This document shows positions 1 to 64,000 of a DNA stretch of 64,000 nt, piece after piece; the stretch's first letter is position 1, and the number at the start of each line of letters is the position of its first letter. A program made the position numbers and the translations under genes. The notes beneath the pieces were generated by a model, which was given only the letters and a program-made list of their open reading frames with translations, had not been told where the DNA came from and made no database searches. The stretch lies in contig QJZQ01000215.1 in assembly GCA_003246675.1 (NCBI GenBank), forward strand, positions 4,936 to 68,935, in the 5' to 3' direction. The stretch is from Nitrospirota bacterium. Lineage in GTDB: Bacteria; Nitrospinota; Nitrospinia; Nitrospinales; VA-1.

Positions 1-17
1 AGGGCCGCTAGGCCTCG

Positions 18-37
18 CGCCGCACTTCGGTGCGGCG
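18..37. other. stable GC hairpin (8-bp stem CGCCGCAC/GTGCGGCG with TTCG loop)
   Basis: Perfect inverted repeat read directly from the sequence. No T-run follows on either strand, so its role as a terminator of an upstream gene is uncertain. Confidence 0.3.
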
Positions 38-187
38 AATGTAGTCTCCCCGCAGCATTTTTAATCCTGCCTCAATGCAGTTTCATGTCTTCTTGAAATC
101 AGCATAGAATCAAAAGCTTACGGGAAATCCGCAGCGCGCTGGCCGAGGCCCTTAAGGGGAGGGCCTTGTTCGGGGGGCCCCGGAAGG

Positions 188-216
188 TTGACGTTTATTC
201 GCTCTTCGAATATGAT
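188..216 (+). promoter_or_regulatory. sigma-70-like promoter TTGACG-N17-TATGAT
   Basis: TTGACG lies at 188-193 and TATGAT at 211-216, with an exact 17-nt spacer. It sits about 100 nt upstream of the first CDS. Confidence 0.4.
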
Positions 217-320
217 CCCCCGCATATCCTATATTTTTAAAGCGATTAACGAAGCGATTTCGAGTGCTTTTGGCTGGGGGGCCAGGGCTGCGCTTCGCTT
301 CATGGGCGATGGAGAAAGCG

Positions 321-857
321 ATGAGAATATTCTTGGGCCAGCGTGGGCTGGTTTTGTTGCTTTTGGTCGTGTTTTTTATGCCTGCAACGGCCAGGGCGAA
401 AGAGTCGATCTGCGATGGGCTGAAGCGGGCCGCCCATGGTCTTTGCGTGGCCTATTGCGAAGGGCTGGACTGCGATGGCAGCGCAGGCGGTCCGAACGCC
501 AGCCTTACCGCCTGCGACCGGTTGTGGACCCGGTACGAAAAAGCCGCAGGCCCCGGCGCGGTGTTCCCCTGCGAGGTGCCCGCCTCGTCTGAGCCCGTTT
601 GCCCCTGTTGGCTCGACGAGGAGCAGATTTTCGAAATCATGGGCGATCCTGTCTTGTGCGATGCGCAGTTCCCGGAGTTTTTTACCCTGCAGGGCACCAA
701 AGGGATCGTTCATGTCACCCAGGAAAAGGGCGCCACCGGCCCTTACCGGTGTGAGTTGCAGGATCAGGATTCCGTGATTGGCATCGAGGAACCCGAGGCG
801 ATGGCCTGCCTTGCTGATCTGGCACAGGTGAGTGGAGAACTTTGCGGTTCCAACTGA
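321..857 (+). CDS. secreted cysteine-rich hypothetical protein
   Basis: ATG at 321 is preceded by GGAGAA at 311-316. The N-terminus MRIFLGQRGLVLLLLVVFFMPATARA looks like a signal peptide. The mature part has about 12 Cys. I recognise no family. Confidence 0.55.
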   Translation: MRIFLGQRGLVLLLLVVFFMPATARAKESICDGLKRAAHGLCVAYCEGLDCDGSAGGPNASLTACDRLWTRYEKAAGPGAVFPCEVPASSEPVCPCWLDEEQIFEIMGDPVLCDAQFPEFFTLQGTKGIVHVTQEKGATGPYRCELQDQDSVIGIEEPEAMACLADLAQVSGELCGSN

Positions 858-885
858 ACCGCGGGTTTTAAGGAGGCGATTCGTG

Positions 886-1641
886 ATGATGGAGTCGAAG
901 CGGACGGCGCAAAAAATTCTCGCGGCCACGGCCGGGGCGATTCTGGCTCTGGCATTGGCGGCGCCGGGGGTCCATGCGGAGGGTACGCTCACCCATCAGG
1001 ACCCCGCCGGGCGGTTTTCCTTTGAGTACCCGCAAAACTTCGGCGCGGTTTCTCCGGGCACCAACAATGGTTTTGGGGGGCGGGTCGCGGCCCTTCGTTT
1101 CTCGGACTTTTCCTCCGGCCTCAGGCAGGGGACGCTGGTTCTTGGAGGCGAAGCGGTGGTGACGCGCGGGCCGGTGCAGGTGGATCTCCAGGCCCTGGGC
1201 GGATTGTACGACCCCTTCGCCGCCGAGGTTCTCCCCGCACCGCTTAAAGCCTTGCTCAAGACCCATCTGCCGCCTCTGGGCGCGGCCAACTTCTGCCCCC
1301 AGCTTGCGCGCGAGGATCATGTGGACTGGAGGCATCCCGATTTCGCGGCCCTGTCTCCCGCGCAAATAACCGCCGCCCAGGCCCTCGACCGCTTGCGCAA
1401 CGAAGCGCCCGATGTTGTCGAGTGCCGTGAGCTGGAAAATGGCCTGATCGTTTTCCACAAACGGGTTATCGCCCGTTTTGGTGCGGCATCGAGCCCGCAG
1501 CATGTTTACGGGGTGGTGCATTTTTTCGATACCGGTATTTCATCCTTTCAGATCGTTCGTGCGGGCAGCGAGGCGCCAGACCGGGGTCTGCTCATGAGCA
1601 TGGAGGCCATCGCACGGTCTTTCCGCTGGCGGGGCCGCTGA
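886..1641 (+). CDS. secreted hypothetical protein
   Basis: AGGAGG at 871-876 precedes GTG 883 and ATG 886. The signal-peptide-like N-terminus reads KILAATAGAILALALAAPGVHAEG. No family recognised. Confidence 0.55.
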   Translation: MMESKRTAQKILAATAGAILALALAAPGVHAEGTLTHQDPAGRFSFEYPQNFGAVSPGTNNGFGGRVAALRFSDFSSGLRQGTLVLGGEAVVTRGPVQVDLQALGGLYDPFAAEVLPAPLKALLKTHLPPLGAANFCPQLAREDHVDWRHPDFAALSPAQITAAQALDRLRNEAPDVVECRELENGLIVFHKRVIARFGAASSPQHVYGVVHFFDTGISSFQIVRAGSEAPDRGLLMSMEAIARSFRWRGR

Positions 1642-1722
1642 ACTTTTCCTTCCCCTCTAACAGAATTCTCACCCTCCACGGCGGAAAAACACCTTATAAT
1701 TGGCCGAAAACAGGAGACGGCC

Positions 1723-2415
1723 ATGCCCGGTGAAAGAATCCTTGTCGTGGAGGATGAGGAAGACATTCAGGAACTCATCGCTTACAACCTGAGAAAAGAG
1801 TCCTATCAGGTGACCACCGTCGGCGATGGTGAAAAGGCATTGAAAATCGCGGAGGCCACCCTGCCCGATCTTCTGGTGCTCGATCTCATGCTGCCCGGCC
1901 TGGGCGGCCTGGAGGTGTGCAAGCGGCTCAAGCGAAACCCCGAGGCCGAACGGATTCCCATCATCATGCTGACCGCGCGCGGCGACGAAGCCGATATTGT
2001 CACGGGTCTGGAGCTGGGCGCCGACGATTACATCACCAAGCCCTTCAGCCTGAAAATATTTGTGACAAGGGTGAAGGCCGTGCTGCGCCGCAGCCAGGGG
2101 GGGGAGCCGTCCGGCGACCAGGCGCTTGCCTTTGGCGGCCTCGAGATCCATACCGGCCGGCATGAAGTGCGCGTGGACGGGCAGTTGGTCCATCTCACCG
2201 TCACCGAATTCAACATCCTGAAATTTCTCGCCCGCCGCCCGGGCTGGGTGTTCACCCGCGGCCAGATCGTCGAAGCGGTGCGCGGGGAGGACTACGCGGT
2301 GACCGACCGGGCGGTGGATTTTCAGATCGTCGGTCTGAGAAAAAAGCTCGGCTCCGCCGCCGACCGCATCGAGACGGTGCGCGGGGTGGGCTATCGATTT
2401 CGGGAAGCCGCATGA
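1723..2415 (+). CDS. phoB: OmpR-family response regulator, PhoB-like
   Basis: The receiver domain (ILVVEDEEDI...DLLVLDLMLPG...ADDYITKPF) is followed by a winged-helix C-terminus (ETVRGVGYRF). AGGAGA Shine-Dalgarno at 1712-1717 and TATAAT at 1695-1700. It heads a pst/phoU cluster. Confidence 0.85.
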   Translation: MPGERILVVEDEEDIQELIAYNLRKESYQVTTVGDGEKALKIAEATLPDLLVLDLMLPGLGGLEVCKRLKRNPEAERIPIIMLTARGDEADIVTGLELGADDYITKPFSLKIFVTRVKAVLRRSQGGEPSGDQALAFGGLEIHTGRHEVRVDGQLVHLTVTEFNILKFLARRPGWVFTRGQIVEAVRGEDYAVTDRAVDFQIVGLRKKLGSAADRIETVRGVGYRFREAA

Positions 2416-4187
2416 AAGAGAGACGGCTTCTCTGGCAGCTTTTCCCCACCTACCTCCTGATCGCCCTCGCCATTTTGCTCTCCGTCGGCGCTTATGTGCT
2501 CGTCACCCTGAAGGATTTTTACTACCGCCAGATGACGGCGGATCTGGAAGTGCGCGCCCGCCTTGTCGAGAGTCTGGTGGAGACGCCCTTCCTGACGGGC
2601 GACCCGGTGGTACTCGAAGGCCTGGTGAACCGGTTGGGCGAGGTTTCGGCGAGCCGGATCACGCTCGTCGACCCGGCCGGGAGCGTCCTGGGCGACTCAC
2701 ATGAAGACCCCGCCCGAATGGACAACCATGCCGAACGGCCGGAGGTGCGCGAGGCCCTCATGGGGAGGACGGGGCAGGCCCTGCGTTTCAGCCAGACGCT
2801 GGGTGAAAACAGGATGTACCTGGCGGTTCCCGTGGAGGCCAAGGGGGCGATCCTCGGTGTCGTCCGGGTTTCTCTTTCCATGGAGTTCATCGACAAAAAA
2901 CTCCTGTCCATCAAAGGACGTCTGGCCCTGGGCGGCGGCGCGCTCGCCCTGCTTGTGGCTATCGTCAGTTGGTGGGTGTCCCGGCGTATCAGCCGGCCGC
3001 TGGAGGAAATGAAGCTTGGAGCGGCCCGGTTCGCCAAGGGCGACCTCGATCAGCCGGTCACGGTGGCGGGCGCTCTGGAAGTGAGTGCGCTGGCCGAGTC
3101 GCTCAACCAGATGGCGAGCCAGCTCGATGAACGAATCGGCACCATCACCGCCCAGCGCAACGAGCGCGAGGCGATCCTCTACAGCATGGTGGAGGGAGTG
3201 CTGGCGGTGGACGCGGGCGAGAGGGTCCTCAGCATGAACCAGGCCGCAGCCGAACTCTTTGGCATGGAGCCCCAGGCTTCGCTGGGGAAAAGCGTCCTCG
3301 AAGTGGTGAGAAACCCCGACCTGCAACGTTTTGTCAAGAAGACCCTGAGCTGCAAGGGAGTTCTGGAATCCGATATCCTGATGAAGGGAGCCGATCAGGA
3401 GCGGTACCTGCAAACCCGCGGCACCCAGCTTCGAGGCGCGGGCGGCGAGGCCGTGGGGGCCGTGCTGGTGATGAACGATGTCACCCGGATGCGGCAGCTG
3501 GAGAGCGTTCGCCGGGATTTCGCCGCCAACGTATCGCACGAGCTCAAAACGCCCATCACCTCCATCAAGGGGTTCGTCGAAACCCTCGAGGCCGGAGCCA
3601 TCGACCAGCCGGAAGACGCACGCCGGTTTCTCGCCATCGTATCCAAACAGGTCGACCGGCTGCACGCCATCATCGAGGATCTGCTCTGCCTGTCGAAAGT
3701 TGAGCAGGGCGCGGGCCGCAGCGAAGTGCCTTTCAAGGAGGTGGCGCTGCGGGACGTGCTGGAGGCCGCCATCCAGGCTTGTTCCGCCAAGGCGGGAGAA
3801 AAAAATGTCCAGGTCGTGCTTTCCTGCGCCGGGAACCTCATGGCCCGCGTCAGCCCGCCTCTCCTGGAGCAGGCGGTGGTGAACCTGGTGGATAACGCCA
3901 TCAAATACGGCGGGCCGGAAAGCCGGGTGGACGTGGAAGCCACGGCGGACCTGTTCGAAATCCTCATCCGGGTGCGCGATGCGGGGCGCGGCATCGAGCC
4001 TGTCCACTGGCCGCGGCTGTTCGAGCGTTTTTACCGGATCGATGAAGCCCGCAGCCGGGAGCTTGGCGGCACCGGCCTGGGTCTCGCCATCGTCAAGCAC
4101 ATTGCCCAGGCGCACGGCGGTTCCGTGGAAGTGACGAGCGAGATCGGCAAGGGCAGCGTATTCACCCTCCACCTTCCCGCAGCCTGA
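2412..4187 (+). CDS. phoR: phosphate-regulon sensor histidine kinase, PhoR-like
   Basis: ATGA overlap with phoB. Two TM segments, then HAMP, PAS, the H-box FAANVSHELKTPITSIKGF, and HATPase motifs ([18 protein letters not shown]). Confidence 0.8.
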   Translation: MKERRLLWQLFPTYLLIALAILLSVGAYVLVTLKDFYYRQMTADLEVRARLVESLVETPFLTGDPVVLEGLVNRLGEVSASRITLVDPAGSVLGDSHEDPARMDNHAERPEVREALMGRTGQALRFSQTLGENRMYLAVPVEAKGAILGVVRVSLSMEFIDKKLLSIKGRLALGGGALALLVAIVSWWVSRRISRPLEEMKLGAARFAKGDLDQPVTVAGALEVSALAESLNQMASQLDERIGTITAQRNEREAILYSMVEGVLAVDAGERVLSMNQAAAELFGMEPQASLGKSVLEVVRNPDLQRFVKKTLSCKGVLESDILMKGADQERYLQTRGTQLRGAGGEAVGAVLVMNDVTRMRQLESVRRDFAANVSHELKTPITSIKGFVETLEAGAIDQPEDARRFLAIVSKQVDRLHAIIEDLLCLSKVEQGAGRSEVPFKEVALRDVLEAAIQACSAKAGEKNVQVVLSCAGNLMARVSPPLLEQAVVNLVDNAIKYGGPESRVDVEATADLFEILIRVRDAGRGIEPVHWPRLFERFYRIDEARSRELGGTGLGLAIVKHIAQAHGGSVEVTSEIGKGSVFTLHLPAA

Positions 4188-4196
4188 GCCGCGCCG

Positions 4197-4214
4197 CTGT
4201 TATATTATTTACAT
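4197..4214 (+). promoter_or_regulatory. candidate Pho box (CTGTTAT-ATTA-TTTACAT)
   Basis: The 7+4+7 architecture resembles the E. coli Pho box CTGTCAT-N4-CTGTCAT. It lies 87 nt upstream of the first porin gene. The second half-site is weak. Confidence 0.3.
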
Positions 4215-4300
4215 GCCGTATCCTCCGGGCGGGGATCATACAAACACTCCTGCGCCCCACCGGCGTTGAGGGTGAAGACCCATGCGGTCAGGCGGGTTGA

Positions 4301-5566
4301 ATGAGCAACATTTTTCGAAAACTGATTTTTCCTTTTCTCCTGGTTCTGTGGTCGGCGGTCCCGGCCCTGGCCGGGGATGTGGAGCACCGCCTTGACGCCC
4401 TGGAGAGGGAGCTGACGGAGAAACCCGGCGATTTTCGCGTCTATTGGGAAAACGGGCTTCGGTTTGATTCGAAGGACCGGCGGTTCAAGTACCGCCTGGG
4501 CGGCCGCATTCAGAACGACTGGGCATTCTTCGATGCCGATCCCGAAATCGAGGATGCCTTCGGCTCGCAAAAGGATGGAGTGGAGTTCCGCCGCGCGCAG
4601 ATCTATCTCTCCGGCCTGCTCTACAACCGGGTGCAGTTCAAGGCGCAGTACGACTTTGCCGGAGGAACGGCGAAATTCAAGGATGTGTTCATCGGCCTTC
4701 TCGACGTCCCCGTCGTCGGCAACATCCTCGTCGGGCATTTCATCGAACCCTTCCTGCTGGAAACCCATGTCAGCAACAAATACCTGACCTTTCTCGAGCG
4801 CTCGCTGCTCTTCGAAGCGTTCGCGCCGGACCGTAACCCCGGCATCGCCATTTACGATCAGGAGCTTGACGGGCGCCTGTTCTGGGCGGCGGGGTGGTTC
4901 AAGGAAGCCGCAAGCGATCCGCCGGTGGCGCGGGAGAGCGGCAACAACGCCGTGACGGTGCGCCTGGCCGGCCTGCCCTGGTTTGAGCGGAAGGGACGCC
5001 ACCTGCTTCACTTGGGCGCAAGTTACAGCTACCGCGACCCTCCCGGCGGCACGGCCCGTTTCAGGACGCGCCCCGAGGCGCACCTCACCGAAAGCCGGTT
5101 CGTGGACACCGGGCCGCTGATGGCCGACTCTGTCCAGCTTGCCAATGCCGAGGCGGCGTGGGTGGCGGGGCCGCTCTCCCTGCAGGCGGAGTACACCCGC
5201 GCCTGGGTGGCGGGCGGGGTGAAGGGCGAGGCGGGTTTCGACGGATTTTACGCGCAGGCGGGGTGGTTCCTGACCGGTGAGCACCGGCCTTACCTGGGCG
5301 GCGCGTTTTCCCGCGTGATCCCCAGGAAAAATTTTCTCGACGGCGGCGGGCTCGGCGCCTGGCAGGTGGTGGCGCGTTATTCCCAGGTGGATCTCGACGA
5401 TGCCGAGGCCGGGGTGAAGGGTGGTTTCGAGGAGAATATCACCCTTGGGCTCAATGGATTCCTTAACCCACAGACGCGGCTGATGTTCAATTACACGCAC
5501 GCCAGCCCCTCCACCGCGAGCGGTGATCTCGATGTTCTGCAAATGCGCTTTCAGGTGGAATTTTAA
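4301..5566 (+). CDS. phosphate-selective porin O/P family outer-membrane protein
   Basis: Signal peptide, N-terminal coiled segment, and family-typical blocks GGRIQNDWAFF, VEFRRAQIYLSG, KAQYDFAG and C-terminal RFQVEF. Confidence 0.85.
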   Translation: MSNIFRKLIFPFLLVLWSAVPALAGDVEHRLDALERELTEKPGDFRVYWENGLRFDSKDRRFKYRLGGRIQNDWAFFDADPEIEDAFGSQKDGVEFRRAQIYLSGLLYNRVQFKAQYDFAGGTAKFKDVFIGLLDVPVVGNILVGHFIEPFLLETHVSNKYLTFLERSLLFEAFAPDRNPGIAIYDQELDGRLFWAAGWFKEAASDPPVARESGNNAVTVRLAGLPWFERKGRHLLHLGASYSYRDPPGGTARFRTRPEAHLTESRFVDTGPLMADSVQLANAEAAWVAGPLSLQAEYTRAWVAGGVKGEAGFDGFYAQAGWFLTGEHRPYLGGAFSRVIPRKNFLDGGGLGAWQVVARYSQVDLDDAEAGVKGGFEENITLGLNGFLNPQTRLMFNYTHASPSTASGDLDVLQMRFQVEF

Positions 5567-5757
5567 CCGTCCACTCGCGGGCCGTATGGACAACACGTTG
5601 TATTTTATAGTATGTAGCGATGGAGGGGGCTCCGAGGCTTTTGAAAGCGATGATTTTTACGAAACTCTATTTCCTCCCTCATTAATATCTAACAAGAGGG
5701 CCTTAACCTGGGGGAAATAGGAAGCAAATATAGAATCCAGAGAGGAAAATCGAAACG

Positions 5758-7098
5758 ATGAAACATGAAACGTCTGAGGTGGTTATGAATTCGAAAAAAG
5801 TGAAGAGGCTGGTGCGGGTTTTTATGCTGTCGGTATTTTCGGTGTTCGCGATTTCCGAGGCGTTATCCGGCCTGGCCGCCGCAGAAATGTCTTCCACCGA
5901 GCTTCGGCTGCAGGCGCTGGAAGAGAAGGTGAAAGCCGGCGAAGACAACCTGCGTGTTTATTATAAGGACGGTCTCAAGTTCGAATCCGGGGATGGCGAT
6001 TTCAAATTTCAGATTGGCGGGCGCATCATGAACGACTGGGCCTTCAACTCCGCCGACGATGATTTCAAGTCGCAGGATCAGGAGCCCGGCGACGGGGTGG
6101 AGTTCCGCCGCGCCAGGCTTTTCTTTTCAGGCCTGATATACGACCGGGTCAAGTTCAAGGCGCAGTACGATTTCGCGGGCCAGGATGTTGACTTCAAGGA
6201 CGTTTACATGGGGCTGATCCGCCTGCCCGTGGTGGGCAACGTGGATGTGGGCCATTTCAAGGAGCCGTTTTCTCTGGAGGAGATCACCAGCTCCAAATAC
6301 ATCACCTTCATGGAGCGCTCGCTGGCAGCGGAAACCTTCGCCCCTTCGCGCAATACCGGTATCGCCTTTTACGATAACGCCCTGGACGGCAACATGACCT
6401 GGGCGGTGGGCGCCTTCCGTCCGGTGGACGACAGCGGCGACCTGGTCGGCAGCGACGATGGTTATAACGTCACGTTCCGTTTAACCGGCACCCCCTGGAA
6501 CGAAGACAAGGGCAAAAAACTGCTGCATCTGGGTTTTGCCTACACCTACCAGGAGCCCGATGGCGGCGAAGTCCGCTTCCGCAGCCGGCCGGAAAATCAC
6601 CAGACGGACCGCTTCATCGATACCGGTGATTTTTCCGCCGAGGACACCAGCATTTATGGTCTGGAGGCGGCGCTGGTACTCAACAGCCTGAGCCTGCAAG
6701 GCGAATATATGCATGCAGATGTTCGCCGCCCATCCGGCTTTTCCGACCCCGATTTCAGCGGTTACTACATCGAGGCGAGCTACTACCTCACCGGCGAGAA
6801 CCGCAGCTACAAAGAAGGAGCTTTCGGCCGCACCAAGGTGAAGAAGAACTTTCTGCAAAACGGCGGCTGGGGCGCCTGGCAGATGGCGCTCAGGTACTCT
6901 TCCGTCGACCTCAACGACGCCGGGCTCGCGGGCGGCGAGGAAGACAACATCACCGTCGGCCTCAACTGGCACCTCAACAACAACACCCGCGTGATGTTCA
7001 ATTACGTGAATGCCGACATCGAGAACTCCTTCGAAGAAAAGAACATCGCAGAGGGCGGTCTGGACATGTTCATGACCCGCTTTCAGATCGATTTTTAA
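5758..7098 (+). CDS. phosphate-selective porin O/P family outer-membrane protein (paralog)
   Basis: It carries the same blocks as the upstream porin (GGRIMNDWAF, VEFRRARLFFSG, KAQYDFAG, RFQIDF). I estimate about half the residues are identical by eye. The start could instead be the internal MNSKK. Confidence 0.85.
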   Translation: MKHETSEVVMNSKKVKRLVRVFMLSVFSVFAISEALSGLAAAEMSSTELRLQALEEKVKAGEDNLRVYYKDGLKFESGDGDFKFQIGGRIMNDWAFNSADDDFKSQDQEPGDGVEFRRARLFFSGLIYDRVKFKAQYDFAGQDVDFKDVYMGLIRLPVVGNVDVGHFKEPFSLEEITSSKYITFMERSLAAETFAPSRNTGIAFYDNALDGNMTWAVGAFRPVDDSGDLVGSDDGYNVTFRLTGTPWNEDKGKKLLHLGFAYTYQEPDGGEVRFRSRPENHQTDRFIDTGDFSAEDTSIYGLEAALVLNSLSLQGEYMHADVRRPSGFSDPDFSGYYIEASYYLTGENRSYKEGAFGRTKVKKNFLQNGGWGAWQMALRYSSVDLNDAGLAGGEEDNITVGLNWHLNNNTRVMFNYVNADIENSFEEKNIAEGGLDMFMTRFQIDF

Positions 7099-7178
7099 AC
7101 CCGGTCCCTGGGTTTAAAAGCCAGGCCAATGAAAACCATCCATTGACCTGTTTCCCCTGTTTCCTCGGGAATCCCAAT

Positions 7179-7201
7179 CCCGCCGGCGGGAGGCCGGCGG
7201 G
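7179..7201 (+). terminator. GC hairpin after second porin (CCCGCCGGC-GGGAG-GCCGGCGGG)
   Basis: Perfect 9-bp stem read from the sequence. It is followed by GGGGATTCT rather than a clean T-run. Confidence 0.35.
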
Positions 7202-7218
7202 GGGGATTCTACCCAATC

Positions 7219-7236
7219 CCTAACGCAAACCTAACA
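7219..7236 (+). promoter_or_regulatory. candidate PhoB-type direct repeats CCTAACG-CAAA-CCTAACA
   Basis: Two 7-bp direct repeats with 11-bp periodicity lie about 55 nt upstream of pstS. A CTAACA half-site also occurs upstream of phoB (1657-1662) and of porin 2 (5689-5694). Confidence 0.3.
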
Positions 7237-7288
7237 ATTAACGTTTATCTTCCTTAAAAACGAAGAAGATAAAGACGGGAGAGTTGCA

Positions 7289-8281
7289 ATGAAAACACGG
7301 CAAATACTAGCGGCAGGCGGGGCGGCCCTCGTCGCCCTGATGACCTGGGCGGGCCCGGGTTCCGCGCAGACGGTGCAGGTGGACCCGGCGCTTGCGGCGT
7401 ACTCGAAGGTGAGCGGCGTCAGCGGCAACCTTTCGAGCGTCGGCTCCGACACGCTCAATAACCTGATGACCTTCTGGACCGAGAAGTTCAAGGAATACTA
7501 CCCCAACGTCAACATCCAGGTGGAAGGCAAGGGCTCTTCGACGGCTCCGCCGGCTCTGATCTCCGCCACCGCCCAGCTCGGTCCCATGTCCCGCATGATG
7601 AAGGGAAAAGAGATCGATGAATTTGAAAAAAAGTTCGGTTACAAGCCGACCCCCGTGCGCGTGGCGGTGGACGCCCTGGCGGTGTTCGTCAACAAGGACA
7701 ACCCGATCAAGGGAATGAGCCTTGCGCAGGTGGACGCGGTATTCTCCAAATCGGCCCGCCGCGGGGGCCAGGCCGTCACCACATGGGGGCAGCTCGGCCT
7801 CAAGGGCGACTGGGCGAACCGCCCCATCAGCCTGTACGGCCGCAACTCCGCCTCCGGAACCTACGGGTTCTTCAAGGAGCTGGTGCTTGAAAAAGGCGAT
7901 TACAAGGACGAAGTCAAGGAACAGCCCGGTTCCGCCTCGGTGGTGCAAAGCGTGAGTGTCGACAAGTTCGGCATGGGCTACAGCGGCATCGGCTACAAGA
8001 CCTCCAGCGTGCGCACCCTGCCGCTTTCAGAGGAAGGAATGGGCTACGTGGAGGCGACGGCGGCCAACTCCCTCACCGGCGATTACCCCCTGGCGCGGTT
8101 CCTTTACGTCTACGTCAATAAAGCGCCGGGCAAGCCACTCGACCCGCTGACCCGGGAATTCCTCAAGCTGGTCCTTTCCAAAGAAGGCCAGGAGGTGGTG
8201 ATCAAGGGCGGATATTTTCCCATCCCGGGCACGGTAGCCAATGAAGAGCAAGTGGCCATCGGCGCAACCATGACCCATTGA
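7289..8281 (+). CDS. pstS: phosphate ABC transporter substrate-binding protein
   Basis: Signal peptide plus PstS-family blocks ([32 protein letters not shown]), in pst operon context. Confidence 0.9.
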
Positions 8282-10536
8282 TGACTCCGCACTCGCACGA
8301 AGACACGCGCCCCGGTTCACCGCCTCCGGCGGCGGACCGGGATGTTTCCTCCCGCCTCGCCCGGCGGCTCTTTATCGATCAATGGGCCAGGCGTGGGGTC
8401 AGCTTTGGCGGCTGGCTCATCATCGGCGCCATATTCGCCATCCTTTTCGTTATCGTGGCCGAGTTTTACCCGTTGTTCAAGCAGCCCACGGCCCGTCTTG
8501 AGGCAACGTACGCGGCCTCGGCCAGCGGCGAGGTGTTTGCCGTGGGGGCGGATGAGTACCGCGAGGTTGCCTTTCTCATCGATGCCGCGGGCATTCATTT
8601 TCATTCGCTGAAAGACAAAAAGCCGCTCCCCGTCTCGCCCATGAACGCACTGGGCGCTGCCCGTGTCACCGGAGTCTCCATGGCGGTGCCGCATTTTCCC
8701 GTGCTGGGCCTTTCCGACGGGCGGGTGCTGCCGGTTCGCATACAGTTTGAAAATGAATTTCACGAAGGCGTGCGCACGGTCCGCCCCGTGATCGCGCCGG
8801 AAGAGCCCATCCTGCTCGATGCGCCGGGAGGCGCGCCCCTCACCCGGCTCACGCATCGCGAGGACGGCGCGGGTTACAGCATCGCCGCGGTCAGTGGCGC
8901 GGGAGAGGTGGTGCTGGCCCACGTGCGCGTGAAAAGGAACCTCATGGGGAAGGTCACCCGCAGCGAAAGCCGGGAGCGCCTCGCGTTTCCCGCCCGGGGA
9001 GCCATCACGGCACTGGCGTTCGATGTTGTCCGGCAAGGGCTGGTGGCCGGCACCGGCACAGGCCAGATCCTCTGGGCGTCACTCGCCGATGGAGCGGTGC
9101 AAACCGTGGGGGCGACGCGCCGGGCGGACCTTGGCATAGCCCATCTGGGCTTTCTGCTCGGAGGCTACACGCTGGTGCTCACCGACTCCGAAGGAGGCGT
9201 CAGCTCCTTTCATTTTCCCCGGATTCAGGAGAGCACGCGCAACGTAACAAAAATTTACGATTTCAAACCCGGCTCCACCGGCAGCGCGATTTTCAGCCAC
9301 TCCATGCGCGATAAAGGCTTCCTCACCGGCGGAGGAAATTCCTTGAACATCCATTACGGGACCAGCGGGGCGACGCAGCTCACCCTGTCCCACCCCCGGG
9401 GCAAACCGCTTCGGGCCGCCGTCCTCGCGCCAAAATCCGACGGCGTGGTGGCGGCCGACGAAAGCGGAACGCTCCTGCACTGGACGCTCGACAACCCCTA
9501 CCCGGAGATTTCTCTCGCCGCTCTCTTTGGTAAAGTCCGCTACGAGGGCTACGAAAAGGACGCCTACGTCTGGCAGTCCACCGGCGGTTCGGACGCGTTC
9601 GAGACCAAACTCAGCCTGACGCCGCTGATTTTCGGCACCCTCAAGGGCACCCTTTACGCGCTTTTGTTCGCCGTGCCTCTTGCCCTGTGCGCTGCGTTTT
9701 ACACGTCGCAATTCATGCGGCAGAGCTTGCGGGACATTGTTAAACCGGTGATCGAAATCATGGCGGCGCTGCCCAGCGTCGTCCTCGGGTTTTTCGCCGC
9801 CCTCATCATCGCGCCCAGTGTGGAAGAATATCTTCCCTCCCTGGCGGTGATGCCCCTGATCGTCGTCGTATTGGTGGTGGGGGCGCTGGGCGTTTACGAT
9901 GCGGTGCCCGCCGTCCGGCGGCATCTGCCCCCGGGCAAGGAAATTTACGTCCTCATTCCGCTCACCTTGCTGGCGGGGCTGCTGGCGTTTTCATTGGGCG
10001 GCGCGGTCGAATCCACCTGGCTGGGGGGCGACTACCGCAACTGGCTGAGGGAGCTTTTCTCCATCACCTACGATCAGCGCAACGCCCTGGTGGTGGGCCT
10101 GGCCATGGGTTTCGCCGTCATCCCCATCATCTTCACCCTGGCGGAAGATTCTCTCGCCAACGTGCCTCAGCACCTCAAGGCGTCCTCCCTGGCGCTCGGG
10201 GCGACGCCCTGGCAGACGGCGCTGCGCGTGATACTGCCGACGGCGAGCCCGGGTATTTTTTCGGCGATCATGATCGGCCTCGGCCGCGCCGTGGGTGAAA
10301 CCATGATCGTGCTCATGGCCACCGGCAATACGCCGGTGATGGAGTGGAGCCTGTTCAACGGCTTCCGTGCGCTTTCGGCGAACATCGCCGTCGAACTGCC
10401 CGAAGCCCCCGAAGGCGGCACGTTGTTCCGCGTACTTTTCCTGGCCGCCTTCCTGTTGTTCGTCATGACGTTTCTGGTGAACACCCTGGCGGAGGTGGTT
10501 CGCCTCAAGCTCCGCAAGAGGTACCAGATGTTATGA
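8278..10536 (+). CDS. pstC: phosphate ABC transporter permease PstC, long form with about 390-aa N-terminal periplasmic domain
   Basis: ATGA overlap with pstS. The C-terminal about 300 aa carries the ABC permease EAA-type region ([20 protein letters not shown]). The N-terminal extension lies between TM1 and TM2. Confidence 0.85.
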
Positions 10537-12155
10537 CGCATATGTTCAAGGGGGTCTGGAAACGAGGGGATCTTTTCATCTGGCTTGCGGGCGTCGGGCT
10601 TGCGTTGTCGCTCATCATGGTGGCGGGCCTGTTGCTGGCCATTTTCATCAACGCCGCCACTTTCTTCTGGCCCGCCGACCTTATGAGAATTTCCCTCAAA
10701 AGCGGCGGCACCGTCATCGGCCTTAAAACCGGGCGCGAGGCCATTCCCCAGCCCGAAACGCCGGAAGCTTCCGCGCGCTACCGTCTCCAGATCAAGCAGG
10801 GCAACCGCGACGTGACCGGCGCGGATTTTATCTGGATCGACGAAGCCGACATCGCCAGGGTCGAAAAGGCCGAAGGCGCCCTCATCGTCGAGCGCAGGGA
10901 ATGGGGGGATTTCTACGGCCTCCTCAAGGAAGTGCGGGAGGGGGGAGGGCAGGTGGCCGGTGGCGGGGCCAGCGGGCTTCTGACCCTTCAGGAAAAGATG
11001 GAGACCGCGCTGGCAATCCATGCAGAGATCGACGACCTCACCAAAAGCGATATCGGCCGCGTCAATTACAAGATGGAGAAAAACCGGCTGGCGATGGCTT
11101 CCCTCAAGCCAGGGGCGGACGACCAGGCGCTTGCCCGTCTGAGTAAAGAGCGGAAGGAACTCGAGCGGCACTACCAGGAGTTGACGGCGCGCCTTCAGGT
11201 TCTGAGGGACAAGCAAGTGGGCGAGGCGGTTTTCCTGACCGCCGATGAACGTGAGATCAGCATTCCCCTCGCAAAGGTCATCCAGGTTTACGAACCGGGT
11301 GCGCTTGGCGCCGTGGGCCGAATCGGTTTTTTCCTCCGCAAGGCCATCGATTTCGTGACCGACGACCCGCGGGAATCCAACACGGAAGGCGGCGTCTTCC
11401 CCGCGATATTCGGCACCGTGATGATGGTGATGATCATGAGCCTGCTGGTGACCCCGCTCGGCGTGGTGGCCGCCTTCTACCTGCGCGAATACGCCCATCA
11501 GGGAACGATGGTGAGCGCGGTGCGCATCGCCGTGAACAACCTCGCCGGGGTGCCGTCCATCGTTTTCGGCGTGTTCGGCGTCGGGTTCTTCATTTACTTC
11601 ATCGGCGGCACCATCGACCAGTTGTTCTATGCGGAAAAGCTGCCCGCGCCCACCTTCGGCACCGGCGGAATATTGTGGGCATCGCTCACCATGGCGCTTC
11701 TCACCGTTCCGGTGGTGATCGTCTCCACCGAGGAGGGCCTGGCCTCGGTTGCGGGCGGGCTCCGCGAGGCGTCCATCGCCCTTGGGGCGACGAAGTTCGA
11801 GACCACGTGGCGGGTGGTGCTGCCCGCCGTCATGCCGTCGATTCTGACCGGCCTCATCCTGGCCATGGCCCGGGCCGCGGGCGAGGTGGCGCCGCTCATG
11901 ATCACCGGCGTGGTGAAGCTCGCCCCCTCGCTGCCGGTGGACGGGCTGTTTCCCTTCGTGCACCTGGAGCGAAAATTCATGCACCTGGGTTTTCATATTT
12001 ACGACGTGGGGTTTCAGTCGCCCAATGTCGATGCGGCGCGGCCCATGGTGTTCACCACCACCCTGCTGCTGGTCGTGCTGGTGGTTCTGCTGAACCTGGC
12101 GGCGATCTGGCTGAGAAACCGGCTGCGCAAAAAACTCTCCGCGTCGGGAGTATAA
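10533..12155 (+). CDS. pstA: phosphate ABC transporter permease PstA, long form
   Basis: ATG at 10533 overlaps the pstC stop (ATGA). The permease core includes EASIALGATKFETTWRVVLP. An insertion of about 240 aa lies between TM1 and the core. Confidence 0.85.
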   Translation: MTHMFKGVWKRGDLFIWLAGVGLALSLIMVAGLLLAIFINAATFFWPADLMRISLKSGGTVIGLKTGREAIPQPETPEASARYRLQIKQGNRDVTGADFIWIDEADIARVEKAEGALIVERREWGDFYGLLKEVREGGGQVAGGGASGLLTLQEKMETALAIHAEIDDLTKSDIGRVNYKMEKNRLAMASLKPGADDQALARLSKERKELERHYQELTARLQVLRDKQVGEAVFLTADEREISIPLAKVIQVYEPGALGAVGRIGFFLRKAIDFVTDDPRESNTEGGVFPAIFGTVMMVMIMSLLVTPLGVVAAFYLREYAHQGTMVSAVRIAVNNLAGVPSIVFGVFGVGFFIYFIGGTIDQLFYAEKLPAPTFGTGGILWASLTMALLTVPVVIVSTEEGLASVAGGLREASIALGATKFETTWRVVLPAVMPSILTGLILAMARAAGEVAPLMITGVVKLAPSLPVDGLFPFVHLERKFMHLGFHIYDVGFQSPNVDAARPMVFTTTLLLVVLVVLLNLAAIWLRNRLRKKLSASGV

Positions 12156-12170
12156 TGACGGGATATCACG

Positions 12171-13016
<846 letters not shown>

Positions 13017-13027
13017 AGGAACCCATC

Positions 13028-13723
13028 ATGGCCCGTCACGCCATCCATTTGCAAAGAGAAATCGACCTGCTCAAAAAGAAAATCCTCTCCCTCGGTGCGG
13101 AGGTCGAGGAAAGCGTGCGCCGTTCGGTGCGGGCGCTGGCCACCCGGGATTCGGCGCTGGCGATGCTTGTCATCGATCAGGACAGCGAGATCGACCAGCA
13201 GGAGGTGGACGTCGAGGAGGAGTGCCTGAAGATCCTGGCCCTGCATCAGCCGGTGGCCAACGACCTTCGGCTCATCATTGCCATCCTGAAAATCAACAAC
13301 GACCTGGAGCGCATCGCCGACCTATCGGTGAACATCGCCGAGCGCACCGTTTACCTCGCCACGCAGGACAAGATTGCGATCCCTTTCGATTTTCCCGGAA
13401 TGGCCGACAAGGTGCAGTCGATGCTGCAACGCAGCCTCGACGCGCTGGTGAATGCCGATTCGGCCCTCGCCCGGCAGGTTTGCGCCGACGACGACGAGGT
13501 GGACCGAATGAACCGCGAGGTGTACGGCCGCGTGGAGGCCGCCATCCGCGAGCGCCCGGAACAAATCAACGGTCTCATCAACCTTTTGTCCGCCTCGCGT
13601 TACCTGGAGCGGGCGGCCGACCATGCCACCAACATTGCCGAAGACGTCATCTATCTCGTTGAAGGCGTCATCATCCGGCATCAGGGACCGAACCGGGAAA
13701 ATTCCCCCAACCCTTCCGGCTGA
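13028..13723 (+). CDS. phoU: phosphate signalling complex protein PhoU
   Basis: Two PhoU repeats (DQQEVDVEEECLKILALHQPVANDLR and DDDEVDRMNREV...RYLERAADHATNIAEDVIY). It lies directly after pstB. Confidence 0.9.
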   Translation: MARHAIHLQREIDLLKKKILSLGAEVEESVRRSVRALATRDSALAMLVIDQDSEIDQQEVDVEEECLKILALHQPVANDLRLIIAILKINNDLERIADLSVNIAERTVYLATQDKIAIPFDFPGMADKVQSMLQRSLDALVNADSALARQVCADDDEVDRMNREVYGRVEAAIRERPEQINGLINLLSASRYLERAADHATNIAEDVIYLVEGVIIRHQGPNRENSPNPSG

Positions 13724-13757
13724 AGCCAGCTGGACGGCGCGCCCGGTTCGCGCGCGG

Positions 13758-14363
13758 TTAACGGTGCGGGCTTCCCGCCGGGCGGCGCACGGCCCGCACC
13801 CCGCCGTTCTGGCAATAGGAAAACCTGCGGATGTGCGTCATCCCCGTGACAAAATAAAACGACCGGGCGCAGCAGTCGGTGAGGTCCGTGACCTTGTGAT
13901 CGGACGACCAGTACCAGTAAGCCGCCCCGTCGGCGAATTTTTCGTCGAGCGCCATGGGGTTACCGGGGTCCTTGTCCCAGGCCTTGATATTTGCCTTCGT
14001 GTCGTCGTAGATGAGGAATAGCTCGGCCAGGCTCGGCAGGTCCCAGTCGTCGTGGCCGCCGGTGCGCAGGTTTTTCACATATTCCACCGACTGACGCCAT
14101 GAAAGACAATGGCCCAGATCGGCGTAGCTGTCCGCCTGGGCCCACATGAGGCCCGAGTCGAGATCGGTGAGGGTGCCGTCGCCATTGTCCTTGAGGCGTA
14201 CTTTCGAAACCGGGGGCGGCGGTGGAACGTAGGGTTCCGCCACGTAAGGTTCCGGCGGGCCGATGTCCCGCCAGCCCGCGAACCCCGGCTCGGCCACGGC
14301 CACGGTCTGGAGCAGAATCAGAAAGGCAGCGAAATACAGCGGATGGGGTGGGGGGGGACGCAT
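13758..14363 (-). CDS. DUF1566 (Lcl C-terminal-like) domain secreted protein
   Basis: Contains GTLTDLDSGLMWAQAD...W.LPSLAELFLIY, typical of DUF1566. ATG at 14363 gives a signal-like N-terminus; the longer ORF start at 14432 is rejected. Confidence 0.6.
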   Translation of the reverse strand: MRPPPPHPLYFAAFLILLQTVAVAEPGFAGWRDIGPPEPYVAEPYVPPPPPVSKVRLKDNGDGTLTDLDSGLMWAQADSYADLGHCLSWRQSVEYVKNLRTGGHDDWDLPSLAELFLIYDDTKANIKAWDKDPGNPMALDEKFADGAAYWYWSSDHKVTDLTDCCARSFYFVTGMTHIRRFSYCQNGGVRAVRRPAGSPHR

Positions 14364-14441
14364 GCCCAGAACCCTCCTTTGAAGGAAACTCCTGCGATTA
14401 TAATTCCTTCGCCTTATTAAAATAAAGATCAATCTGCCGGT

Positions 14442-17008
14442 TCAGGTGTCGAGTTCGCGGAGCGTCTTGAGAGGTTTGTTTCTCAACACGTCGAGGCTGG
14501 CGAGGGTGCCTGTGAGGGCGGTGAAAACCAGAGTCAGGATCAGGGTGCCGCCGAGGGCGGCGGGGTGGAGGTGCCAGGGCGATTTGACCAGGTATGTCAT
14601 CACCGCCCAGGAGAGCGCAAGCGACAGCAGGATGCCGGTCGTCCCGGCCACCAGGCCCAGCGAGAAGTATTCGACGCCCAGCACCGAGGCGACGACGCGC
14701 GGCCGCGCGCCCAGCACCTTGAGCACCGCCGATTCCTTCATGCGGCGGAATTTGGTCGAGGCCACCGATCCGGCAAGGATGAACAACCCCGCGCCAATGG
14801 CGAACGCCGACATGAAATCCACCAGGGTCGTCAGTTTGCCGACCACGTTTTCCACCGTGTCGACAATATCGCGCGTGCTGAGCGCGGTGACGTTGGGCAG
14901 AGCGCGGGCGACGGCGTTCTGCAGCTCGAGTTCGCGCTCGTCGGGAACGTGGACGGTGGCGACGAAGGTGAGGGGTGCGCCTTCGAGCGCGCCGGGGGAA
15001 TAGATCATGTAAAAGTTCGTGCGCATGTTGCGCCAGTCGACCTTGCGGATGCTGGTCACCGGCGCGGTAATCCGCACGCCCTGGATATCCATGGTGAGGC
15101 TGGAGCCGATGTCCAGGCCGAGGCGGCGCGCGGCGTCTTCCTCCAGGGATACCTGCGGCGTGGCGGCCTCCGCCTCGCCCCACCAGGCGCCGCGAATCAC
15201 CGTGTTGTCTTTGGGCGGCGGGCCGGCCATGTAGGTCAGCACGAAATCGCGCCGGATGAACCACTCCTCCTCGCGCGGGTTTCTGAACTCCCAGCGGGAA
15301 GCCAGCCGGTCGCCCGCGCTGTACAGTTTGGAGCGGACCAGGGGCGTGAGCGAATGTTCGGCCCCGGGCGCGGTTTCATCGACGATGCGGGTGAAGCGTT
15401 CGGCCTGGTCGGGCTGGATGTCGATGAAGAAATAATTCGGCGGCCGGACCTCGGTGTTCGATTTCAGCATGGCCACCGTGTCCACCTGCACCAGGCGTAC
15501 GGTGAGCACCAGCATGATCCCCATGCCCAGGCAGGTGATGATGGCGGCGGCCTGGCTGTTGGGCCGGTGCAGGTTGGCGAGGCCGTAGCGCCGGGTCATG
15601 CTCCCTGAAGGCGGCAGGCTGCGAAGCAGCCGGAGCATCAGCGCCGAGGCCAGCCGGAGAACGAGCGCCGACGCCGCGATCGCGCCCAGAAACACAGCAC
15701 CCCGCCGCACCGAACCCGCCTGCCAGAACACCATGAGCGCCAGCCCCGCGATAATCAGCAGCGCCATCGCCGCGCGCTCCAGGCGCGAGCCAGGTGAGAG
15801 TTCTTCCTCCTCGAAATTCCTGCGGAAGAGGCGCAGCGGCCGGGTTTTCACCGCTTGCGCCAGCGGCCACAGGACAAAGAGCAGCGTCGTCGCCATCCCG
15901 AGCAGCAGGGATTCGAGAGCGGCTCGCGCGTGGAAACCGGGTTCGACGGCGACGGTGAGCAGTCCATCGAGTTTGTCCGGCAGAAGAAACTGCAGCCCGT
16001 AGCCGAGCGCCACGCCGAGCACGCTGCCGGCCAGACCGAGAACGAGAGACTGCGTGAGATAGACCTTGAAGAGCGTCGCCGGTCTTGCGCCCAGGCAGTT
16101 CAGGATGGCGAGGGTGTCGAGCTTGCCCGCCATGAACGTGCGGACGATCATGGCCACGCCGATGCCCCCCATGAGCAGCGCGATGACGCCCACCGCGCCG
16201 AGGTATTGCCCCATGCGCTCGATGGAATCGGTGATGGACGATTCCATGTCCTTGTAGGTGCGCAGATTCACCGCTTTGTCGGTGAGCCCGCGCTCGAGGA
16301 GCACGAGGGCCTTTTCGAGTTCGATGGAATTTTCGGGAAGCCGGACCAGGGTGCGGTGCTTCACCCGGCTGCCCGGCCGGATGAGCCCGGCGGCCTCAAG
16401 GGTGCCGCGGGAAACGAAAACGCGCGGGCCGATGCTGAAGGCGCGCGAGATCCGGTCCGGCTCCTTGGCCACCGTGCCGCGGACCTGCACCTCTGTTTTT
16501 CCCAGGGAGAAGGTGTCGCCCAAAGTCAGGCCCGTTTTGACGAGAAACGCAGGGTCCACCACCGCGCCGCCTTCGGCGAGCAGGTCGGCGAGGGGGCGGT
16601 CCGGCTGGCTCTTGAAGGTTCCGTACAGCGGATAGTGGGGCGCTTCAAGCGGCACCGCCTTGAGTTCGACGAGCAGGGAGGCGGATTCACCGGAAGCCCG
16701 GTGGCGGGCCATGGCCTGCAATTCCTTGATGAAAATAAAATCGGTTCCCGGAGGCAGGGTTTTTTTCTGAAAGGCCATGTCTTTCGCGCTTTGCTCCCAG
16801 CTGCTTTGAATGGCGATGTCTGCTGCGAGCAGGCCTTTCGATTCTCCGCGGATACCTGTATCGAGCAGGCTGGAGAAGCTTTTGATGGTCATCACCGCGC
16901 CCACGCCGATGGCGATACAGAGAACAAAAAATGCGAAGCGATGGCGGACGCCTCTGAACTCGGCGGCGATCAGCCTGACGGTTTGCCCGAGAGTCAGCCG
17001 GCCCGTTG

Positions 17009-17012
<4 letters not shown>
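14442..17012 (-). CDS. ybbP: FtsX-family ABC transporter permease (YbbP-like, duplicated FtsX domains)
   Basis: 856 aa with about 10 TM segments in two FtsX-like halves. It overlaps the upstream ATPase by 4 nt. Synteny with tesA matches the E. coli arrangement. Confidence 0.75.
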
Positions 17013-17746
<734 letters not shown>

Positions 17747-17766
17747 TATAGTATCAGTATAGGATT

Positions 17767-18432
17767 ATGAAGATACATCACTCATTTCTTTCTTGTAAAG
17801 GCCGCGTGCTCAGCGCGGCCCGGCTTCTGGTGATCGCCATCTGCGGGGCGCTCGCGTGGGTCGGCGATTCGAGCGGGGAGGGCGGGCCTGTGGTGGTTGC
17901 GCTGGGCGATAGTTTAACGGCGGGCTACGGCGTGCCCGAGGCAGCGAGTTACCCTGCGCGCCTGCAGGCGCTGCTCACGAGCGAAGGCTACCCGCAAACC
18001 GTGGTCAACGCCGGAGTGAGCGGCGACACGACGGCGGGCGGGCTGAGGCGCATCCGCTGGCTGCTCAGGCACGATCCGGAAATCGTCATTCTCGAGCTTG
18101 GCGCCAACGATGGCCTGCGCGGCCTGCCGCTGGAGGAAATTTATTCCAACCTGGAAAAAATCATCCTCATCTGCAAGGAAGAGGGCATCCAGGTGCTGCT
18201 GGTGGGGATGAAGGTTCCGCCCAATTACGGCGAGCATTACGCGCGCGGTTTTGAAGACGTGTTCAGCCGGCTGGCCCGCGGCCATGAACTGCCCTTTGTC
18301 CCGTTCCTTCTCGAAGGTATCGCCGCGCAAAAAGGCTACACTCAGGGCGACGGCATCCACCCGGAAGCCGAAGGCTACGCCGTGGTCACCCGGACGGTGT
18401 GGCGTCACCTGAAGCCCATGCTCAAAAAGTAA
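17767..18432 (+). CDS. tesA: SGNH/GDSL arylesterase-thioesterase, TesA-like
   Basis: GDSLTAGYG block I, GANDGLR block III and DGIHP block V. It is divergent from ybbA-ybbP. Confidence 0.8.
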   Translation: MKIHHSFLSCKGRVLSAARLLVIAICGALAWVGDSSGEGGPVVVALGDSLTAGYGVPEAASYPARLQALLTSEGYPQTVVNAGVSGDTTAGGLRRIRWLLRHDPEIVILELGANDGLRGLPLEEIYSNLEKIILICKEEGIQVLLVGMKVPPNYGEHYARGFEDVFSRLARGHELPFVPFLLEGIAAQKGYTQGDGIHPEAEGYAVVTRTVWRHLKPMLKK

Positions 18433-18441
18433 AAACCGGAC

Positions 18442-19548
18442 TTAGCCGAGGCTTTCCAGGTAGCGCATCAGCTGGCCGTAACACGCGCCGCCTGCAAGAA
18501 CGGCCGAGGCCCGTTCGAAACCCGCCTGCGGGCTCGGTGAAAGATCGAAGAGGTGGAGCAGCGTTCCCGCCTGGCTGGCGATGAGCGTGGCGGGCGGCCC
18601 CGGCTTGCCCTTAAGCGCCGCCTCGCCGAGCTGCGCGATGGTGGCAGCGCTGGCCGGAAGGGCCTTCAGGTCTTGATAAGCGCCTGCCACATTCTCCGCC
18701 GTTTTGCAGTCGAACATCTTTTCCTTGTCGAGCGCAATTTCCCGGGGCTCCTCGCCGCCCGCGTGCAGGAACACCCGTGCGGCCTTGTGCACGCCGTAGA
18801 GCGTGGTCCCCTCCATGCCGTTGCCCACCGCGACGCGGTCGAACGCGCTCGCTTTGGCGATGGACATCATCGCCACCTCGTAGCCTTTATGGAAGTAGCC
18901 GGAGGCGAGAAAGTTGCCGCCCGGGCGGGCCGCCACCGGCATCAGCATTTTTTCCACCGTCGCCAGCATCGGCCGTTTGACGATGTCTTCCCTGAGCGAA
19001 CGCAGTTTTTCGAGCCGGGGATGAGTGTGGGCGGCGCTCAGGTAACCGAAGCCGCTGGCCGCGAGGCTGGCCAGGCGCCGCTCGCCGCTTGCCCCGGCGG
19101 CGGAGGAATAAGGACCCGCCAGGAGGTCCTCGAAGGTGATGCCGAATTTGGGCGCATGCGCCCGCGCCGAATGGCCGTAAGCCGCAAGCCCCAGGGCGGC
19201 GAGCACGGGGATGGCGTAAAAACCGAAGTAGGGAACGCGGTTGATGCCGTCGAACGGATCGGCGATTTCCAGCAGGCGGTCGAAGGGCAGCTCGTGCCGT
19301 ACCGTGGTGGCCTGGAGTGCGCGCCAGAAACCCAGGATTTCTTCCGGTGTTTCGAGCTTCATGCGCGAGGCGACGAGGAAGGCGGCGGCGCGAGGCGGAG
19401 ACACCTCGCCGTTCAATATCATCAGGAGCGCGTCTTCCGCTTCCCCGGCGGTGAGGTCCTTGCTCATTCGCGGGCCGCTGGCGATCTTTTCAAGGTAGTG
19501 CTTCATTCTTTCGCCGGGGGCGTCGTCGTCGATATTCCTGTTATTCAT
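18442..19548 (-). CDS. anthranilate phosphoribosyltransferase (TrpD)-like protein, divergent
   Basis: The N-terminal helical bundle resembles Glycos_trans_3N (LTAGEAEDALLMILNGEVSPPRAAAFLVASRMKLETPEE). The expected GTGGD PRPP motif is replaced by DPFDGINR. ATG at 19548; alternative ATG at 19506. Confidence 0.5.
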   Translation of the reverse strand: MNNRNIDDDAPGERMKHYLEKIASGPRMSKDLTAGEAEDALLMILNGEVSPPRAAAFLVASRMKLETPEEILGFWRALQATTVRHELPFDRLLEIADPFDGINRVPYFGFYAIPVLAALGLAAYGHSARAHAPKFGITFEDLLAGPYSSAAGASGERRLASLAASGFGYLSAAHTHPRLEKLRSLREDIVKRPMLATVEKMLMPVAARPGGNFLASGYFHKGYEVAMMSIAKASAFDRVAVGNGMEGTTLYGVHKAARVFLHAGGEEPREIALDKEKMFDCKTAENVAGAYQDLKALPASAATIAQLGEAALKGKPGPPATLIASQAGTLLHLFDLSPSPQAGFERASAVLAGGACYGQLMRYLESLG

Positions 19549-19684
19549 ATCAAAAGTGGTCCGCAAAGGGGGATTGGTATATGATAAAAGTCCGCACCCA
19601 ATCATGGGCATGAAACACCGTTTGGCCGCTGGTGGCCGCCACTTACCCGGCGTAGCCCACCCGGCCGGGACAACTCGATCAACG

Positions 19685-21397
19685 ATGCCGGACCTTGAAA
19701 CGCATAACGATTGTACTCCGGACGCCGCTCCCGTCAAACCCCTGAGCGTGCTGCTCGTATACCCCAACACCCGCGAAGTGGCCCTGGCCAATCTCGGGTT
19801 TCAGCGCGTGCACGAACTCCTCAACCGGATCGACGGCGTGGTCTGCGACCGCTACGCCCTTCCCAACGACTGGAAACCCGGGGCGAAGCGATTAAAAGAG
19901 CACGAGCTTTTATCGCACGAAACGCACCGCAGGCCGCGGGATTTCGACGTGATCGCGTTTTCCATTTCCTTCGAGCCGGACTACCTGCACGCCGCCGCCC
20001 TGCTTGGCTATTTCGGCCTGCCGCTCAGAAGGAAGGACCGTGGGCCGGGCTTCCCGCTGGTGGCGGCGGGCGGATCGGCGGTGTTCATCAACCCCGAACC
20101 CCTGGCGGACTGTGTGGACCTGTTTTTCATCGGCGAGGGGGAGGGCATGGCGGAACGGTTCTTTGCCGCCTACCGGGGGCCGGATCAGGAGGATCGCCCG
20201 GCCGCGCTCCGGCGCGCCGCCCGCGTTTCGGGAATCTATGTTCCCGAACTGTATGAGCCCCTGTACGAGGAGGGCCGGCTGATAGGCTACCGCGCCGATC
20301 CCGAGGTTCCCGCGCGCGTCGTCCGCCATTACACCGAAGAGCCGGGCGAGCTCATAACGCATTCCACCCTGCACGGCGAGGCGTCGACATTCAGGGACAT
20401 GACGCTCCTGGAAGTGACCCGGGGCTGCATATGGGCCTGCCGCTTCTGCACGGCGGGGTTTATTTACCGGCCGCCGCGCCTGCCCGATCTTCAGTCCACT
20501 CTCGATTCGCTGGACCGCTCTCTGGAGGGCGGGGAGCGGCCTTCCACCGTCGGCCTGGTCGGGCCCTCGGTGACCGACCATCCCGATTTGACCGCGATGG
20601 CGAAAAAAATCGTCGAGCGCGGGCAGACTCTATCGTTCTCCTCACTTCGCATGGAAACCCTGACCGACGAGCTGGTGGACCTGATCCTGCAAAGCGGGCA
20701 GAAGACCATCACCGTGGCCGTCGACGCGCCGTCGAAACGCATGCGCGACGTGGTCAACAAGGCGGCGACCGACGAAGCGATCATCGAAAAATGCCGTTTC
20801 CTCACCGCCAAGGGCATCCTGCATCTCAAGATTTATTCCATCATCGGCCTGCCGGGGGAGACGGATGAGGACATCGACCAGTTCATCGCCCTCGTCAAAA
20901 ACGTGATGCAGGTGTATGTGGAGGAGTGCCAGAAGCGCGGCAACATCGGCAAAGTGACCATCAGCCTCGGGCCGCTGATTCCCAAGCCCGGCACGCCGTT
21001 CCAGTTTCATCCCATGGAGGCGGTGGCGGTGCTCAAGAAAAAAATCATGAAGGTGCGCCGGGCTCTTGGCGGATTCCGCCAACTCAAGCTCGGCATGGGT
21101 TCGCCGCGGGAGGCGTTTCTGCAAACCTACCTTTCGCGCGGCGACCGCCGCCTGGCGGATTTTTTCGAGGCCTATCTCGAAAACGGCGAGGACGCCCGCG
21201 CCGCCCTGGGGGCCGTCACGCCGGAACCGGAACAGGTGGTTTACCGGCAGTATCAAAAGGACGACTTCCTGCCCTGGGATATCATCGACCACGGCTACAG
21301 GGATGATTTCCTCTGGCGGGATTACCAGCGCGGGCTGGCCGAACTGCACACCCCCGTCTGCGATACGGCGACGTGCAAGATCTGCGGCGTGTGCTGA
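19685..21397 (+). CDS. B12-binding-domain-like radical SAM protein (TIGR03960-like, uncharacterised family)
   Basis: N-terminus LLVYPNTREVALANLGFQ...FDVIAFSISFE...GGSAVFINPEPLADCVDLFFIGEGE, followed by TRGCIWACRFCTAG (CxxxCxxC). ATG at 19685 was chosen over the upstream overlapping start. Confidence 0.75.
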   Translation: MPDLETHNDCTPDAAPVKPLSVLLVYPNTREVALANLGFQRVHELLNRIDGVVCDRYALPNDWKPGAKRLKEHELLSHETHRRPRDFDVIAFSISFEPDYLHAAALLGYFGLPLRRKDRGPGFPLVAAGGSAVFINPEPLADCVDLFFIGEGEGMAERFFAAYRGPDQEDRPAALRRAARVSGIYVPELYEPLYEEGRLIGYRADPEVPARVVRHYTEEPGELITHSTLHGEASTFRDMTLLEVTRGCIWACRFCTAGFIYRPPRLPDLQSTLDSLDRSLEGGERPSTVGLVGPSVTDHPDLTAMAKKIVERGQTLSFSSLRMETLTDELVDLILQSGQKTITVAVDAPSKRMRDVVNKAATDEAIIEKCRFLTAKGILHLKIYSIIGLPGETDEDIDQFIALVKNVMQVYVEECQKRGNIGKVTISLGPLIPKPGTPFQFHPMEAVAVLKKKIMKVRRALGGFRQLKLGMGSPREAFLQTYLSRGDRRLADFFEAYLENGEDARAALGAVTPEPEQVVYRQYQKDDFLPWDIIDHGYRDDFLWRDYQRGLAELHTPVCDTATCKICGVC

Positions 21398-21454
21398 CCG
21401 CCGCTTCCCGAACACCGGCTTCGGCCGGCAAACGCGGATAACGAGGAGCCGGCC

Positions 21455-22324
21455 ATGCCGCCCAATCTGGACAGGATGAACAAGCTGCCCGCCCCGGCGC
21501 GGTTTTTCGATATCAACGACCTGTGGTACTTCGCCAACCGCAGCGCCGTCCGGTTTTTGTATTCCCGGCCCGTCACCGCCAACCAGGTCACCCTCCTGTC
21601 CCTCGTTTTCGGGCTGGCGGCGGCGGGGTTTTATCTCGTCCCCACCGATGCGGGGCTGTGGGGGGCCGCCGCCTTTCTTTACGCTAAAATTTTTCTCGAC
21701 AACGTGGATGGCAACCTGGCGCGGGTGCGCGGCGAGGTCTCGCGCATCGGCCGTTTTCTCGATTCTCTCACCGACTTTTTGGTCACGGTGCTGGTATTCC
21801 TCGCCGTCAGCTGGCGCATCTATCACGAGACGGGCGAGGCCTGGATCTTCGGCCTGGGCGGGTTCGCGCTGCTCAGCTGCCTTCTCCAGTGTTCCTACTT
21901 TGTTTTCTATCTCGTCAGCTACACCTCCGCCATCGGCGCCTACGGGAAGAACCGCATCGACGAACGCGTCTGCCGCGCCGATCTTGAGGCTGTACGGCAA
22001 GGCCGCCTGAGCCGCATGGGGCTTTTGTTGCAGCGTCTGCACGGGGTCACGTATGGATGGCAGGATCGCGCCATAGAGGCCTTCGATGGCGTCAGCCGCA
22101 GGTGGGCCGGGCCCGGAGGAGAGGCGGAAGGCTGGGTGGCGGAAAAGTGGTTTCTCACTCTCATCAGCCCGCTGTGCCTGTGCACCAGCAACATGCTGCT
22201 GGTCGTGTTTTCCCTGCTCGGCCGGCTGGAACTCTACCTGGTTTTCGTCGCGCTGTTTGGCAATGCCTACCTGTTGGGGGTGCAGGTCCTGAAGGTGGGG
22301 CGTGCGCGCTGGAAGAGCGCCTGA
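21455..22324 (+). CDS. CDP-alcohol phosphatidyltransferase family membrane protein
   Basis: Exact motif DNVDGNLAR-x8-G-x3-D-x3-D, with multiple TM segments. Confidence 0.75.
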   Translation: MPPNLDRMNKLPAPARFFDINDLWYFANRSAVRFLYSRPVTANQVTLLSLVFGLAAAGFYLVPTDAGLWGAAAFLYAKIFLDNVDGNLARVRGEVSRIGRFLDSLTDFLVTVLVFLAVSWRIYHETGEAWIFGLGGFALLSCLLQCSYFVFYLVSYTSAIGAYGKNRIDERVCRADLEAVRQGRLSRMGLLLQRLHGVTYGWQDRAIEAFDGVSRRWAGPGGEAEGWVAEKWFLTLISPLCLCTSNMLLVVFSLLGRLELYLVFVALFGNAYLLGVQVLKVGRARWKSA

Positions 22325-22345
22325 ACGCGCTTTTTTAGTCGGCGC

Positions 22346-23038
22346 TCAGTTCATGCGGACGTCGATGCCCTTCCGGGTCTGATTCATCGAAATCTGCGCC
22401 AGGCGGATCTTCATGTCGAGCAGGGAGCAAACCTTCGCGGCGCGTTTCTCGACATCGAGCTCTTCCAGAAGCGACTGCTTTTCCTCGACCGCCGGTTGCA
22501 GGCGAAACGCCATCTGATCCACCAACCCGCCGAGTGTCACAAAAGTGTTCCAGTTTGCCTCCAGGCTTTGCCTCTCGCTTTCGGGCAGAAGGTGAAGGAA
22601 TTGCCGGTAGCGGTCGACCAGCCGGTCGCGGGCCTCCACCGGCGTGTTTCCCAGGGGATGGTCGTTGATGTCCTCGAGGGGTTCTATCTCGGCGCGCCGG
22701 TAGGTTTTCCCGGTTATTTCCTTCTTGACGCGAAACCGGCAAAGCCCCTCGAGCACCAGGTTGTATTTGCCGTCGGCAAGGCGGGTGTGGTCCAGGATGT
22801 TGCCCAGGCAGCCAATGGAGGCGATGCCGGGACGGCCGAAGTAATCGTCCTCCCATCCCGCTTTGAGGAGCACCATGCCGATGCGGCGGTCGTTTTCGAG
22901 GGCGTCGGCCATCATATCCCGGTAGCGCGGCTCGAAAATGTGCAACGGCAGCCGTGTCCCCGGAAAAAATACCGTTGCGGGGAGAGGGAACAGGGAAATC
23001 AGGTTTTTACCCGGATCGGAGTTTTCTTTGGATTCCAT
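22346..23038 (-). CDS. LON N-terminal (substrate-binding) domain protein
   Basis: FPLPATVFFPGTRLPLHIFEPRYRDM is typical of the LonN/PUA-like domain. There is no AAA or protease domain. Confidence 0.75.
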   Translation of the reverse strand: MESKENSDPGKNLISLFPLPATVFFPGTRLPLHIFEPRYRDMMADALENDRRIGMVLLKAGWEDDYFGRPGIASIGCLGNILDHTRLADGKYNLVLEGLCRFRVKKEITGKTYRRAEIEPLEDINDHPLGNTPVEARDRLVDRYRQFLHLLPESERQSLEANWNTFVTLGGLVDQMAFRLQPAVEEKQSLLEELDVEKRAAKVCSLLDMKIRLAQISMNQTRKGIDVRMN

Positions 23039-23174
23039 TGTGGCCTTCGAGCATCTAATACTGATTTGGCCATCATAGCACTTTCTCGCGGGTGCTCACG
23101 CAATAATAAGCGGCCAGGCCGGCCGGGGCACACGCCGCCGCAGCGGGGCAGGCGCCTTGTCAGAGAAGGCCGGA

Positions 23175-23209
23175 TTGACAATTCCATTCATATTTTTTAG
23201 TCTGCATAA
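23175..23209 (+). promoter_or_regulatory. possible sigma-70 promoter (TTGACA at 23175-23180)
   Basis: A consensus -35 hexamer is followed by an AT-rich stretch (CATATTTTTTAGTCT) just upstream of the ATP-grasp-like gene. The -10 assignment is ambiguous. Confidence 0.3.
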
Positions 23210-23212
23210 CTG

Positions 23213-24637
23213 ATGACGACCCAAGCGGTGGAAAATTATACGGAAATTCGCGATTCGCTGGCCGAGTCAGGGCTGTTCGACGCCCAGGGAGAAACCGGCG
23301 GCAACACCTGGCGAATTTCTCTCGACGCCTACGGCCTCACGCGGCAGGAAGTTGCGTTTTTTGAGGACCTCGGCGGCCATCTCCTTAAATTCTATTCCGC
23401 CCTCAACCGGTTTTATCTGGACAGCGCCCGCGGCAAGCTTCCCACCTGGTTCGCGGAGTACCTCGACCAGGGCAAGCCCCGCGAGCTGATCGACCATGGC
23501 CGCATGAAGCGTTTCAAGGGCCTGCTGCCTGGCATCATCCGGCCCGATGTCATCGTCACCGAAGGCGGGTTCCAGGTGACCGAGCTCGACGCGGTTCCCG
23601 GCGGTTTCGGCCTGACCGCCCGCCTGATGGATATCTACCGCAATGACGGCCAGGAACTGGTGGGCGGTGACCTGCCGCGCTTGTTTTACCGCATGATGGA
23701 AAGCGCGGCCGGTACGCCAGGGGCCCGGGTGGCCATCGTGGTTTCCGACGAAGCGTCGGATTATCTGAGCGAGATGCAGTACCTCGCAAGCCGCCTCAGG
23801 GACGAGGGCGCGCCCGTGTTCGTTTGCCGTCCGGAGGAAATTCTCTTCCGGGAGGAAGGTCTGTTCGTGGCCGAAGCGGGGGAGGAGCTTCCCCTCGATG
23901 CGGTTTACCGGTTTTACGAGCTGTTCGATCTCAGGAACATCCCCAAGGCCGAACTGCTGATGTATGCCAACAAGAAGGGCCGGGTCGCCACCACCCCGCC
24001 TTACAAGCCGTGGCTGGAGGAAAAACTGGCCTTCGCCCTGTTTCACCACCCCGTGTGGCGGAAGCACTGGGAAAATGCCCTCGGCTCTGAAACTTTTACC
24101 GTCCTCACTCATCTAATTCCCAAAACCTGGATTCTCGACAACCGCGAACTGCCGCCTTACGGAGTGATCCCGGGGCTGAGCGCGGGTGGGGCTCCGGTGG
24201 GAAGCTGGCGCGAACTGCATGGCCTCACGCAAAAAGAGCGCGAGTTGGTGATCAAACCCTCCGGCTTTTCGCCCGATGCCTGGGGCAGCCGGGGTGTGGT
24301 GGTGGGGCACGACGTCTCCTCGGAAGAATGGATCGCCACGCTGGAAGAGGGTTTACGCCGGTTTCCGGAGCGGCCCTGCATCCTGCAGGAGTTTCACAAG
24401 GGCAGGCAGGTGGAGGCCGCTTTCGTGAACCCGGCAACGGGCCTTCTGGAGCGGATGAAAAGCCGGGTTCGATTGACGCCTTATTATTTTACCGTCGATG
24501 GGGCGGCCCGGCTGGGCGGGGTTCTCGCTACGCTGTGCCCCGCGAACAAAAAAAAGATTCACGGCATGGTGGACGCGATCATGGTGCCCTGTGCCGTACG
24601 GGAAAAACAGGACAACCCCGGCCTTTTGGGAGGCTAA
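23213..24637 (+). CDS. uncharacterised ATP-grasp-like ligase (glutathionylspermidine-synthase-like / circularly permuted ATP-grasp style)
   Basis: RPDVIVTEGGFQVTELDAVPGGFG and LVIKPSGFSPDAWGSRGVVVG...CILQEF resemble ATP-grasp nucleotide-binding segments. This is a fold-level guess only. The gene itself is well supported by its length and codon bias. Confidence 0.45.
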   Translation: MTTQAVENYTEIRDSLAESGLFDAQGETGGNTWRISLDAYGLTRQEVAFFEDLGGHLLKFYSALNRFYLDSARGKLPTWFAEYLDQGKPRELIDHGRMKRFKGLLPGIIRPDVIVTEGGFQVTELDAVPGGFGLTARLMDIYRNDGQELVGGDLPRLFYRMMESAAGTPGARVAIVVSDEASDYLSEMQYLASRLRDEGAPVFVCRPEEILFREEGLFVAEAGEELPLDAVYRFYELFDLRNIPKAELLMYANKKGRVATTPPYKPWLEEKLAFALFHHPVWRKHWENALGSETFTVLTHLIPKTWILDNRELPPYGVIPGLSAGGAPVGSWRELHGLTQKERELVIKPSGFSPDAWGSRGVVVGHDVSSEEWIATLEEGLRRFPERPCILQEFHKGRQVEAAFVNPATGLLERMKSRVRLTPYYFTVDGAARLGGVLATLCPANKKKIHGMVDAIMVPCAVREKQDNPGLLGG

Positions 24638-24642
24638 ACGAA

Positions 24643-24891
24643 GTGGGAAATAAAATCAGGCTTTACAATATCGACGGCTGCGGCTACTGCTCCATGGTTC
24701 GCTCGGCCCTGGAGCAACTCAATATCGATTACGAAAAGATCGATGTCCCCTGGCCGCATTTTCAGCGCACCGAGGTGTTCGAGATCTCCGGCCAATACAC
24801 GGTGCCGGTGCTCGTCGATGGAGACACCGTGCTGGACGACGAGTACCAGATCGTCGATTACCTGAAGCGGACCTACCCGGTCAACTCTTAA
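24643..24891 (+). CDS. glutaredoxin-like small protein (CGYC motif)
   Basis: GTG at 24643 lies 5 nt after the previous stop. IRLYNIDGCGYCSMV...TVPVLVDG is a thioredoxin-fold Grx/NrdH pattern. The longer ORF from 24328 is out-of-context overlap. Confidence 0.65.
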   Translation: MGNKIRLYNIDGCGYCSMVRSALEQLNIDYEKIDVPWPHFQRTEVFEISGQYTVPVLVDGDTVLDDEYQIVDYLKRTYPVNS

Positions 24892-24910
24892 CCTTCTCAA
24901 AAGGCTCACC

Positions 24911-26050
24911 ATGGAATCCTGGCAGAAACTTCTGAGCGGCAGCGTGGTCAAGGTGGAGGATTTGCCTTTTCTCCCGGACACGAGCGAAGAGTACAGGGAA
25001 AAGCTGAGGAAAGTTTCAGAGATCTACCCCATTCGCATCAACGGCTATTTCAAGGAGCAGATCAAGAGCCAGGGCGATCCGCTGTGGATGCAGGTGGTGC
25101 CCACCCTGGAGGAGCTCGACGATTTTTTGAGCGATGAAGAGCTGCTCGAGCCCGATCCGCTGAATGAAGAGGAGGACATGCCGGTGCCCGAACTGGTGCA
25201 CCGCTATCCCGACCGGGTGCTGCTCATGGTCAACAACCAGTGCCCGATCATCTGCCGTTTTTGCACGCGAAAACGCAAGATCGGCTTTCCCGGCGTCGTA
25301 ACGCGGGAAACCCTGCGCCAGGGCATCGAATACATCCGCACTCACACCGAAGTGCGCGATGTCATTCTCTCCGGCGGCGACCCGCTGCTGGTGCCCGACA
25401 AGGAGCTCGACCGCATCCTTTCGGAACTGCGCGCCATCCCCCATCTGGAGCTGATCCGCATCGGCACCCGGGTGCCGGGCACTCTGCCGCAGCGCATCAC
25501 CGATGATTTGCTGGAGATACTCAAGAAATACCACCCGCTTTATTTCAACATGCACTTCAACCATCCGGCGGAAATCACCCCTGAAGTGGAGGCCGCCTGC
25601 AACCGCCTCGCCGACATCGGCATTCCCCTGGGCAGCCAGACGGTGCTGCTCAAAGGCGTGAACGACAACTCCGAGACCATGAAGGAGCTGTTCCACAAGC
25701 TGCTCAAGATCCGCGTGAAGCCGTATTACCTCTACCAGGCCGACATGACCATGGGAACCGATCATTTCCGCACGCAGGTGGAGAAGGGGCTCGACATCAT
25801 TCGCGATCTTGCGGGGCACACCTCGGGCATGGGCGTGCCGTATTTCGTTATCGACGCGCCGGGCGGTGGCGGGAAAGTGCGGTTGCTGCCCGATTCCGTC
25901 ATCGAGTACAACGAAGACGAAGTCATCGTGAAGAACTACGAAGGCAAGGTCTTCCGTTACCCGCAGCCCAAGGTCAACGGCGATAAAAAGAAATATTTCA
26001 GCCCCTCCTCTCCCGTCCCGGAGCCGGATGCCTGCACGATGACCGCCTGA
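24911..26050 (+). CDS. KamA-family radical SAM lysine 2,3-aminomutase-like enzyme
   Basis: CPIICRFCTRKRK cluster, SGGDPL, VLLKGVND, PYYLYQADM and FVIDAPGGGGK (PLP-lysine region). Both Asp positions that I recall binding the lysine epsilon-amine in clostridial LAM appear conserved. Confidence 0.85.
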   Translation: MESWQKLLSGSVVKVEDLPFLPDTSEEYREKLRKVSEIYPIRINGYFKEQIKSQGDPLWMQVVPTLEELDDFLSDEELLEPDPLNEEEDMPVPELVHRYPDRVLLMVNNQCPIICRFCTRKRKIGFPGVVTRETLRQGIEYIRTHTEVRDVILSGGDPLLVPDKELDRILSELRAIPHLELIRIGTRVPGTLPQRITDDLLEILKKYHPLYFNMHFNHPAEITPEVEAACNRLADIGIPLGSQTVLLKGVNDNSETMKELFHKLLKIRVKPYYLYQADMTMGTDHFRTQVEKGLDIIRDLAGHTSGMGVPYFVIDAPGGGGKVRLLPDSVIEYNEDEVIVKNYEGKVFRYPQPKVNGDKKKYFSPSSPVPEPDACTMTA

Positions 26051-26053
26051 ATC

Positions 26054-26085
26054 CCGCCCAGTGCGCGGGGCGGCCCCTTTTGGCA
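26054..26085 (+). terminator. possible intrinsic terminator after the KamA-like gene
   Basis: CCGCCC-N8-GGGCGG stem followed by CCCCTTTT. Confidence 0.35.
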
Positions 26086-26333
26086 TCGCCGCCTTGCCCT
26101 TCACAACACGTTGTTTTTTTAAGTTTTAACCCGAATGCTTGGGGGCAGGGCCCGCCCGCCTTTTCTTTCCTCGCCGCATAATTCGCTAACTGATTTAAAA
26201 ATGGTTAGTTGCGCAGAGCCCTCCCCCCGAGGCCGCGGCTTCTCCCGGCGCTTTTTCTCCCTCCCTGCGTACCCCTGAAATTAAATTAGTGGTGTAAAAT
26301 CAAGAATTTATTAGACTCCCGCCGGGTTTGGAG

Positions 26334-26352
26334 TTATATTAAGAGAATATAA
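26334..26352. promoter_or_regulatory. perfect inverted repeat TTATATT-N5-AATATAA upstream of secretin gene
   Basis: Read directly from the sequence. It is centred about 44 nt upstream of ATG 26387, in an AT-rich patch of a 336-nt intergenic region. Confidence 0.3.
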
Positions 26353-26386
26353 TTCCATGTAAATTTATAGCAAATAGGACCTCACT

Positions 26387-27955
26387 ATGGTCACGTTTCG
26401 CGCACTCTTATGCCGGGCGCTCCTGGTCCCGGTCGGGGCCTGTTTTCTGGCCTCCTGCATCGTTCAGTCGGGGTCTATGTCTTCGCCCTCGGTGGAGGAG
26501 GAGATCCCGCAGATGGAAGGCCGTCTGGAGGCATCGCCGGAGAAGGAGCCCGTGGCGGAAGAGGGACCGCAAGAGCCGGTGAAGCCCGGCGCGCTCACCC
26601 TCACCCAGCCCGAGCTTGAGCTCAAGAAGCCCCGGGCCCGCGGTCCCCGTTTCAACCTTTCGGCGCGTGAGGTGGCGATTGAAACCATCCTGCTGACCCT
26701 CGCCAGGCAGTTGGAACGCAATATCGTGGTCGACCCGGGCATCGACGAGACGGCCACCATCGAACTTAGGGACGTGACCCTGGAAGAGGCGCTCAATCAC
26801 CTGCTCACCCCCTACGGGCTGCGGCAGGAGGTGGAAGAGGGGGTCATCCGCGTCAGCCGCGAGAAAATGGAAATTCGGATGTTTCATCTGAACTACGTCC
26901 TGTCCCGGCGCGAGGGGCAGAGCCGCCTTGGCTCCTCCCCTGGCCTCGGCGACGGGCTTGCGACCTCGAGTGCGGTGGTGTCCCGTGAGGAGGCGAACCT
27001 CTGGGAGGAGATTCAAAAGGGCCTGGGCGATCTGGTGTATGACGCGGGGCAGCGGCCCGCCGACCCGGCAACCTCCGGGAAAGACCGGCCTTATTATTCC
27101 ATTCAGCAGCAGGCGGGGATCATCCTGGTGAACCATTTCCCGCGCACCCTCCTGAAAGTCGCCCGGTTTCTTGAAGAGGTCGAGGGCTCGGTGCAGCGCC
27201 AGGTGTTCATCCAGGCGAAGATCATCGAAGTGTCTCTCAACGAGGAAAACCGGCTGGGGATCGACTGGCGAAAAGTGAACCCGGAAGCATCGGCGGGAGG
27301 GTTGTCCGACGCCGGTTTCGAGAGCGCGATGGCCTACGGCGTTCATAACGCCCGCCCCGAGAGGGTGATCGAAGCGCTGTCCCGCCAGGGGCAGGTGCGC
27401 ATGCTTTCCAGCCCCAAGATCGCCACGCTCAACAACCAGCGGGCGCTCATCAAGGTGGGAACCGAAGAGGTCTACTTTCGCCCCGAAACCGGGGGAGCGT
27501 CCCCGTCCTACGCCGCCTGGCCCGTCACCGAGGGAATCGTCCTCGACGTGGTGCCGCAGATCAACCCGAACGGCACGATCATGATGAGCATCAACACCAG
27601 CATCACCGAGCGCTCGGGCGAGCGCGTCTCGCCGGATGGCAAGAGCGCGGTGCCGGTTCTCGACGTGCGCCAGTCGAATAACGTGGTGCTTGCCGGTAAC
27701 GGGCAGACCATCGTCATCGGCGGGCTGATGAAAAAAACGCAGCGCAGCGAGGAGGGCAGCGGGCCACTGTTCGGCGGCCTGTTTCATGCCGATCGCGAAG
27801 AGGACGAAAAGACCGAGCTGGTCATCCTCCTCACGCCGCAGATCATGGTGGGCGACGCGGTGAACGACCGTTATGAGATCGAAAGAGAGCGCTTGAAGGC
27901 TCTGGGGGTTGCCGAGTCGCGCGGGCAGACCCTGTTTCCCGTTTTTAAAAGGTAA
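26387..27955 (+). CDS. secretin (type II/IV pilus secretin family, MshL-like lipoprotein)
   Basis: Lipobox FLASC. The C-terminal secretin domain includes VFIQAKIIEVSLNEENRLGIDW, LSSPKIATLNNQRALIKVG, GQTIVIGGLM and TELVILLTPQI. Confidence 0.85.
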   Translation: MVTFRALLCRALLVPVGACFLASCIVQSGSMSSPSVEEEIPQMEGRLEASPEKEPVAEEGPQEPVKPGALTLTQPELELKKPRARGPRFNLSAREVAIETILLTLARQLERNIVVDPGIDETATIELRDVTLEEALNHLLTPYGLRQEVEEGVIRVSREKMEIRMFHLNYVLSRREGQSRLGSSPGLGDGLATSSAVVSREEANLWEEIQKGLGDLVYDAGQRPADPATSGKDRPYYSIQQQAGIILVNHFPRTLLKVARFLEEVEGSVQRQVFIQAKIIEVSLNEENRLGIDWRKVNPEASAGGLSDAGFESAMAYGVHNARPERVIEALSRQGQVRMLSSPKIATLNNQRALIKVGTEEVYFRPETGGASPSYAAWPVTEGIVLDVVPQINPNGTIMMSINTSITERSGERVSPDGKSAVPVLDVRQSNNVVLAGNGQTIVIGGLMKKTQRSEEGSGPLFGGLFHADREEDEKTELVILLTPQIMVGDAVNDRYEIERERLKALGVAESRGQTLFPVFKR

Positions 27956-27963
27956 ATAAAGCC

Positions 27964-29376
27964 ATGTATCAGGAATACTATCAGTTTCAGGAAAAGCCCT
28001 TCAGCCTGACGCCCGACCCCAAGTTCCTCTACCCGAGCGTGAAGCACCAGGAAGCACTGGACCACCTCCTGTACGGCATCCGGCAGCGGGAAGGGTTCAT
28101 GCTCATGGTGGGCGATGTGGGCACCGGCAAGACCACGCTCTGCCGCTCCCTGCTGGAGAAGCTCGATGCGGACGTGAAGACGGCCCTGGTGCTCGACCCC
28201 CTGGGCTCGGAAATGGACTTGCTGCGGACCTGTCTTGCCGACCTGGGCGTGCCTCGCGTCCGCGCAAACCGGCTGACGCCTGCCCTGGCGGGCGCGGTGG
28301 AACAGCACCCCTCATTCGAGACGACGCCGTATTTCGACGAGGAGGATGACGAAGGCTGGACCGGCCATGCGAGCAAGAAGGAGCTCACCGACGCGCTCAA
28401 CGAATACCTGCTCGAACAGCATCGGGCGGGCGGGACGGTCGTGCTCATCATCGACGAAGCGCAGAACCTGTCGCTTCCCGTGTTGGAGCAGCTGCGCCTC
28501 CTGTCGAACCTGGAAACGGAAAAGGACAAACTTCTGCAGATCATTTTCGCCGGCCAGCTGGAACTCGCCGACAAGCTGAACCTGCCCGAACTCAAGCAGC
28601 TCAACGAACGCATCTCCATCCGTTGCCGGATCGCCCCTTTGTCCCGGGAAGAGACCCAGCAGTACATCATGCACCGGGTGCTGGTCGCCGGGGCGGGTTC
28701 GCGCCTCGTGTTTGCGCCTTCCGGTCTGAACGCAATCCACGATTATTCGAAAGGCGTTCCCCGGCGCATCAACCTGGTGTGCGACCGCGCCCTGCTCGCG
28801 GGGTTCAACGCCCAGGCGGGGGTTCTTGAGCGCAGCCACGTGAAGCAGGCCATCCGCAGCCTGGCCGGCGACGAGGGCGCCCCCGTTATGCGGGATTTTT
28901 TGTGGCTGCGCATGCCGCTGGTGCTGGGCATCCTTTTTGTTATCGCCGGACTGGCGTTGTTTGTTCTGCCGCAGAAGTTCGCCCAGAAGGAGTGGCGCAT
29001 CACAGATTTGGCCGGCCCGGAAAACGTCGAGAAGACTCCACCCGCCGAAGCGCCGCCAGAGCAAGACCCGCCGCTTGCCGTTAAAACCGCCGCCTCGGCC
29101 ATCGAAACGAATGGCACGGCGGGCAAGCAGGACGCGATTCACTATCGCATCCAGGTGAGCACCATGAGCGAGGCGGAACGAGCGGAAAAGGAAGTGGATA
29201 AATTGCGCGAGGAGGGTTACCCGGCCTACTGGAAAAAAGCGTTTTCTTCAAAGCGCGACTGGTATATTGTTTATGTGGGCCCCTATGACAGGAATCCGCC
29301 CGCGAGGATCCACCTGAACGCGCTCAAGTATTCAGGCCGGCATCCGATCCTCCTGTCGTTCACCTCCTCGGATTGA
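27964..29376 (+). CDS. ExeA/MshM-like AAA ATPase with TM segment and C-terminal SPOR domain
   Basis: N-terminus YYQFQEKPFSLTPDPKFLY, Walker A GDVGTGKTT, Walker B VVLIIDEAQNL, one TM (LVLGILFVIAGLALFVL). The C-terminal SPOR-like fold reads HYRIQVSTMSEAERAEKEVDKLREEGYPAYW...WYIVYVGPY. Confidence 0.8.
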   Translation: MYQEYYQFQEKPFSLTPDPKFLYPSVKHQEALDHLLYGIRQREGFMLMVGDVGTGKTTLCRSLLEKLDADVKTALVLDPLGSEMDLLRTCLADLGVPRVRANRLTPALAGAVEQHPSFETTPYFDEEDDEGWTGHASKKELTDALNEYLLEQHRAGGTVVLIIDEAQNLSLPVLEQLRLLSNLETEKDKLLQIIFAGQLELADKLNLPELKQLNERISIRCRIAPLSREETQQYIMHRVLVAGAGSRLVFAPSGLNAIHDYSKGVPRRINLVCDRALLAGFNAQAGVLERSHVKQAIRSLAGDEGAPVMRDFLWLRMPLVLGILFVIAGLALFVLPQKFAQKEWRITDLAGPENVEKTPPAEAPPEQDPPLAVKTAASAIETNGTAGKQDAIHYRIQVSTMSEAERAEKEVDKLREEGYPAYWKKAFSSKRDWYIVYVGPYDRNPPARIHLNALKYSGRHPILLSFTSSD

Positions 29377-30992
29377 GACCCGCTTTGAGCCTCATCGCCG
29401 ACAGCCTGAAAAGGGCGGCCCGGGAAAAAGCCTCCCGCGGTACCGCGCGCCAGGACATGCCCCTGATGGGCGGTCCGGGAAAGCAACGGCCGACAAAAAC
29501 CGCCCGTATCGGCCGGTTTGTTCTGCTCATCCTCATCCCCTGCTCGGTTCTCGGCGGGCTCCTTTATATCGCCTTTTCCGGCAGGGACGGGTCTCTCCAG
29601 GAGAAAAGACCGGCGATCGAGGAGACCCGTGCGGTTCTCAAGGAAGCGCCGGAAACAGCCCTCGCGCCGCCGGCGGTGGAGGAGGTAACGCCGCCTCCGG
29701 TGAAGGAGCGGATCATTCGCGGAACCATGAAAAAGCCGGAAACTCCTCCGGTACCATTGAAAGACCCCGCGGCCTCTTCAGAGAAATCCCCCGTACAGGC
29801 TGCTGCCGCCGATCGTCCCGGGGAAAAGGCCGCCGCGTCCGCCACGGCCCCTCCGCTGAAAAAGAAAAAACCCGTCGCCGCGAAGCCCGCAAAAGTTCCG
29901 CCTCCGCTGCAAGTGGAAGAACCCGAAGCCATGCCGGAGAAGCCTCCCGCGCAGGCTGCGGCTCCCGATCGTTCCGGGGAAAAAGCCGCCGCTCTCGGAA
30001 AGAGCGCCCCGGCCGCCCCGGTTACGCCGGCCGAACCGGCCGCCAAACCCCGGCCTGAAGTTGTGGATCGGGCCGTAAAGCCCTTGTCGCCGGATGTCGC
30101 ACCCCGGCAGGCCAAAGCGGTGCCCCGCGTCGAGGAGGTTGCCGCACCTGAAGAGCCAGAGCGCATTGCCCTGCCGCCGGTGCAGGAGAAACCGTTGGAA
30201 ATAGAAGAAGAGATCGTTGCCGAAATAGAGAAACCGGCGCCCGCGAAACCCCGCGAAGCAGCCAAGAGCCCGGCCGTGCCCGTGCGGAAACCGGTTGAGC
30301 AGGCGCGGCAACCGGGCCCCCCGGCTCCCGCTCCACGCGCCGCGCCCACCACCGGAGGAGACACCTCCGCTCTCAACCTCACCCTGTCGCGGACGGCGGG
30401 GGAAGGTCAGGCGGCGGTTTTTCAGACCAGCGTGTATCACTTCAACCGTGGCGTGTTCTTTCAGCAGGCGAAACAGTGGGACGAGGCGCTGGTGGAATAC
30501 CAGGAGGCGGCGCGCCTCAACCCCGAAAATGCCGATGCCTACAACAACCTGGGAGTGGTCTACAAGGCCAAGGGAGAGCTGGACCAGGCAATTCGGGAAT
30601 TTCTGCGCGCGGTTTATCTCGACCCCGACTACAGTAAGGCATACAATAATATCGGAGTGGTGTACTATATGAAAAAGGATTTCGAAGGCGCGATTCGCAA
30701 TTACGAAAAAGCCATCGAAACCCGGCCCGACAACCTGGAAGCTCTCAACAACCTGGCCATCGTTTACAGAAATCAGAGTGAGCCGCAAAAGGCGTTGGGG
30801 GTTCTCAACCGGTCGTTGGCCATCGACCCGGAGCACGCGGGCACCAACTACAATCTGGCCGTGTTATATGAGGATCATGGGGAGCCGCAGCCAGCGCTCC
30901 ACTATTACCGCCGTTTCATCAAGCTCGGAGAGAGGAGCCACCCCGCCCTCGTCTTCGAGGTCAAGAAGCACCTTGAGACCCTCGATCATTAG
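29373..30992 (+). CDS. membrane-anchored Pro/Ala/Lys-rich linker plus TPR-repeat protein (MshN-like)
   Basis: TTG at 29373 overlaps the upstream TGA; alternative ATG at 29457. One TM, an about 300-aa low-complexity linker, then 5-6 TPR units (AYNNLGVVYKAKGELDQAIREF...). Confidence 0.7.
   Translation: MRPALSLIADSLKRAAREKASRGTARQDMPLMGGPGKQRPTKTARIGRFVLLILIPCSVLGGLLYIAFSGRDGSLQEKRPAIEETRAVLKEAPETALAPPAVEEVTPPPVKERIIRGTMKKPETPPVPLKDPAASSEKSPVQAAAADRPGEKAAASATAPPLKKKKPVAAKPAKVPPPLQVEEPEAMPEKPPAQAAAPDRSGEKAAALGKSAPAAPVTPAEPAAKPRPEVVDRAVKPLSPDVAPRQAKAVPRVEEVAAPEEPERIALPPVQEKPLEIEEEIVAEIEKPAPAKPREAAKSPAVPVRKPVEQARQPGPPAPAPRAAPTTGGDTSALNLTLSRTAGEGQAAVFQTSVYHFNRGVFFQQAKQWDEALVEYQEAARLNPENADAYNNLGVVYKAKGELDQAIREFLRAVYLDPDYSKAYNNIGVVYYMKKDFEGAIRNYEKAIETRPDNLEALNNLAIVYRNQSEPQKALGVLNRSLAIDPEHAGTNYNLAVLYEDHGEPQPALHYYRRFIKLGERSHPALVFEVKKHLETLDH
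29788..29992 (+). repeat. two imperfect about 47-bp direct repeats inside the TPR gene linker
   Basis: 29788-29834 and 29946-29992 both encode P(V/A)QAAA(A/P)DR(P/S)GEKAAA. Confidence 0.7.
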
Positions 30993-31021
30993 CCTGCCAC
31001 CTCGTGGCCGGCGACCAGGCC

Positions 31022-31684
31022 ATGCATAAATTCAAGACCGACCTTAAAAAAAACCTCATCGCCGGGCTGCTGGTCACCGTACCCGTTGCGCTGACCTATA
31101 TCATCCTGTCGTTCGTCATCCGCAGTGTCGATGCGGCCATGGAGCCGGTGATCCTGAAGGTGCTCGGCGCGAAAGGCGTGCGCTGGATGCAGGAGTACCC
31201 CGTTCCCGGCCTGGGGTTCGTGCTGCTGGTGATTTTCATTATTCTGGTCGGGCTCTTTGCCACCAATTTTTTTGGCAAGCAGGTGGTGCTGGCGGGTGAG
31301 CTGATCCTGCACAAGATCCCGTTCGTGCGCGTTATCTACACCAGCATCAAGAAGGTGGTGGACACCCTTTCGCAGTCGGAAACGCCGACCTTTGAAAAAA
31401 TGGTTCTCATCACCTATCCGCGCGAGCCTCTCAAGACGCTGGGCATCGTGTGCTGCGACACGAAGGGGGAGATCTCCAGCCACACGCAAGGGGGGTCGGT
31501 GAATGTATTCGTGCCCACTTCCCCCAACCCCACCACCGGTTTCCTCCTGATGGTGCCGATGGAAAACCTGGACATTCTCGACATGTCGGTGGAAGACGGT
31601 TTGAAGATGATTATTTCCTTCGGCATGGTGAGCGCTCCGGAAACGGGCGAGGCGCAGAAGGTGGGATCGCGGGACGAGGGCTAG
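31022..31684 (+). CDS. DUF502 family membrane protein
   Basis: N-terminus LKKNLIAGLLVTVPVALTYIIL, then later VPTSPNPTTGFLLMVP, which is typical of DUF502. Confidence 0.75.
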   Translation: MHKFKTDLKKNLIAGLLVTVPVALTYIILSFVIRSVDAAMEPVILKVLGAKGVRWMQEYPVPGLGFVLLVIFIILVGLFATNFFGKQVVLAGELILHKIPFVRVIYTSIKKVVDTLSQSETPTFEKMVLITYPREPLKTLGIVCCDTKGEISSHTQGGSVNVFVPTSPNPTTGFLLMVPMENLDILDMSVEDGLKMIISFGMVSAPETGEAQKVGSRDEG

Positions 31685-31688
31685 CAAT

Positions 31689-31714
31689 GCCCGGTGCGGG
31701 CCGCCGGGCGTTTT
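31689..31714. terminator. hairpin GCCCGG-N9-CCGGGC plus TTTT between convergent genes
   Basis: Read from the sequence. It lies between the DUF502 gene (+) and the last flagellar-operon gene (-), and overlaps the latter's stop codon. Confidence 0.45.
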
Positions 31715-32342
31715 AGTTGCCGCCTTTTTTAGCCGCCGGTTTTTTTTTCTGCCCGGCCATTTTCTCGCTGATGTTTTTCGCGGTCTTGACATCCAGCCGG
31801 CTCAGGATTTTTCCCGCAACCTTGCTCCGCATTCCAGCGAGGATCTTGATCGCGAGGTTTTCATCCAGTGCTTCCACCAGGGCGGCCGCCTCATCAGGCT
31901 TCATGCTCGAATACGCCTTCACCAGCGCATTGATGTTGTCCCGTATTCGCTCATTTTGAATTCCCAGTTGCTCCTCGCTGCGGGCCAGCGCTTCCTCGAT
32001 TTTCGCCAGGTCGGCTCGGATTTTTTCTTCCAGAACCTTGAGCTGCTGCTCCTTCAGGTGCAGTTCCTCCTCGCGCCGCTTAAGCTCCCGGTTCTTTTTC
32101 TCGATGGACTCGATCATGCGAAAGGTTTCAGGGTTAATCCCCGGAGCCTGGGCGGGGAGCTGGACCCCTTGCTTGCCCGGAGTTGCGGGAGCGGTGCTGG
32201 GCGCCTCTGGCGCGGCCTCCTTGGGGGTTTGCGCCGCGGCGGGGCCCGGTTCCCAGAACAGCGTCGCCGCAAGCGCGGCGCAGGTGAAAACACACAGACC
32301 CAGGGTGGCATCAAGAACGCGGGAAAACTTCATCGGCCTCAT
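31713..32342 (-). CDS. flagellar-operon MgtE-N/MotE (YlxF)-like protein
   Basis: ATGA overlap with fliJ. N-terminal TM or signal, a coiled coil, then the C-terminal KPDEAAALVEALDENLAIKILAGMRSKVAGKILSRLD (MgtE_N-like). Its position after fliJ matches the B. subtilis ylxF arrangement. Confidence 0.6.
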   Translation of the reverse strand: MRPMKFSRVLDATLGLCVFTCAALAATLFWEPGPAAAQTPKEAAPEAPSTAPATPGKQGVQLPAQAPGINPETFRMIESIEKKNRELKRREEELHLKEQQLKVLEEKIRADLAKIEEALARSEEQLGIQNERIRDNINALVKAYSSMKPDEAAALVEALDENLAIKILAGMRSKVAGKILSRLDVKTAKNISEKMAGQKKKPAAKKGGN

Positions 32343-32779
32343 CGCAGCCTCTCCTTCCGCCACTGATTGGTGGCGGCTTCGTCGAGGAGCGCGATTTCGC
32401 GCTTGGCGAGCTCTTTTTTATGCGCGAGGATTTCGCGGTCCATGAGAATCTCGAAGGTGCGGCGCTTGCGCGCGGCCGCGGTGAACTGGGTCCGTGTTTC
32501 ATCCCGCCGGCGGGCGATTTCGTCGATGATCGCCTGCTGGCGGCCTTCCTCCTGTTTGATGCCGCTGAAAAAATTCTGATACAGCTGGAGCGTGGAGAGG
32601 CCGGTCGGCCGATTCCTGCTCTCATCGAGGTCACGGGTTCTTTCCTCGGCCAGGCGGCGAATGAACGCCAGCCGCTCTTCCTGCGCCTGAAGGTGGGTCT
32701 CGATTTGTCCGATCTCCCTTTTGATTGCATCTTCCTTGAGGCGTGCGACCTTGAGCAAGGTTTCGAAACGGCCTTTCAT
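32339..32779 (-). CDS. fliJ: flagellar export chaperone FliJ
   Basis: 146-aa coiled-coil protein immediately after fliI, with a 4-nt overlap. Confidence 0.75.
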   Translation of the reverse strand: MKGRFETLLKVARLKEDAIKREIGQIETHLQAQEERLAFIRRLAEERTRDLDESRNRPTGLSTLQLYQNFFSGIKQEEGRQQAIIDEIARRRDETRTQFTAAARKRRTFEILMDREILAHKKELAKREIALLDEAATNQWRKERLR

Positions 32780-34107
32780 TCCGGCCTCGCCAGTTCCGCA
32801 AGCGCATGGAGGCTTTGCTCGAAGTCCACTTTTTCGTGGATGTCCTGCTTGAGGTATTCGTTCATCTTGTCGATGCGGGCAACGGCCCGGTCGATGCGGG
32901 GATTGCTTCCCCGCGTGTAGGCGCCGATGTTGACGAGGTCCTCCGCTTCCCGGTAGGTGGCGAGCAAATCCTTGAACCGCATGGCCGATTGATAATGCTC
33001 TTTCGAGACCACGTCGATCATCATCCGGCTGATGCTGGCCAGAACATCGATGGCGGGGAAGTGGTTGTGCTGGGCGAGTTTGCGGCTGAGGACGATGTGT
33101 CCGTCGAGAATGGCGCGCACCGCGTCGGAAATCGGCTCGTTGATATCGTCCCCTTCGACGAGCACCGTGTAAAGCCCGGTGATGGTGCCTTTCCCGCGCG
33201 AGGTGCCCGCGCGCTCCAGCAGCCTGGGCAGAAGGGAAAACACCGATGGCGTGTAGCCGCGCGTGGTGGGAGGCTCCCCCACCGAAAGGCCGATCTCGCG
33301 CTGGGCGAGGGCGAAACGCGTGACCGAATCCATCATCAACATGACGTCCCGGCCCTGGTCGCGGAAATATTCCGCGATGGTGGTGGCGATGTACGCGCCA
33401 CGCAGGCGCACCAGAGGGGGTTGGTCCGCTGCCGCGGCCACCACCACGGATCTCTTCAGGCCCTGCGGACCCAGGTTCTCCTCGATGAACTCCTTGACCT
33501 CGCGGCCGCGCTCCCCGATGAGGGCGATGACATTCACATCGGCCCCGGTGTTGCGGGCGATCATCCCCATGAGCACCGACTTGCCGACACCGGTGCCCGC
33601 CAGGATGCCCATGCGCTGGCCCTTGGCGAAAGTGTGGAGGCCGTTGATGGCGCGGACGCCCACGTCAAGAATGTCCCGCACCCGGTTCTTGGCAAGCGGG
33701 TTCGACGGGGTGCCCATAAGCGGATATTCGGTGCCGTGCTCGATGGGTCCCTTGCCGTCGAGCGGGCGGCCGTTGCCATCGATCACCCGGCCGATCAGCC
33801 CCTGGCTGACGTTGAAGGTGGGGTACTCTTCCTGGGATTCGATGCGGCTTCCCGGTTCGATGCCGATGAGCTCTCCGAGCGGCATGAGCAAGGTCCGGTT
33901 GTCGCGGAAGCCGACCACCTCCGCCTCGACCGGCGCGCGGTTGTTGCGGGGGTGGATGGTGCAGCGGCTGCCCACCGAGGCGGCCGGGCCGTCGCCCTCG
34001 AGCAGCAGGCCGATCACCCGGTTCACCCGGCCGCTTTTCTTGATCAGCGAGGTGTTGTCGATGAAGGCGCTGTATTTTTTGAGATCGATGGTCTCGTCCA
34101 TGGCCAT
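32776..34107 (-). CDS. fliI: flagellum-specific ATPase FliI
   Basis: Walker A GTGVGKS, Walker B VMLMMDSVTR, GSITGLYTVLVEGDD, and the FliI/T3SS ATPase C-terminus. Confidence 0.95.
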   Translation of the reverse strand: MAMDETIDLKKYSAFIDNTSLIKKSGRVNRVIGLLLEGDGPAASVGSRCTIHPRNNRAPVEAEVVGFRDNRTLLMPLGELIGIEPGSRIESQEEYPTFNVSQGLIGRVIDGNGRPLDGKGPIEHGTEYPLMGTPSNPLAKNRVRDILDVGVRAINGLHTFAKGQRMGILAGTGVGKSVLMGMIARNTGADVNVIALIGERGREVKEFIEENLGPQGLKRSVVVAAAADQPPLVRLRGAYIATTIAEYFRDQGRDVMLMMDSVTRFALAQREIGLSVGEPPTTRGYTPSVFSLLPRLLERAGTSRGKGTITGLYTVLVEGDDINEPISDAVRAILDGHIVLSRKLAQHNHFPAIDVLASISRMMIDVVSKEHYQSAMRFKDLLATYREAEDLVNIGAYTRGSNPRIDRAVARIDKMNEYLKQDIHEKVDFEQSLHALAELARPE

Positions 34108-34112
34108 GGCCG

Positions 34113-34886
34113 CTAGGCGGGGTGTTCGCCGTCCCGGGGCGCGAGTTGCAGGATTTTGTCGAGCCCTTCTTCCAGTTTTTCGATACGCGCATCGACGGCG
34201 CCGAAATTCGTTTCGATGACGCAGCCGCCGCGCGCAATGCCCGATTGCGGTTCGATGACGATCTTCTGGATTTCCGGGTAGAGATGGGTGAGTTCCGGCC
34301 GGAAGTTTTCCGCGTGTTCCTTGTCCTCCGGGTTGATCTTGATGGTCATGAATTCCTTGTCGAGCACCGACTGCACCGCGAGGCGGATCATGTCCTGGAT
34401 GCTTTCCTCGCGCGTGGCCATCTCGTAGCGGATCACCTTCTTGGCCAGGGCGACGACCATCTCGACCATTTCCCTTTCCACCCGGCCGTACATCTGTTTC
34501 CGGTATGCGGCAAGTTCGCGGGTGACCTTTTCGAAACTCTCCACCAGCGGCTGGAATTGTTCGCGCGCGGCCCGTTCCCCCTCGGCAAAGCCCTCGGCAT
34601 GGCCCGCCGCGCGGCCGTTCTCCTCCGCCTGCCTCTTGATGGACTCGGCCTCCTGCCGGGCTTTTTCCAGGGCTTCGGCCAAAAGTTCGCGCGCACCCTC
34701 GCGGGAGCGGGCGATATTGCCCGGAGTGAAATTCCCCAGCATTTCCTGGTCGTGCTTGAACTCGTGTTTTTTCCCGCGGGGGACAAAGCTCTCCAGCTTG
34801 AAGTCGTGCGCTCCGGCCTCGCGTCCTTCGGAGGACGGTTCCCGGGCGGTGAGGCCGCGGACAAACCCACTGGAATCTCTAGACAA
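34113..34886 (-). CDS. fliH: flagellar assembly protein FliH
   Basis: Central charged coiled coil plus the FliH C-domain (GGCVIETNFGAVDARIEKLEE). TTG start overlaps the fliG end. Confidence 0.75.
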   Translation of the reverse strand: MSRDSSGFVRGLTAREPSSEGREAGAHDFKLESFVPRGKKHEFKHDQEMLGNFTPGNIARSREGARELLAEALEKARQEAESIKRQAEENGRAAGHAEGFAEGERAAREQFQPLVESFEKVTRELAAYRKQMYGRVEREMVEMVVALAKKVIRYEMATREESIQDMIRLAVQSVLDKEFMTIKINPEDKEHAENFRPELTHLYPEIQKIVIEPQSGIARGGCVIETNFGAVDARIEKLEEGLDKILQLAPRDGEHPA

Positions 34887-35886
34887 GTTCTTCGCCTCCT
34901 CCGCCGATGGAAAGCTTGCCTTCCTCCTCCAGTTTTTTGCAGACGCCGACGATTTTCTGCTGCGCGTTTTCCACGTCGCTGATCTTGGTGGGGCCGAGGG
35001 CCTCCAGATCCTCCCGAACCATGAGAGAGGCCCGTTCGGACATGTTCGAAAGCCATTTCTCCTTGAGCGCGTCGCTCGCGGTCTTGAGAGACACCAGGAG
35101 ATCCTCCTGGTTGATTTCCTTGAGAATCATCTGGATGCCGTGGTCATCGATTTTCAGGATGTCCTCGTAAGTGAAGCGCAGGTTGCGGATTTCGTTGGCC
35201 AGGTCGGGGTCCACCTCGTCCATCGAGGCGAGGATGGAGGTTTCCGTCGAGCGGTCGAGGGTGCCGATGATGTGGGCCGCGGTTTCCACGCCTCCGAGCT
35301 GGCTGCCGGTCATGCTGCCCGAAGAGCGGAACTCGGCCTGCAGGGCCTCGTCCAGGTCGCGCACCACCTGGGGCGACACGCGTTCCAGGGTGGCCAGGCG
35401 GAGGACGATTTCCATGCGGCTCTCTTCGGGAATTTCCCTGACCGTCTGCCCGGCCATGTGGGGGTCCAGGTGCGCGAGGACGATGGCCGCCGTTTGCGGG
35501 TGCTCGTTGACGAGAAACGCGGCGATCACTTTGGGGTCAAGCATGCGCATCGTTTCCAGGCCGCCGCCCATCTCTTCGCCGGGGGTGGTGATGTTATTAA
35601 GAATTTCCGCCGCCTTGTCGGGGGCGAGGGCCTTCATGAGAGTGCTTTTTAGAAAGTCCATGCCGCCGATGCCCAGCCCGCCGGTGCCCGCTTCGACGCT
35701 TTTGTAGAACTCCTGGGTGACCGCGTTGAGGGTGGCGACGCTCACCTCGCCGAGCGACGACATGTAGTTGCCGAGAATCTGGATCTCGCGCTCCTCCATG
35801 TTGGAGAGCACCGCCGCGGCTTTTTCCTCGCCCAGCGACATCAGGAAAATGGCGGCTTTCTCGGGGCCTGTGTATTGTTCGAGCAC
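34879..35886 (-). CDS. fliG: flagellar motor switch protein FliG
   Basis: GPEKAAIFLMSLGEEKAA N-terminus, EHPQTAAIVLAHL, and C-terminal MSERA...LGP...DVENAQQKI. Confidence 0.95.
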   Translation of the reverse strand: MLEQYTGPEKAAIFLMSLGEEKAAAVLSNMEEREIQILGNYMSSLGEVSVATLNAVTQEFYKSVEAGTGGLGIGGMDFLKSTLMKALAPDKAAEILNNITTPGEEMGGGLETMRMLDPKVIAAFLVNEHPQTAAIVLAHLDPHMAGQTVREIPEESRMEIVLRLATLERVSPQVVRDLDEALQAEFRSSGSMTGSQLGGVETAAHIIGTLDRSTETSILASMDEVDPDLANEIRNLRFTYEDILKIDDHGIQMILKEINQEDLLVSLKTASDALKEKWLSNMSERASLMVREDLEALGPTKISDVENAQQKIVGVCKKLEEEGKLSIGGGGEELV

Positions 35887-35901
35887 GGTATCCCCCCGGG
35901 G

Positions 35902-37491
35902 TTAGCTGACGGGGCCCTTGTTGCGCATCCATTTGCGGATGACGCTGGCGGTGAACTTGGGATCGTTCTGGGCGAACTCTTCCACGGATTTGCGCATGTT
36001 CGCTATTTCCTGGCTGACTTCGGCGATCATCGCGCTTTCCCGCTCCGCTTGATCCATCTCGGCGTGAGCCAACTCCCGGGCCGTATCCGGCACCACCTCG
36101 AGGGTGGTGGTCATCCAGTTCATGATCGGGCGGATGACCCAGGCGAAGAACAGCAAAATCACTATAGCACCGCCGACAATTTTTGCAATGAGCAGCACCC
36201 AGTCCATCGTCTGCGCGTTGGAGATCAGGTCCGCCTGCTCCTCCAGCAGGGAACGGTCGAACTGGATGTTTTCCACCTGCACCTGGTCGCCCCGGTCGCG
36301 GTTATAGCCGATGGTGGACTTCACGATATCGAGGTATTTCTTCATTTCCTCTTCAGAGCGCGGCTGGTATTCGGCAGGGTCGCCCTGGGTGGTGCCGTCG
36401 ATCAACACCGCCACCGAGAGTTTGCTGATCTCCCCGATGGGTTTCGACACGTGGCGGATCACCTTGTTGATCTCGTAATTGAAAGTCTGGTTTTCCTTGT
36501 CGCGCTTGGCGGGCTGGCCGTCCCCCTGGCCGCCGCGGCCGCCGGGAACCAGAGACTGGGCGCCCGCCACCCCGCCGGGGGGAAGCGCGCCGAGGGTCGC
36601 CTCGGTCACCAGCTGTTCGCTGCGAACCACCTGCGAATCGGGATCGAAAATTTCCTCGGTGCGCTCGACCCTTTCAAAATCCAGATTGGCGGTCACCCGT
36701 GCCAGCACTTTGCCGGGACCGAGGGCGTCTTCCAGCATATCGACGATGCGCTTTTCCATTTCCTGCTCCACCCGCAGCTTGTGCTGGAAATTGGTGGCGG
36801 TGGCCAGCGCGTTCAAGGTGGCGTCGGAGCCGCCCGACAGCAGGTTTCCCTCCATGTCCACCACCACCACGTCGCGCGCCTCGATGCCCTCGACACTGGC
36901 CGACACCAGGTGCACGATGCCCTGGATCTGCTCCTTGGCGAGCGACCGTCCGGCACGGACCTTGATGGTGATCGACGCCTTGCCGCGCGGTTTGTCCTTG
37001 ATGAACAGGGTCTCCTTGGGAATGACGAGGTGCACCCGCGCCTGTTCCACGGCATCCAGAGTCTTGATGGTGCGCGCCAGTTCGCCCTGCAACGCGCGCT
37101 GGTAGTTGAGCTTTTGCACGAATTCCGTCATCCCCAGGCCGGATTTTTCGAAGATCTCAAGCCCCACCTCGCTGCCCTCAGGCAGGCCCTCGCTGGCCAG
37201 TTGCAGGCGGATTTCGTGCATTTTGTTGGAGGGAACGTAGATGGTGCGGCCCCGGTTCGTAAGCTCGTAGGGGGTTTTCTGCGACTTCAGCCGCTCGACG
37301 ATGGCGGAGGCGTCTTCCTCGGACAAATTGGCGTAAAGAAGTTCCAGGTCGGGGGCTTGCAGCCACAGCGTCATGGCGAAGATAGAGGCAATGGCCGCAG
37401 CCAGCAGCGCCAGTGCGCCTGCCTTCCTCCCCGGCGGCAGCGCCTGAAAACGGGTGTCGAGGTTTTTAATAAAATCCAACGCGGATTCCAT
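35902..37491 (-). CDS. fliF: flagellar MS-ring protein FliF
   Basis: N-terminal TM, YLYANLSEEDA...L, RLQLASEGLP and ELARTI blocks, and a second TM near the C-terminus. Confidence 0.95.
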   Translation of the reverse strand: MESALDFIKNLDTRFQALPPGRKAGALALLAAAIASIFAMTLWLQAPDLELLYANLSEEDASAIVERLKSQKTPYELTNRGRTIYVPSNKMHEIRLQLASEGLPEGSEVGLEIFEKSGLGMTEFVQKLNYQRALQGELARTIKTLDAVEQARVHLVIPKETLFIKDKPRGKASITIKVRAGRSLAKEQIQGIVHLVSASVEGIEARDVVVVDMEGNLLSGGSDATLNALATATNFQHKLRVEQEMEKRIVDMLEDALGPGKVLARVTANLDFERVERTEEIFDPDSQVVRSEQLVTEATLGALPPGGVAGAQSLVPGGRGGQGDGQPAKRDKENQTFNYEINKVIRHVSKPIGEISKLSVAVLIDGTTQGDPAEYQPRSEEEMKKYLDIVKSTIGYNRDRGDQVQVENIQFDRSLLEEQADLISNAQTMDWVLLIAKIVGGAIVILLFFAWVIRPIMNWMTTTLEVVPDTARELAHAEMDQAERESAMIAEVSQEIANMRKSVEEFAQNDPKFTASVIRKWMRNKGPVS

Positions 37492-37535
37492 GAATTATCG
37501 CGGCCGTCGGGCGAATGCAGGATTCATAAACAAGG

Positions 37536-37973
37536 TCATCGCCCCAGTTCGATGGCGCGCAACGCCATCGATTTCGCGGCGTTGATGGCGGTGACATTGG
37601 CCTCGTACGAGCGGGTCGCCGTCACCAGGTTCACCATTTCCTCGACGAGGTCGATGTTGGGCATCGCCACGTTGCCCTCCCCATCGGCATCCGGGTGGGT
37701 GGGGTTGAACACCTTTCTCGGGTCGCCGCTGTCTTCGATGATGCCCGTGGCCAGGGCGCGCTGAAGGTTTTCTCCCAGTTCGGTTTTGAGGAGGGAAGCG
37801 AAATCATCCGTCAGCGGCAGGGCGGAAACGACCACGTCCTTGCGCCGGTAGGGGCCGCCCTCGGGGGTGCGCGTGGTTTCGACATTGGCCAGGTTGCTGG
37901 CCAGCGCTTCCATTCGGAGCCGCTGCACCGACAGGCCCGATGAGCTGATATTGATCGACGTCAAAAAATCCAT
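37536..37973 (-). CDS. flgC: flagellar basal-body rod protein FlgC
   Basis: ATG at 37973. MDFLTSINISSSGLSVQRLRMEALASNLANVETTRTPEGGPYRRK, with C-terminal SYEANV. Confidence 0.9.
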   Translation of the reverse strand: MDFLTSINISSSGLSVQRLRMEALASNLANVETTRTPEGGPYRRKDVVVSALPLTDDFASLLKTELGENLQRALATGIIEDSGDPRKVFNPTHPDADGEGNVAMPNIDLVEEMVNLVTATRSYEANVTAINAAKSMALRAIELGR

Positions 37974-38050
37974 GGTTTCTCTCTCCCGATGATAAAAATG
38001 ACCCGCAGGGAGCCCTGTTCGCACCCTTGCGGCCCGGTCATGGAAAATAA

Positions 38051-38066
38051 AGCAATATCCGTACCA
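38051..38066 (-). promoter_or_regulatory. sigma-54 promoter TGGTACGGATATTGCT upstream of flgC
   Basis: The minus-strand sequence matches TGGCAC-N5-TTGCW with exact GG/GC spacing. It lies about 78 nt upstream of the flgC ATG and next to a sigma-54-dependent activator gene. Confidence 0.65.
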
Positions 38067-38261
38067 CGGGCGGCAAATCGGGCGCTTGCGGCATGCGCAA
38101 AATACAGGCGCTTAATGCGCAAAGTTTCAATGGGTTGCCCGGTGAGCCCGGCTCCGGTGCGGGTTCCGGGTTCCGGCTCTTAACGGAACCGGCGGCAGAA
38201 TGTCACTTAATTGACGATGGAGGAAGATTTTGCCCACGAAAGCGGCTGCCGCCCATTCGCT

Positions 38262-39638
38262 TCAATAGCTGCTCAGGTTTTTGTATTCGTTCAGTTTATT
38301 GCGCAGGGTGCGAATGCTGATGCCCAGGCATTGGGCCGCCCGCGTTCGGTTGCCCCCGGCCTCTTCGAGCGTTTTCAAAATGAGCGCTTTCTCCATTTCC
38401 TGCAGGGTGCCGGTGAATATTTGTGGTGACGGCGCGCCGGGTTGATCCGTCGCACCCACGTCCTCGTCGAAGAACAGGTGCGCGGGCAGCAGGGTATCGC
38501 CCGGGCACAACAGGACCGCCCGCTCGATGATGTTCGCCAGTTCGCGGATGTTGCCCGGCCAGTGGTATTTTTGCAGGAGGCTGAGGGTTTCCTCTGCCAG
38601 CCGGGGGACGGCCCGGCCGTTGGCGCGGCAGTTCACCTCCATGAAATGCCGGGCGAGCAGGGGCAAGTCCTCCATGCGTTCCCGAAGCGGCATGAGTTTG
38701 ACGGGGATGACGTTCAGGCGGTAGTAAAGATCCTCGCGAAACAGGTTTTCGCGCACCCGTTTACGGATATCCCGGTTGGTGGTGGCGATGACGCGTACGT
38801 CCACGGGGATCGGCTCGCGTCCGCCGACCCGGTCGATCTCGTGCTCCTGCAGCACGCGCAGCAGCTTGGCCTGCAGGGTGAGCGGCATTTCCGTCACCTC
38901 GTCGAGCAGCAGGGTGCCTTGATGGGCGAGTTGAAATTTTCCTTCCTTGGTCTGAGCGGCGCCGGTGAACGCTCCCTTTTCATGGCCGAACATCTCGGTT
39001 TCCAGCAGGCCCTCGGGCAGGGCGGCGCAGTTGATGGGCATGAACGGTTTGCCGGCGCGCGGGCTTTGCTGATGGATGTAGCGCGCGAAGAGTTCCTTAC
39101 CGGTGCCGGTTTCTCCCATGAGGAGCACCGTCGACTTGCTGTAAGCGATGTTGTCGACGTAGGCCATCAGCTCGCGCATCTTCGGGCTCTGGGTGAGGAT
39201 AGACGGTGCAGGGCCAGGTGCTTGAGCGGGGCGGCGCGGGGCGGCGGCGGGCTCCCGGAGAAGAAACGCCCGATTCACGGCGCATACAAGGATATCGGCG
39301 GAAAAGGGTTTCAGCAGGTAATCGAATGCTCCTTCCTTCATGGTCTCGACGGCGTTGTCGATATCGCCGTAAGCGGTCATCATGATCACCTCGGTGCCGG
39401 GCGACTGTCTCTTGATCGCGCGCAACAGTTCGACGCCGCTCATTTTCGGCATCTTGACGTCGGAGATCACCAGGTCGAACCCGCCTTCCTGAAAGCGCCG
39501 CAGGCCCTCCTCCCCTTCTTTGGCGGAGACGGTCGTAAAGCCTTCGCGCTCCAGGGTGGCTTCCAGCGCGAGGCGCATCTCGCTTTCGTCATCGACGACG
39601 AGAATTTTTTTTGCGGTGTTGTTTTTAGTCGAGTTCAT
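38262..39638 (-). CDS. sigma-54-dependent response regulator (NtrC family; FlrC/FleR-like by context)
   Basis: Receiver domain (ILVVDDE...DLVISDVKMP), AAA+ domain with GETGTGKE, GAFTGA and the ESELFGHEKGAFTGA-type motif (here TEMFGHEKGAFTGA), and a C-terminal Fis-type HTH. Confidence 0.9.
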   Translation of the reverse strand: MNSTKNNTAKKILVVDDESEMRLALEATLEREGFTTVSAKEGEEGLRRFQEGGFDLVISDVKMPKMSGVELLRAIKRQSPGTEVIMMTAYGDIDNAVETMKEGAFDYLLKPFSADILVCAVNRAFLLREPAAAPRRPAQAPGPAPSILTQSPKMRELMAYVDNIAYSKSTVLLMGETGTGKELFARYIHQQSPRAGKPFMPINCAALPEGLLETEMFGHEKGAFTGAAQTKEGKFQLAHQGTLLLDEVTEMPLTLQAKLLRVLQEHEIDRVGGREPIPVDVRVIATTNRDIRKRVRENLFREDLYYRLNVIPVKLMPLRERMEDLPLLARHFMEVNCRANGRAVPRLAEETLSLLQKYHWPGNIRELANIIERAVLLCPGDTLLPAHLFFDEDVGATDQPGAPSPQIFTGTLQEMEKALILKTLEEAGGNRTRAAQCLGISIRTLRNKLNEYKNLSSY

Positions 39639-40893
39639 CGTCCCAGCCGGGAATCCTCACGATAAAGGTGGTCTTTTCTCCGATGGCGCTTTCGACATCG
39701 ATGGTGCCCTGATGGGCCTTGATGATGTTGTGGCAGATGGCGAGGCCGAGACCGGTGCCTTTGTCCTTGGTGGAAAAAAATGGATCGAAGATTTTCTCCA
39801 GGTGCTCCGCGGCGATACCGCCGCCGGTGTCGGAGATCGACAGCGTGACGAAGCGGCGGTGGTCGACGTTCCATCCCTCGTCGTCTGTTCCCGCCGGTTC
39901 TATCGAGACGCCAAGCTCGCCCCCTTCGGGCATGGCCTGAAGACCGTTTCTCAGCAGGTTATGAAACACGCGCCTGAGAAGCTCGCCGTCGCCGCTCACC
40001 CAGCATTCGCCGGGGGCGAACTGGCGGACGACGCGGATGTTTTCAGGCAGCTCAAGATCCGGCGAAGCCTCAAGCAGGTCGGTCAGCAGTTGCCGTACGT
40101 CGCACTTCTGGCGTGAGGGGCGCGGCGACTTGGCGAACAGCAGGAACGAGGAAATGATGCGGTCCATGTTCTTCACCCCGGCGCGGATGTGGTCGACAAG
40201 CGGGGCCGTGCCCGGGTCGCCGGCAAGGTCCTTCTTAAGCAGGGAGGCGAACAGTTCGATGCTTGCCAGCGGGTTGCGGATTTCGTGGGCGATGCCCGCG
40301 GCCATCTCCCCCATGGCGCGCAGGCGCTGGTTGCGCTGGGCCTCGTCTTCCAGGGTATGCAGCCGGGTGTTGTCCTGCAAAATGAGCACCGTGCCGATGG
40401 GTTGTTGATCCTGGTCGAACACGCGCGAGGCAAAGATGCGCAGGAAGAGGGGCTTTGCGTTTTCCCCGGGCAGCTCGCGGTCGAGGCTGATCGAGCGGCC
40501 GCTTTCGGTCACGCGCTGCACGAGGATTTCGAAAAGGTCGTGCGTGAAGACTTTCCGGAGAGGTTTGTTCAGGCAATCCGCCGGGGCTTGCCCGGTGATG
40601 AGGCCCGCGGTCCGGTTGCAAGTGGTGATGAAGCCCTGGTTGTCCACCACCAGAACGCCGCTGGTCAGGCTCTCGAGAATATTGCTCAGGTAATTCTTGA
40701 CCTCCTCCTTCTCCCGCAGGTTTTCGAACAGTTCCTGATTTTTACGCGCCAGCTCGAGGTCGAGCTGTTTCACGCGCTCTTTCAGGCTGTCGTAGGAGTC
40801 CTGGAGTTTGGCCGTCGCCTCGTTGAACGCCTGGAAGGCCTGGTTGAGGGCTTCCATATCCTCGGGAGTCCGGCCCCTGGCGGGCGGGATCAT
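39625..40893 (-). CDS. cytoplasmic PAS sensor histidine kinase (FlrB/FleS-like by context)
   Basis: ATG at 40893 forms an ATGA overlap with the upstream gene. No TM; coiled coil, PAS, H-box [13 protein letters not shown], and HATPase ([13 protein letters not shown]). Confidence 0.8.
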
Positions 40894-43418
40894 AAGCGGG
40901 TTTTGATGTTCTTTTCCCAATCGAGCACCTTGAGTTTGTTTTCCGCCGCTTGCCTCATCAGGTCATCGCCTTCTTCCGAATCGGCCATGCGTTTCAGTTC
41001 CCGGGTGAGGCTGCGGGTGTTCTTCTGTTTTTCATGGCTGTCGGCAATCAGGTAGTCGGCCCATGGTTTCTGCGAGTGTTCCGGAAACAGTTTGCGTGCC
41101 TGGTCGAGGGCCTTCACCGCTTCGGAGTATTGCCCGGACCGGTGGTACGTGGAACCCAGTTGGTAGTAGGAATCCCGGATGTAAGCGGGAATGGTGCGGA
41201 CATCCGGATCGAACGCGCCGATCGCTTTTTTGTATTGCAGGGCCGCCTTGTCCAGCTGCCCGAGGGCGCTGTGGGCCTCGGCCAGCAGGAAATGCACTTC
41301 CGAGGGGTCCTTGACGCGCCGCTTGAGAATGCTTTCGAAGGTGTCCACGGCCTCGCGAAGTCTTTTCTGCCCCCAATAGGCTTTGCCGAGGATTTTCAGG
41401 GCCTCGGGCGCGCGCGGGCTTGCCGGGTATTGCTTGAGGAAGGCCCGGGCGACCGCTTCCACCTCCTTGTAGTCCTTGCGTTCGAGGTGGATTTCTCCCA
41501 GGTTGATGAGGATGCGGTCGCTGAACACGCCTTTGGGGTCCTTGAGTTTCACGCGCTCGTAAAAATTGAGCGCCTCGGGGTAGAGGCCGATGGCCTGGTA
41601 GGCCTCGCCGATTTGCAGGAGAGTCTTGCGGTCCTTCACCTCGCCGAGCGACAGGCCCATGAAATCGCTGTAGCTGTATAAAACGGGCAGGGCGCCGCCC
41701 TGGTTGGAATACTTGTCGACCAGGAGTTTCAGGGTCTCCCGGATGCGCTCGCGGGCGCGCGGGTAGTGCTCGGAATCCGGCCCGAGGGGGAGCAGTTTCT
41801 TGAATTCCTCCAGCGCTTTCAGGTAGCTCTGTTGTTCGAGAAAGGAGTTGCCGCGGCTCAGGGTGATTTCGGCCAGGGTTCCCAGGTCTTCGGTCTGGCC
41901 TGCAACTTGTTGATAGGTCTTGAAGGGGTTGCGGTAGGCGGTGGCGTCGACGAGGTGGTCTTTCACCGGCAAGTTCGGCGAACGCACGCCGATGTCGGCC
42001 ATGCGGATGAGGGCGTAGCGCCCTTCGGAGCTTTGGGTTTTGCGCCGGGCCGATTCATCGAACACCGATAGCGCTTTCATATCCTGCTTTTCGATCAGAT
42101 AGGAATCGCCGATGATGTTGAGCGCCCGGTGTGCACGCGGGTCTTCCGGAGCCAGGTTGACGAGCTGGTACAGTGCGCTCCGTGCTTTGGGGTAGTTCGC
42201 GTTGCTGAAATAGATCTCACCCATGTAGAAATGGATTTCCGGCTGCTCGTTCAACTGGCTGGGCCAGCGGCGGGCGCCTTCCTCGTAGATCTTGAGCGCC
42301 CGGGGGAAATTGCCTTCGTCGTAGTGGTGCCGGGCGATGGTGAAAATCGCCTCGCGGGCGGCGATGTTTTTGGGCGCGTTCTTCAGCACATCCTGATAGG
42401 CATCGTAGGCTTCCACGTATTTGCCCTTGCTCATGAGCATGCTGGCCAGGTCGATCTGCCGCGCCTGGTTGTAGGGGTCGGCGGCGTTTTTCCTCAGGAC
42501 CTCCTCGTACAGGGCCTTGGCCTCGATGGTGTAGCCGATCTCGTTATAGATCTGGGCGATTTTGTATTGCGCGTGGCGCGCGAAACGGGAACCGGGGAAT
42601 TGCCTGAGCGCGAACTTGTACGCGTCGAGCGCGCGGTCATAGACGGGGTTCGCCTCCAGGTGGGCGGCCTGGTAACGGCTCTCCGCGATGAGGTACAGGA
42701 CTTCGGGCGCGTATTTGCTTTTGGGGTGCTTTTCCCAGAAGGCTTCGAGCCGTTCGATGGCTCCGGGGTAATCGTGCGCCTGGTATTTCTTGAGCGCCTT
42801 CAGGTAGTCGGTGTGGCCGTGCCGGGTTTTTTCGTCGTCGTCCTTTTTATTGATACCGCTCAGCTGTTCCTCGCTCAATCCCGCGATGCGGGCTTTTCTA
42901 TTGCGGGGCTCGCGTTTGTCGGCCGCCTTGGCGGGTACGGGCTTCGGTGCGGCCACCGGTGCGGGTTTCGGTGCGGCCACCGGTGCGGGTTTGACAGCGG
43001 GTTCCGCCCCCGGCGGTTTGAGATCGATCACCACCTGGAATGTTTTGCCGTCGATAAAGTGAGAAAAAACCGTGTCCTGTGCTTGCAGGCCGAGGGTCAC
43101 CCGGGGTGCGCCCGAAGAGGGTTCAACCCTAAGAGACGCGAGGTTCTTGTCCTGGTAGCTGCGCGACCGGATCGAAGCATCGAGCACCGCTCCGGGAAAG
43201 GTCAGCGTGACTGTTTTATTCGCAGGATCGGTTTTCACCTGATAATCCACCGGTCCGCTCAAATCGATGAGCAGGCGGGTAGCGCTCGGGTGAGGGCCGA
43301 GGCGGATGCGTTCCACCCGTGGCGCGGCGTCTTCGTTTTCGCTTGCGGCGTCGCCTGCGCCGGGGGACATCGCAAGCCCGGCGAGAATCAGGAAAATGTA
43401 GAAATAAAATCGCGCCAT
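40890..43418 (-). CDS. secreted AMIN-domain plus multi-TPR protein (842 aa)
   Basis: ATG at 43418 gives the signal peptide MARFYFYIFLILAGLAMSPGAGDA. AMIN-like VERIRLGPHPSATRLLIDLSGPVDYQV...VTLTFPGAVLD, a Pro/Ala/Lys linker, then about 15 TPR units. Confidence 0.7.
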   Translation of the reverse strand: MARFYFYIFLILAGLAMSPGAGDAASENEDAAPRVERIRLGPHPSATRLLIDLSGPVDYQVKTDPANKTVTLTFPGAVLDASIRSRSYQDKNLASLRVEPSSGAPRVTLGLQAQDTVFSHFIDGKTFQVVIDLKPPGAEPAVKPAPVAAPKPAPVAAPKPVPAKAADKREPRNRKARIAGLSEEQLSGINKKDDDEKTRHGHTDYLKALKKYQAHDYPGAIERLEAFWEKHPKSKYAPEVLYLIAESRYQAAHLEANPVYDRALDAYKFALRQFPGSRFARHAQYKIAQIYNEIGYTIEAKALYEEVLRKNAADPYNQARQIDLASMLMSKGKYVEAYDAYQDVLKNAPKNIAAREAIFTIARHHYDEGNFPRALKIYEEGARRWPSQLNEQPEIHFYMGEIYFSNANYPKARSALYQLVNLAPEDPRAHRALNIIGDSYLIEKQDMKALSVFDESARRKTQSSEGRYALIRMADIGVRSPNLPVKDHLVDATAYRNPFKTYQQVAGQTEDLGTLAEITLSRGNSFLEQQSYLKALEEFKKLLPLGPDSEHYPRARERIRETLKLLVDKYSNQGGALPVLYSYSDFMGLSLGEVKDRKTLLQIGEAYQAIGLYPEALNFYERVKLKDPKGVFSDRILINLGEIHLERKDYKEVEAVARAFLKQYPASPRAPEALKILGKAYWGQKRLREAVDTFESILKRRVKDPSEVHFLLAEAHSALGQLDKAALQYKKAIGAFDPDVRTIPAYIRDSYYQLGSTYHRSGQYSEAVKALDQARKLFPEHSQKPWADYLIADSHEKQKNTRSLTRELKRMADSEEGDDLMRQAAENKLKVLDWEKNIKTRL
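42943..42990. repeat. perfect 24-bp tandem repeat x2, in frame (KPAPVAAP x2)
   Basis: TTCGGTGCGGCCACCGGTGCGGGT occurs at 42943-42966 and again at 42967-42990. Confidence 0.95.
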
Positions 43419-43463
43419 TATTTGTCTGCGGGGGATTGCGGGTTCATAAGACAATTATATAAC

Positions 43464-43479
43464 AGCAATATCTGTACCA
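43464..43479 (-). promoter_or_regulatory. sigma-54 promoter TGGTACAGATATTGCT upstream of AMIN-TPR/two-component operon
   Basis: The minus-strand sequence has exact -24/-12 spacing and is 15/16 identical to the flgC promoter. The predicted TSS near 43453 favours the ATG at 43418 over the TTG at 43454. Confidence 0.6.
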
Positions 43480-43659
43480 CACGCCGGTCATCGCCCGGGT
43501 TTCGATCCGAGCCCTGGATGAAATGAAAAACCCTTTGATATTAAACAGGTAGGACGATTATTAAGTTTTCGCGGCAGGGCGGAAAATGCGCTTCGGGTGC
43601 CGCCGCACGGGGATAATTCGTCATTATTTTGACTTCGAGGGGCCAGGGAGGCCATGGGT

Positions 43660-45652
43660 TCAGGAGCGCTGCCGGGCCTCGCGGTCGAGGTTTTCCGCCA
43701 GTTCCCTGAGGGCGGGAGAGAATGTGACGGGGTGGGGCGGAGCGCTTTCCAGGCTGCGCAGGGTTTCGGGCAGGCGTTCGATCTCGCGGCGCGTGTGTTC
43801 CCGCAAGTCCGCCAGGCGCGGGGGCGGGGCGAGCCTTTTCCCCGCCCGCATGAAGGGTTGCAAAAGGCCCTTGCCGCCGGGGCTCTCGCAGGCGAGTTCC
43901 ACCCGGTCTTCGAGAAGCCGCCCGTCGCCATCGTAATGGCGTATCACCTGTTTTTTGCCCGGCCAGGTCGCCTTGCCTTCCGAGGTCTTGCGCCGCGCCC
44001 GGCCGTCGTATTCCTGAAGTTTGTAGGCGCAGTTGAGGTAAGGCGCATCGGCGGAGGTGGTGAGCCGGGTGCCGACGCCGAACCCGTCGATCGGTGCGTT
44101 CAGGGCCTTGAAGCGGGCAAGGGCGTATTCGTCGAGATCGCCGCTGGCGAAAATGGCGGTGTTTTTCAGGCCCCCCGCATCGAGAATGGCGCGCACCTTG
44201 AATGCGTGGTCGGCCAGGTCGCCGCTGTCGAGACGCACGCCGCGGATGGATAGGCCTTCTTCGGCGAGTTTCGGGGCGAGGGCCACCACTTTATCGGCCC
44301 CCCTTTCGGTATCGAAGGTATCGATAAGCAGCACCACGTTTCCCGGCTGCGAGCGCGCGAAATTGCGAAAGGCGTCTGTTTCGCTATCATGAGCGAGAAC
44401 GAACGAGTGCGCCATGGTTCCGAACACGGGGACACCCCAAAGGGCGCCGGCCTGAACCGTGGCGGTGCCGGCAAACCCGGCGAGGTAGCTTGCGCGCGCG
44501 GCGAGCAGGCCCGCTTCGGAACCGTGCGCCCGCCGGCAGCCAAAATCGATGAGTTTTTTGTCCGGCGTTTGCAGCACCATGCGCGCCGCCTTCGAGGCCA
44601 CGAGAATCGAGTGCTGCAACAGGTTGATGATGCGCGTTTCAACCAGCTGCGCTTCGGCCAGCGGGGCGGTGACGCTCAGCACCGGCTCGTCGGGGAAAAA
44701 GACGGTGCCCTCGGGCAGGGCGTGGACCTCGCCGCTGAAGCGAAAATCCACAAGCGAGTCGATGAACGCATCATGGAAAAAACCCGAGCGCCGCATCCAG
44801 GCGCGGTCGGCCGGGGTGAAGCGCAGCGTTTCCAGAAAGTTGAGCACGAGGTCGAGGCCGGCGGCGACAAGAAAGTTGCGCCCCGCGGGCAGCTCGCGCA
44901 CGAAAAACTCGAACACCGCCGTGGCGTTCATGCCGTGGTCGTGGTAGCCCTGCAGCATGGTGAGCTGGTACAGGTCGGTCCACAGGGCGTTTTCCCGCGC
45001 CGGGGCGGGCGCGAGCTGGTCCACCGTGATCAGGCGGCTGCCGAGCCGTTGCAATTCGTCGATGGCGCGCTCGCCGTCGCCGGGGTTCACGTCCACGGCG
45101 CGGATCGCATCGGTGAGGAGGAACACCTCGAAACCGAGCTTGAGCGCATCGCGCGCGGTGTAAAGCACGCAGTAATCGGTGGCGAGCCCGCCGATGAAAA
45201 GGCGGCGGATGCCCCTTGTCCTCAGGCGGTCGGCAAAGCCGGTGCCGTCGAAGTCGGAGTAGGCCTCGGCGTCCTTGTTCACCGCCTTGGAGATCACCTC
45301 GTCACCCGGCAGGATGTTGAGTGAGACAGCGAACTCGGCCCCCGGCGTGCCCTGAACGCAGTGCGGCGGCCAGGGCCCTCCCTGGCCAGGGCCCTCCCTG
45401 GGGCTTGAACGAGCAGTGGTTTTTCGGATGCCAGTCGCGCGTGGCGTACACCGGCAGCCCTCTCTCCCGGAAAATGCCAAGGTAGCGGTTTATGACGGCG
45501 AGGATTTCACCGCTGTGGGGCACCGCCAGGCTGCCGCCGGGAAGAAAATCGTTCTGCGGGTCGATGATGACGAGGGCGTCGCCCGGGCCGGGTACTGGAT
45601 TCGAAAGCGGATCGTTCATTCGCTGGCCTTTGCCGGAGGTTTCGCTCGTCAT
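43660..45652 (-). pseudogene. nicotinamidase (PncA, isochorismatase fold) fused to nicotinate phosphoribosyltransferase (PncB), frameshifted
   Basis: The upstream frame gives ALVIIDPQNDFLPGGSLAVP...TRDWHPKNHCSF...GGPWP. The downstream frame continues GGPWPPHCVQGTPGAEF...LATDYCV, then the NAPRTase part (LYQLTMLQGY...GTMAHSF...GVGT). The two frames are joined only if one copy of the 16-bp duplication is removed. Confidence 0.75.
45370..45401. repeat. perfect 16-bp tandem duplication CCAGGGCCCTCCCTGG x2
   Basis: Copies at 45370-45385 and 45386-45401 are identical. 16 nt is +1 mod 3, which exactly accounts for the frame change between ORFs 45302..45652 and 43660..45480. Confidence 0.95.
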
Positions 45653-45701
45653 TATGGCCCTTTGCCCGGTCTATATCAAGCGTTGCGCCGTGGCCGCAGC
45701 G

Positions 45702-47558
45702 TCAGCGTTTTTCGGGGAACGCCTCCCTCACCCGGGTTATGAAGTGGATGATGGAGCGCGTGCAGCCGAGCAGATCCGGCATCGAGAGGCTTTCGCCCGG
45801 CTCGTGCATCCGTGAGTCGGGGTCATAGGGCCCGAGGCAGATGGGCAACCCGCCCTTGAGCGCATCCATCAATTTGGGGACGAACGGGATCGAGCCGCCG
45901 CAGCCGTAGAGGCAGGCCGTTTGCCCGTAACCCTTTTCCAGGGCCTGCATGATCAGCGGGTACACCGGGTGGGTGATCGGCGTGCTCCACGGCGACGCAC
46001 CCTTTTCCAGCTGGAGATCGATTGCGAAACCGGCGGGCGTGTGGTCTTTGAGATGGCGGATCAGCCCTTCACCCGCCTTTGTTTCGTCGTTGCCGGGAGC
46101 CAGCCGCACCTCGACCACCGCTTTCGCCAAGCTCTCGCTGAAGGGCCGGGCCGTTCCGTCGTTTTCCACGCGCAGGGAGCGGGTAGAGAGCGCCGGGCCT
46201 TCTGCGGACGCATCGGCCCAGGGTTCAAGCTCGGCTGCGAGGGCTCCATCGTCCGCCACCAGGCGGTCGATGAAGCGGGCAAGCAAAAGCTCGGCAATGG
46301 GGAAGGGGCCGCCGTGGACGCCGGAATGCGGGTCCTTGACCGCCGCGCGGACGACGAGGTCGAACGCCAGTCCCTGCCTTTCATCCTCGGCCGCGTTCAC
46401 GCTCAGCCGCAGCCCGAACCGGTTGTGGGCCTGAATGAAATTCTCCAGGCATTTTTGCAGTTCGCCGGGGTTTTTGGGCGAGCCCGGAAAAATCAGCCGC
46501 GCTCCGGCGGCACCGAAAACCACGCCTCCCGCAACGCGATGCCCCGGACGGCAGTTGACGTAGGATTGGCGCAATTGGGCGATGAGCAGCGAGGCGGTAT
46601 CCTCCGGCACGGTGAGCCGGGTTTCGGGCAAAAGGCCCGCGCTTTCCCGCAGCTGCCGAACCGTGGTGGGCACCTGGGAGTACCCCTTGCGTTCCTCTTC
46701 GGTCACCGGGGTGTCGTCGATGCCGCGTATCGCGATCCTGTGATCCTCGTCGATCAGGGAGGCGAGGGTCTTGTAGAGCGCGGTTTGCGCGTCCAGCCGG
46801 GCGGAGCCGTTGCGGGGCCTGAGACAGGCGGTGAGCTGCACGATGCCCCGCAGCGAAGTGGTCAGCCCCGGCACCCCCTGCGCCGGGTTGATGACATCGG
46901 TGATGATGACGCAATCAGTGCCGGTGAAAAAATCCCGGTTGTCGAGGATCTGCTCCACCAGCGTGTGTGAGCCGCTTTCTTCTTCGGTTTCGTAGATGAC
47001 CTTGATGTTGCACGGCAGGGCGGCGAACTGCTCGGGCGGCCCGCCGGGAACGAGGCCGAGGCAGGAAAGCAAAGCCTCCACCGCCATGCCGATGGCCACC
47101 ACGCCGCTCAAGTCGTCGGCAGCGCCCCGGCCGAAGGCGCGGCTTTTGTCCTCGTTCCAGCGAAGCTCGGTGGGGGGTACACCGTCCCACTGCAGGAACC
47201 GGCCGTCGTCCATGTACGGCTGCTTGTCCAGGTGGGCGTAAAAAAGAACCGTCGGTTTTTCGCGGGAAGCGAAGATTTCCGCCATCAGGATCGGCGTGGA
47301 GCGCACGGGGCCCGGCTTCGGGCGGTTGATGCGCACCGTCGGGAACCCGATGCCGCGCAGGTAGGCCTCGGCGCAGGCCAGGATCTCCTGCATGTCGCTC
47401 GGCGTTTCGCGGTCGCCCTCGAATTCGTTCACGTTGAAACTGCGGCTGTCGATTTTCACCATGGCGGCAAGCGCTTTAAGGTGGCGCTCGACGAGGGGCG
47501 CGCCCGGGCGGATTTTTTCCCTCGCTTGTTGATCCAGTTCATTCAGGTTCACGGACAT
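45702..47558 (-). CDS. M20/M25/M40-family metallopeptidase-like protein (long, 618 aa)
   Basis: VLFYAHLDKQP, FGRGAADDLSGV and ETEEESGS metal-ligand-type blocks, plus a C-terminal MHEPGES motif. Confidence 0.7.
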   Translation of the reverse strand: MSVNLNELDQQAREKIRPGAPLVERHLKALAAMVKIDSRSFNVNEFEGDRETPSDMQEILACAEAYLRGIGFPTVRINRPKPGPVRSTPILMAEIFASREKPTVLFYAHLDKQPYMDDGRFLQWDGVPPTELRWNEDKSRAFGRGAADDLSGVVAIGMAVEALLSCLGLVPGGPPEQFAALPCNIKVIYETEEESGSHTLVEQILDNRDFFTGTDCVIITDVINPAQGVPGLTTSLRGIVQLTACLRPRNGSARLDAQTALYKTLASLIDEDHRIAIRGIDDTPVTEEERKGYSQVPTTVRQLRESAGLLPETRLTVPEDTASLLIAQLRQSYVNCRPGHRVAGGVVFGAAGARLIFPGSPKNPGELQKCLENFIQAHNRFGLRLSVNAAEDERQGLAFDLVVRAAVKDPHSGVHGGPFPIAELLLARFIDRLVADDGALAAELEPWADASAEGPALSTRSLRVENDGTARPFSESLAKAVVEVRLAPGNDETKAGEGLIRHLKDHTPAGFAIDLQLEKGASPWSTPITHPVYPLIMQALEKGYGQTACLYGCGGSIPFVPKLMDALKGGLPICLGPYDPDSRMHEPGESLSMPDLLGCTRSIIHFITRVREAFPEKR

Positions 47559-47717
47559 CGTCTCCCGGTGGTCGGTGTGGGGTGGCCAAAGGCCTGCTTT
47601 GCCTGTACACGGCCGCCTCGATCATATAATATAATGATCGTTTGAAACACAGGGAATTCACTTGCCCCTGAACCCCCGCTGCGCGGCGCGTCCGCGCGTT
47701 TCACTGGAAGGGCCGGC

Positions 47718-47990
47718 ATGATCCAGAGGATCACCCATCTTCTCAAGTTGATCAAGATCCTGAACGAGCGCGGCAACTGGAAGTTGATCCGGCACTCCCG
47801 CAAACAGCTGATCAATTTCATTTTCTGCCGGGAGGGCATGGGTCGGCGCTCGCTTCCCGCCGCCCTGCTGCACGGCTTCCACCTGCTCAAAGGCATCGAT
47901 GTCATCGTCTGGCGGCTGGAAACATTCGGTTTTCTCTATGCGCCGGGGCTTGCCGAGGAAGAGAAGGAGCGCCTGAACCGGTATTTGTGA
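47718..47990 (+). CDS. hypothetical small protein (90 aa)
   Basis: Only an ORF with reasonable composition, 40 nt upstream of the GT9 gene. No recognisable family. Confidence 0.3.
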   Translation: MIQRITHLLKLIKILNERGNWKLIRHSRKQLINFIFCREGMGRRSLPAALLHGFHLLKGIDVIVWRLETFGFLYAPGLAEEEKERLNRYL

Positions 47991-48029
47991 CCGCTTGCCT
48001 GGCACCGGTGGTCTGACCTGGAAAAATTT

Positions 48030-49100
48030 ATGCGTCCCGAAGACCTCAAGGAACATCTTCCCGCCAATGCCCGGATCCTCATCATCAAGCTGCGTTCCAT
48101 CGGCGATGTGATCTACAACACCGCGGTTTACACCCCGCTCAAGAAGACCTGGCCGGACGCGCATTTAACGGTGATGGTCGAGCCGGCGGCGTACGACCTG
48201 GTGCGGGATCATCCCGATGTGGACGAGGTGTTCTGTTTTAAAAAAGGGACCTGGCTCGAGCAGGCGGGCTCTTACGCCCGGTTACTCGCCCGCCGTTACG
48301 ATCTGGTGGTGGACATGCATGGGGGGCCGCGCGCCGCGCTGATGAGTTATATCACCCGCTCCCGTTTTCGAGCCGGCAGCGACCGGGGAAGGCGGGCGTT
48401 TTTGTATAACCTGCCGCTATCGCTGGATGGTTATACGCTGCAATACCCGCTCGATTATCAGGCCGCCATCATAAGCCGGCTGGGTGTCGAATTTACCGAA
48501 AAGGCGGCGCCGGCGATTCATATTTCGCAAGCCAGCCGCGACAGGGCCGGAGAAATTCTGCGCGGCCTGGGTGTTGGCCCCGGGACCCCTTATATGATCC
48601 TCCATCCCGGTGCGCGGGCATTTGACCAATGGCCAGCGGAAAACTTCGCCGCTGTGGCCGACGAGGTGCATCGCCAGTACGGCTACCGCGTGCTGTTCAC
48701 CTGCGGCCCCGGGCAGGAAAAGCAGGTGGAGAGCGTGAGATCCCGGGTCCGGGAAGCCCGCACCGCTTATTTTAGCTCCGGCCTGCAGGAGATCGCCGTT
48801 ATCACCGAGAACGCCCGGCTGGTGGTGTGTCATAATGGCGGCTACATGCACCTGGCGGCCGTGGTCGGCGCGCCGGTGGTGGCTTTGTTCGGCGGCGCCA
48901 ACCCGAGAATCTGGGGGCCGCCCCTGGGCCGGACCGCCATCCTGTATAAAGATCTGCCCTGCCACCCGTGCAGCTTCGGCAGCATGCGGCCGGAATGCCG
49001 CGCCACCGCCGCGGAATGTAAAAGCGAGATCACCGTGGAGGACGTTCTTGCGGCGGCCGAAAAGCTTCTCGCCGCAAGAGGCGCTGGCGAGTTAGCCTGA
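48030..49100 (+). CDS. glycosyltransferase family 9 (LPS heptosyltransferase-like)
   Basis: ILIIKLRSIGDVIYNTAVYTPLKKTWPDAHLTVMVE, then later HNGGYMHLAAVVGAPVVALFG. Confidence 0.8.
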   Translation: MRPEDLKEHLPANARILIIKLRSIGDVIYNTAVYTPLKKTWPDAHLTVMVEPAAYDLVRDHPDVDEVFCFKKGTWLEQAGSYARLLARRYDLVVDMHGGPRAALMSYITRSRFRAGSDRGRRAFLYNLPLSLDGYTLQYPLDYQAAIISRLGVEFTEKAAPAIHISQASRDRAGEILRGLGVGPGTPYMILHPGARAFDQWPAENFAAVADEVHRQYGYRVLFTCGPGQEKQVESVRSRVREARTAYFSSGLQEIAVITENARLVVCHNGGYMHLAAVVGAPVVALFGGANPRIWGPPLGRTAILYKDLPCHPCSFGSMRPECRATAAECKSEITVEDVLAAAEKLLAARGAGELA

Positions 49101-49125
49101 ATATTCTTGATGGAAGAGGCCCTTA

Positions 49126-50250
49126 TTGAAGATCACCTTTTTATGCTTTGACCTTTCGGATAATTCCCTTGGCCGGGCGGCCCTGCTTGCAGGCGGGCTG
49201 GCCCGCCATCACGAGGTGGAACTGGTTGGCCCCATGAAGGGCAAAGCGGTGTGGTTTCCCCTCAAAGATCTGGACCTGGCGGTGAGGCCGTTTCCCTGGC
49301 AGCGGTTGCCCCGCTTTGCCTGCACGGTGCGGGAAGTGCTGCGCTCCATAGAGACCGACCTGTTGTTTGCGTGTAAATTGCGCCCCACCAGCTTCGGCGT
49401 GGGGGTGTTGAAAAAACGGCAATCGGGAATTCCCCTGCTGGTGGACATCGACGACTGGGAACTGGGTTTCTATTATCACACCGGCTTCTGGGGCAAGCTG
49501 GGCCGTTTCCTCAACCTGTCTAATCCCAATGGATTGCCTTACACCTGGCTGATGGAACGGTTGGTGGGCCAGGCCGATGGCATCACGGTGAGCAACCGTT
49601 TTTTGCAGGAGCGATTCTCCGGAACGCTGATTCCGCATTGCCGGGATACCCGCGTTCTCGACCCGGCCCGGCACGATGGACGGAAAATCCGCGAACAGCT
49701 GGGGTTGCAGAATAAGAAAGTGGTGATGTTCCTTGGCACGCCGCGCGGCCACAAGGGCGTGGAGGATCTTCTGGCCGCCGTCCAGAAGGTGCAGGACCCG
49801 CAGGTTCACCTGGTGGTCGTGGGTCTGGACAACCCCGAACAGTTCATGGCCGGGCGCCCAGAGGAGCTTGTAGCGAGGTTGACGGCGCTCTCGAAGGTTC
49901 CCCTGGAGGAGCTGCCCGGATACCTTGCGGCGGCGGATGCGATGGTGATTCCCCAGCGCCGCACCAGCGACACCGTGGGGCAGATGCCCGCGAAAATATT
50001 TGACGCCATGGCGATGGGCAAGCCCATCATCTCCACGCGCGTGTCGGATATCCCCGAAGTCCTTGGAGAGAGCGGTTATCTGGTTGAGCCCGGGAGCGTG
50101 GACGAACTCGCCCGCGCCATTGAGCACGTGACCAGGCACCCCGAAGAGGCGGCGGCAAGAGGCCGAAGGGCGCGGGAGCGCTGCATCGAGCTTTACGATA
50201 CCCGCGTGATGGAAGCACGGCTTCTGGAGTTGGTAAAGCCTTTCGAGTAA
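49126..50250 (+). CDS. glycosyltransferase family 4 (GT-B, group 1)
   Basis: TTG start after GGAAGAGG. C-terminal E-x7-E-type region (PAKIFDAMAMGKPIISTRVSDIPEVL). Confidence 0.8.
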   Translation: MKITFLCFDLSDNSLGRAALLAGGLARHHEVELVGPMKGKAVWFPLKDLDLAVRPFPWQRLPRFACTVREVLRSIETDLLFACKLRPTSFGVGVLKKRQSGIPLLVDIDDWELGFYYHTGFWGKLGRFLNLSNPNGLPYTWLMERLVGQADGITVSNRFLQERFSGTLIPHCRDTRVLDPARHDGRKIREQLGLQNKKVVMFLGTPRGHKGVEDLLAAVQKVQDPQVHLVVVGLDNPEQFMAGRPEELVARLTALSKVPLEELPGYLAAADAMVIPQRRTSDTVGQMPAKIFDAMAMGKPIISTRVSDIPEVLGESGYLVEPGSVDELARAIEHVTRHPEEAAARGRRARERCIELYDTRVMEARLLELVKPFE

Positions 50251-50350
50251 ATACAGGGGGCCGGCGAGGGCTGAGCCCGCCGCGTGGATTTTTTTTTCAG
50301 AAAACAGGAGCCCGCATGGGTGGGGTGCAAAGAGCGAACAGAGAGGCTGC

Positions 50351-51484
50351 GTGAAGATCGCCATCATCAGGCAAAAGTACGTCAACTATGGCGGAGCCGA
50401 GAGTTTCGTCCAGCAATACACCGAATGGCTGGCGGAGCATGGGCACGAGATCCATATATTCGCCCACCGGTGGACCCCCTCGGCGAAGGAGAACATTCAT
50501 CTGCGGCCGGTCCCCGTGCTCACGTTCAATTCCCTCCTCCGCACGCTGTCGTTTGTCTGGAACGCGGCGCGGGCGGTTCGGCGGGAAGAGTTCGATGTTG
50601 TCCAGAGTCACGAAAAAACCTGGTGTCAGGATGTTTACCGCGCCGGAGACGGGTGCCACCGGCAGTGGCTTGTCGAGCGCGGCAGGCACGCGCCTTTCTC
50701 TAAAAGGCTGTTGACCGCGCTCAGCCCGCTTCACTGGTTGATCCTTGCGCTGGAGCGCCGCCTGGTGATGGACCCGGGTCTTAAAAAAATTGTCGCCATC
50801 TCGGAAATGGTGCGGCAGGATTTTCTCCGGCATTACCCCATCGCCGAAGATAAGTTTGCCGTGGTTTATAACGGCGTGCCCCTCAAGCGTTTTCATCCCG
50901 GCAACAAGGCGCGCTTGCGAGCCTCGGTGCGCCGCGAGCTCGATACCCCGGAAGAGGAGGTGGTGATCCTTTTCGTCGGCTCGGGGTTCGAGCGCAAGGG
51001 GCTGAGGTTTCTGCTCGCATCGCTTTCCCGCCTGGAAAAGCGGGGATGGCGGCTGTGGGTGGTGGGCAAGGGAAAGCGCCGGAGCTATCTGGAGTTCGCG
51101 GAGGAGGGCGTGCGGGACCGGGTTCACTTCCTCGACCCTGTCGACGATGTCGAGAAGTATTACGCCGCGGCGGATCTGTTCATTCTGCCTTCCATCTACG
51201 AACCGTTCGGCAACGTCTACCTGGAAGCCCTGGCGTCGGGCCTGCCGGTGATCGCAAGCAGGATGAGCGGGGCGGCGGAGATCATCGAGCACGGCGAGGA
51301 CGGGCTGATCCTGCAAGACCCCGCCGACACGGACGAGATCGCCCGCCACATTGGCACGCTATTCGATGAAGAAACGCGCGCGCGCATGGGCCTGAAGGCG
51401 CGGGAACTGGCGGAACGGTACACGCCGGAAAGAAACGCGCGGGAGATGCTGGCGATCTATGAGGATGTGATCCGCTCCCGCTAA
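50351..51484 (+). CDS. glycosyltransferase family 4 (WaaG/RfaG-like)
   Basis: GTG start. MKIAIIRQKYVNYGGAE...; EPFGNVYLEALASGLPVIASRMSGAAEII. Confidence 0.85.
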   Translation: MKIAIIRQKYVNYGGAESFVQQYTEWLAEHGHEIHIFAHRWTPSAKENIHLRPVPVLTFNSLLRTLSFVWNAARAVRREEFDVVQSHEKTWCQDVYRAGDGCHRQWLVERGRHAPFSKRLLTALSPLHWLILALERRLVMDPGLKKIVAISEMVRQDFLRHYPIAEDKFAVVYNGVPLKRFHPGNKARLRASVRRELDTPEEEVVILFVGSGFERKGLRFLLASLSRLEKRGWRLWVVGKGKRRSYLEFAEEGVRDRVHFLDPVDDVEKYYAAADLFILPSIYEPFGNVYLEALASGLPVIASRMSGAAEIIEHGEDGLILQDPADTDEIARHIGTLFDEETRARMGLKARELAERYTPERNAREMLAIYEDVIRSR

Positions 51485-51587
51485 TGGAGCAGGGCCGTTG
51501 CCGGAAAAATCACGCTCTCAACCTTGGAGCAAGCAATAAATTCCTCTCAAGGTAAATTCTAAAGGATAAAGAATAGAAGGGGGAAAA

Positions 51588-52673
51588 TCATGTTTCGGGT
51601 GTGGTTTTCAGGGCATCGTTAAACATGCCGATCAGCCGTTCGGTATTTTTATCCCAATCGAACTCAAGAACCTTTCGTCGCCCGTTTTCCGCCAGGCGGC
51701 GCAGACGCTCTTCATCGTCCAGAAGGGAAGCCAGGTTTGCCGCCAGTTTTTCCGGGTTGCGGGGCGGGGAGACCAAGGCTGTTTCTTCGTGGATGGCGTA
51801 ATCGCGGCAGCCGCCCGTATCGGTGGTCACCAGGGCCGCGCCGCAGGCGAGGGCCTCCATGCCGGGCAGGCCGAACCCTTCGTGCCAGCTGGTGCAAAGA
51901 AAAATGTCCGCCGATGCGTAAATTTTTCGCAAGGCCTCACCGGTGGGGCGGTAGTGATATTCGAATTCGAAACCCGCCTCGGCATACAGAGGGCGAGGGT
52001 CCTTCATCTTTTCGCCGAACACCACCAAGTCGATTTCTTTTCCCATCTCACGGACCTGGCGCACCGCGGCGATGCCGTCCTTATAACCTTTCCATTCGTA
52101 ATTATGGTGCAGCATCAAAACCCGGCGTGGCCGGTTCCATGTTTTGTTTTCGCAAAAAAACTGCGCGCGGTTGACCGGGGTGATGAACACCTCGGACGTC
52201 TGCTGATAATCAGTTTCGAGAATGGTCTTCAGCCAGGTGGAAACGACGATTTTGTTAAACGGCAGGCGATAGGTTCGCTCCGCGTCGTTGCGGTTGCCCG
52301 ACCAGAGGCTTTCGTGGTGCTGGATGAAATAAAATACTTCGCCCTGGGCCGGGCGGCACTCGGCGGCGAACTCGGCGGTCTGCCAGGCCGTGGCCACCAG
52401 GATGTCGGCATCGGGCAGCAGGCTGGTGTCCAGCCTGGGCAAAACGTCAATGGGAATTTGATTGTCGAACCAGTCCACCGTGCTTGCCGGCAGGGTTCGA
52501 ACCTGCTTGAAGTGAGCCACCAGCCTTCTTAGCAGGCGGTACCACCGCTCTTTTTTAGGCAGGACGACAAGGTGGACCTCATGGCCGCGGGCGTGCAGGC
52601 GCTGCGCGTATTCCAGGATCACCCGGACCCCGCCACTGAGACGGACATGCGGTAGAAGAAAGAAGATTTTCAC
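51588..52673 (-). CDS. glycosyltransferase family 4
   Basis: MKIFFLLPHVRLSGGVRV...; EGFGLPGMEALACGAALVTTDTGG. Confidence 0.8.
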   Translation of the reverse strand: MKIFFLLPHVRLSGGVRVILEYAQRLHARGHEVHLVVLPKKERWYRLLRRLVAHFKQVRTLPASTVDWFDNQIPIDVLPRLDTSLLPDADILVATAWQTAEFAAECRPAQGEVFYFIQHHESLWSGNRNDAERTYRLPFNKIVVSTWLKTILETDYQQTSEVFITPVNRAQFFCENKTWNRPRRVLMLHHNYEWKGYKDGIAAVRQVREMGKEIDLVVFGEKMKDPRPLYAEAGFEFEYHYRPTGEALRKIYASADIFLCTSWHEGFGLPGMEALACGAALVTTDTGGCRDYAIHEETALVSPPRNPEKLAANLASLLDDEERLRRLAENGRRKVLEFDWDKNTERLIGMFNDALKTTPET

Positions 52674-53297
52674 GGACAGGGTTGGGAGATTGGAAGTTTA
52701 ATTTTGATTTTCACGGGGTCATGAAAATAAGCGGGTTCGTATTTGGGCCTCGAACTTGCGCCGGGGTGGGCTGGTTTTGCCGCCCTGACTTCAAGCTCGA
52801 AAGCCGCCTCAACCAATGGGTACGCTACTCGGAGGGGCTCAATGCACCTCGCGTGAATTTCCGATACCCGTGATCAATATACTCAACGTTTGTAAATCGA
52901 TTTTGAACGTTACTGAAACCATTTCTATGGGAAAAGATGAGAGGATATGAGATGAAGCTGTTGAATTTGCCTTGTGCATGCTCTCGGTAAAAGACATCCA
53001 CAATCTGCATATTCGGCTTATTTCCCGGGATGTTATCCAACAGCCCCAACTCGCTGGCGCATCGGATAACATCCGTTCCTGGCCGGTCCCCGTCCTTTTC
53101 TGTTCTTGAAATGTATCTTTAAGTTGCCCGACACTGGCCTGGAGTCCACCTCGCGGCGTTCTGGCACTCCATAATGAATTTATCGTGTTATCCAACTTCT
53201 GACTTCGTTCCGGGCTATATCATTTCCTCGCCATCATCCCCAGTCCTTTTGCGATAGCTAAATTACTCGCGGTGGAAACCGCCGCAGAGATCGAAGG

Positions 53298-54062
53298 TTA
53301 TTTTTTCTTTAACCAGGCGCAGGGCCAATGGGTGATATTCTGATCGAGGTTGCTTTCGTTAAATTGCCAGGGAGGGGTTTCAAGGACGAATTCCGGGTGC
53401 TCCGAAATAAAGTTCTCCACTGCCATTACCGGATTATCCTCTGCCCAATCTTCTTTTCCTCGGGGGACATCATACAGATCCTGCATAATTCCATCGGTCG
53501 CAACTATGTAGGAGCCCTGTGTCACCAGATCCCCATATGCCTGCAGCTCACCCAGCACATGCTGCCTGCTGTGATTGGAGTCGAGAATAACCAGGGTGGT
53601 TTCCCCGGGTTGTATCAGGGATTTGACTTGTTCCACGATCTCCGGCGCGATCGAACTGCCTTCCACGAGGGTGATGTATGGGGATAAATCGTGCTCTTCG
53701 ATGGCCTTCCGGTTATGTGGGCGAATTTCGATATCAATTCCGATAACTCTCCCCTTCCCCAGAGCTTTGCACAGGCTGGCGGAAAATATCAGTGAACCGC
53801 CGTGTGCGACTCCGGTTTCAATGATGACATCCGGCCGAAGACTGAAGATCACTTCCTGAGTTCGAATCATGTCCTCAGGCAGTTGGATCACCGGCCTGCC
53901 CATCCAGGAGAAGGTGTAGGTATATTTTTGATTCCATCCCATCTTCAGCCACTGCCGCGAAATCAGCTCAAACGCTTCCTTGGAGTAGAGGTCAATTTCT
54001 CGACTCTTGTCATTGGTTTCCAGTAACAGGGTCTTTTTTTCGGAATCGATCGTCAGTTTCAT
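53298..54062 (-). CDS. CmcI/cephalosporin-hydroxylase-family methyltransferase (sugar O-methyltransferase-like)
   Basis: WMGRPVIQLPEDMIRTQEVIFSLRPDVIIETGVAHGGSLIFSA and ILDSNHS are typical of PF04989. Confidence 0.8.
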   Translation of the reverse strand: MKLTIDSEKKTLLLETNDKSREIDLYSKEAFELISRQWLKMGWNQKYTYTFSWMGRPVIQLPEDMIRTQEVIFSLRPDVIIETGVAHGGSLIFSASLCKALGKGRVIGIDIEIRPHNRKAIEEHDLSPYITLVEGSSIAPEIVEQVKSLIQPGETTLVILDSNHSRQHVLGELQAYGDLVTQGSYIVATDGIMQDLYDVPRGKEDWAEDNPVMAVENFISEHPEFVLETPPWQFNESNLDQNITHWPCAWLKKK

Positions 54063-54103
54063 TTTTTCCTCTGTAAAGCCTTTCGCGGTTAGGCAGGTTT
54101 ATT

Positions 54104-55012
54104 TTATTTGCCGGCGAGACTTTTCCACCAGTTTATAGTCCTATTCAATCCTTCATCCAAATCGATTTTGGGTCTCCAGCCTAATTGTGTAAATAATTTC
54201 TGTGTGTCGGCCACCAAAACCGGCGGTTCGCCCTCCGGCGAGGGCAGGGCACCGAAGTGGACCCGTCGTGACTCTCCCAGCTTTTCAGCGGTATGTGAAA
54301 TAATTTTTTTAATTTTGACCGGTTCTCCGGAACCAATATTTATAGGCCCCTCTACATTGCTTTCCAAGAGGGCCGTGAACGCTTCCGCCGCATCGGAAAC
54401 ATATAGATAATCCCTAATTTGATTACCATGAGAGCATTGCGCAGGCTTTCCTTCAAGAAGAGAATTGATCACCGACGGAACGAGCCGGACAGGGTGCTCA
54501 AATGGACCGTAGACGAAAAAAATACGCCCCCAGGCGCTGCTTATCCCGACCTGTTTGCTGTAAGCACTCAACAGGGCCTGCAAGGAGTTTTTACATACTC
54601 CATACAACGATTTGGGGAGCAAGTGGGTTATGGTTTCCGAAAAGACGCCTTGATTCCAGTCGTACTCGGCACAGCTTCCGGCCATAACGATTCGCTCTCC
54701 ACCTCTTTCGGCAAACTCTTGCATCAGGTTAAGGCTGGCACGCACCCAGCGGATATTTTCTGTGGAATGCCAGTATTTCCCCGGCTCCGCATACCAGGCA
54801 AAATGAAGAAGGTGCGTGGGTTGGATCAAATCGATCAATCTCTTGATTTGGCCAGGGGCTAAAAGATCAGCCTGATGCCATTTGATATTTGAAGTATTGT
54901 CTTCGGGGGGATTCCGGCAGACGGCGTTGACCTCAAAAGCTTTGTCATTAAGAAATGGCAGGCAATGGCGGCCGATAAACCCTGACGCACCCGTCACTAG
55001 AACTTTTTTCAT
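54104..55012 (-). CDS. NAD-dependent epimerase/dehydratase-family SDR (probable NDP-4-keto sugar reductase)
   Basis: VLVTGASGFIGRH Rossmann motif and YGVCK (YxxxK). Confidence 0.8.
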   Translation of the reverse strand: MKKVLVTGASGFIGRHCLPFLNDKAFEVNAVCRNPPEDNTSNIKWHQADLLAPGQIKRLIDLIQPTHLLHFAWYAEPGKYWHSTENIRWVRASLNLMQEFAERGGERIVMAGSCAEYDWNQGVFSETITHLLPKSLYGVCKNSLQALLSAYSKQVGISSAWGRIFFVYGPFEHPVRLVPSVINSLLEGKPAQCSHGNQIRDYLYVSDAAEAFTALLESNVEGPINIGSGEPVKIKKIISHTAEKLGESRRVHFGALPSPEGEPPVLVADTQKLFTQLGWRPKIDLDEGLNRTINWWKSLAGK

Positions 55013-55539
55013 CCTTCAAAGCCGGGATATTGCTGGTCTTTTATGGAGATTATTTTTTCGTAAATTGGCCATTCGATTCCGAAGGCCGGGTCATCCCATC
55101 GAATGCCACGGGCGCTTTGCGGGCGATAGAACTCTGACATTTGGTAAAACATCTCGGTCTCATCCTGAAGGGTCTGGAACCCATGGGCAAAGCCTTCCGG
55201 GATATAAAGTTGGGTGCGATTTTCCGCCGAAAGCTCGACCGCCATCCATTTTTTGAACGTGGGGGAATCGGTGCGCAAATCAATGATAACGTCATAGATC
55301 GATCCCTTGGTCACGCGAATGAGTTTGGCTTCCTCATAAGGTTTTATCTGGAAATGCATCCCCCTCAAGGTGCCCTTCCGCCTGTTGAACGAAATATTGC
55401 ATTGCGCCAGATTGGGGTTCAGGTTGTTCGATTGGAATGTTTCGCGGCAGTACGTTCGGGCGAAAAAACCTCGCTCGTCCTCAATCCGTTCTGGTTCGAT
55501 GACGAAAGCGCCCTTCAAAAATGTTTCCTTGAATATCAC
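55009..55539 (-). CDS. NDP-4-dehydro-6-deoxyhexose 3,5-epimerase (RmlC-like cupin)
   Basis: GTG at 55539 shares one base with the upstream TAG. FVIEPERIEDERGFFARTY, LRGMHFQ, KLIRVTKGSIYDVIIDLR and IPEGFAHGF. Confidence 0.8.
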   Translation of the reverse strand: MIFKETFLKGAFVIEPERIEDERGFFARTYCRETFQSNNLNPNLAQCNISFNRRKGTLRGMHFQIKPYEEAKLIRVTKGSIYDVIIDLRTDSPTFKKWMAVELSAENRTQLYIPEGFAHGFQTLQDETEMFYQMSEFYRPQSARGIRWDDPAFGIEWPIYEKIISIKDQQYPGFEG

Positions 55540-56777
55540 TACAATATCTTCAGCTTGGGCAGGGGGACAACAAACCTTCCCCCCCATTCCCGGATCAGGC
55601 TCATCTGATCCATGATTTCGTTTTGAATATTCCAGGGCAGGATGAACAGGTAATCGGGCTTTGTTTCTCTTATTCGCTCCGGAGGAAAGACCTGGATATG
55701 CGTTCCCGGCAAAAAACAACCTTGCTTGGCTGGGTTCCGGTCCACTGCATAATCGATGAAATCCTTCCCAATGCCACAATAGTTAAGAAGCGTATTGCCC
55801 TTGGCGGCGGCGCCATAAACCACGATTGACTTGCCCTCTTGTTTGAGGTCTATCAAAGCGGTAATAATTTCGCGTTTCTTGTCGCGCACCTTTTGTGAAA
55901 ATGTTTCATACGCCTCAAGCCGATTCAGCCCTGCCGCTACCTCCAGTTCCCTGAAGCGGTTCAGGCTTTCAGAGGGCGGAAACGATTTGGTTCCTTCATG
56001 TTTGACAAAAATACGTAAGGAACCGCCATGGGTTTTGAGCTCTTCCACATCGAACAACACTAGCCCGTGTTTTTCAAAAACCTTTTCCAACGCTACCAGG
56101 GAAAAATAGGAAAAATGCTCATGGTAAATCGTATCGAATTGAGTCTCATCCATCAACCGGAGCACATGAGGGAACTCCAGGGTCAGAATCCCATCCGCTT
56201 TAAGGAGGATCCTAAGTCCCTCGACAAAATCATGCAGGTCGGGAACGTGAGCCAAAACATTGTTTCCCAGAAGAAGATCTGCTTGCTTCTTCTGCTCCAC
56301 CAGCTGTTCCGCCAGAGCAATACCAAAAAAATCCGTGACCATGGGGATGCCTGAATCCTCCGCCACCTGGGCGACGTTTTTTGCAGGTTCGATCCCCAGA
56401 ATCTGAAAGCCCCTTTCTTTAAAATTTTTGAGAAGGTAACCATCGTTGCTGGCCACTTCTATGACCCTGCTGGACGGGGCAAGTCCAAAGCGCTTCACCA
56501 TCATCTCCGTATACTGACGCGCGTGTTCAAGCCACGTTTGGGAGTAAGAGGAGAAATAGACGTAATCGCTAAAAATATTTTCCGGACTTTCATATTCTTC
56601 CAATTGAACTAGAAAACAAGCTTCACATACGTAGGCATGGAGTGGATAAAATGCTTCGGACTGTTTCAGTTGTTTGGCTTTCAAAAACGAATTTGAAAGA
56701 GGAGTCATTCCTAAATCACAAAAAGTGACTCTTAGGACTTCGCCACAGGATCTGCATGTTTGGAGAGGGATATTCAT
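55539..56777 (-). CDS. NDP-hexose C-methyltransferase (TylCIII-like; Zn-ribbon + SAM MTase + C-terminal C-MT domain)
   Basis: CRSCGEVLRVTFCDLGMTPLSNSF N-terminus, SAM motif VIEVASNDGYLL, and C-terminal YGAAAKGNTLLNYCG...PGTHIQV. Confidence 0.8.
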   Translation of the reverse strand: MNIPLQTCRSCGEVLRVTFCDLGMTPLSNSFLKAKQLKQSEAFYPLHAYVCEACFLVQLEEYESPENIFSDYVYFSSYSQTWLEHARQYTEMMVKRFGLAPSSRVIEVASNDGYLLKNFKERGFQILGIEPAKNVAQVAEDSGIPMVTDFFGIALAEQLVEQKKQADLLLGNNVLAHVPDLHDFVEGLRILLKADGILTLEFPHVLRLMDETQFDTIYHEHFSYFSLVALEKVFEKHGLVLFDVEELKTHGGSLRIFVKHEGTKSFPPSESLNRFRELEVAAGLNRLEAYETFSQKVRDKKREIITALIDLKQEGKSIVVYGAAAKGNTLLNYCGIGKDFIDYAVDRNPAKQGCFLPGTHIQVFPPERIRETKPDYLFILPWNIQNEIMDQMSLIREWGGRFVVPLPKLKIL

Positions 56778-57844
56778 GCTAGAGATTGAAATCGGTTGAT
56801 CTGTTCTTCGGTGATCTTTCTCAGGTTGCCTCGGTTCTCAAAGACCTTATACCACTCCACAGTCCAACCCAATGCTTCCTCCAGGTTAAGCCGAGGTATC
56901 CAGTTGATGTGAATATTCGCCTTTGAGCAATCCAGTCGAAGGGTCTTTGACTCATGGGGGTGCGCTGTGGAATCGAGTTCCCAGGAGGTGTTGTCACCCC
57001 AGATTTTGACAAGACGGTCAACAATCCAGGATACCTTTTGTTCGTCCTTTCTAAGCGGGCCAAAATTCCAGGCGCCCGAAAACTCCGCCGGCTTTTCCCA
57101 TAGATGTTCCGCCAGGACCAAATAACCATTGAGGGGATCTAGAACGTGCTGCCAGGGCCGGATGGAATCCGGGTTGCGAATGGTCACGGCCTGTTTTTTC
57201 AAAAAAGCATTGACCATATCCGGAATCAGGCGATTTGGGGCCCAGTCGCCTCCTCCAATCACATTGCCGGCCCTGACCGAAGCAATACCCTTGATATCTG
57301 CCTGAGACGTCCGGTTTTCAAAAAAGGAGTGGCGATAGGCGGCGGTCACCAGTTCCGCACATCCCTTACTGCTGGAGTAAGGATCCAGGCCACCGACAGG
57401 TTCATTTTCCCTATAGCCCCAGTCCCACTCTTTGTTCTCATAACATTTGTCACTGGTTACAACTATCACCACCCGGGTGGGTGAGCAACTTCTGACTGCT
57501 TCCAGCAGGTGAGCCGTTCCCATGACATTGGTAGCATAGGTTTCCAAAGGTTGATTGTAGGAGGGAATTACCAGCGATTGGGCCGCCATGTGGATCACGA
57601 TATCCGGTTGGCTTTCTTTCAACGCGGAAGTTAAGCTCTCCAAGTCGCACACGTTGCCGACGATGGAATGCATTCCTTTCGCGACCCCCGCTCTTTCAAA
57701 AAGATTAGGGTCCGTCAAAGGTTCCAGAGCATAACCGGTTAACTCGGCACCAAAACCTTGCAACAATAAGGAAAGCCAGCTCCCCTTAAATCCCGTATGT
57801 CCGGTGATAAATGTTTTTTTTCCTTTCCAGAAGTCGGGATTCAT
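56774..57844 (-). CDS. rfbG: CDP-glucose 4,6-dehydratase
   Basis: [34 protein letters not shown], and typical RfbG length and C-terminus. Confidence 0.9.
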
Positions 57845-58611
57845 CGCCAGATTTTCCAGGGGGCATTATTGGATTGCCATAAATCTTCCAGGTAGTTTTT
57901 ATCGCGCAGGGTATCCATGGCATGCCAGAATCCCTGGTGAGTGTATGCGGACAAGTTTCCCTCGCGGGCGAGAGTCTCAAGAGGTTTGCGCTCCCAGACT
58001 GTTTTATCGCCGTCGATATAGTCCAGAGTCTGTGGAGACAGCACAAAAAAACCTCCGTTGATATACCCTCCATCTCCTTCAGGTTTTTCCTGAAAGGTGG
58101 TGATCTTGTTCCCCTGCAAATTGATTGCGCCAAATCGACCGGGTGGCTTGGTGGCGGTGAGGGTGGCGAGGGTTCCCTGCTTTTTATGAAAAGCGATGAG
58201 TTGGTTGATATTCACATCCGCCAAGCCATCTCCATAGGTAAAACAAAAATCCGATTGATCCAGGTAGTTTTTGATTCTTTTCAATCTTCCGCCGGTCATG
58301 GTCTCTTCCCCGGTATCCACCAAAGTCACTTTCCACGGTTCGGCCGTGTGCTGATGAACCTCCATTTTATTTTTGGCGACATCAAAGGTGACATCGGACA
58401 TGTGCAAAAAATAATTGGCGAAGTACTCTTTGATCATATAGCCCTTAAACCCCAGGCAAACCACGAAGTCATTCAATCCGTAGGACGAGTAAATTTTCAT
58501 GATGTGCCAGAGAAGTGGTTTGCCGCCAACCTCCACCATGGGCTTGGGGCGCATCTGAGTCTCCTCGCTGATGCGAGTGCCCATTCCTCCAGCCAATATA
58601 ACAACCTTCAT
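57841..58611 (-). CDS. rfbF: glucose-1-phosphate cytidylyltransferase
   Basis: [18 protein letters not shown]...[20 protein letters not shown]...GGFFVL...[11 protein letters not shown] closely matches enterobacterial RfbF as I remember it. Confidence 0.9.
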
Positions 58612-58974
58612 AAGTCAACTATCAACATGAATGATCCGGATGAAAATTGCGTTATGAAAAACCGCGATTTTATGTCTAAAAAAGAGGGAATAGTGCGGCG
58701 TAAAGGAAAAAACTGGAACAGCTCTAATCGTATTATAATGTTGAGAATATCATACCTTATGATATAAAAGAAAGAAGGCCGATAGATTAGATTTTGTCAA
58801 TTCAATATTTTTAACATAATTTCCTCAATAAATATAGATGAGTTTGCCGGGAAAAACCTTCTCAAATAAGAGCCTGGGCTTTCTCTTCAAACGGGTTTTA
58901 CGCCCGATCATTTTCAAACAAGCTGGCCGGTTTCGAGCCATCCCCAATAATTCAGCCAAAACCAACGACCCCCC

Positions 58975-60075
58975 ATGGATAACCCTTTAATTTCCCTGCT
59001 GGTTCCTACCCGAGAACGGTGTCATACTCTTCAGTATTCCCTGCAAACAGCCTTAAATCAGAAAAGCACGAATTATGAAATTATTGTCAGCGATAATTTC
59101 AGCCAGGATGATACCAGAAAAGTCACCGAAAGTTTCAACGACCCCCGAATCAAGTATTTTAATACGGGAAAACGTTTGTCCATGTGTGAAAACTGGGACT
59201 TTGCCTGCGAAAAGGCCTCCGGAGAATTCATCATCATAATTGGCGACGATGATGGGGTGATGCCCGGATCCATCGATTATCTCGAAAATTTCATCAAGGA
59301 AAATCCTTCAGACATTTATTACTGGGACAACCATATCTACACTTGGCCAAAGCAGGGGAAGCAAGCTGAAATCAATTATATTGCCGTCAGAGAAAATCCT
59401 TCTCCGATGAATGTGCAAAAGATGGTGCGTGAAACCATCACCTGGGGAACCAATAAAATTGCACGGCTGCCAATGGTTTACCACTCAGCCGTATCCCAAA
59501 AAGTCCTGAATAAAATTAAGGAAAAGACAGGTAAAATTTTTCATTCGGTCAATCCGGATATCTTCTCTGCTTATGCCTTACCTGTTTTTACCAACAGGGC
59601 CATCAATTTGGGCCGAGTCATCACCGTGAGCGGAAGATCGCCCAAGGCTAATAGCAGTGGGGACGATGCGATTGTGGAAAGGTTTCTTAAGGAATTCGGA
59701 GATTATCAATGGCATCCGAATCTCAATACAAAATGGCCTCGGTACGTGTATTTTCTCCTCGATACCATCCTGGTTGCCATGGAACTTTTTCCCGAGTTTT
59801 ACGGAGATATCAAGTTTAATTACAGTGCAATGTGGGCGGTCTGTAGAAAAAAGGTGGGGAAAAACGTGCTTGAAATTATCCGGTCCCGCAAAGAAATCAG
59901 GAAATATCACTCCTTCGATGTTGCGATATTTCTGTCATACTTGGCCGGTCATTATCTGTCGGGGCCCTGGGAACGTTTGTCTGGGAGAAAGGCGCGCATT
60001 GCCAGAAGAACAATCAATCGGGGGAATCCCCCCAATAATATCCTGGAATTTGTTAACTTGGTGGCGGAAGTTTAA
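58975..60075 (+). CDS. glycosyltransferase family 2
   Basis: ISLLVPTRERCHTL...YEIIVSDNFSQDDT...IIIGDDDGV (DxD). Confidence 0.8.
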   Translation: MDNPLISLLVPTRERCHTLQYSLQTALNQKSTNYEIIVSDNFSQDDTRKVTESFNDPRIKYFNTGKRLSMCENWDFACEKASGEFIIIIGDDDGVMPGSIDYLENFIKENPSDIYYWDNHIYTWPKQGKQAEINYIAVRENPSPMNVQKMVRETITWGTNKIARLPMVYHSAVSQKVLNKIKEKTGKIFHSVNPDIFSAYALPVFTNRAINLGRVITVSGRSPKANSSGDDAIVERFLKEFGDYQWHPNLNTKWPRYVYFLLDTILVAMELFPEFYGDIKFNYSAMWAVCRKKVGKNVLEIIRSRKEIRKYHSFDVAIFLSYLAGHYLSGPWERLSGRKARIARRTINRGNPPNNILEFVNLVAEV

Positions 60076-60222
60076 AGTCTTGTCGGTTACGTTCCCCTTC
60101 TCCCTTCCTATTGCCATTATCCCACAATATTCTGTAGGGGCCATGGATTGCCATCTTTTTATTAATGCTCTTCGAGAGCCTTCCTGTCCCTTGGCATTCC
60201 AGAGAAGACACTTTTCATGGAG

Positions 60223-60384
60223 CTACCCATTATGGTAGTCGGATTCCGCCAAGTTCTTGCCATGGAGAGACCATAACCTTCTTTTTCCATACAGAATGCC
60301 GTTCTTAAGGCGACCTTCTTCAATAAGATTTCCATCGCCATCAAGGAATTGTTTTACCTCTATGTCTTTAGATTTATGCGACAT
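60223..60384 (-). pseudogene. MORN/YwqK-like repeat gene fragment with in-frame TAG
   Basis: My hand translation gives MSHKSKDIEVKQFLDGDGNLIEEGRLKNGILYGKRRLWSLHGKNLAESDYHNG*. The repeat pattern continues after the stop (LHEKCLLWNAKGQ). Confidence 0.35.
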
Positions 60385-60506
60385 AAGTAATTACCTGGCG
60401 AGAAAAATCTATAAATGGAATATATTTAGGCGGTTCTTATGAATCAGGATTCCCACCATTTCTATTATATGGGGCGCGTCGAAACGACGCTCGTGGTTGG
60501 AATGCT

Positions 60507-60808
60507 TTAACAACTCTCATCATTAACCCTTTCCATTGCCTTCTTCACCGGAAAATAAATTATCCGCTTTATCGTCCTTTCTTCCAGGCCAGCCGCAAAG
60601 TCTGTAAAGACTCCACCAATGCCTCCTACAGCGAAGCCCACGCAGCACCTTCAATAGTGCCAACTCCTGGTGAAACGTATGTTCCAACATTTGCTCCTGA
60701 AGCTTCGCCAACCTTGCATTCCACCACGGGCACTCCCGTCTCCGTCTGCTGCATGGCAAAGGCATCTGCCCCCTCAGAAAATCGCTTCTTCAAGGCAAAA
60801 TCCCGCAT
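60507..60808 (-). pseudogene. possible frameshifted glycine-zipper small membrane protein
   Basis: ORF 60626..60808 ends ...GVGTIEGAAWASL*. A different frame continues VGFAVGGIGGVFTDFAAGLEE..., which suggests one disrupted reading frame. Confidence 0.25.
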
Positions 60809-60878
60809 TTAAAACCGCAATTTTACCCTATTACTAAACCTTCAACCTGTACAGTTTTCAAGGCAGAGGTTCCTTACT

Positions 60879-61106
60879 TTACTTCGAATGCGTGCCGTCG
60901 CAGAAGGGTGGGTTGCCGGTTTTTCCGCAATCGCAGATGGCCATACGTTTATTGTTTTGGACCAGGAACTCCGTGGGGGTTTTGCCGGTGTTCTCGCGGT
61001 CGTGAGCGCCGTCGCAGTAAGGTTTATTGGCGGATTTCCCGCAGGTGCAGTAATATTTGAGGCCGGGGGTTTCGTCGATGATATGGGGCGAATTCTGGTA
61101 AGCCAT
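60879..61106 (-). CDS. CDGSH iron-sulfur domain protein (two CDGSH motifs)
   Basis: [16 protein letters not shown] and [16 protein letters not shown]. Confidence 0.85.
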
Positions 61107-61249
61107 GGCATCCCCTTGTGGAATGAGTTGTCGGAGTAGCGGTATCGAAAATCGCAGATAACTTATCGGTTGTCAAATAAAAAGGCCGTGGCTCGAAAGG
61201 CGGAGTGTGTGCGGTTTCTGCAATGTAATTTGATGCCCAGGGGCCGGCC

Positions 61250-62620
61250 ATGAAGGTGCTGGTCACCGGGGCCACCGGGTTCATCGGCCGCGAGCTTGCA
61301 CAAAAGCTTGCCGGGCGCGGGCACTCTCTCGTCGTGCTCACCCGCGACGCCCGAATGGCGGGGGTGCGCCTGCCGGTGCGGGCCGAAATCCACCGCTGGA
61401 ACCCGGAGCGCGGAACCTTCGACCCTGCCGCGCTCGAGGGTGTGGACGCGGTGGTGCATCTCGCCGGGGAGAACGTGGCGGAAGGGCGCTGGACCGCCCG
61501 CCGTAAGCGGGCCATCGCGCGTTCGCGGGTGGAGGGCACGCGCCTGCTCGTTGCGGCCATGCAAAAGCTTGCGCGGCCTCCCCGGGCTTTCATCGTTGCT
61601 TCGGCAGTGGGCTATTACGGCGATGGAGGCGACACGATTTTCGAAGAAAGCTCCCCGCCGGGAAGCGATTTTCTGGCCCGGGTATCAGCGGAAAATGAGG
61701 AAGCGGCCAGCGTGGCCGAGGCCCTGGGCGTGCGCACGGTGGCCATGCGGATCGGCGTTGTGCTGGGCCCGGAGGGCGGGGCGCTGCGTTTCCTGCTGCC
61801 GTTGTTCAAAATGGGGCTGGGCGGCCCGGCCGGTTCGGGCCGGCAGTGGATGAGCTGGATTCATCTGAAGGATCTGGCGGCCCTTTTCGTCCATGCGATC
61901 GAGGACGATGGCTTGCGCGGCGCGATGAACGCCGTATCGCCCGCGCCCGTCACCCATCGCGATTTCAGCCGCGCGCTCGCTCGCGCGGTCCGCCGGCCCG
62001 CTTTCCTGCCCGCTCCCGCTTGCGCGCTGAAGTGGTTTCTCGGCGAGCGCAGTGAGCTTCTGCTGGCCTCGCAACGGGTGGCGGCCAACCGGGCGCTCGA
62101 GTCGGGTTTCCGGTTTTCCCATGCCGATCTCGCCGCCGCCCTGGGCGATCTTGCCCGTGCGGAGGGGCACGAATGGTCGCTGGAACAGTGGGTTCCCGTG
62201 CCGCCAGCCCGCGCTTTTGAATTTTGCGCCGATGCGGGCAACCTGGAAGCTCTGGCGCCTCCTTACATAAATTTTCGCATTCTGCGGGTTTCCACAGACG
62301 GCCTGGCCGATGGCACGACGCTGGATTACCGCCTCAGCCTGCACGGAATCCCCTTTCGCTGGCAATCCGAAATTTACGACTGGCAGCCGGGGTTGCGGTT
62401 TTCCGACCGGCAGTCGCGCGGGCCTTATACGTTCTGGCGGCACCGGCACGAGTTCGATGCGAAGGACGGCGGCACGGTCATCCGCGATCATGCCCATTAC
62501 AAGATTCCGCTGGGCGTGCCGGGGGATTTCCTTTTGCATTCCTTCATCCGCGCCGACCTGGAAAAGATCTTTCTCCACCGCCGGGAGAAAATCGCGCAGC
62601 TTCTGGGAGGGGAGGGCTGA
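61250..62620 (+). CDS. YfcH-like (TIGR01777, epimerase-fold/DUF1731) protein fused to C-terminal SRPBCC domain
   Basis: MKVLVTGATGFIGRELAQKL...GSGRQWMSWIHLKD, followed by about 150 aa resembling the SRPBCC/cyclase-dehydrase fold (RFSDRQSRGPYTFWRHRHEF). Confidence 0.7.
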   Translation: MKVLVTGATGFIGRELAQKLAGRGHSLVVLTRDARMAGVRLPVRAEIHRWNPERGTFDPAALEGVDAVVHLAGENVAEGRWTARRKRAIARSRVEGTRLLVAAMQKLARPPRAFIVASAVGYYGDGGDTIFEESSPPGSDFLARVSAENEEAASVAEALGVRTVAMRIGVVLGPEGGALRFLLPLFKMGLGGPAGSGRQWMSWIHLKDLAALFVHAIEDDGLRGAMNAVSPAPVTHRDFSRALARAVRRPAFLPAPACALKWFLGERSELLLASQRVAANRALESGFRFSHADLAAALGDLARAEGHEWSLEQWVPVPPARAFEFCADAGNLEALAPPYINFRILRVSTDGLADGTTLDYRLSLHGIPFRWQSEIYDWQPGLRFSDRQSRGPYTFWRHRHEFDAKDGGTVIRDHAHYKIPLGVPGDFLLHSFIRADLEKIFLHRREKIAQLLGGEG

Positions 62621-62727
62621 AACGGCTTGCGCGTTGCCGGTTGAGGCTTGTTGTCGCCCCGGGGTTTTTGGCGGTGGCGTTATTCGCCACTCCGGCCGGC
62701 CTCTGATCCGCAACCTGCGGACTGAGA

Positions 62728-63507
62728 TCAGCCCGGCACCCGCAGGCTGAGACAGGTCACCCCGCCATCGGCCTTTTCAAATTCGGTCATTTCCAGCTCC
62801 ACCACGCGAAAACCGCGCTTGCGGATCTCTCCCGCAACGCGGCCGAACCCCGCCGGCATCAGCACCGTTTCACCGAGGGCCAGGCAGTTGGCGGCGTAGC
62901 GCTCCGCCTCGGATACCACGATCCAGTCCAGGCCCTTGAAGGGAGCGGTGTCCACATGGGCCGGGTGGAGGACGAGCACGTCGCGGCCGAGGTACGTGAC
63001 GGACGTTTTAAGATGCAGCCCGCAGCGCACCGCCACAGCCGTCACGGGTTTTTGCGCGTGGTGGGCGAGCGCCCGCGCAGCCTCCCGGTTGCTGCGCCGG
63101 GACAGGCCGACAAAGAGCGCCCGCGGGGTGTCCATGACGTCGCCGCCGTCGAGGGTGGCCGGGGGGGCAAGAGTCTCGATGCGCCTGAGGGGGCGAAGCG
63201 CTTCCGCCACCGAGGCCGTCTCGGGCCGCCGCGCCACCTCCCGCATCGGGCAGATCAGCGCATGGTCGGCGAAGATCACCGCCGTGTCCTCGACGAACGG
63301 GCCGTCGGGGAGCGCATCGTCCGGCGGCAGGAATAGCAGGTGGGCGCCGGCGGCCTTAAGGGCGCGGGTGTAGGCGCGGTGCTCAAGGAGCGCGCGCTCG
63401 AAGTTGAGTGCGTTTTTTCCCGGGTGCGTGGAAATCGCGCGAACGAAAGAAGGGGAGGGTTCTCTCACCAAAGCGGTGAGGGGCGGCGGGTGCTGCGGGT
63501 CAGTCAA
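62728..63507 (-). CDS. dimethylarginine dimethylaminohydrolase (DDAH)/amidinotransferase-fold enzyme
   Basis: PDGPFVEDTAVI, LDGGDV, LHLKT, and C-terminal ADGGVTCLSLRV carrying the catalytic Cys. Confidence 0.8.
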   Translation of the reverse strand: MTDPQHPPPLTALVREPSPSFVRAISTHPGKNALNFERALLEHRAYTRALKAAGAHLLFLPPDDALPDGPFVEDTAVIFADHALICPMREVARRPETASVAEALRPLRRIETLAPPATLDGGDVMDTPRALFVGLSRRSNREAARALAHHAQKPVTAVAVRCGLHLKTSVTYLGRDVLVLHPAHVDTAPFKGLDWIVVSEAERYAANCLALGETVLMPAGFGRVAGEIRKRGFRVVELEMTEFEKADGGVTCLSLRVPG

Positions 63508-63973
63508 TGGTGCGCACGTTCATCATGCGGGAGAAGTAGAGCATCGGCAGATCAGGCTTGCAGGATTTCAGGGTTTTCTTGATCGCCTTACTGGGTTTCA
63601 GGCCGGTGGCGGTATTTTCGGGGCGCGCCACATAGGCGAAACCGTTGACCATGTTGAAATCGTGCCGGGTGAAGCGGAATACCTTGCGCAGGGTTTCTTC
63701 GGGGTAGTTGTGGATCTCGTCCAGCCGGGGCAGGAACGAATCGTCCATCTCGTAAAGCACGCCATACAGCATGCCGTCGCTATCGGGCGTGGGTTCGATG
63801 TTGGTCAGGCCCAGGCCTTCGGGGCTGTCCTTCTCCTTCGGGATTCGATTGAAAACCACCTTCCAGGCCGAAAGGGTGACGGTGGTCCGGGCCAGGCACT
63901 CCAGGCCGTGTTGGCTGAAGATGTCTTTGTTCATCAATTCGCCGTAGGCGAAGAAGTTGATCACATTTTTCAT
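63500..63973 (-). CDS. gamma-glutamylcyclotransferase (AIG2/GGACT-like) family protein
   Basis: FFAYGELMNKDIF N-terminus and YGVLYEMDDSFLPRLDEIHNYP. It overlaps the downstream DDAH gene by 8 nt. Confidence 0.65.
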   Translation of the reverse strand: MKNVINFFAYGELMNKDIFSQHGLECLARTTVTLSAWKVVFNRIPKEKDSPEGLGLTNIEPTPDSDGMLYGVLYEMDDSFLPRLDEIHNYPEETLRKVFRFTRHDFNMVNGFAYVARPENTATGLKPSKAIKKTLKSCKPDLPMLYFSRMMNVRTID

Positions 63974-64000
63974 TTACGTGCTCCCGGGGATAAAGCGGTT

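Follow-up and report, generated by a model that had tools for sequence, protein, structure and literature searches.

A predicted MshL/M/N-type secretin-assembly operon set apart from pilus genes in Nitrospinota

MSH systems are almost always encoded at a single locus, and their MshN protein is homologous to TadD, which helps to assemble secretins (PMC6668835). In GspA a transmembrane segment joins an AAA+ domain to a peptidoglycan-binding domain in the periplasm, and together with GspB it brings secretins through the peptidoglycan; genes for GspA-type factors may lie away from the main locus, LspD of Legionella bears a SPOR-like domain, and the AMIN domains of PilQ tie that secretin to septal peptidoglycan (PMC9239104; see also PMC5285504). 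The roles of MshM, MshN and, more generally, GspA-type ATPases are poorly understood, and the locus described here bears on them. We found no literature on pili or secretion in Nitrospina or Nitrospinota, the supplements of PMC10839748 included.

Three genes in one operon

The locus lies in a window of 64 kb, by which we mean the whole stretch of DNA that was analysed. Its three central genes form one operon and are listed below with the elements next to them.

26290-26386, + strand: predicted promoter and 5' leader of the trio (promoter scan, DNA conservation)
26387-27955, + strand: lipoprotein secretin gene (ORF call)
27964-29376, + strand: GspA/ExeA/MshM-type P-loop ATPase gene (ORF call)
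29373 or 29385 to 30992, + strand: membrane-anchored TPR protein gene, in the MshN position (ORF call)
31004-31684, + strand: DUF502 membrane protein gene (Pfam DUF502, E=4.2e-30)

A sequence-only reading of this DNA had described a tightly packed trio of secretin, ExeA/MshM-like ATPase and membrane TPR protein, and Pfam together with hydropathy confirmed these identities. The spacing was confirmed as well: 336 nt separate the end of the upstream gene (26050), which encodes a KamA-family radical SAM protein (Pfam, NCBIfam), from the secretin start, and 8 nt lie between secretin and ATPase genes. The 4-nt overlap claimed for the ATPase and TPR genes holds only if translation starts at the TTG at 29373; an alternative in-frame TTG at 29385, the point where TPR homologues begin aligning, gives an 8-nt gap. 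Downstream the flanks are as had been described, namely DUF502 followed by fliJ/fliI/fliH/fliG/fliF/flgC on the - strand. DUF502 starts 11-30 nt past the TPR stop with no terminator-like site in between, and all Nitrospinota loci that reach beyond the TPR gene have it 3' of the trio and in the same orientation, while trio loci of other phyla lack it. In Nitrospinota the transcription unit may thus include DUF502 as a fourth gene, which would be co-transcribed with the trio.

The claim that the window is devoid of pilus and T2SS genes also stands. Pfam searches of all called ORFs of the 64 kb returned no N_methyl, T2SSE, T2SSF, PilM/N/O/P or second secretin, and motif scans of the window returned no prepilin leader or GspE Walker A box; the prepilin peptidase was covered by the Pfam scans alone (E<=1e-5). 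Likewise, tblastn with the minor pilins, PilM_2 and PilO of two related loci, L002 and L004, detected no remnants in the window, the 336-nt spacer included.

The secretin has 522 residues and begins with a signal peptide whose LASC lipobox ends in Cys24, a residue kept in at least 90% of 69 homologues. A disordered linker is followed by N0/STN (~89-167), an N1/N3-like domain (~236-284), the barrel (~317-487) and a C-terminal helix (490-505). The protein belongs to the secretin superfamily (PF00263, E=2.4e-30, 105.8 bits against a cut-off of 27.5) and its STN domain scores 30.8 bits against 28.4. The suspected resemblance to mshL-mshM-mshN was borne out, since the gene order is the same and MshL is the best-scoring secretin family (170.5 bits, then PilQ with 139.9 and GspD with 122), although the score stays below the cut-off of 250.2 bits of the MshL equivalog TIGR02519. 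Homologues of this protein are named MshL by JGI. An AlphaFold2 model (mean pLDDT 69, folded domains 75-89) shows N0 and a single N-domain before the barrel, and Foldseek matched it best to the secretins BfpB, InvG, PulD and V. cholerae PilQ (E down to 2e-20). Pilus secretins likewise have few N-domains (N0 and one), whereas GspD has four.

The ATPase (470 aa; AAA_22, E=2.9e-27, 96 bits) has the N-terminal AAA+ domain with Walker A and B that marks the P-loop part of GspA/ExeA, and its Walker A motif GTGKTT and DEAQ box are invariant in six orthologues. Hydropathy reveals a single hydrophobic helix at ~317-337, followed by a Pro-rich linker and a C-terminal SPOR domain (PF05036, 393-457, E=8.1e-11), whereas the peptidoglycan domain of GspA/ExeA, PF01471, gave no Pfam match. 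The AAA_22 part is thus predicted to be cytoplasmic, and the linker and SPOR domain periplasmic, with SPOR as the putative peptidoglycan-binding module. Among NCBIfam models the best was TIGR03015, over the whole AAA part, with 268.8 bits against a cut-off of 324.5. Hence the comparison with MshL, ExeA and PEP-CTERM ATPase families that the sequence-only reading had proposed yielded MshL and TIGR03015 as best models, but both below their curated cut-offs. A PDB sequence search with the ATPase returned nothing.

The TPR protein is 539 aa long if translation starts at TTG 29373 and 535 aa long if it starts at TTG 29385. A hydrophobic helix (48-68) precedes a 275-residue linker rich in Ala, Pro, Glu and Lys (39% Ala+Pro), and Pfam places about five TPR repeats at the C-terminus (~355-530); across orthologues, conservation is limited to the N-terminus and the TPR domain. 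Pilotins of the PilW/PilF, Tgl and TadD type are lipoproteins that score above the family cut-offs, and this protein has no canonical lipobox and scores 84 bits for PilW (cut-off 154), 74 for Tgl (225) and 72 for PrsT (312). In this protein Pfam and NCBIfam detected no family beyond TPR, and so no HR domain of a cognate GspB, and a PDB search with the TPR domain returned generic TPR proteins only. The domain is near consensus, and its sequence gives no tie to MshN, TadD or PilF.

The trio is predicted to have a conserved promoter of its own. A promoter scan placed a -35-like TAGACT at 26312-26317 and a -10-like TATATT ending at 26340, and the A/T-rich element TGTAAAATCAAGAATTTAT lies upstream within the promoter region. 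DNA just 5' of the secretin start is conserved in eight Nitrospinota loci spanning 25-60% GC, and the conservation extends to loci with pil genes upstream. Rfam had no match for this leader, and no sigma-54 or sigma-28 promoter was found before the secretin. The motif occurs once in the window, where none is expected by chance. Its 11 matches in metagenomes include three further isolated secretin loci, and extended similarity around it is confined to such loci; the other eight lack it and fit the number expected by chance (pattern ~37 bits), so that we rejected the motif as a route to co-regulated partner loci.

Related loci and probable loss of the pilus genes

The trio recurs with unchanged gene order in six loci of other phyla and at least 12 of Nitrospinota, and is therefore more than a chance arrangement. 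That it is conserved as an isolated unit was confirmed in relatives: in eight Nitrospinota loci it lies between kamA, directly upstream of the secretin, and DUF502-fliJIHGF. At least eight isolated loci have intact ORFs, with no frameshifts or stops despite divergence to ~45% identity. Compared with locus L005, dN/dS is 0.25 for the secretin and 0.20 for the ATPase; the trio (0.20-0.25) is under purifying selection, at about twice the value of the flanking kamA (0.11). Within the isolated group N0 is conserved to about the same degree as the barrel (0.63 vs 0.61).

In three other Nitrospinota loci (L002, L004 and L089), which share the DUF502-flagellar synteny, the secretin gene is immediately preceded by genes for N_methyl minor pilins, DUF7305, a PilM_2 fusion and PilO and by a small ORF. 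Within 10 kb of the Nitrospinota loci with adjacent pil genes there is no motor or platform, which argues that split loci are normal in this phylum. A scan of GTDB genomes with the ATPase alignment gave at least 600 matches, none from Nitrospinota among the matches listed, and yielded the loci of other phyla. A Binatia-like MAG (L009) encodes T2SSE(MshEN)-T2SSF-PilM_2-PilO-x-secretin-ATPase(SPOR)-TPR. The AAA_22-TM-SPOR architecture is found there and in Acidobacteriota, where three MAGs have the trio between inositol-1-phosphate synthase and acetyl-CoA synthetase; of these, L006 has an intact MshE-type ATPase gene nearby, in L007 this gene has lost the ATPase core, and L008 lacks it. The sequence-only reading had counted against itself the case of a trio merely split off from a complete MSHA or T2SS locus. 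This case is partly borne out, in that pilus genes abut the same trio in three Nitrospinota loci and a full locus exists in the Binatia-like MAG, but the neighbouring locus in Nitrospinota is incomplete, for it lacks motor, platform and major pilin. Together, the linkage in relatives and the full L009 locus indicate that the trio belongs to a type IV filament system of the MSHA-like kind and did not arise as a separate invention.

At least 22 long-type secretins apparently share a contig with a PilM_2 homologue. In contrast, the long contigs from the lineage with the isolated trio showed no such MshI-like homologue, not even a 3.25-Mb one that is probably nearly the whole genome. The lineage thus seems to have lost its pilus neighbours rather than moved them, and since the original partner complex seems lost, any partner would be of another type. 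With the MshE of L009 as query for a motor in this lineage, all 120 matches listed were close Binatia or 'Deltaproteobacteria' relatives.

A possible partner machine and competing explanations

These data mark the trio as the module that assembles the secretin in a type IV filament system, of the MshL/M/N type. It is a known system in an unusual arrangement rather than a machine of a new kind. On balance we favour an MSHA-type secretin operon with two dedicated assembly factors, whose adjoining pilus genes were deleted and whose channel serves a filament machine encoded elsewhere. The module would derive from an MSHA-like type IV filament system, with the adjoining alignment-complex and minor-pilin genes deleted in the isolated lineage. 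The secretin would be exported and lipidated at Cys24. The ATPase would be an inner-membrane protein with a cytoplasmic P-loop domain and a SPOR domain that holds peptidoglycan in the periplasm. The N-terminal helix and the 275-residue linker suggest that the TPR protein, too, is anchored in the inner membrane; the Pro/Ala-rich linker would span the periplasm and the TPR domain would hold secretin subunits. TPR pilotins such as TadD, PilF and Tgl aid the assembly of their own secretins. The two helpers may carry secretin protomers to and through the cell wall for multimerisation in the outer membrane, much as GspA/ExeA and GspB act on GspD. SPOR domains prefer denuded septal glycan, and for this reason we propose that assembly takes place, probably, at division sites or new poles. 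We infer all three elements of this proposal: a distant motor, platform and pilin partner, the mechanism of assembly and its septal targeting.

Two readings had been offered from the letters of the DNA, and the minimal assembly unit for a distant locus is the better supported. The other holds that the trio is a self-sufficient outer-membrane channel, independent of any pilus and with no filament machine beneath it, retained for DNA uptake, release of proteins or polymers, or other traffic. In its favour, the PilM_2 fusion is missing from all long contigs of the isolated lineage, yet the genes are under purifying selection and keep a conserved promoter; the varying state of the MshE-type ATPase in Acidobacteriota offers an independent parallel. 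However, N0, the domain that docks to the machine, shows no relaxation within the isolated group, the trio has no candidate cargo gene linked to it, and partners may lie elsewhere in the genome, the search having covered the loci and long contigs. To our knowledge, all characterised secretins pair with an inner-membrane machine (T2SS, T4P, T3SS, Tad, phage). We therefore regard a channel of this kind as rather unlikely, and it is equally doubtful that one outlived its pilus by being retained in two independent cases, one Nitrospinota lineage and the Acidobacteriota, once the alignment complex or motor was lost. A decaying, functionless remnant of a lost pilus locus would account for the missing neighbours and for a dN/dS about twice that of kamA, but the values are well under 1, the isolated loci have no disrupted frames despite their deep divergence, catalytic motifs and lipobox are retained and the promoter DNA is conserved, which makes decay very improbable.

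Two further explanations were rejected. Membership in an exopolysaccharide or PEP-CTERM (XrtA) export system, with a PEP-CTERM-associated ATPase and a PrsT-like TPR protein, would agree with TIGR03015 as top model, the weak PrsT match and the LPS and sugar genes that lie 17-30 kb from the trio in the window; moreover, most of the more distant genomic ATPase relatives have no adjacent secretin, among the matches listed. Yet both scores fall below their cut-offs, the nearest ATPase relatives all follow a secretin, often within pilus loci (again among the matches listed), and neither the window nor any related locus has an exosortase, PEP-CTERM protein, chain-length or polysaccharide-export gene near the trio. 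The described TIGR03015 gene set, as far as we know, is without secretins. We judge this explanation highly improbable. A tie to the flagellum, for example as a factor for passage through the outer membrane or cell wall, is suggested by the synteny trio-DUF502-fliJIHGF in all Nitrospinota loci that reach that far. The whole region is syntenic, however, including kamA and lon-like genes, so that linkage is little informative; the trio and the flagellar genes are convergent on opposite strands, the promoter motif is absent before the flagellar genes of the window, and in Acidobacteriota and Binatia-like MAGs the trio occurs without them. We give such a tie scarcely any credence.

The trio is a natural minimal system for secretin biogenesis, since it outlasts the loss of neighbouring pilus genes in two phyla. 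By prediction it is always transcribed as a unit of its own, from a promoter that is strongly conserved. The SPOR-bearing ATPase subfamily, present in at least three phyla, suggests a simple rule by which the ATPase anchors secretin assembly to the cell wall and its peptidoglycan-binding module can be exchanged for another. Should there be no partner machine, the locus would present a secretin that works by itself. For annotation, an isolated 'MshL' gene in Nitrospinota is not proof of an MSHA pilus.

Comparison with known systems

The trio has the same order of secretin, P-loop ATPase and TPR protein as mshL-mshM-mshN in the V. cholerae MSHA cluster (mshHIJKLMNEGF). Its relatives carry mshI/J/K-like genes upstream (PilM_2 fusion, PilO, small ORF), one of them with an MshEN motor and platform, whereas mshA, E, G, I, J and K are all lacking from our 64 kb. 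The ATPase differs by its transmembrane helix and periplasmic SPOR domain, and the secretin by its score below the MshL cut-off. Of the genes that define an MSH system in Denise et al. 2019 (PMC6668835), the window holds mshL-like and mshM-like genes only.

In topology the ATPase resembles GspA/ExeA: cytoplasmic AAA+, one transmembrane segment and a periplasmic peptidoglycan-binding module. As in GspA/ExeA-GspB/ExeB of the Aeromonas and Vibrio T2SS, it has a bitopic protein of the inner membrane as partner and a secretin as its likely target. However, GspA/ExeA has PF01471 and a peptidase-like region in place of SPOR, GspB has an HR domain where the partner here has TPRs, and the secretin is a short N0+N1 lipoprotein of pilus type, unlike GspD. 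PilF/PilW, Tgl and TadD are likewise TPR proteins encoded with, or required for, a pilus secretin, and PilW and Tgl gave weak NCBIfam matches, but these pilotins are outer-membrane lipoproteins, whereas the protein here has an N-terminal transmembrane helix, a long linker and generic TPRs. The XrtA/PEP-CTERM ATPase (TIGR03015, with PrsT) has the GxxGxGKTT and DEAQ motifs in common with our ATPase, which differs in its sub-cut-off score, its adjoining secretin, its SPOR domain and its surroundings free of exosortase and PEP-CTERM genes. Finally, Legionella LspD with its SPOR-like domain and PilQ with its AMIN domains likewise couple a secretin to peptidoglycan, through a domain of the secretin itself; here the anchor would reside on the partner ATPase.

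Gene packing, surroundings and protein features

ORF listing and translation confirmed three packed + strand genes behind a 336-nt spacer, counted from the upstream gene end at 26050, with an 8-nt gap between the secretin and ATPase genes. The sequence-only reading had also described a 4-nt overlap between the ATPase and TPR genes. This overlap holds with TTG 29373, the start of the longest ORF, but orthologue alignments favour an in-frame TTG at 29385, the point where TPR orthologues begin to align, which leaves an 8-nt gap. The TPR gene start is thus ambiguous, yet the packing is tight with both.

Features of the trio locus (window coordinates)
26290-26386: conserved non-coding stretch before the secretin gene, from DNA conservation with relatives
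26387-27955, + strand: secretin gene, from ORF listing and translation
27964-29376, + strand: P-loop ATPase gene, from ORF listing and translation
29373-30992, + strand: TPR protein gene, from ORF listing and translation (longest ORF, TTG start)
31004-31684, + strand: DUF502 membrane protein gene, which starts 11-30 nt past the TPR gene in the window and relatives

Genes were called across all 64 kb and scanned against Pfam. Before the trio lie the pho regulon, transporters, radical-SAM and lipid genes and kamA, and after it DUF502 and then, on the - strand, fliJ-fliI-fliH-fliG-fliF-flgC, so that the earlier description of metabolic genes on one side and DUF502 with a flagellar operon on the other is correct. 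Two tandem phosphate-selective OprO/P-type porin genes (4301-7098, + strand) stand within the phoB-phoR-pstSCAB-phoU cluster. A 474-aa conserved protein without family match (23213-24637, + strand) is encoded upstream of kamA, and its synteny there is kept in every isolated-trio locus, with 62-82% identity. The flagellar genes give way to a sigma-54 two-component pair, a gene for an AMIN+TPR protein and NAD salvage genes. The gene for the 854-aa AMIN+TPR protein (40890-43454, - strand; N-terminal AMIN, many TPR repeats) neighbours both the sigma-54 response regulator/histidine kinase genes and the flagellar genes; PilQ and cell-wall amidases typically carry AMIN domains. Further on are LPS glycosyltransferases and a low-GC island of sugar-modification genes (~52000-60500, 44-52% GC against ~61%), among them a CmcI-type methyltransferase, a 4,6-dehydratase, a nucleotidyltransferase and a GT2 enzyme; it adjoins the LPS glycosyltransferase genes and is probably an O-antigen-type cluster gained by horizontal transfer. 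The Pfam scan of all called genes found no pilin, T2SSE, T2SSF, PilM/N/O/P or second secretin in the window, and motif scans of the window for prepilin leaders and the GspE Walker box gave no match. Prepilin peptidase was likewise absent from the window, by Pfam scans only (E<=1e-5). The trio therefore does stand without pilus or T2SS partner genes around it.

The secretin (Pfam Secretin, E=2.4e-30, plus STN) has a signal peptide that ends in the lipobox LASC, and Cys24 is kept in at least 90% of 69 homologues. The secretin homologues are metagenomic, those with names being Nitrospinae or Nitrospina, and many are annotated by JGI as MshL. Among curated families MshL scored best (170.5 bits), followed by PilQ (139.9), GspD (122) and SctC (84), and the secretin stayed below the cut-off of every one of these. 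An AlphaFold2 model (mean pLDDT 69; 75-89 in folded parts) displays N0 (89-167), a single N1/N3-like domain (236-284), the barrel (317-487) and a C-terminal helix. Foldseek searches with this model returned secretins only, topped by the lipoprotein pilus secretin BfpB. With two predicted periplasmic domains instead of four, the protein is more in keeping with a pilus-type secretin than with one from a T2SS.

In the second protein an AAA_22 domain is followed by a single hydrophobic helix (~317-337) and, at the C-terminus, by a SPOR domain (E=8.1e-11), making it a P-loop ATPase with a predicted periplasmic cell-wall anchor. Its Walker A (GTGKTT) and DEAQ box are invariant among six orthologues; its best curated match, the PEP-CTERM-associated ATPase TIGR03015, gave 268.8 bits without reaching the cut-off of 324.5. 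The third protein is predicted to be membrane-anchored: a single hydrophobic helix near its N-terminus is joined through a 275-residue linker (39% Ala+Pro) to about five TPR repeats close to the consensus.

Relatives with and without adjoining pilus genes

Contigs fetched for secretin homologues display two layouts. In the isolated layout kamA lies directly before the secretin and, on contigs long enough to show it, DUF502 and fliJIHGF come after the trio. The trio is kept as such a unit in the window and seven related loci, L001 (3.25-Mb contig), L003 (1.07 Mb), L005, L086, L087, L092 and L097. The other layout, found in the related loci L002, L004 and L089, keeps the trio with its DUF502 and flagellar neighbours and carries directly 5' of the secretin two or three N_methyl pseudopilins, a DUF7305 protein, a PilM_2 fusion of 580-610 aa, a PilO-like protein and a small ORF. 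Pilus genes (pseudopilins, PilM_2, PilO) thus do adjoin the trio in these three Nitrospinota loci, but no motor gene lies within 10 kb of it there. By FliG identity the window groups with L001 and L003, away from L002 and L004, which are far from each other, suggesting that the pil-linked layout is probably ancestral and the isolated one derived by deletion. No trace of the pil-linked genes is left in the window. The secretins of the two layouts differ mainly in an insertion, rich in Ser, Gly, Ala and Asp, that separates N0 from the domain after it; this low-complexity stretch of 60-90 residues matches Pfam Secretin_N_2 and is missing from isolated-trio secretins.

Pil-linked secretin genes with the insertion
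L002: 10001-11830
L004: 10001-12016
L089: 12932-14815

Using the L002 PilM_2 fusion as query, we obtained a compact family of ~78 proteins, beyond which similarity fell off sharply and the remaining matches were unrelated PilM proteins. By size of the longest contig, at least 22 long-type secretins can be matched to members of this family, but none of the isolated-trio contigs (3,250,952; 1,068,776; 824,132; 641,904; 286,168; 170,173; 128,835 and 108,468 bp) can. Within the sensitivity of this word-indexed search, the MshI-like gene appears to be absent, not relocated, in the isolated lineage.

A genome scan with the ATPase alignment as query extended the comparison to other phyla, and the secretin-ATPase-TPR order is kept in the best six loci (L006-L011). 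The locus of a Binatia-like MAG (L009) encodes T2SSE with MshEN, T2SSF, PilM_2, PilO, a small ORF, secretin, ATPase(SPOR) and TPR protein, and amounts to a full MSHA-like locus. The SPOR-type trio of three Acidobacteriota MAGs (L006, L007 and L008) lies between inositol-1-phosphate synthase and acetyl-CoA synthetase genes.

The MshEN-T2SSE-zinc-ribbon ATPase position in the Acidobacteriota loci
L006, 15904-17907: intact MshEN-T2SSE-zinc-ribbon ATPase, two genes past the trio
L007, 15797-16402: MshEN fused to the zinc ribbon, ATPase core deleted, two genes past the trio
L008: nothing at this position

The 201-aa MshEN-only protein of L007 could be a stand-alone c-di-GMP binder.

The likeness to the order mshL-mshM-mshN proposed earlier is upheld, as MshL is the best-scoring secretin family and the same order stands within the L009 locus. 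Of the two roles suggested earlier, a unit serving a distant locus is better supported than a self-contained outer-membrane channel; the isolated layout is real and conserved, and both L009 and the pil-linked loci trace the trio to MSHA-like loci. Together the pilus linkage and the Acidobacteriota series indicate that the trio is by descent a part of MSHA-like type IV filament loci and has outlived its adjoining pilus genes at least twice.

Promoter and retained function

About 100 nt 5' of the secretin start are conserved in DNA in both layouts, across loci of 25-60% GC. The same stretch lies directly 5' of the secretin in L001, L002, L003, L004, L005, L086, L087, L090, L092 and L097. It consists of TGTAAAATCAAGAATTTAT-TAGACT, 17 nt with CCGGTTTCG inside, and TTATATT, resembling a promoter with an A/T-rich element, a -35-like TAGACT, CCGGTTTCG in the spacer and a -10-like TATATT. 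This motif occurs once in the window, and a metagenome-wide scan found extended similarity at secretin loci only. Because the leader is conserved in both layouts and the motif is specific to secretin loci, the trio is predicted to have its own promoter even when pil genes lie upstream, which fits a module kept or moved as one unit. The conserved CCGGTTTCG spacer suggests a candidate operator for a regulator. DUF502 follows the trio in every Nitrospinota locus reaching that far and not in other phyla, and may be a fourth, co-transcribed operon member in Nitrospinota.

The trio ORFs are intact in all isolated loci despite divergence to ~45% identity. Comparison with L005 gave dN/dS values of 0.25 (secretin) and 0.20 (ATPase), against 0.11-0.14 for flanking genes. 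Within the isolated group N0 is conserved as much as the barrel (mean pairwise identity 0.63 vs 0.61), and thus this periplasmic docking domain appears still constrained. The function of the trio is, by these measures, apparently retained in the isolated lineage.

Proposed assembly role and known systems

GspA/ExeA proteins, AAA+ ATPases that cross the membrane once and have a periplasmic domain for peptidoglycan binding, act together with GspB to aid secretin passage through the cell wall and assembly (PMC9239104). MshN is reportedly homologous to TadD, on which assembly of the Tad secretin depends (PMC6668835). Because of these precedents, the GspA topology with a SPOR anchor and the placement of the TPR protein, we propose that the ATPase would provide ATP-dependent, cell-wall-anchored secretin assembly, with the TPR protein positioned as a putative bridge from the inner membrane to the secretin. 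The secretin would be self-lipidated and probably assembled at septal peptidoglycan. The finished channel would most likely work with a type IV filament machine whose genes lie at another site; even in the Nitrospinota that have pil genes beside the trio, motors and pilins are encoded apart from the secretin locus.

The trio is not a new kind of system. It is a secretin module of the MshL/M/N type that stands alone, an unusual but conserved arrangement, and its helper ATPase is of a SPOR type for which the literature searched gave no description. The ATPase has the same topology as GspA/ExeA, with SPOR as its peptidoglycan anchor. The anchor sits elsewhere in other systems, such as the SPOR-like domain on Legionella LspD (PMC9239104), whereas in the trio SPOR is carried by the ATPase.

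What the first reader, a model, noticed from the sequence alone, without database searches (positions are those of the whole stretch)
45370..45401. Perfect 16-bp tandem duplication breaks the pncA-pncB fusion gene
- CCAGGGCCCTCCCTGG occurs twice back to back.
- With both copies present, the minus-strand frame reads ...KPQGGPWPGRALAAALRSG... and stops at 45302.
- Deleting one copy by hand gives ...KPQGGPWPPHCVQGTPGAEFAVSLNILPGDE.... This is the conserved nicotinamidase core, and it runs in frame into the NAPRTase domain for about 647-658 aa in total.
- The event therefore looks like a very recent slippage or duplication. It could be a fresh pseudogenisation, a reversible on/off switch, or a sequencing or assembly artefact.
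Basis: seen in the sequence. Interest (0 to 1): 0.55.

Follow-up and report, generated by a model that had tools for sequence, protein, structure and literature searches.

The report
16-bp duplication frameshifts a pncA-pncB gene
A perfect 16-base tandem duplication, absent from the five nearly identical relatives found, breaks the reading frame of an otherwise conserved two-enzyme NAD-salvage gene in a Nitrospinaceae contig; this is an ordinary strain-specific knock-out or, less likely, an assembly error.

Summary
CCAGGGCCCTCCCTGG occurs twice back to back at 45370-45401, and nowhere else in the window. About 3e-5 such repeats are expected by chance.

It lies in a minus-strand gene (43660-45652). 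With one copy removed, the gene is a 658-aa fusion of nicotinamidase (PncA) and nicotinate phosphoribosyltransferase (PncB).

- **Fusion is normal here.** It is the usual architecture in Nitrospinaceae, including Nitrospina gracilis, and in many other bacteria.
- **Relatives are intact.** Five independent metagenome contigs, 98.4-99.4% identical in DNA, all carry one copy and an intact 658-aa ORF. More distant orthologues (80%, 74%, about 60% aa) do too.
- **The two-ORF state is derived.** It is unique to this contig, whose deposited annotation-aa and 540-aa genes.
- **Effect on the enzyme.** The shift falls after Trp89. It separates Asp31/Asp73/His75 from His92/Lys117/Cys156, so nicotinamidase is lost. 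PncB might still be made by reinitiation (inferred).
- **Likely origin.** The duplication abuts a 41-bp window-specific patch of mostly synonymous substitutions. This patch created the 2-bp flanking microhomology and lengthened a hairpin stem.
- **Age.** No other disabling mutation is present, so the event is recent.

No evidence supports a switch or programmed frameshift. An artefact cannot be excluded without reads. Low interest.

The parts
45370..45385 (-). Copy 1 of the 16-nt unit (+ strand CCAGGGCCCTCCCTGG; coding strand CCAGGGAGGGCCCTGG). In the gene's orientation this is the downstream copy.
45386..45401 (-). Copy 2 of the 16-nt unit, identical to copy 1. In the gene's orientation this is the upstream copy.
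45368..45401 (.). Full period-16 tract (34 nt). It includes the 2-nt microhomology (coding strand CC) that flanks the unit and makes the exact duplication breakpoints ambiguous.
   Evidence: TRF; matched run of 18 at period 16
43660..45652 (-). Disrupted pncA-pncB fusion gene. It is 658 aa once one copy is removed: PncA domain at residues 26-207 and NAPRTase at residues 214-656.
45302..45652 (-). N-terminal fragment ORF as it stands (116 aa). Residues 1-90 are authentic PncA, followed by 26 out-of-frame residues. The stop TGA is at 45304-45302. It is annotated as a separate gene in the deposited record (P0127).
43660..45282 (-). C-terminal ORF as annotated in the deposited record (540 aa, from GTG 45282; P0123/P0125). 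It holds the rear half of PncA plus the complete NAPRTase. This frame is open upstream to 45489. GTG codons at 45297 and 45282 lie 4 and 19 nt after the upstream stop.
45385..45425 (-). Window-specific patch of 7 substitutions directly upstream (in gene orientation) of the duplication. The window reads CCG AAA..TGC..TTC AAG CCC; all five close relatives read CCT GAA..TGT..TTT AAA GAG. The changes are mostly synonymous. The 23-nt stretch CACTGCTCGTTCAAGCCCCAGGG is identical to the 74%-aa lineage L089.
45702..47558 (-). Upstream neighbour on the same strand, 49 nt away: an M20-family peptidase gene. The same gene order (M20 peptidase, pncAB, TPR protein, PAS histidine kinase) is found in L082, L083 and L089.

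Best explanation
The feature is a lineage-specific, recent 16-bp tandem duplication inside the nicotinamidase (PncA) half of a bifunctional pncA-pncB NAD-salvage gene.

**Origin (inferred).** It most likely arose by replication slippage or microhomology-mediated re-priming. The nascent strand ending in ...CCCTGGCC re-paired with the CC 16 nt upstream. A short hairpin (CCAGGG-AGGG-CCCTGG) may have helped. A prior short recombination patch (GAG to CCC) created the 2-nt microhomology and the sixth stem pair, so it set the site up for the event.

**Consequence (shown).** The frame shifts by +1 after Trp89. The N-terminal product (116 aa) keeps Asp31, Asp73 and His75 but loses His92, Lys117 and Cys156. 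The nicotinamidase is therefore inactivated.

**PncB (inferred).** The intact NAPRTase half may still be translated by termination-reinitiation at GTG 45297 or 45282.

**What it is not.** It is not an ancestral gene arrangement, not a conserved regulatory device and not a programmed frameshift.
For: - **Repeat.** A perfect 2 x 16 nt repeat, unique in the window.
- **Repaired ORF.** It gives a full-length Isochorismatase domain plus NAPRTase. It aligns with P. horikoshii PncA 1ILW/1IM5 at E = 4e-60, with all six active-site and metal residues conserved.
- **Fusion is the norm.** All 120 listed homologues carry both Pfam domains, including Nitrospina gracilis and N. watsonii. The fused gene is found in dozens of genomes.
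- **Close relatives have one copy.** Five contigs from four samples at 98.4-99.4% nt identity have one copy and a 658-aa ORF. The 80% and 74% lineages also have one copy.
- **Two-copy allele is unique.** The 116-aa product forms a cluster with a single member, from the 71,517-bp source contig only.
- **The adjacent patch looks biological.** It is codon-structured, with four of the six changed codons synonymous, and it matches the L089 lineage over 23 nt.
- **No sign of generally poor sequence.** About 17 kb compared with sister contigs contains no single-base indel. The only two indels are this one and an in-frame 24-bp repeat unit.
- **No further decay.** Downstream of the shift there are only 3 differences from L084 (2 synonymous). 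At the third, the window keeps the Gly that the 80% and 74% orthologues also have.
Against: - No read-level data are available, so a technical origin of the extra copy cannot be excluded.
- The hairpin is no more stable than dinucleotide shuffles (z = -0.4 to -1.1), and a 2-nt microhomology is weak. The proposed slippage mechanism is plausible but not demonstrated.
- Reinitiation for PncB rests only on the positions of the GTG codons and a weak AAGG upstream of GTG 45282.
- 'Recent' is relative. No one-copy sequence carrying the same patch was found, so the age of the duplication within that haplotype is unknown.
Confidence: 0.72

Rival explanations
1. The extra 16-nt copy is a technical artefact. 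It could come from assembly, merging of strain variants, polymerase slippage during whole-genome amplification, or a consensus error. In that case the organism has an intact pncA-pncB gene.
For: - The two-copy allele is seen in one contig only, although the same record is held by both NCBI and JGI/IMG.
- It lies at the edge of a strain-variant patch, where assemblers must choose between haplotypes.
- The unit is GC-rich and partly palindromic.
- The second indel relative to L082 is also a perfect tandem duplication in the window.
Against: - Roughly 17 kb of comparison with sister contigs shows no single-base indels or other frameshifts.
- A 32-nt perfect duplication cannot arise in a de Bruijn assembly unless reads contain the junction k-mers (general knowledge of assemblers, not tested here).
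- The neighbouring substitutions are codon-structured and match another natural lineage, so the local sequence is biological.
- The 24-bp difference lies in a Pro/Ala-rich linker, where real copy-number variation is common.
Confidence: 0.2
2. The duplication is one state of a reversible on/off switch for nicotinamide salvage. Gain and loss of the 16-nt unit by slippage would toggle the gene, and both states would be maintained in the population.
For: - An 18-nt direct repeat in tandem can be lost precisely by slippage, restoring the gene (general knowledge).
- The gene is otherwise undamaged.
Against: - Only two copies are present.
- All five near-identical contigs, and every more distant orthologue inspected, have one copy.
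- No second two-copy product exists in the 15-billion-protein collection.
- In the relatives the unit is not even flanked by the same microhomology (GC against CC).
- A housekeeping salvage enzyme is not the usual kind of gene under phase variation.
Confidence: 0.04
3. The frameshift is bypassed during translation. A +1 ribosomal slip, for example at CCC-U within the repeat, would give a full-length fusion with a 5-residue insertion (..KPQGGPGQGGPWPPHC..).
For: - Both frames are open across 45302-45489.
- CCC-U is a known +1-prone sequence (general knowledge).
Against: - No orthologue conserves the two-frame arrangement.
- No stimulatory element was found, and Rfam has no match in the window.
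- The product would carry an insertion next to the metal ligand His92.
Confidence: 0.02
4. The split into a short pncA fragment gene and a separate pncB gene is the ancestral or normal arrangement of this lineage.
For: Stand-alone pncB genes exist in other phyla, for example Photobacterium and Methylocaldum loci.
Against: - Neither fragment holds a complete PncA domain: profile 2-62 in one and 54-175 in the other.
- All Nitrospinaceae relatives from 60% to 99% identity are fused.
Confidence: 0.01

Closest known systems
Fused nicotinamidase-NAPRTase (PncA-PncB) proteins of Nitrospinaceae, e.g. Nitrospina gracilis 3/211 'Nicotinate phosphoribosyltransferase (modular protein)' (P0075), N. watsonii (P0086) and a MAG Nitrospinaceae chromosome, CP070799.1 (P0002/L001)
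   Same: - The domain order and length (about 645-663 aa) are the same, and the QGGPWPPHC motif is the same.
- Gene neighbours are the same in the close relatives.
- The repaired window protein is 80% identical to P0002 and 98% identical to P0001.
   Different: The window copy carries a 16-nt tandem duplication after codon 89 and is therefore split into 116-aa and 540/606-aa ORFs.
Pyrococcus horikoshii nicotinamidase/pyrazinamidase PncA (PDB 1ILW/1IM5)
   Same: - The N-terminal domain aligns over residues 23-203 at E = 4e-60.
- Asp10/Lys94/Cys133 and Asp52/His54/His71 correspond to Asp31/Lys117/Cys156 and Asp73/His75/His92. The residue roles come from the published structure and are cited from memory.
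   Different: - 1ILW is a stand-alone 180-aa enzyme.
- In the window the frameshift separates the first three of these residues from the last three.
Loss-of-function pncA alleles caused by small insertions or duplications, as in pyrazinamide-resistant Mycobacterium tuberculosis (general knowledge)
   Same: A small frameshifting insertion in pncA abolishes nicotinamidase, and the gene is dispensable under some conditions.
   Different: - Different organism and a fused gene.
- No drug selection is known here.
- It is not shown that the allele is fixed, or even real, in the population.
Simple-sequence-repeat contingency (phase-variable) loci
   Same: A tandem repeat within a coding region sets the reading frame.
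   Different: - Only two copies of a long (16-nt) unit are present.
- There is no copy-number polymorphism among relatives.
- The gene is a metabolic housekeeping gene.

Membership tests
Nicotinamidase PncA (isochorismatase-like hydrolase, Pfam PF00857) | Full-length match to the domain model in one polypeptide | tested here: not met
   As it stands, the 116-aa ORF covers profile positions 2-62 and the downstream ORF covers 54-175. After removal of one 16-nt copy the match is 2-175 of 175, E = 1.3e-33, 117 bits against a cutoff of 27.
Nicotinamidase PncA (isochorismatase-like hydrolase, Pfam PF00857) | Catalytic triad Asp-Lys-Cys and metal ligands Asp-His-His | tested here: met
In the unrepaired gene they are divided between two ORFs.
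Nicotinamidase PncA (isochorismatase-like hydrolase, Pfam PF00857) | NCBIfam equivalog NF008623 (E. coli-type bifunctional nicotinamidase/pyrazinamidase) reached at its curated cutoff | tested here: not met
   147.3 bits against a cutoff of 174 for the repaired protein. The domain is closer to the archaeal-type PncA (1ILW).
Nicotinamidase PncA (isochorismatase-like hydrolase, Pfam PF00857) | Nicotinamide deamidase activity | not testable with these tools
   Needs an enzyme assay of the one-copy and two-copy alleles.
Nicotinate phosphoribosyltransferase PncB (NCBIfam NF006696 / TIGR01513) | Equivalog model reached at its curated cutoff, full length | tested here: met
   NF006696 scores 621.3 bits against a cutoff of 503, over residues 214-656. 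TIGR01513 scores 478 against 297. This part lies downstream of the frameshift and is intact.
Fused PncA-PncB architecture of Nitrospinaceae | Both domains in one ORF of about 645-660 aa | tested here: not met
   The relatives are all fused. The window gene is fused only after one repeat copy is removed. It is a disrupted member.
Phase-variable contingency locus (repeat-mediated switch) | Repeat copy number varies among closely related sequences or within populations | tested here: not met
   The five relatives at 98.4-99.4% identity all have one copy. The two-copy product is a singleton cluster. Within-sample variation could not be tested.
Programmed ribosomal frameshift gene | The two-frame arrangement and a slippery or stimulatory site are conserved in orthologues | tested here: not met
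   All orthologues are single-frame. No Rfam element is present.

The most novel reading that the evidence does not exclude
The 16-nt duplication is a naturally segregating, reversible knock-out of nicotinamide recycling in an uncultured Nitrospinaceae population. It would be created at a site sensitised by a recombination patch and lost again by precise slippage. Sub-populations would then toggle between recycling nicotinamide and not recycling it.
Probability: 0.04. Interest if true: 0.4.

Novelty: already known. Interest (0 to 1): 0.12.

Why it matters
It matters little beyond annotation.

- **Annotation.** The 116-aa and 540-aa gene calls in the deposited record should be read as one frameshifted pncA-pncB gene.
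- **Metabolic reconstruction.** Any reconstruction for this genome should not count nicotinamidase as present unless reads show the one-copy allele.
- **Mutation mechanism.** It is a tidy small example of a short recombination patch creating the microhomology that a later tandem duplication used.
- **Architecture.** It confirms that the fused PncA-PncB architecture is the norm across Nitrospinaceae.

Tried and rejected
- **Metagenome DNA scan.** A scan for the 3' junction string, intended to count one-copy and two-copy alleles, returned only three very distant pncA homologues that share the conserved QGGPWPPHCV coding string. It found no close relatives.
- **Source contig.** Look-ups of the source contig through its own products (P0127, P0125) found nothing on record. 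I could not tell whether the source is a MAG, a SAG or an isolate.
- **Hairpin.** The hairpin exists (6-bp stem, or 8 bp in the two-copy form) but folds no better than dinucleotide shuffles. I do not claim it as significant.
- **Polarity of the 24-bp repeat difference.** L089 and L001 are too diverged in that linker to serve as outgroups, so the polarity could not be set.
- **Literature.** Two searches for a described PncA-PncB fusion found no paper that characterises it.
- **RNA elements.** The Rfam and tRNA scans of the window were empty.
- **Transposon footprint.** I considered a target-site duplication left by an excised element. I rejected it because 16 nt is atypical and there is no element remnant.
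- **Other frameshifts.** A crude GC3 and open-frame survey of the window showed no other obvious same-strand frame switch within a gene. This was not a rigorous test.

Full report
**1. The observation**

The + strand reads ...GCGG CCAGGGCCCTCCCTGG CCAGGGCCCTCCCTGG GGCTTG... with the two identical 16-nt units at 45370-45385 and 45386-45401. TRF reports 45368-45401, period 16, 2.1 copies, 100% matches and no indels. The tract is 34 nt because two bases (coding strand CC) are shared at both ends. The unit occurs nowhere else in the window on either strand.

Only four perfect tandem duplications with a unit of 8 nt or more exist in the 64 kb, of 9, 10, 16 and 24 nt. At this base composition about 3e-5 perfect 16-nt duplications are expected (my calculation).

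**2. The gene**

The repeat lies on the coding strand of a minus-strand gene.

| State | ORF | Coordinates | Source |
|---|---|---|---|
| As it stands, N-terminal | 116 aa, from ATG 45652; stop TGA at 45304-45302 | 45302-45652 | |
| As it stands, second frame | open from 45489 down to the stop at 43660 | 43660-45489 | |
| One unit removed | 658 aa | 43660-45652 | |

The repaired protein has these matches:
- Pfam places a complete Isochorismatase domain at residues 26-207 (profile 2-175 of 175), then the NAPRTase_N, NAPRTase and NAPRTase_C domains.
- NCBIfam places a nicotinate phosphoribosyltransferase equivalog (NF006696) at 214-656, with 621 bits against a cutoff of 503.
- The E. coli-type nicotinamidase equivalog NF008623 scores below its cutoff, 147 against 174.
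- The N-domain matches the solved P. horikoshii nicotinamidase 1ILW/1IM5 at E = 4e-60.

Through that alignment, Asp31/Lys117/Cys156 correspond to the catalytic triad and Asp73/His75/His92 to the metal ligands. The residue roles are from the published structure, cited from memory.

The frameshift falls after Trp89. The 116-aa product keeps Asp31, Asp73 and His75 but not His92, Lys117 or Cys156. The unrepaired fragments each match only part of the domain, profile 2-62 and 54-175. Nicotinamidase cannot be made from either fragment alone.

**3. Relatives**

All of the best 120 carry both PF00857 and NAPRTase-family domains in one protein of about 560-830 aa, most about 640-660 aa. They include Nitrospina gracilis 3/211 ('modular protein'), N. 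gracilis, N. watsonii and many Nitrospinaceae MAGs. A scan of one genome per species found the fused gene in Nitrospinaceae, Methylococcales, Verrucomicrobia, Marinobacterium, Photobacterium, chlamydiae and others. Stand-alone pncB genes also exist in some lineages. The window therefore comes from a Nitrospinaceae bacterium, and the fusion is the family's normal state.

*The closest sequences.* The best cluster (at least 90% identity) holds five intact 658-aa proteins from five contigs in four samples: JGI 3300015263 (two contigs), JGI 3300009509, SRR25893877 and SRR20819509. It also holds two 540-aa entries from a 71,517-bp contig held by NCBI and JGI/IMG. The 116-aa product is on that same 71,517-bp contig and is a singleton cluster. 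The window is therefore a faithful piece of a deposited record in which the gene was called as two genes.

*DNA alignment.* I fetched the five contigs and aligned the genes.
- They are 98.4-99.4% identical to the window.
- The only indel is the 16-nt unit, which is present once in all five.
- The 80% (L001), 74% (L089) and about 55-60% lineages also have one copy.
- Gene order (M20 peptidase, pncAB, TPR protein, PAS histidine kinase) is shared.

The two-ORF arrangement is therefore derived and unique to this contig.

**4. The local context of the duplication**

Compared with its closest relative L084, the window gene has 11 substitutions. Seven of them lie in the 41 nt that immediately precede the duplication in gene orientation, at 45385-45425.

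| | Sequence |
|---|---|
| Window | CAT CCG AAA AAC CAC TGC TCG TTC AAG CCC CAG |
| All five relatives | CAT CCT GAA AAC CAC TGT TCG TTT AAA GAG CAG |

Four of the six changed codons are synonymous. The two replacements (K/E at 77, P/E at 84) are at positions that vary among orthologues. The stretch CACTGCTCGTTCAAGCCCCAGGG is identical to the 74% lineage L089.

This is the signature of a real, selected allele, most simply a short recombination tract. Similar substitution patches occur elsewhere in the 13.5-kb comparison with L082, for example 19 substitutions in 45571-45643.

The patch matters mechanistically. In the relatives the sequence is GAG-CAGGGAGGGCCCTGG-CC. This gives 1 nt of flanking microhomology and a 5-bp hairpin stem. 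In the window's inferred one-copy ancestor it is CC-CCAGGGAGGGCCCTGG-CC. This gives a 2-nt direct repeat exactly 16 nt apart and a 6-bp stem.

I infer slippage or re-priming on this CC microhomology. The hairpin is not more stable than shuffled controls, so this step is plausible and not shown.

**5. Real or artefact, recent or old**

- **Sequence quality.** Over about 17 kb compared with sister contigs, the window shows no single-base indel. The only two indels are this one and an in-frame 24-nt repeat unit in a Pro/Ala-rich linker. General sequence quality is therefore high.
- **Decay.** Downstream of the shift, the 1.8-kb frame has no stop. It differs from L084 at three positions. Two are synonymous. 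At the third, the window keeps the Gly that the 80% and 74% orthologues also have. There is no sign of decay, so the disruption is recent or not real.
- **Limits.** Without reads I cannot separate the two. I put a real allele at about 0.7 and an artefact at about 0.2.

**6. Switch or programmed frameshift**

- **No copy-number variation.** No relative shows copy-number variation, and no other two-copy product exists in the 15-billion-protein collection. Orthologues do not conserve a two-frame arrangement. Rfam finds nothing.
- **What remains possible.** Precise loss of one copy is mechanistically possible, as is a low-level +1 slip at CCC-U. Neither has any evidence.
- **Reinitiation.** The upstream ORF's stop (45304-45302) is followed 4 and 19 nt later by in-frame GTG codons (45297 and 45282). 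The latter is the start chosen in the deposited annotation. The intact NAPRTase half could therefore still be translated by reinitiation. This is an inference only.

**7. Verdict**

The finding is an ordinary strain-specific frameshift, by a recent tandem duplication, in a known and widely conserved fused NAD-salvage gene. It has practical value for annotation and small mechanistic interest because of the adjoining patch. It is not a new kind of feature.

Noticed in passing
window 42943-42992 (TRF array 42934-42992), inside the minus-strand TPR/AMIN-like gene 40890-43454: A second perfect tandem duplication: a 24-nt unit, in frame, encoding an extra KPAPVAAP. The window has one unit more than the 99.3%-identical contig L082. 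Together with the 16-nt event, these are the only two indels in 13.5 kb of comparison.
   Followed up: partly
window about 52700-61000: A low-GC island (0.44-0.53 against 0.60-0.65 elsewhere) carrying CDP-sugar and O-antigen-type genes: a nucleotidyltransferase at 57841-58611, a 4,6-dehydratase-like gene at 56774-57844, a C-methyltransferase-like gene at 55539-56777, epimerases, and a GT2 at 58975-60075. Four other metagenome contigs (L090-L093), which together cover 55992-59738, are 99.5-99.9% identical there with no indels.
   Followed up: partly
window 45571-45643, 48320-48351, 52028-52050: Substitutions relative to L082 are strongly clustered, for example 19 in 73 nt over the N-terminal extension of pncAB. 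There the window shares a haplotype with L084 but not with L081, L082, L083 or L085. This suggests a recombination mosaic among co-existing strains.
   Followed up: partly
L086 1827-1855, L087 8744-8772, L088 350-378: The 29-nt coding string CAGGGAGGGCCCTGGCCGCCGCACTGCGT (QGGPWPPHCV) is identical at the DNA level in three otherwise very distant pncA homologues. L087 even carries the window-type CCAGGGAGGGCCCTGG unit, in one copy.
   Followed up: no
L012, L016, L024, L032, L033, L039, L041, L044 (L018 has a separate pncA about 1.6 kb upstream): In several Gammaproteobacteria and other genomes the closest homologue is a stand-alone pncB with no fused pncA. The fusion has therefore been gained or lost repeatedly across bacteria.
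   Followed up: partly
whole window: There is no tRNA gene and no Rfam family match at gathering threshold in 64 kb.
   Followed up: yes
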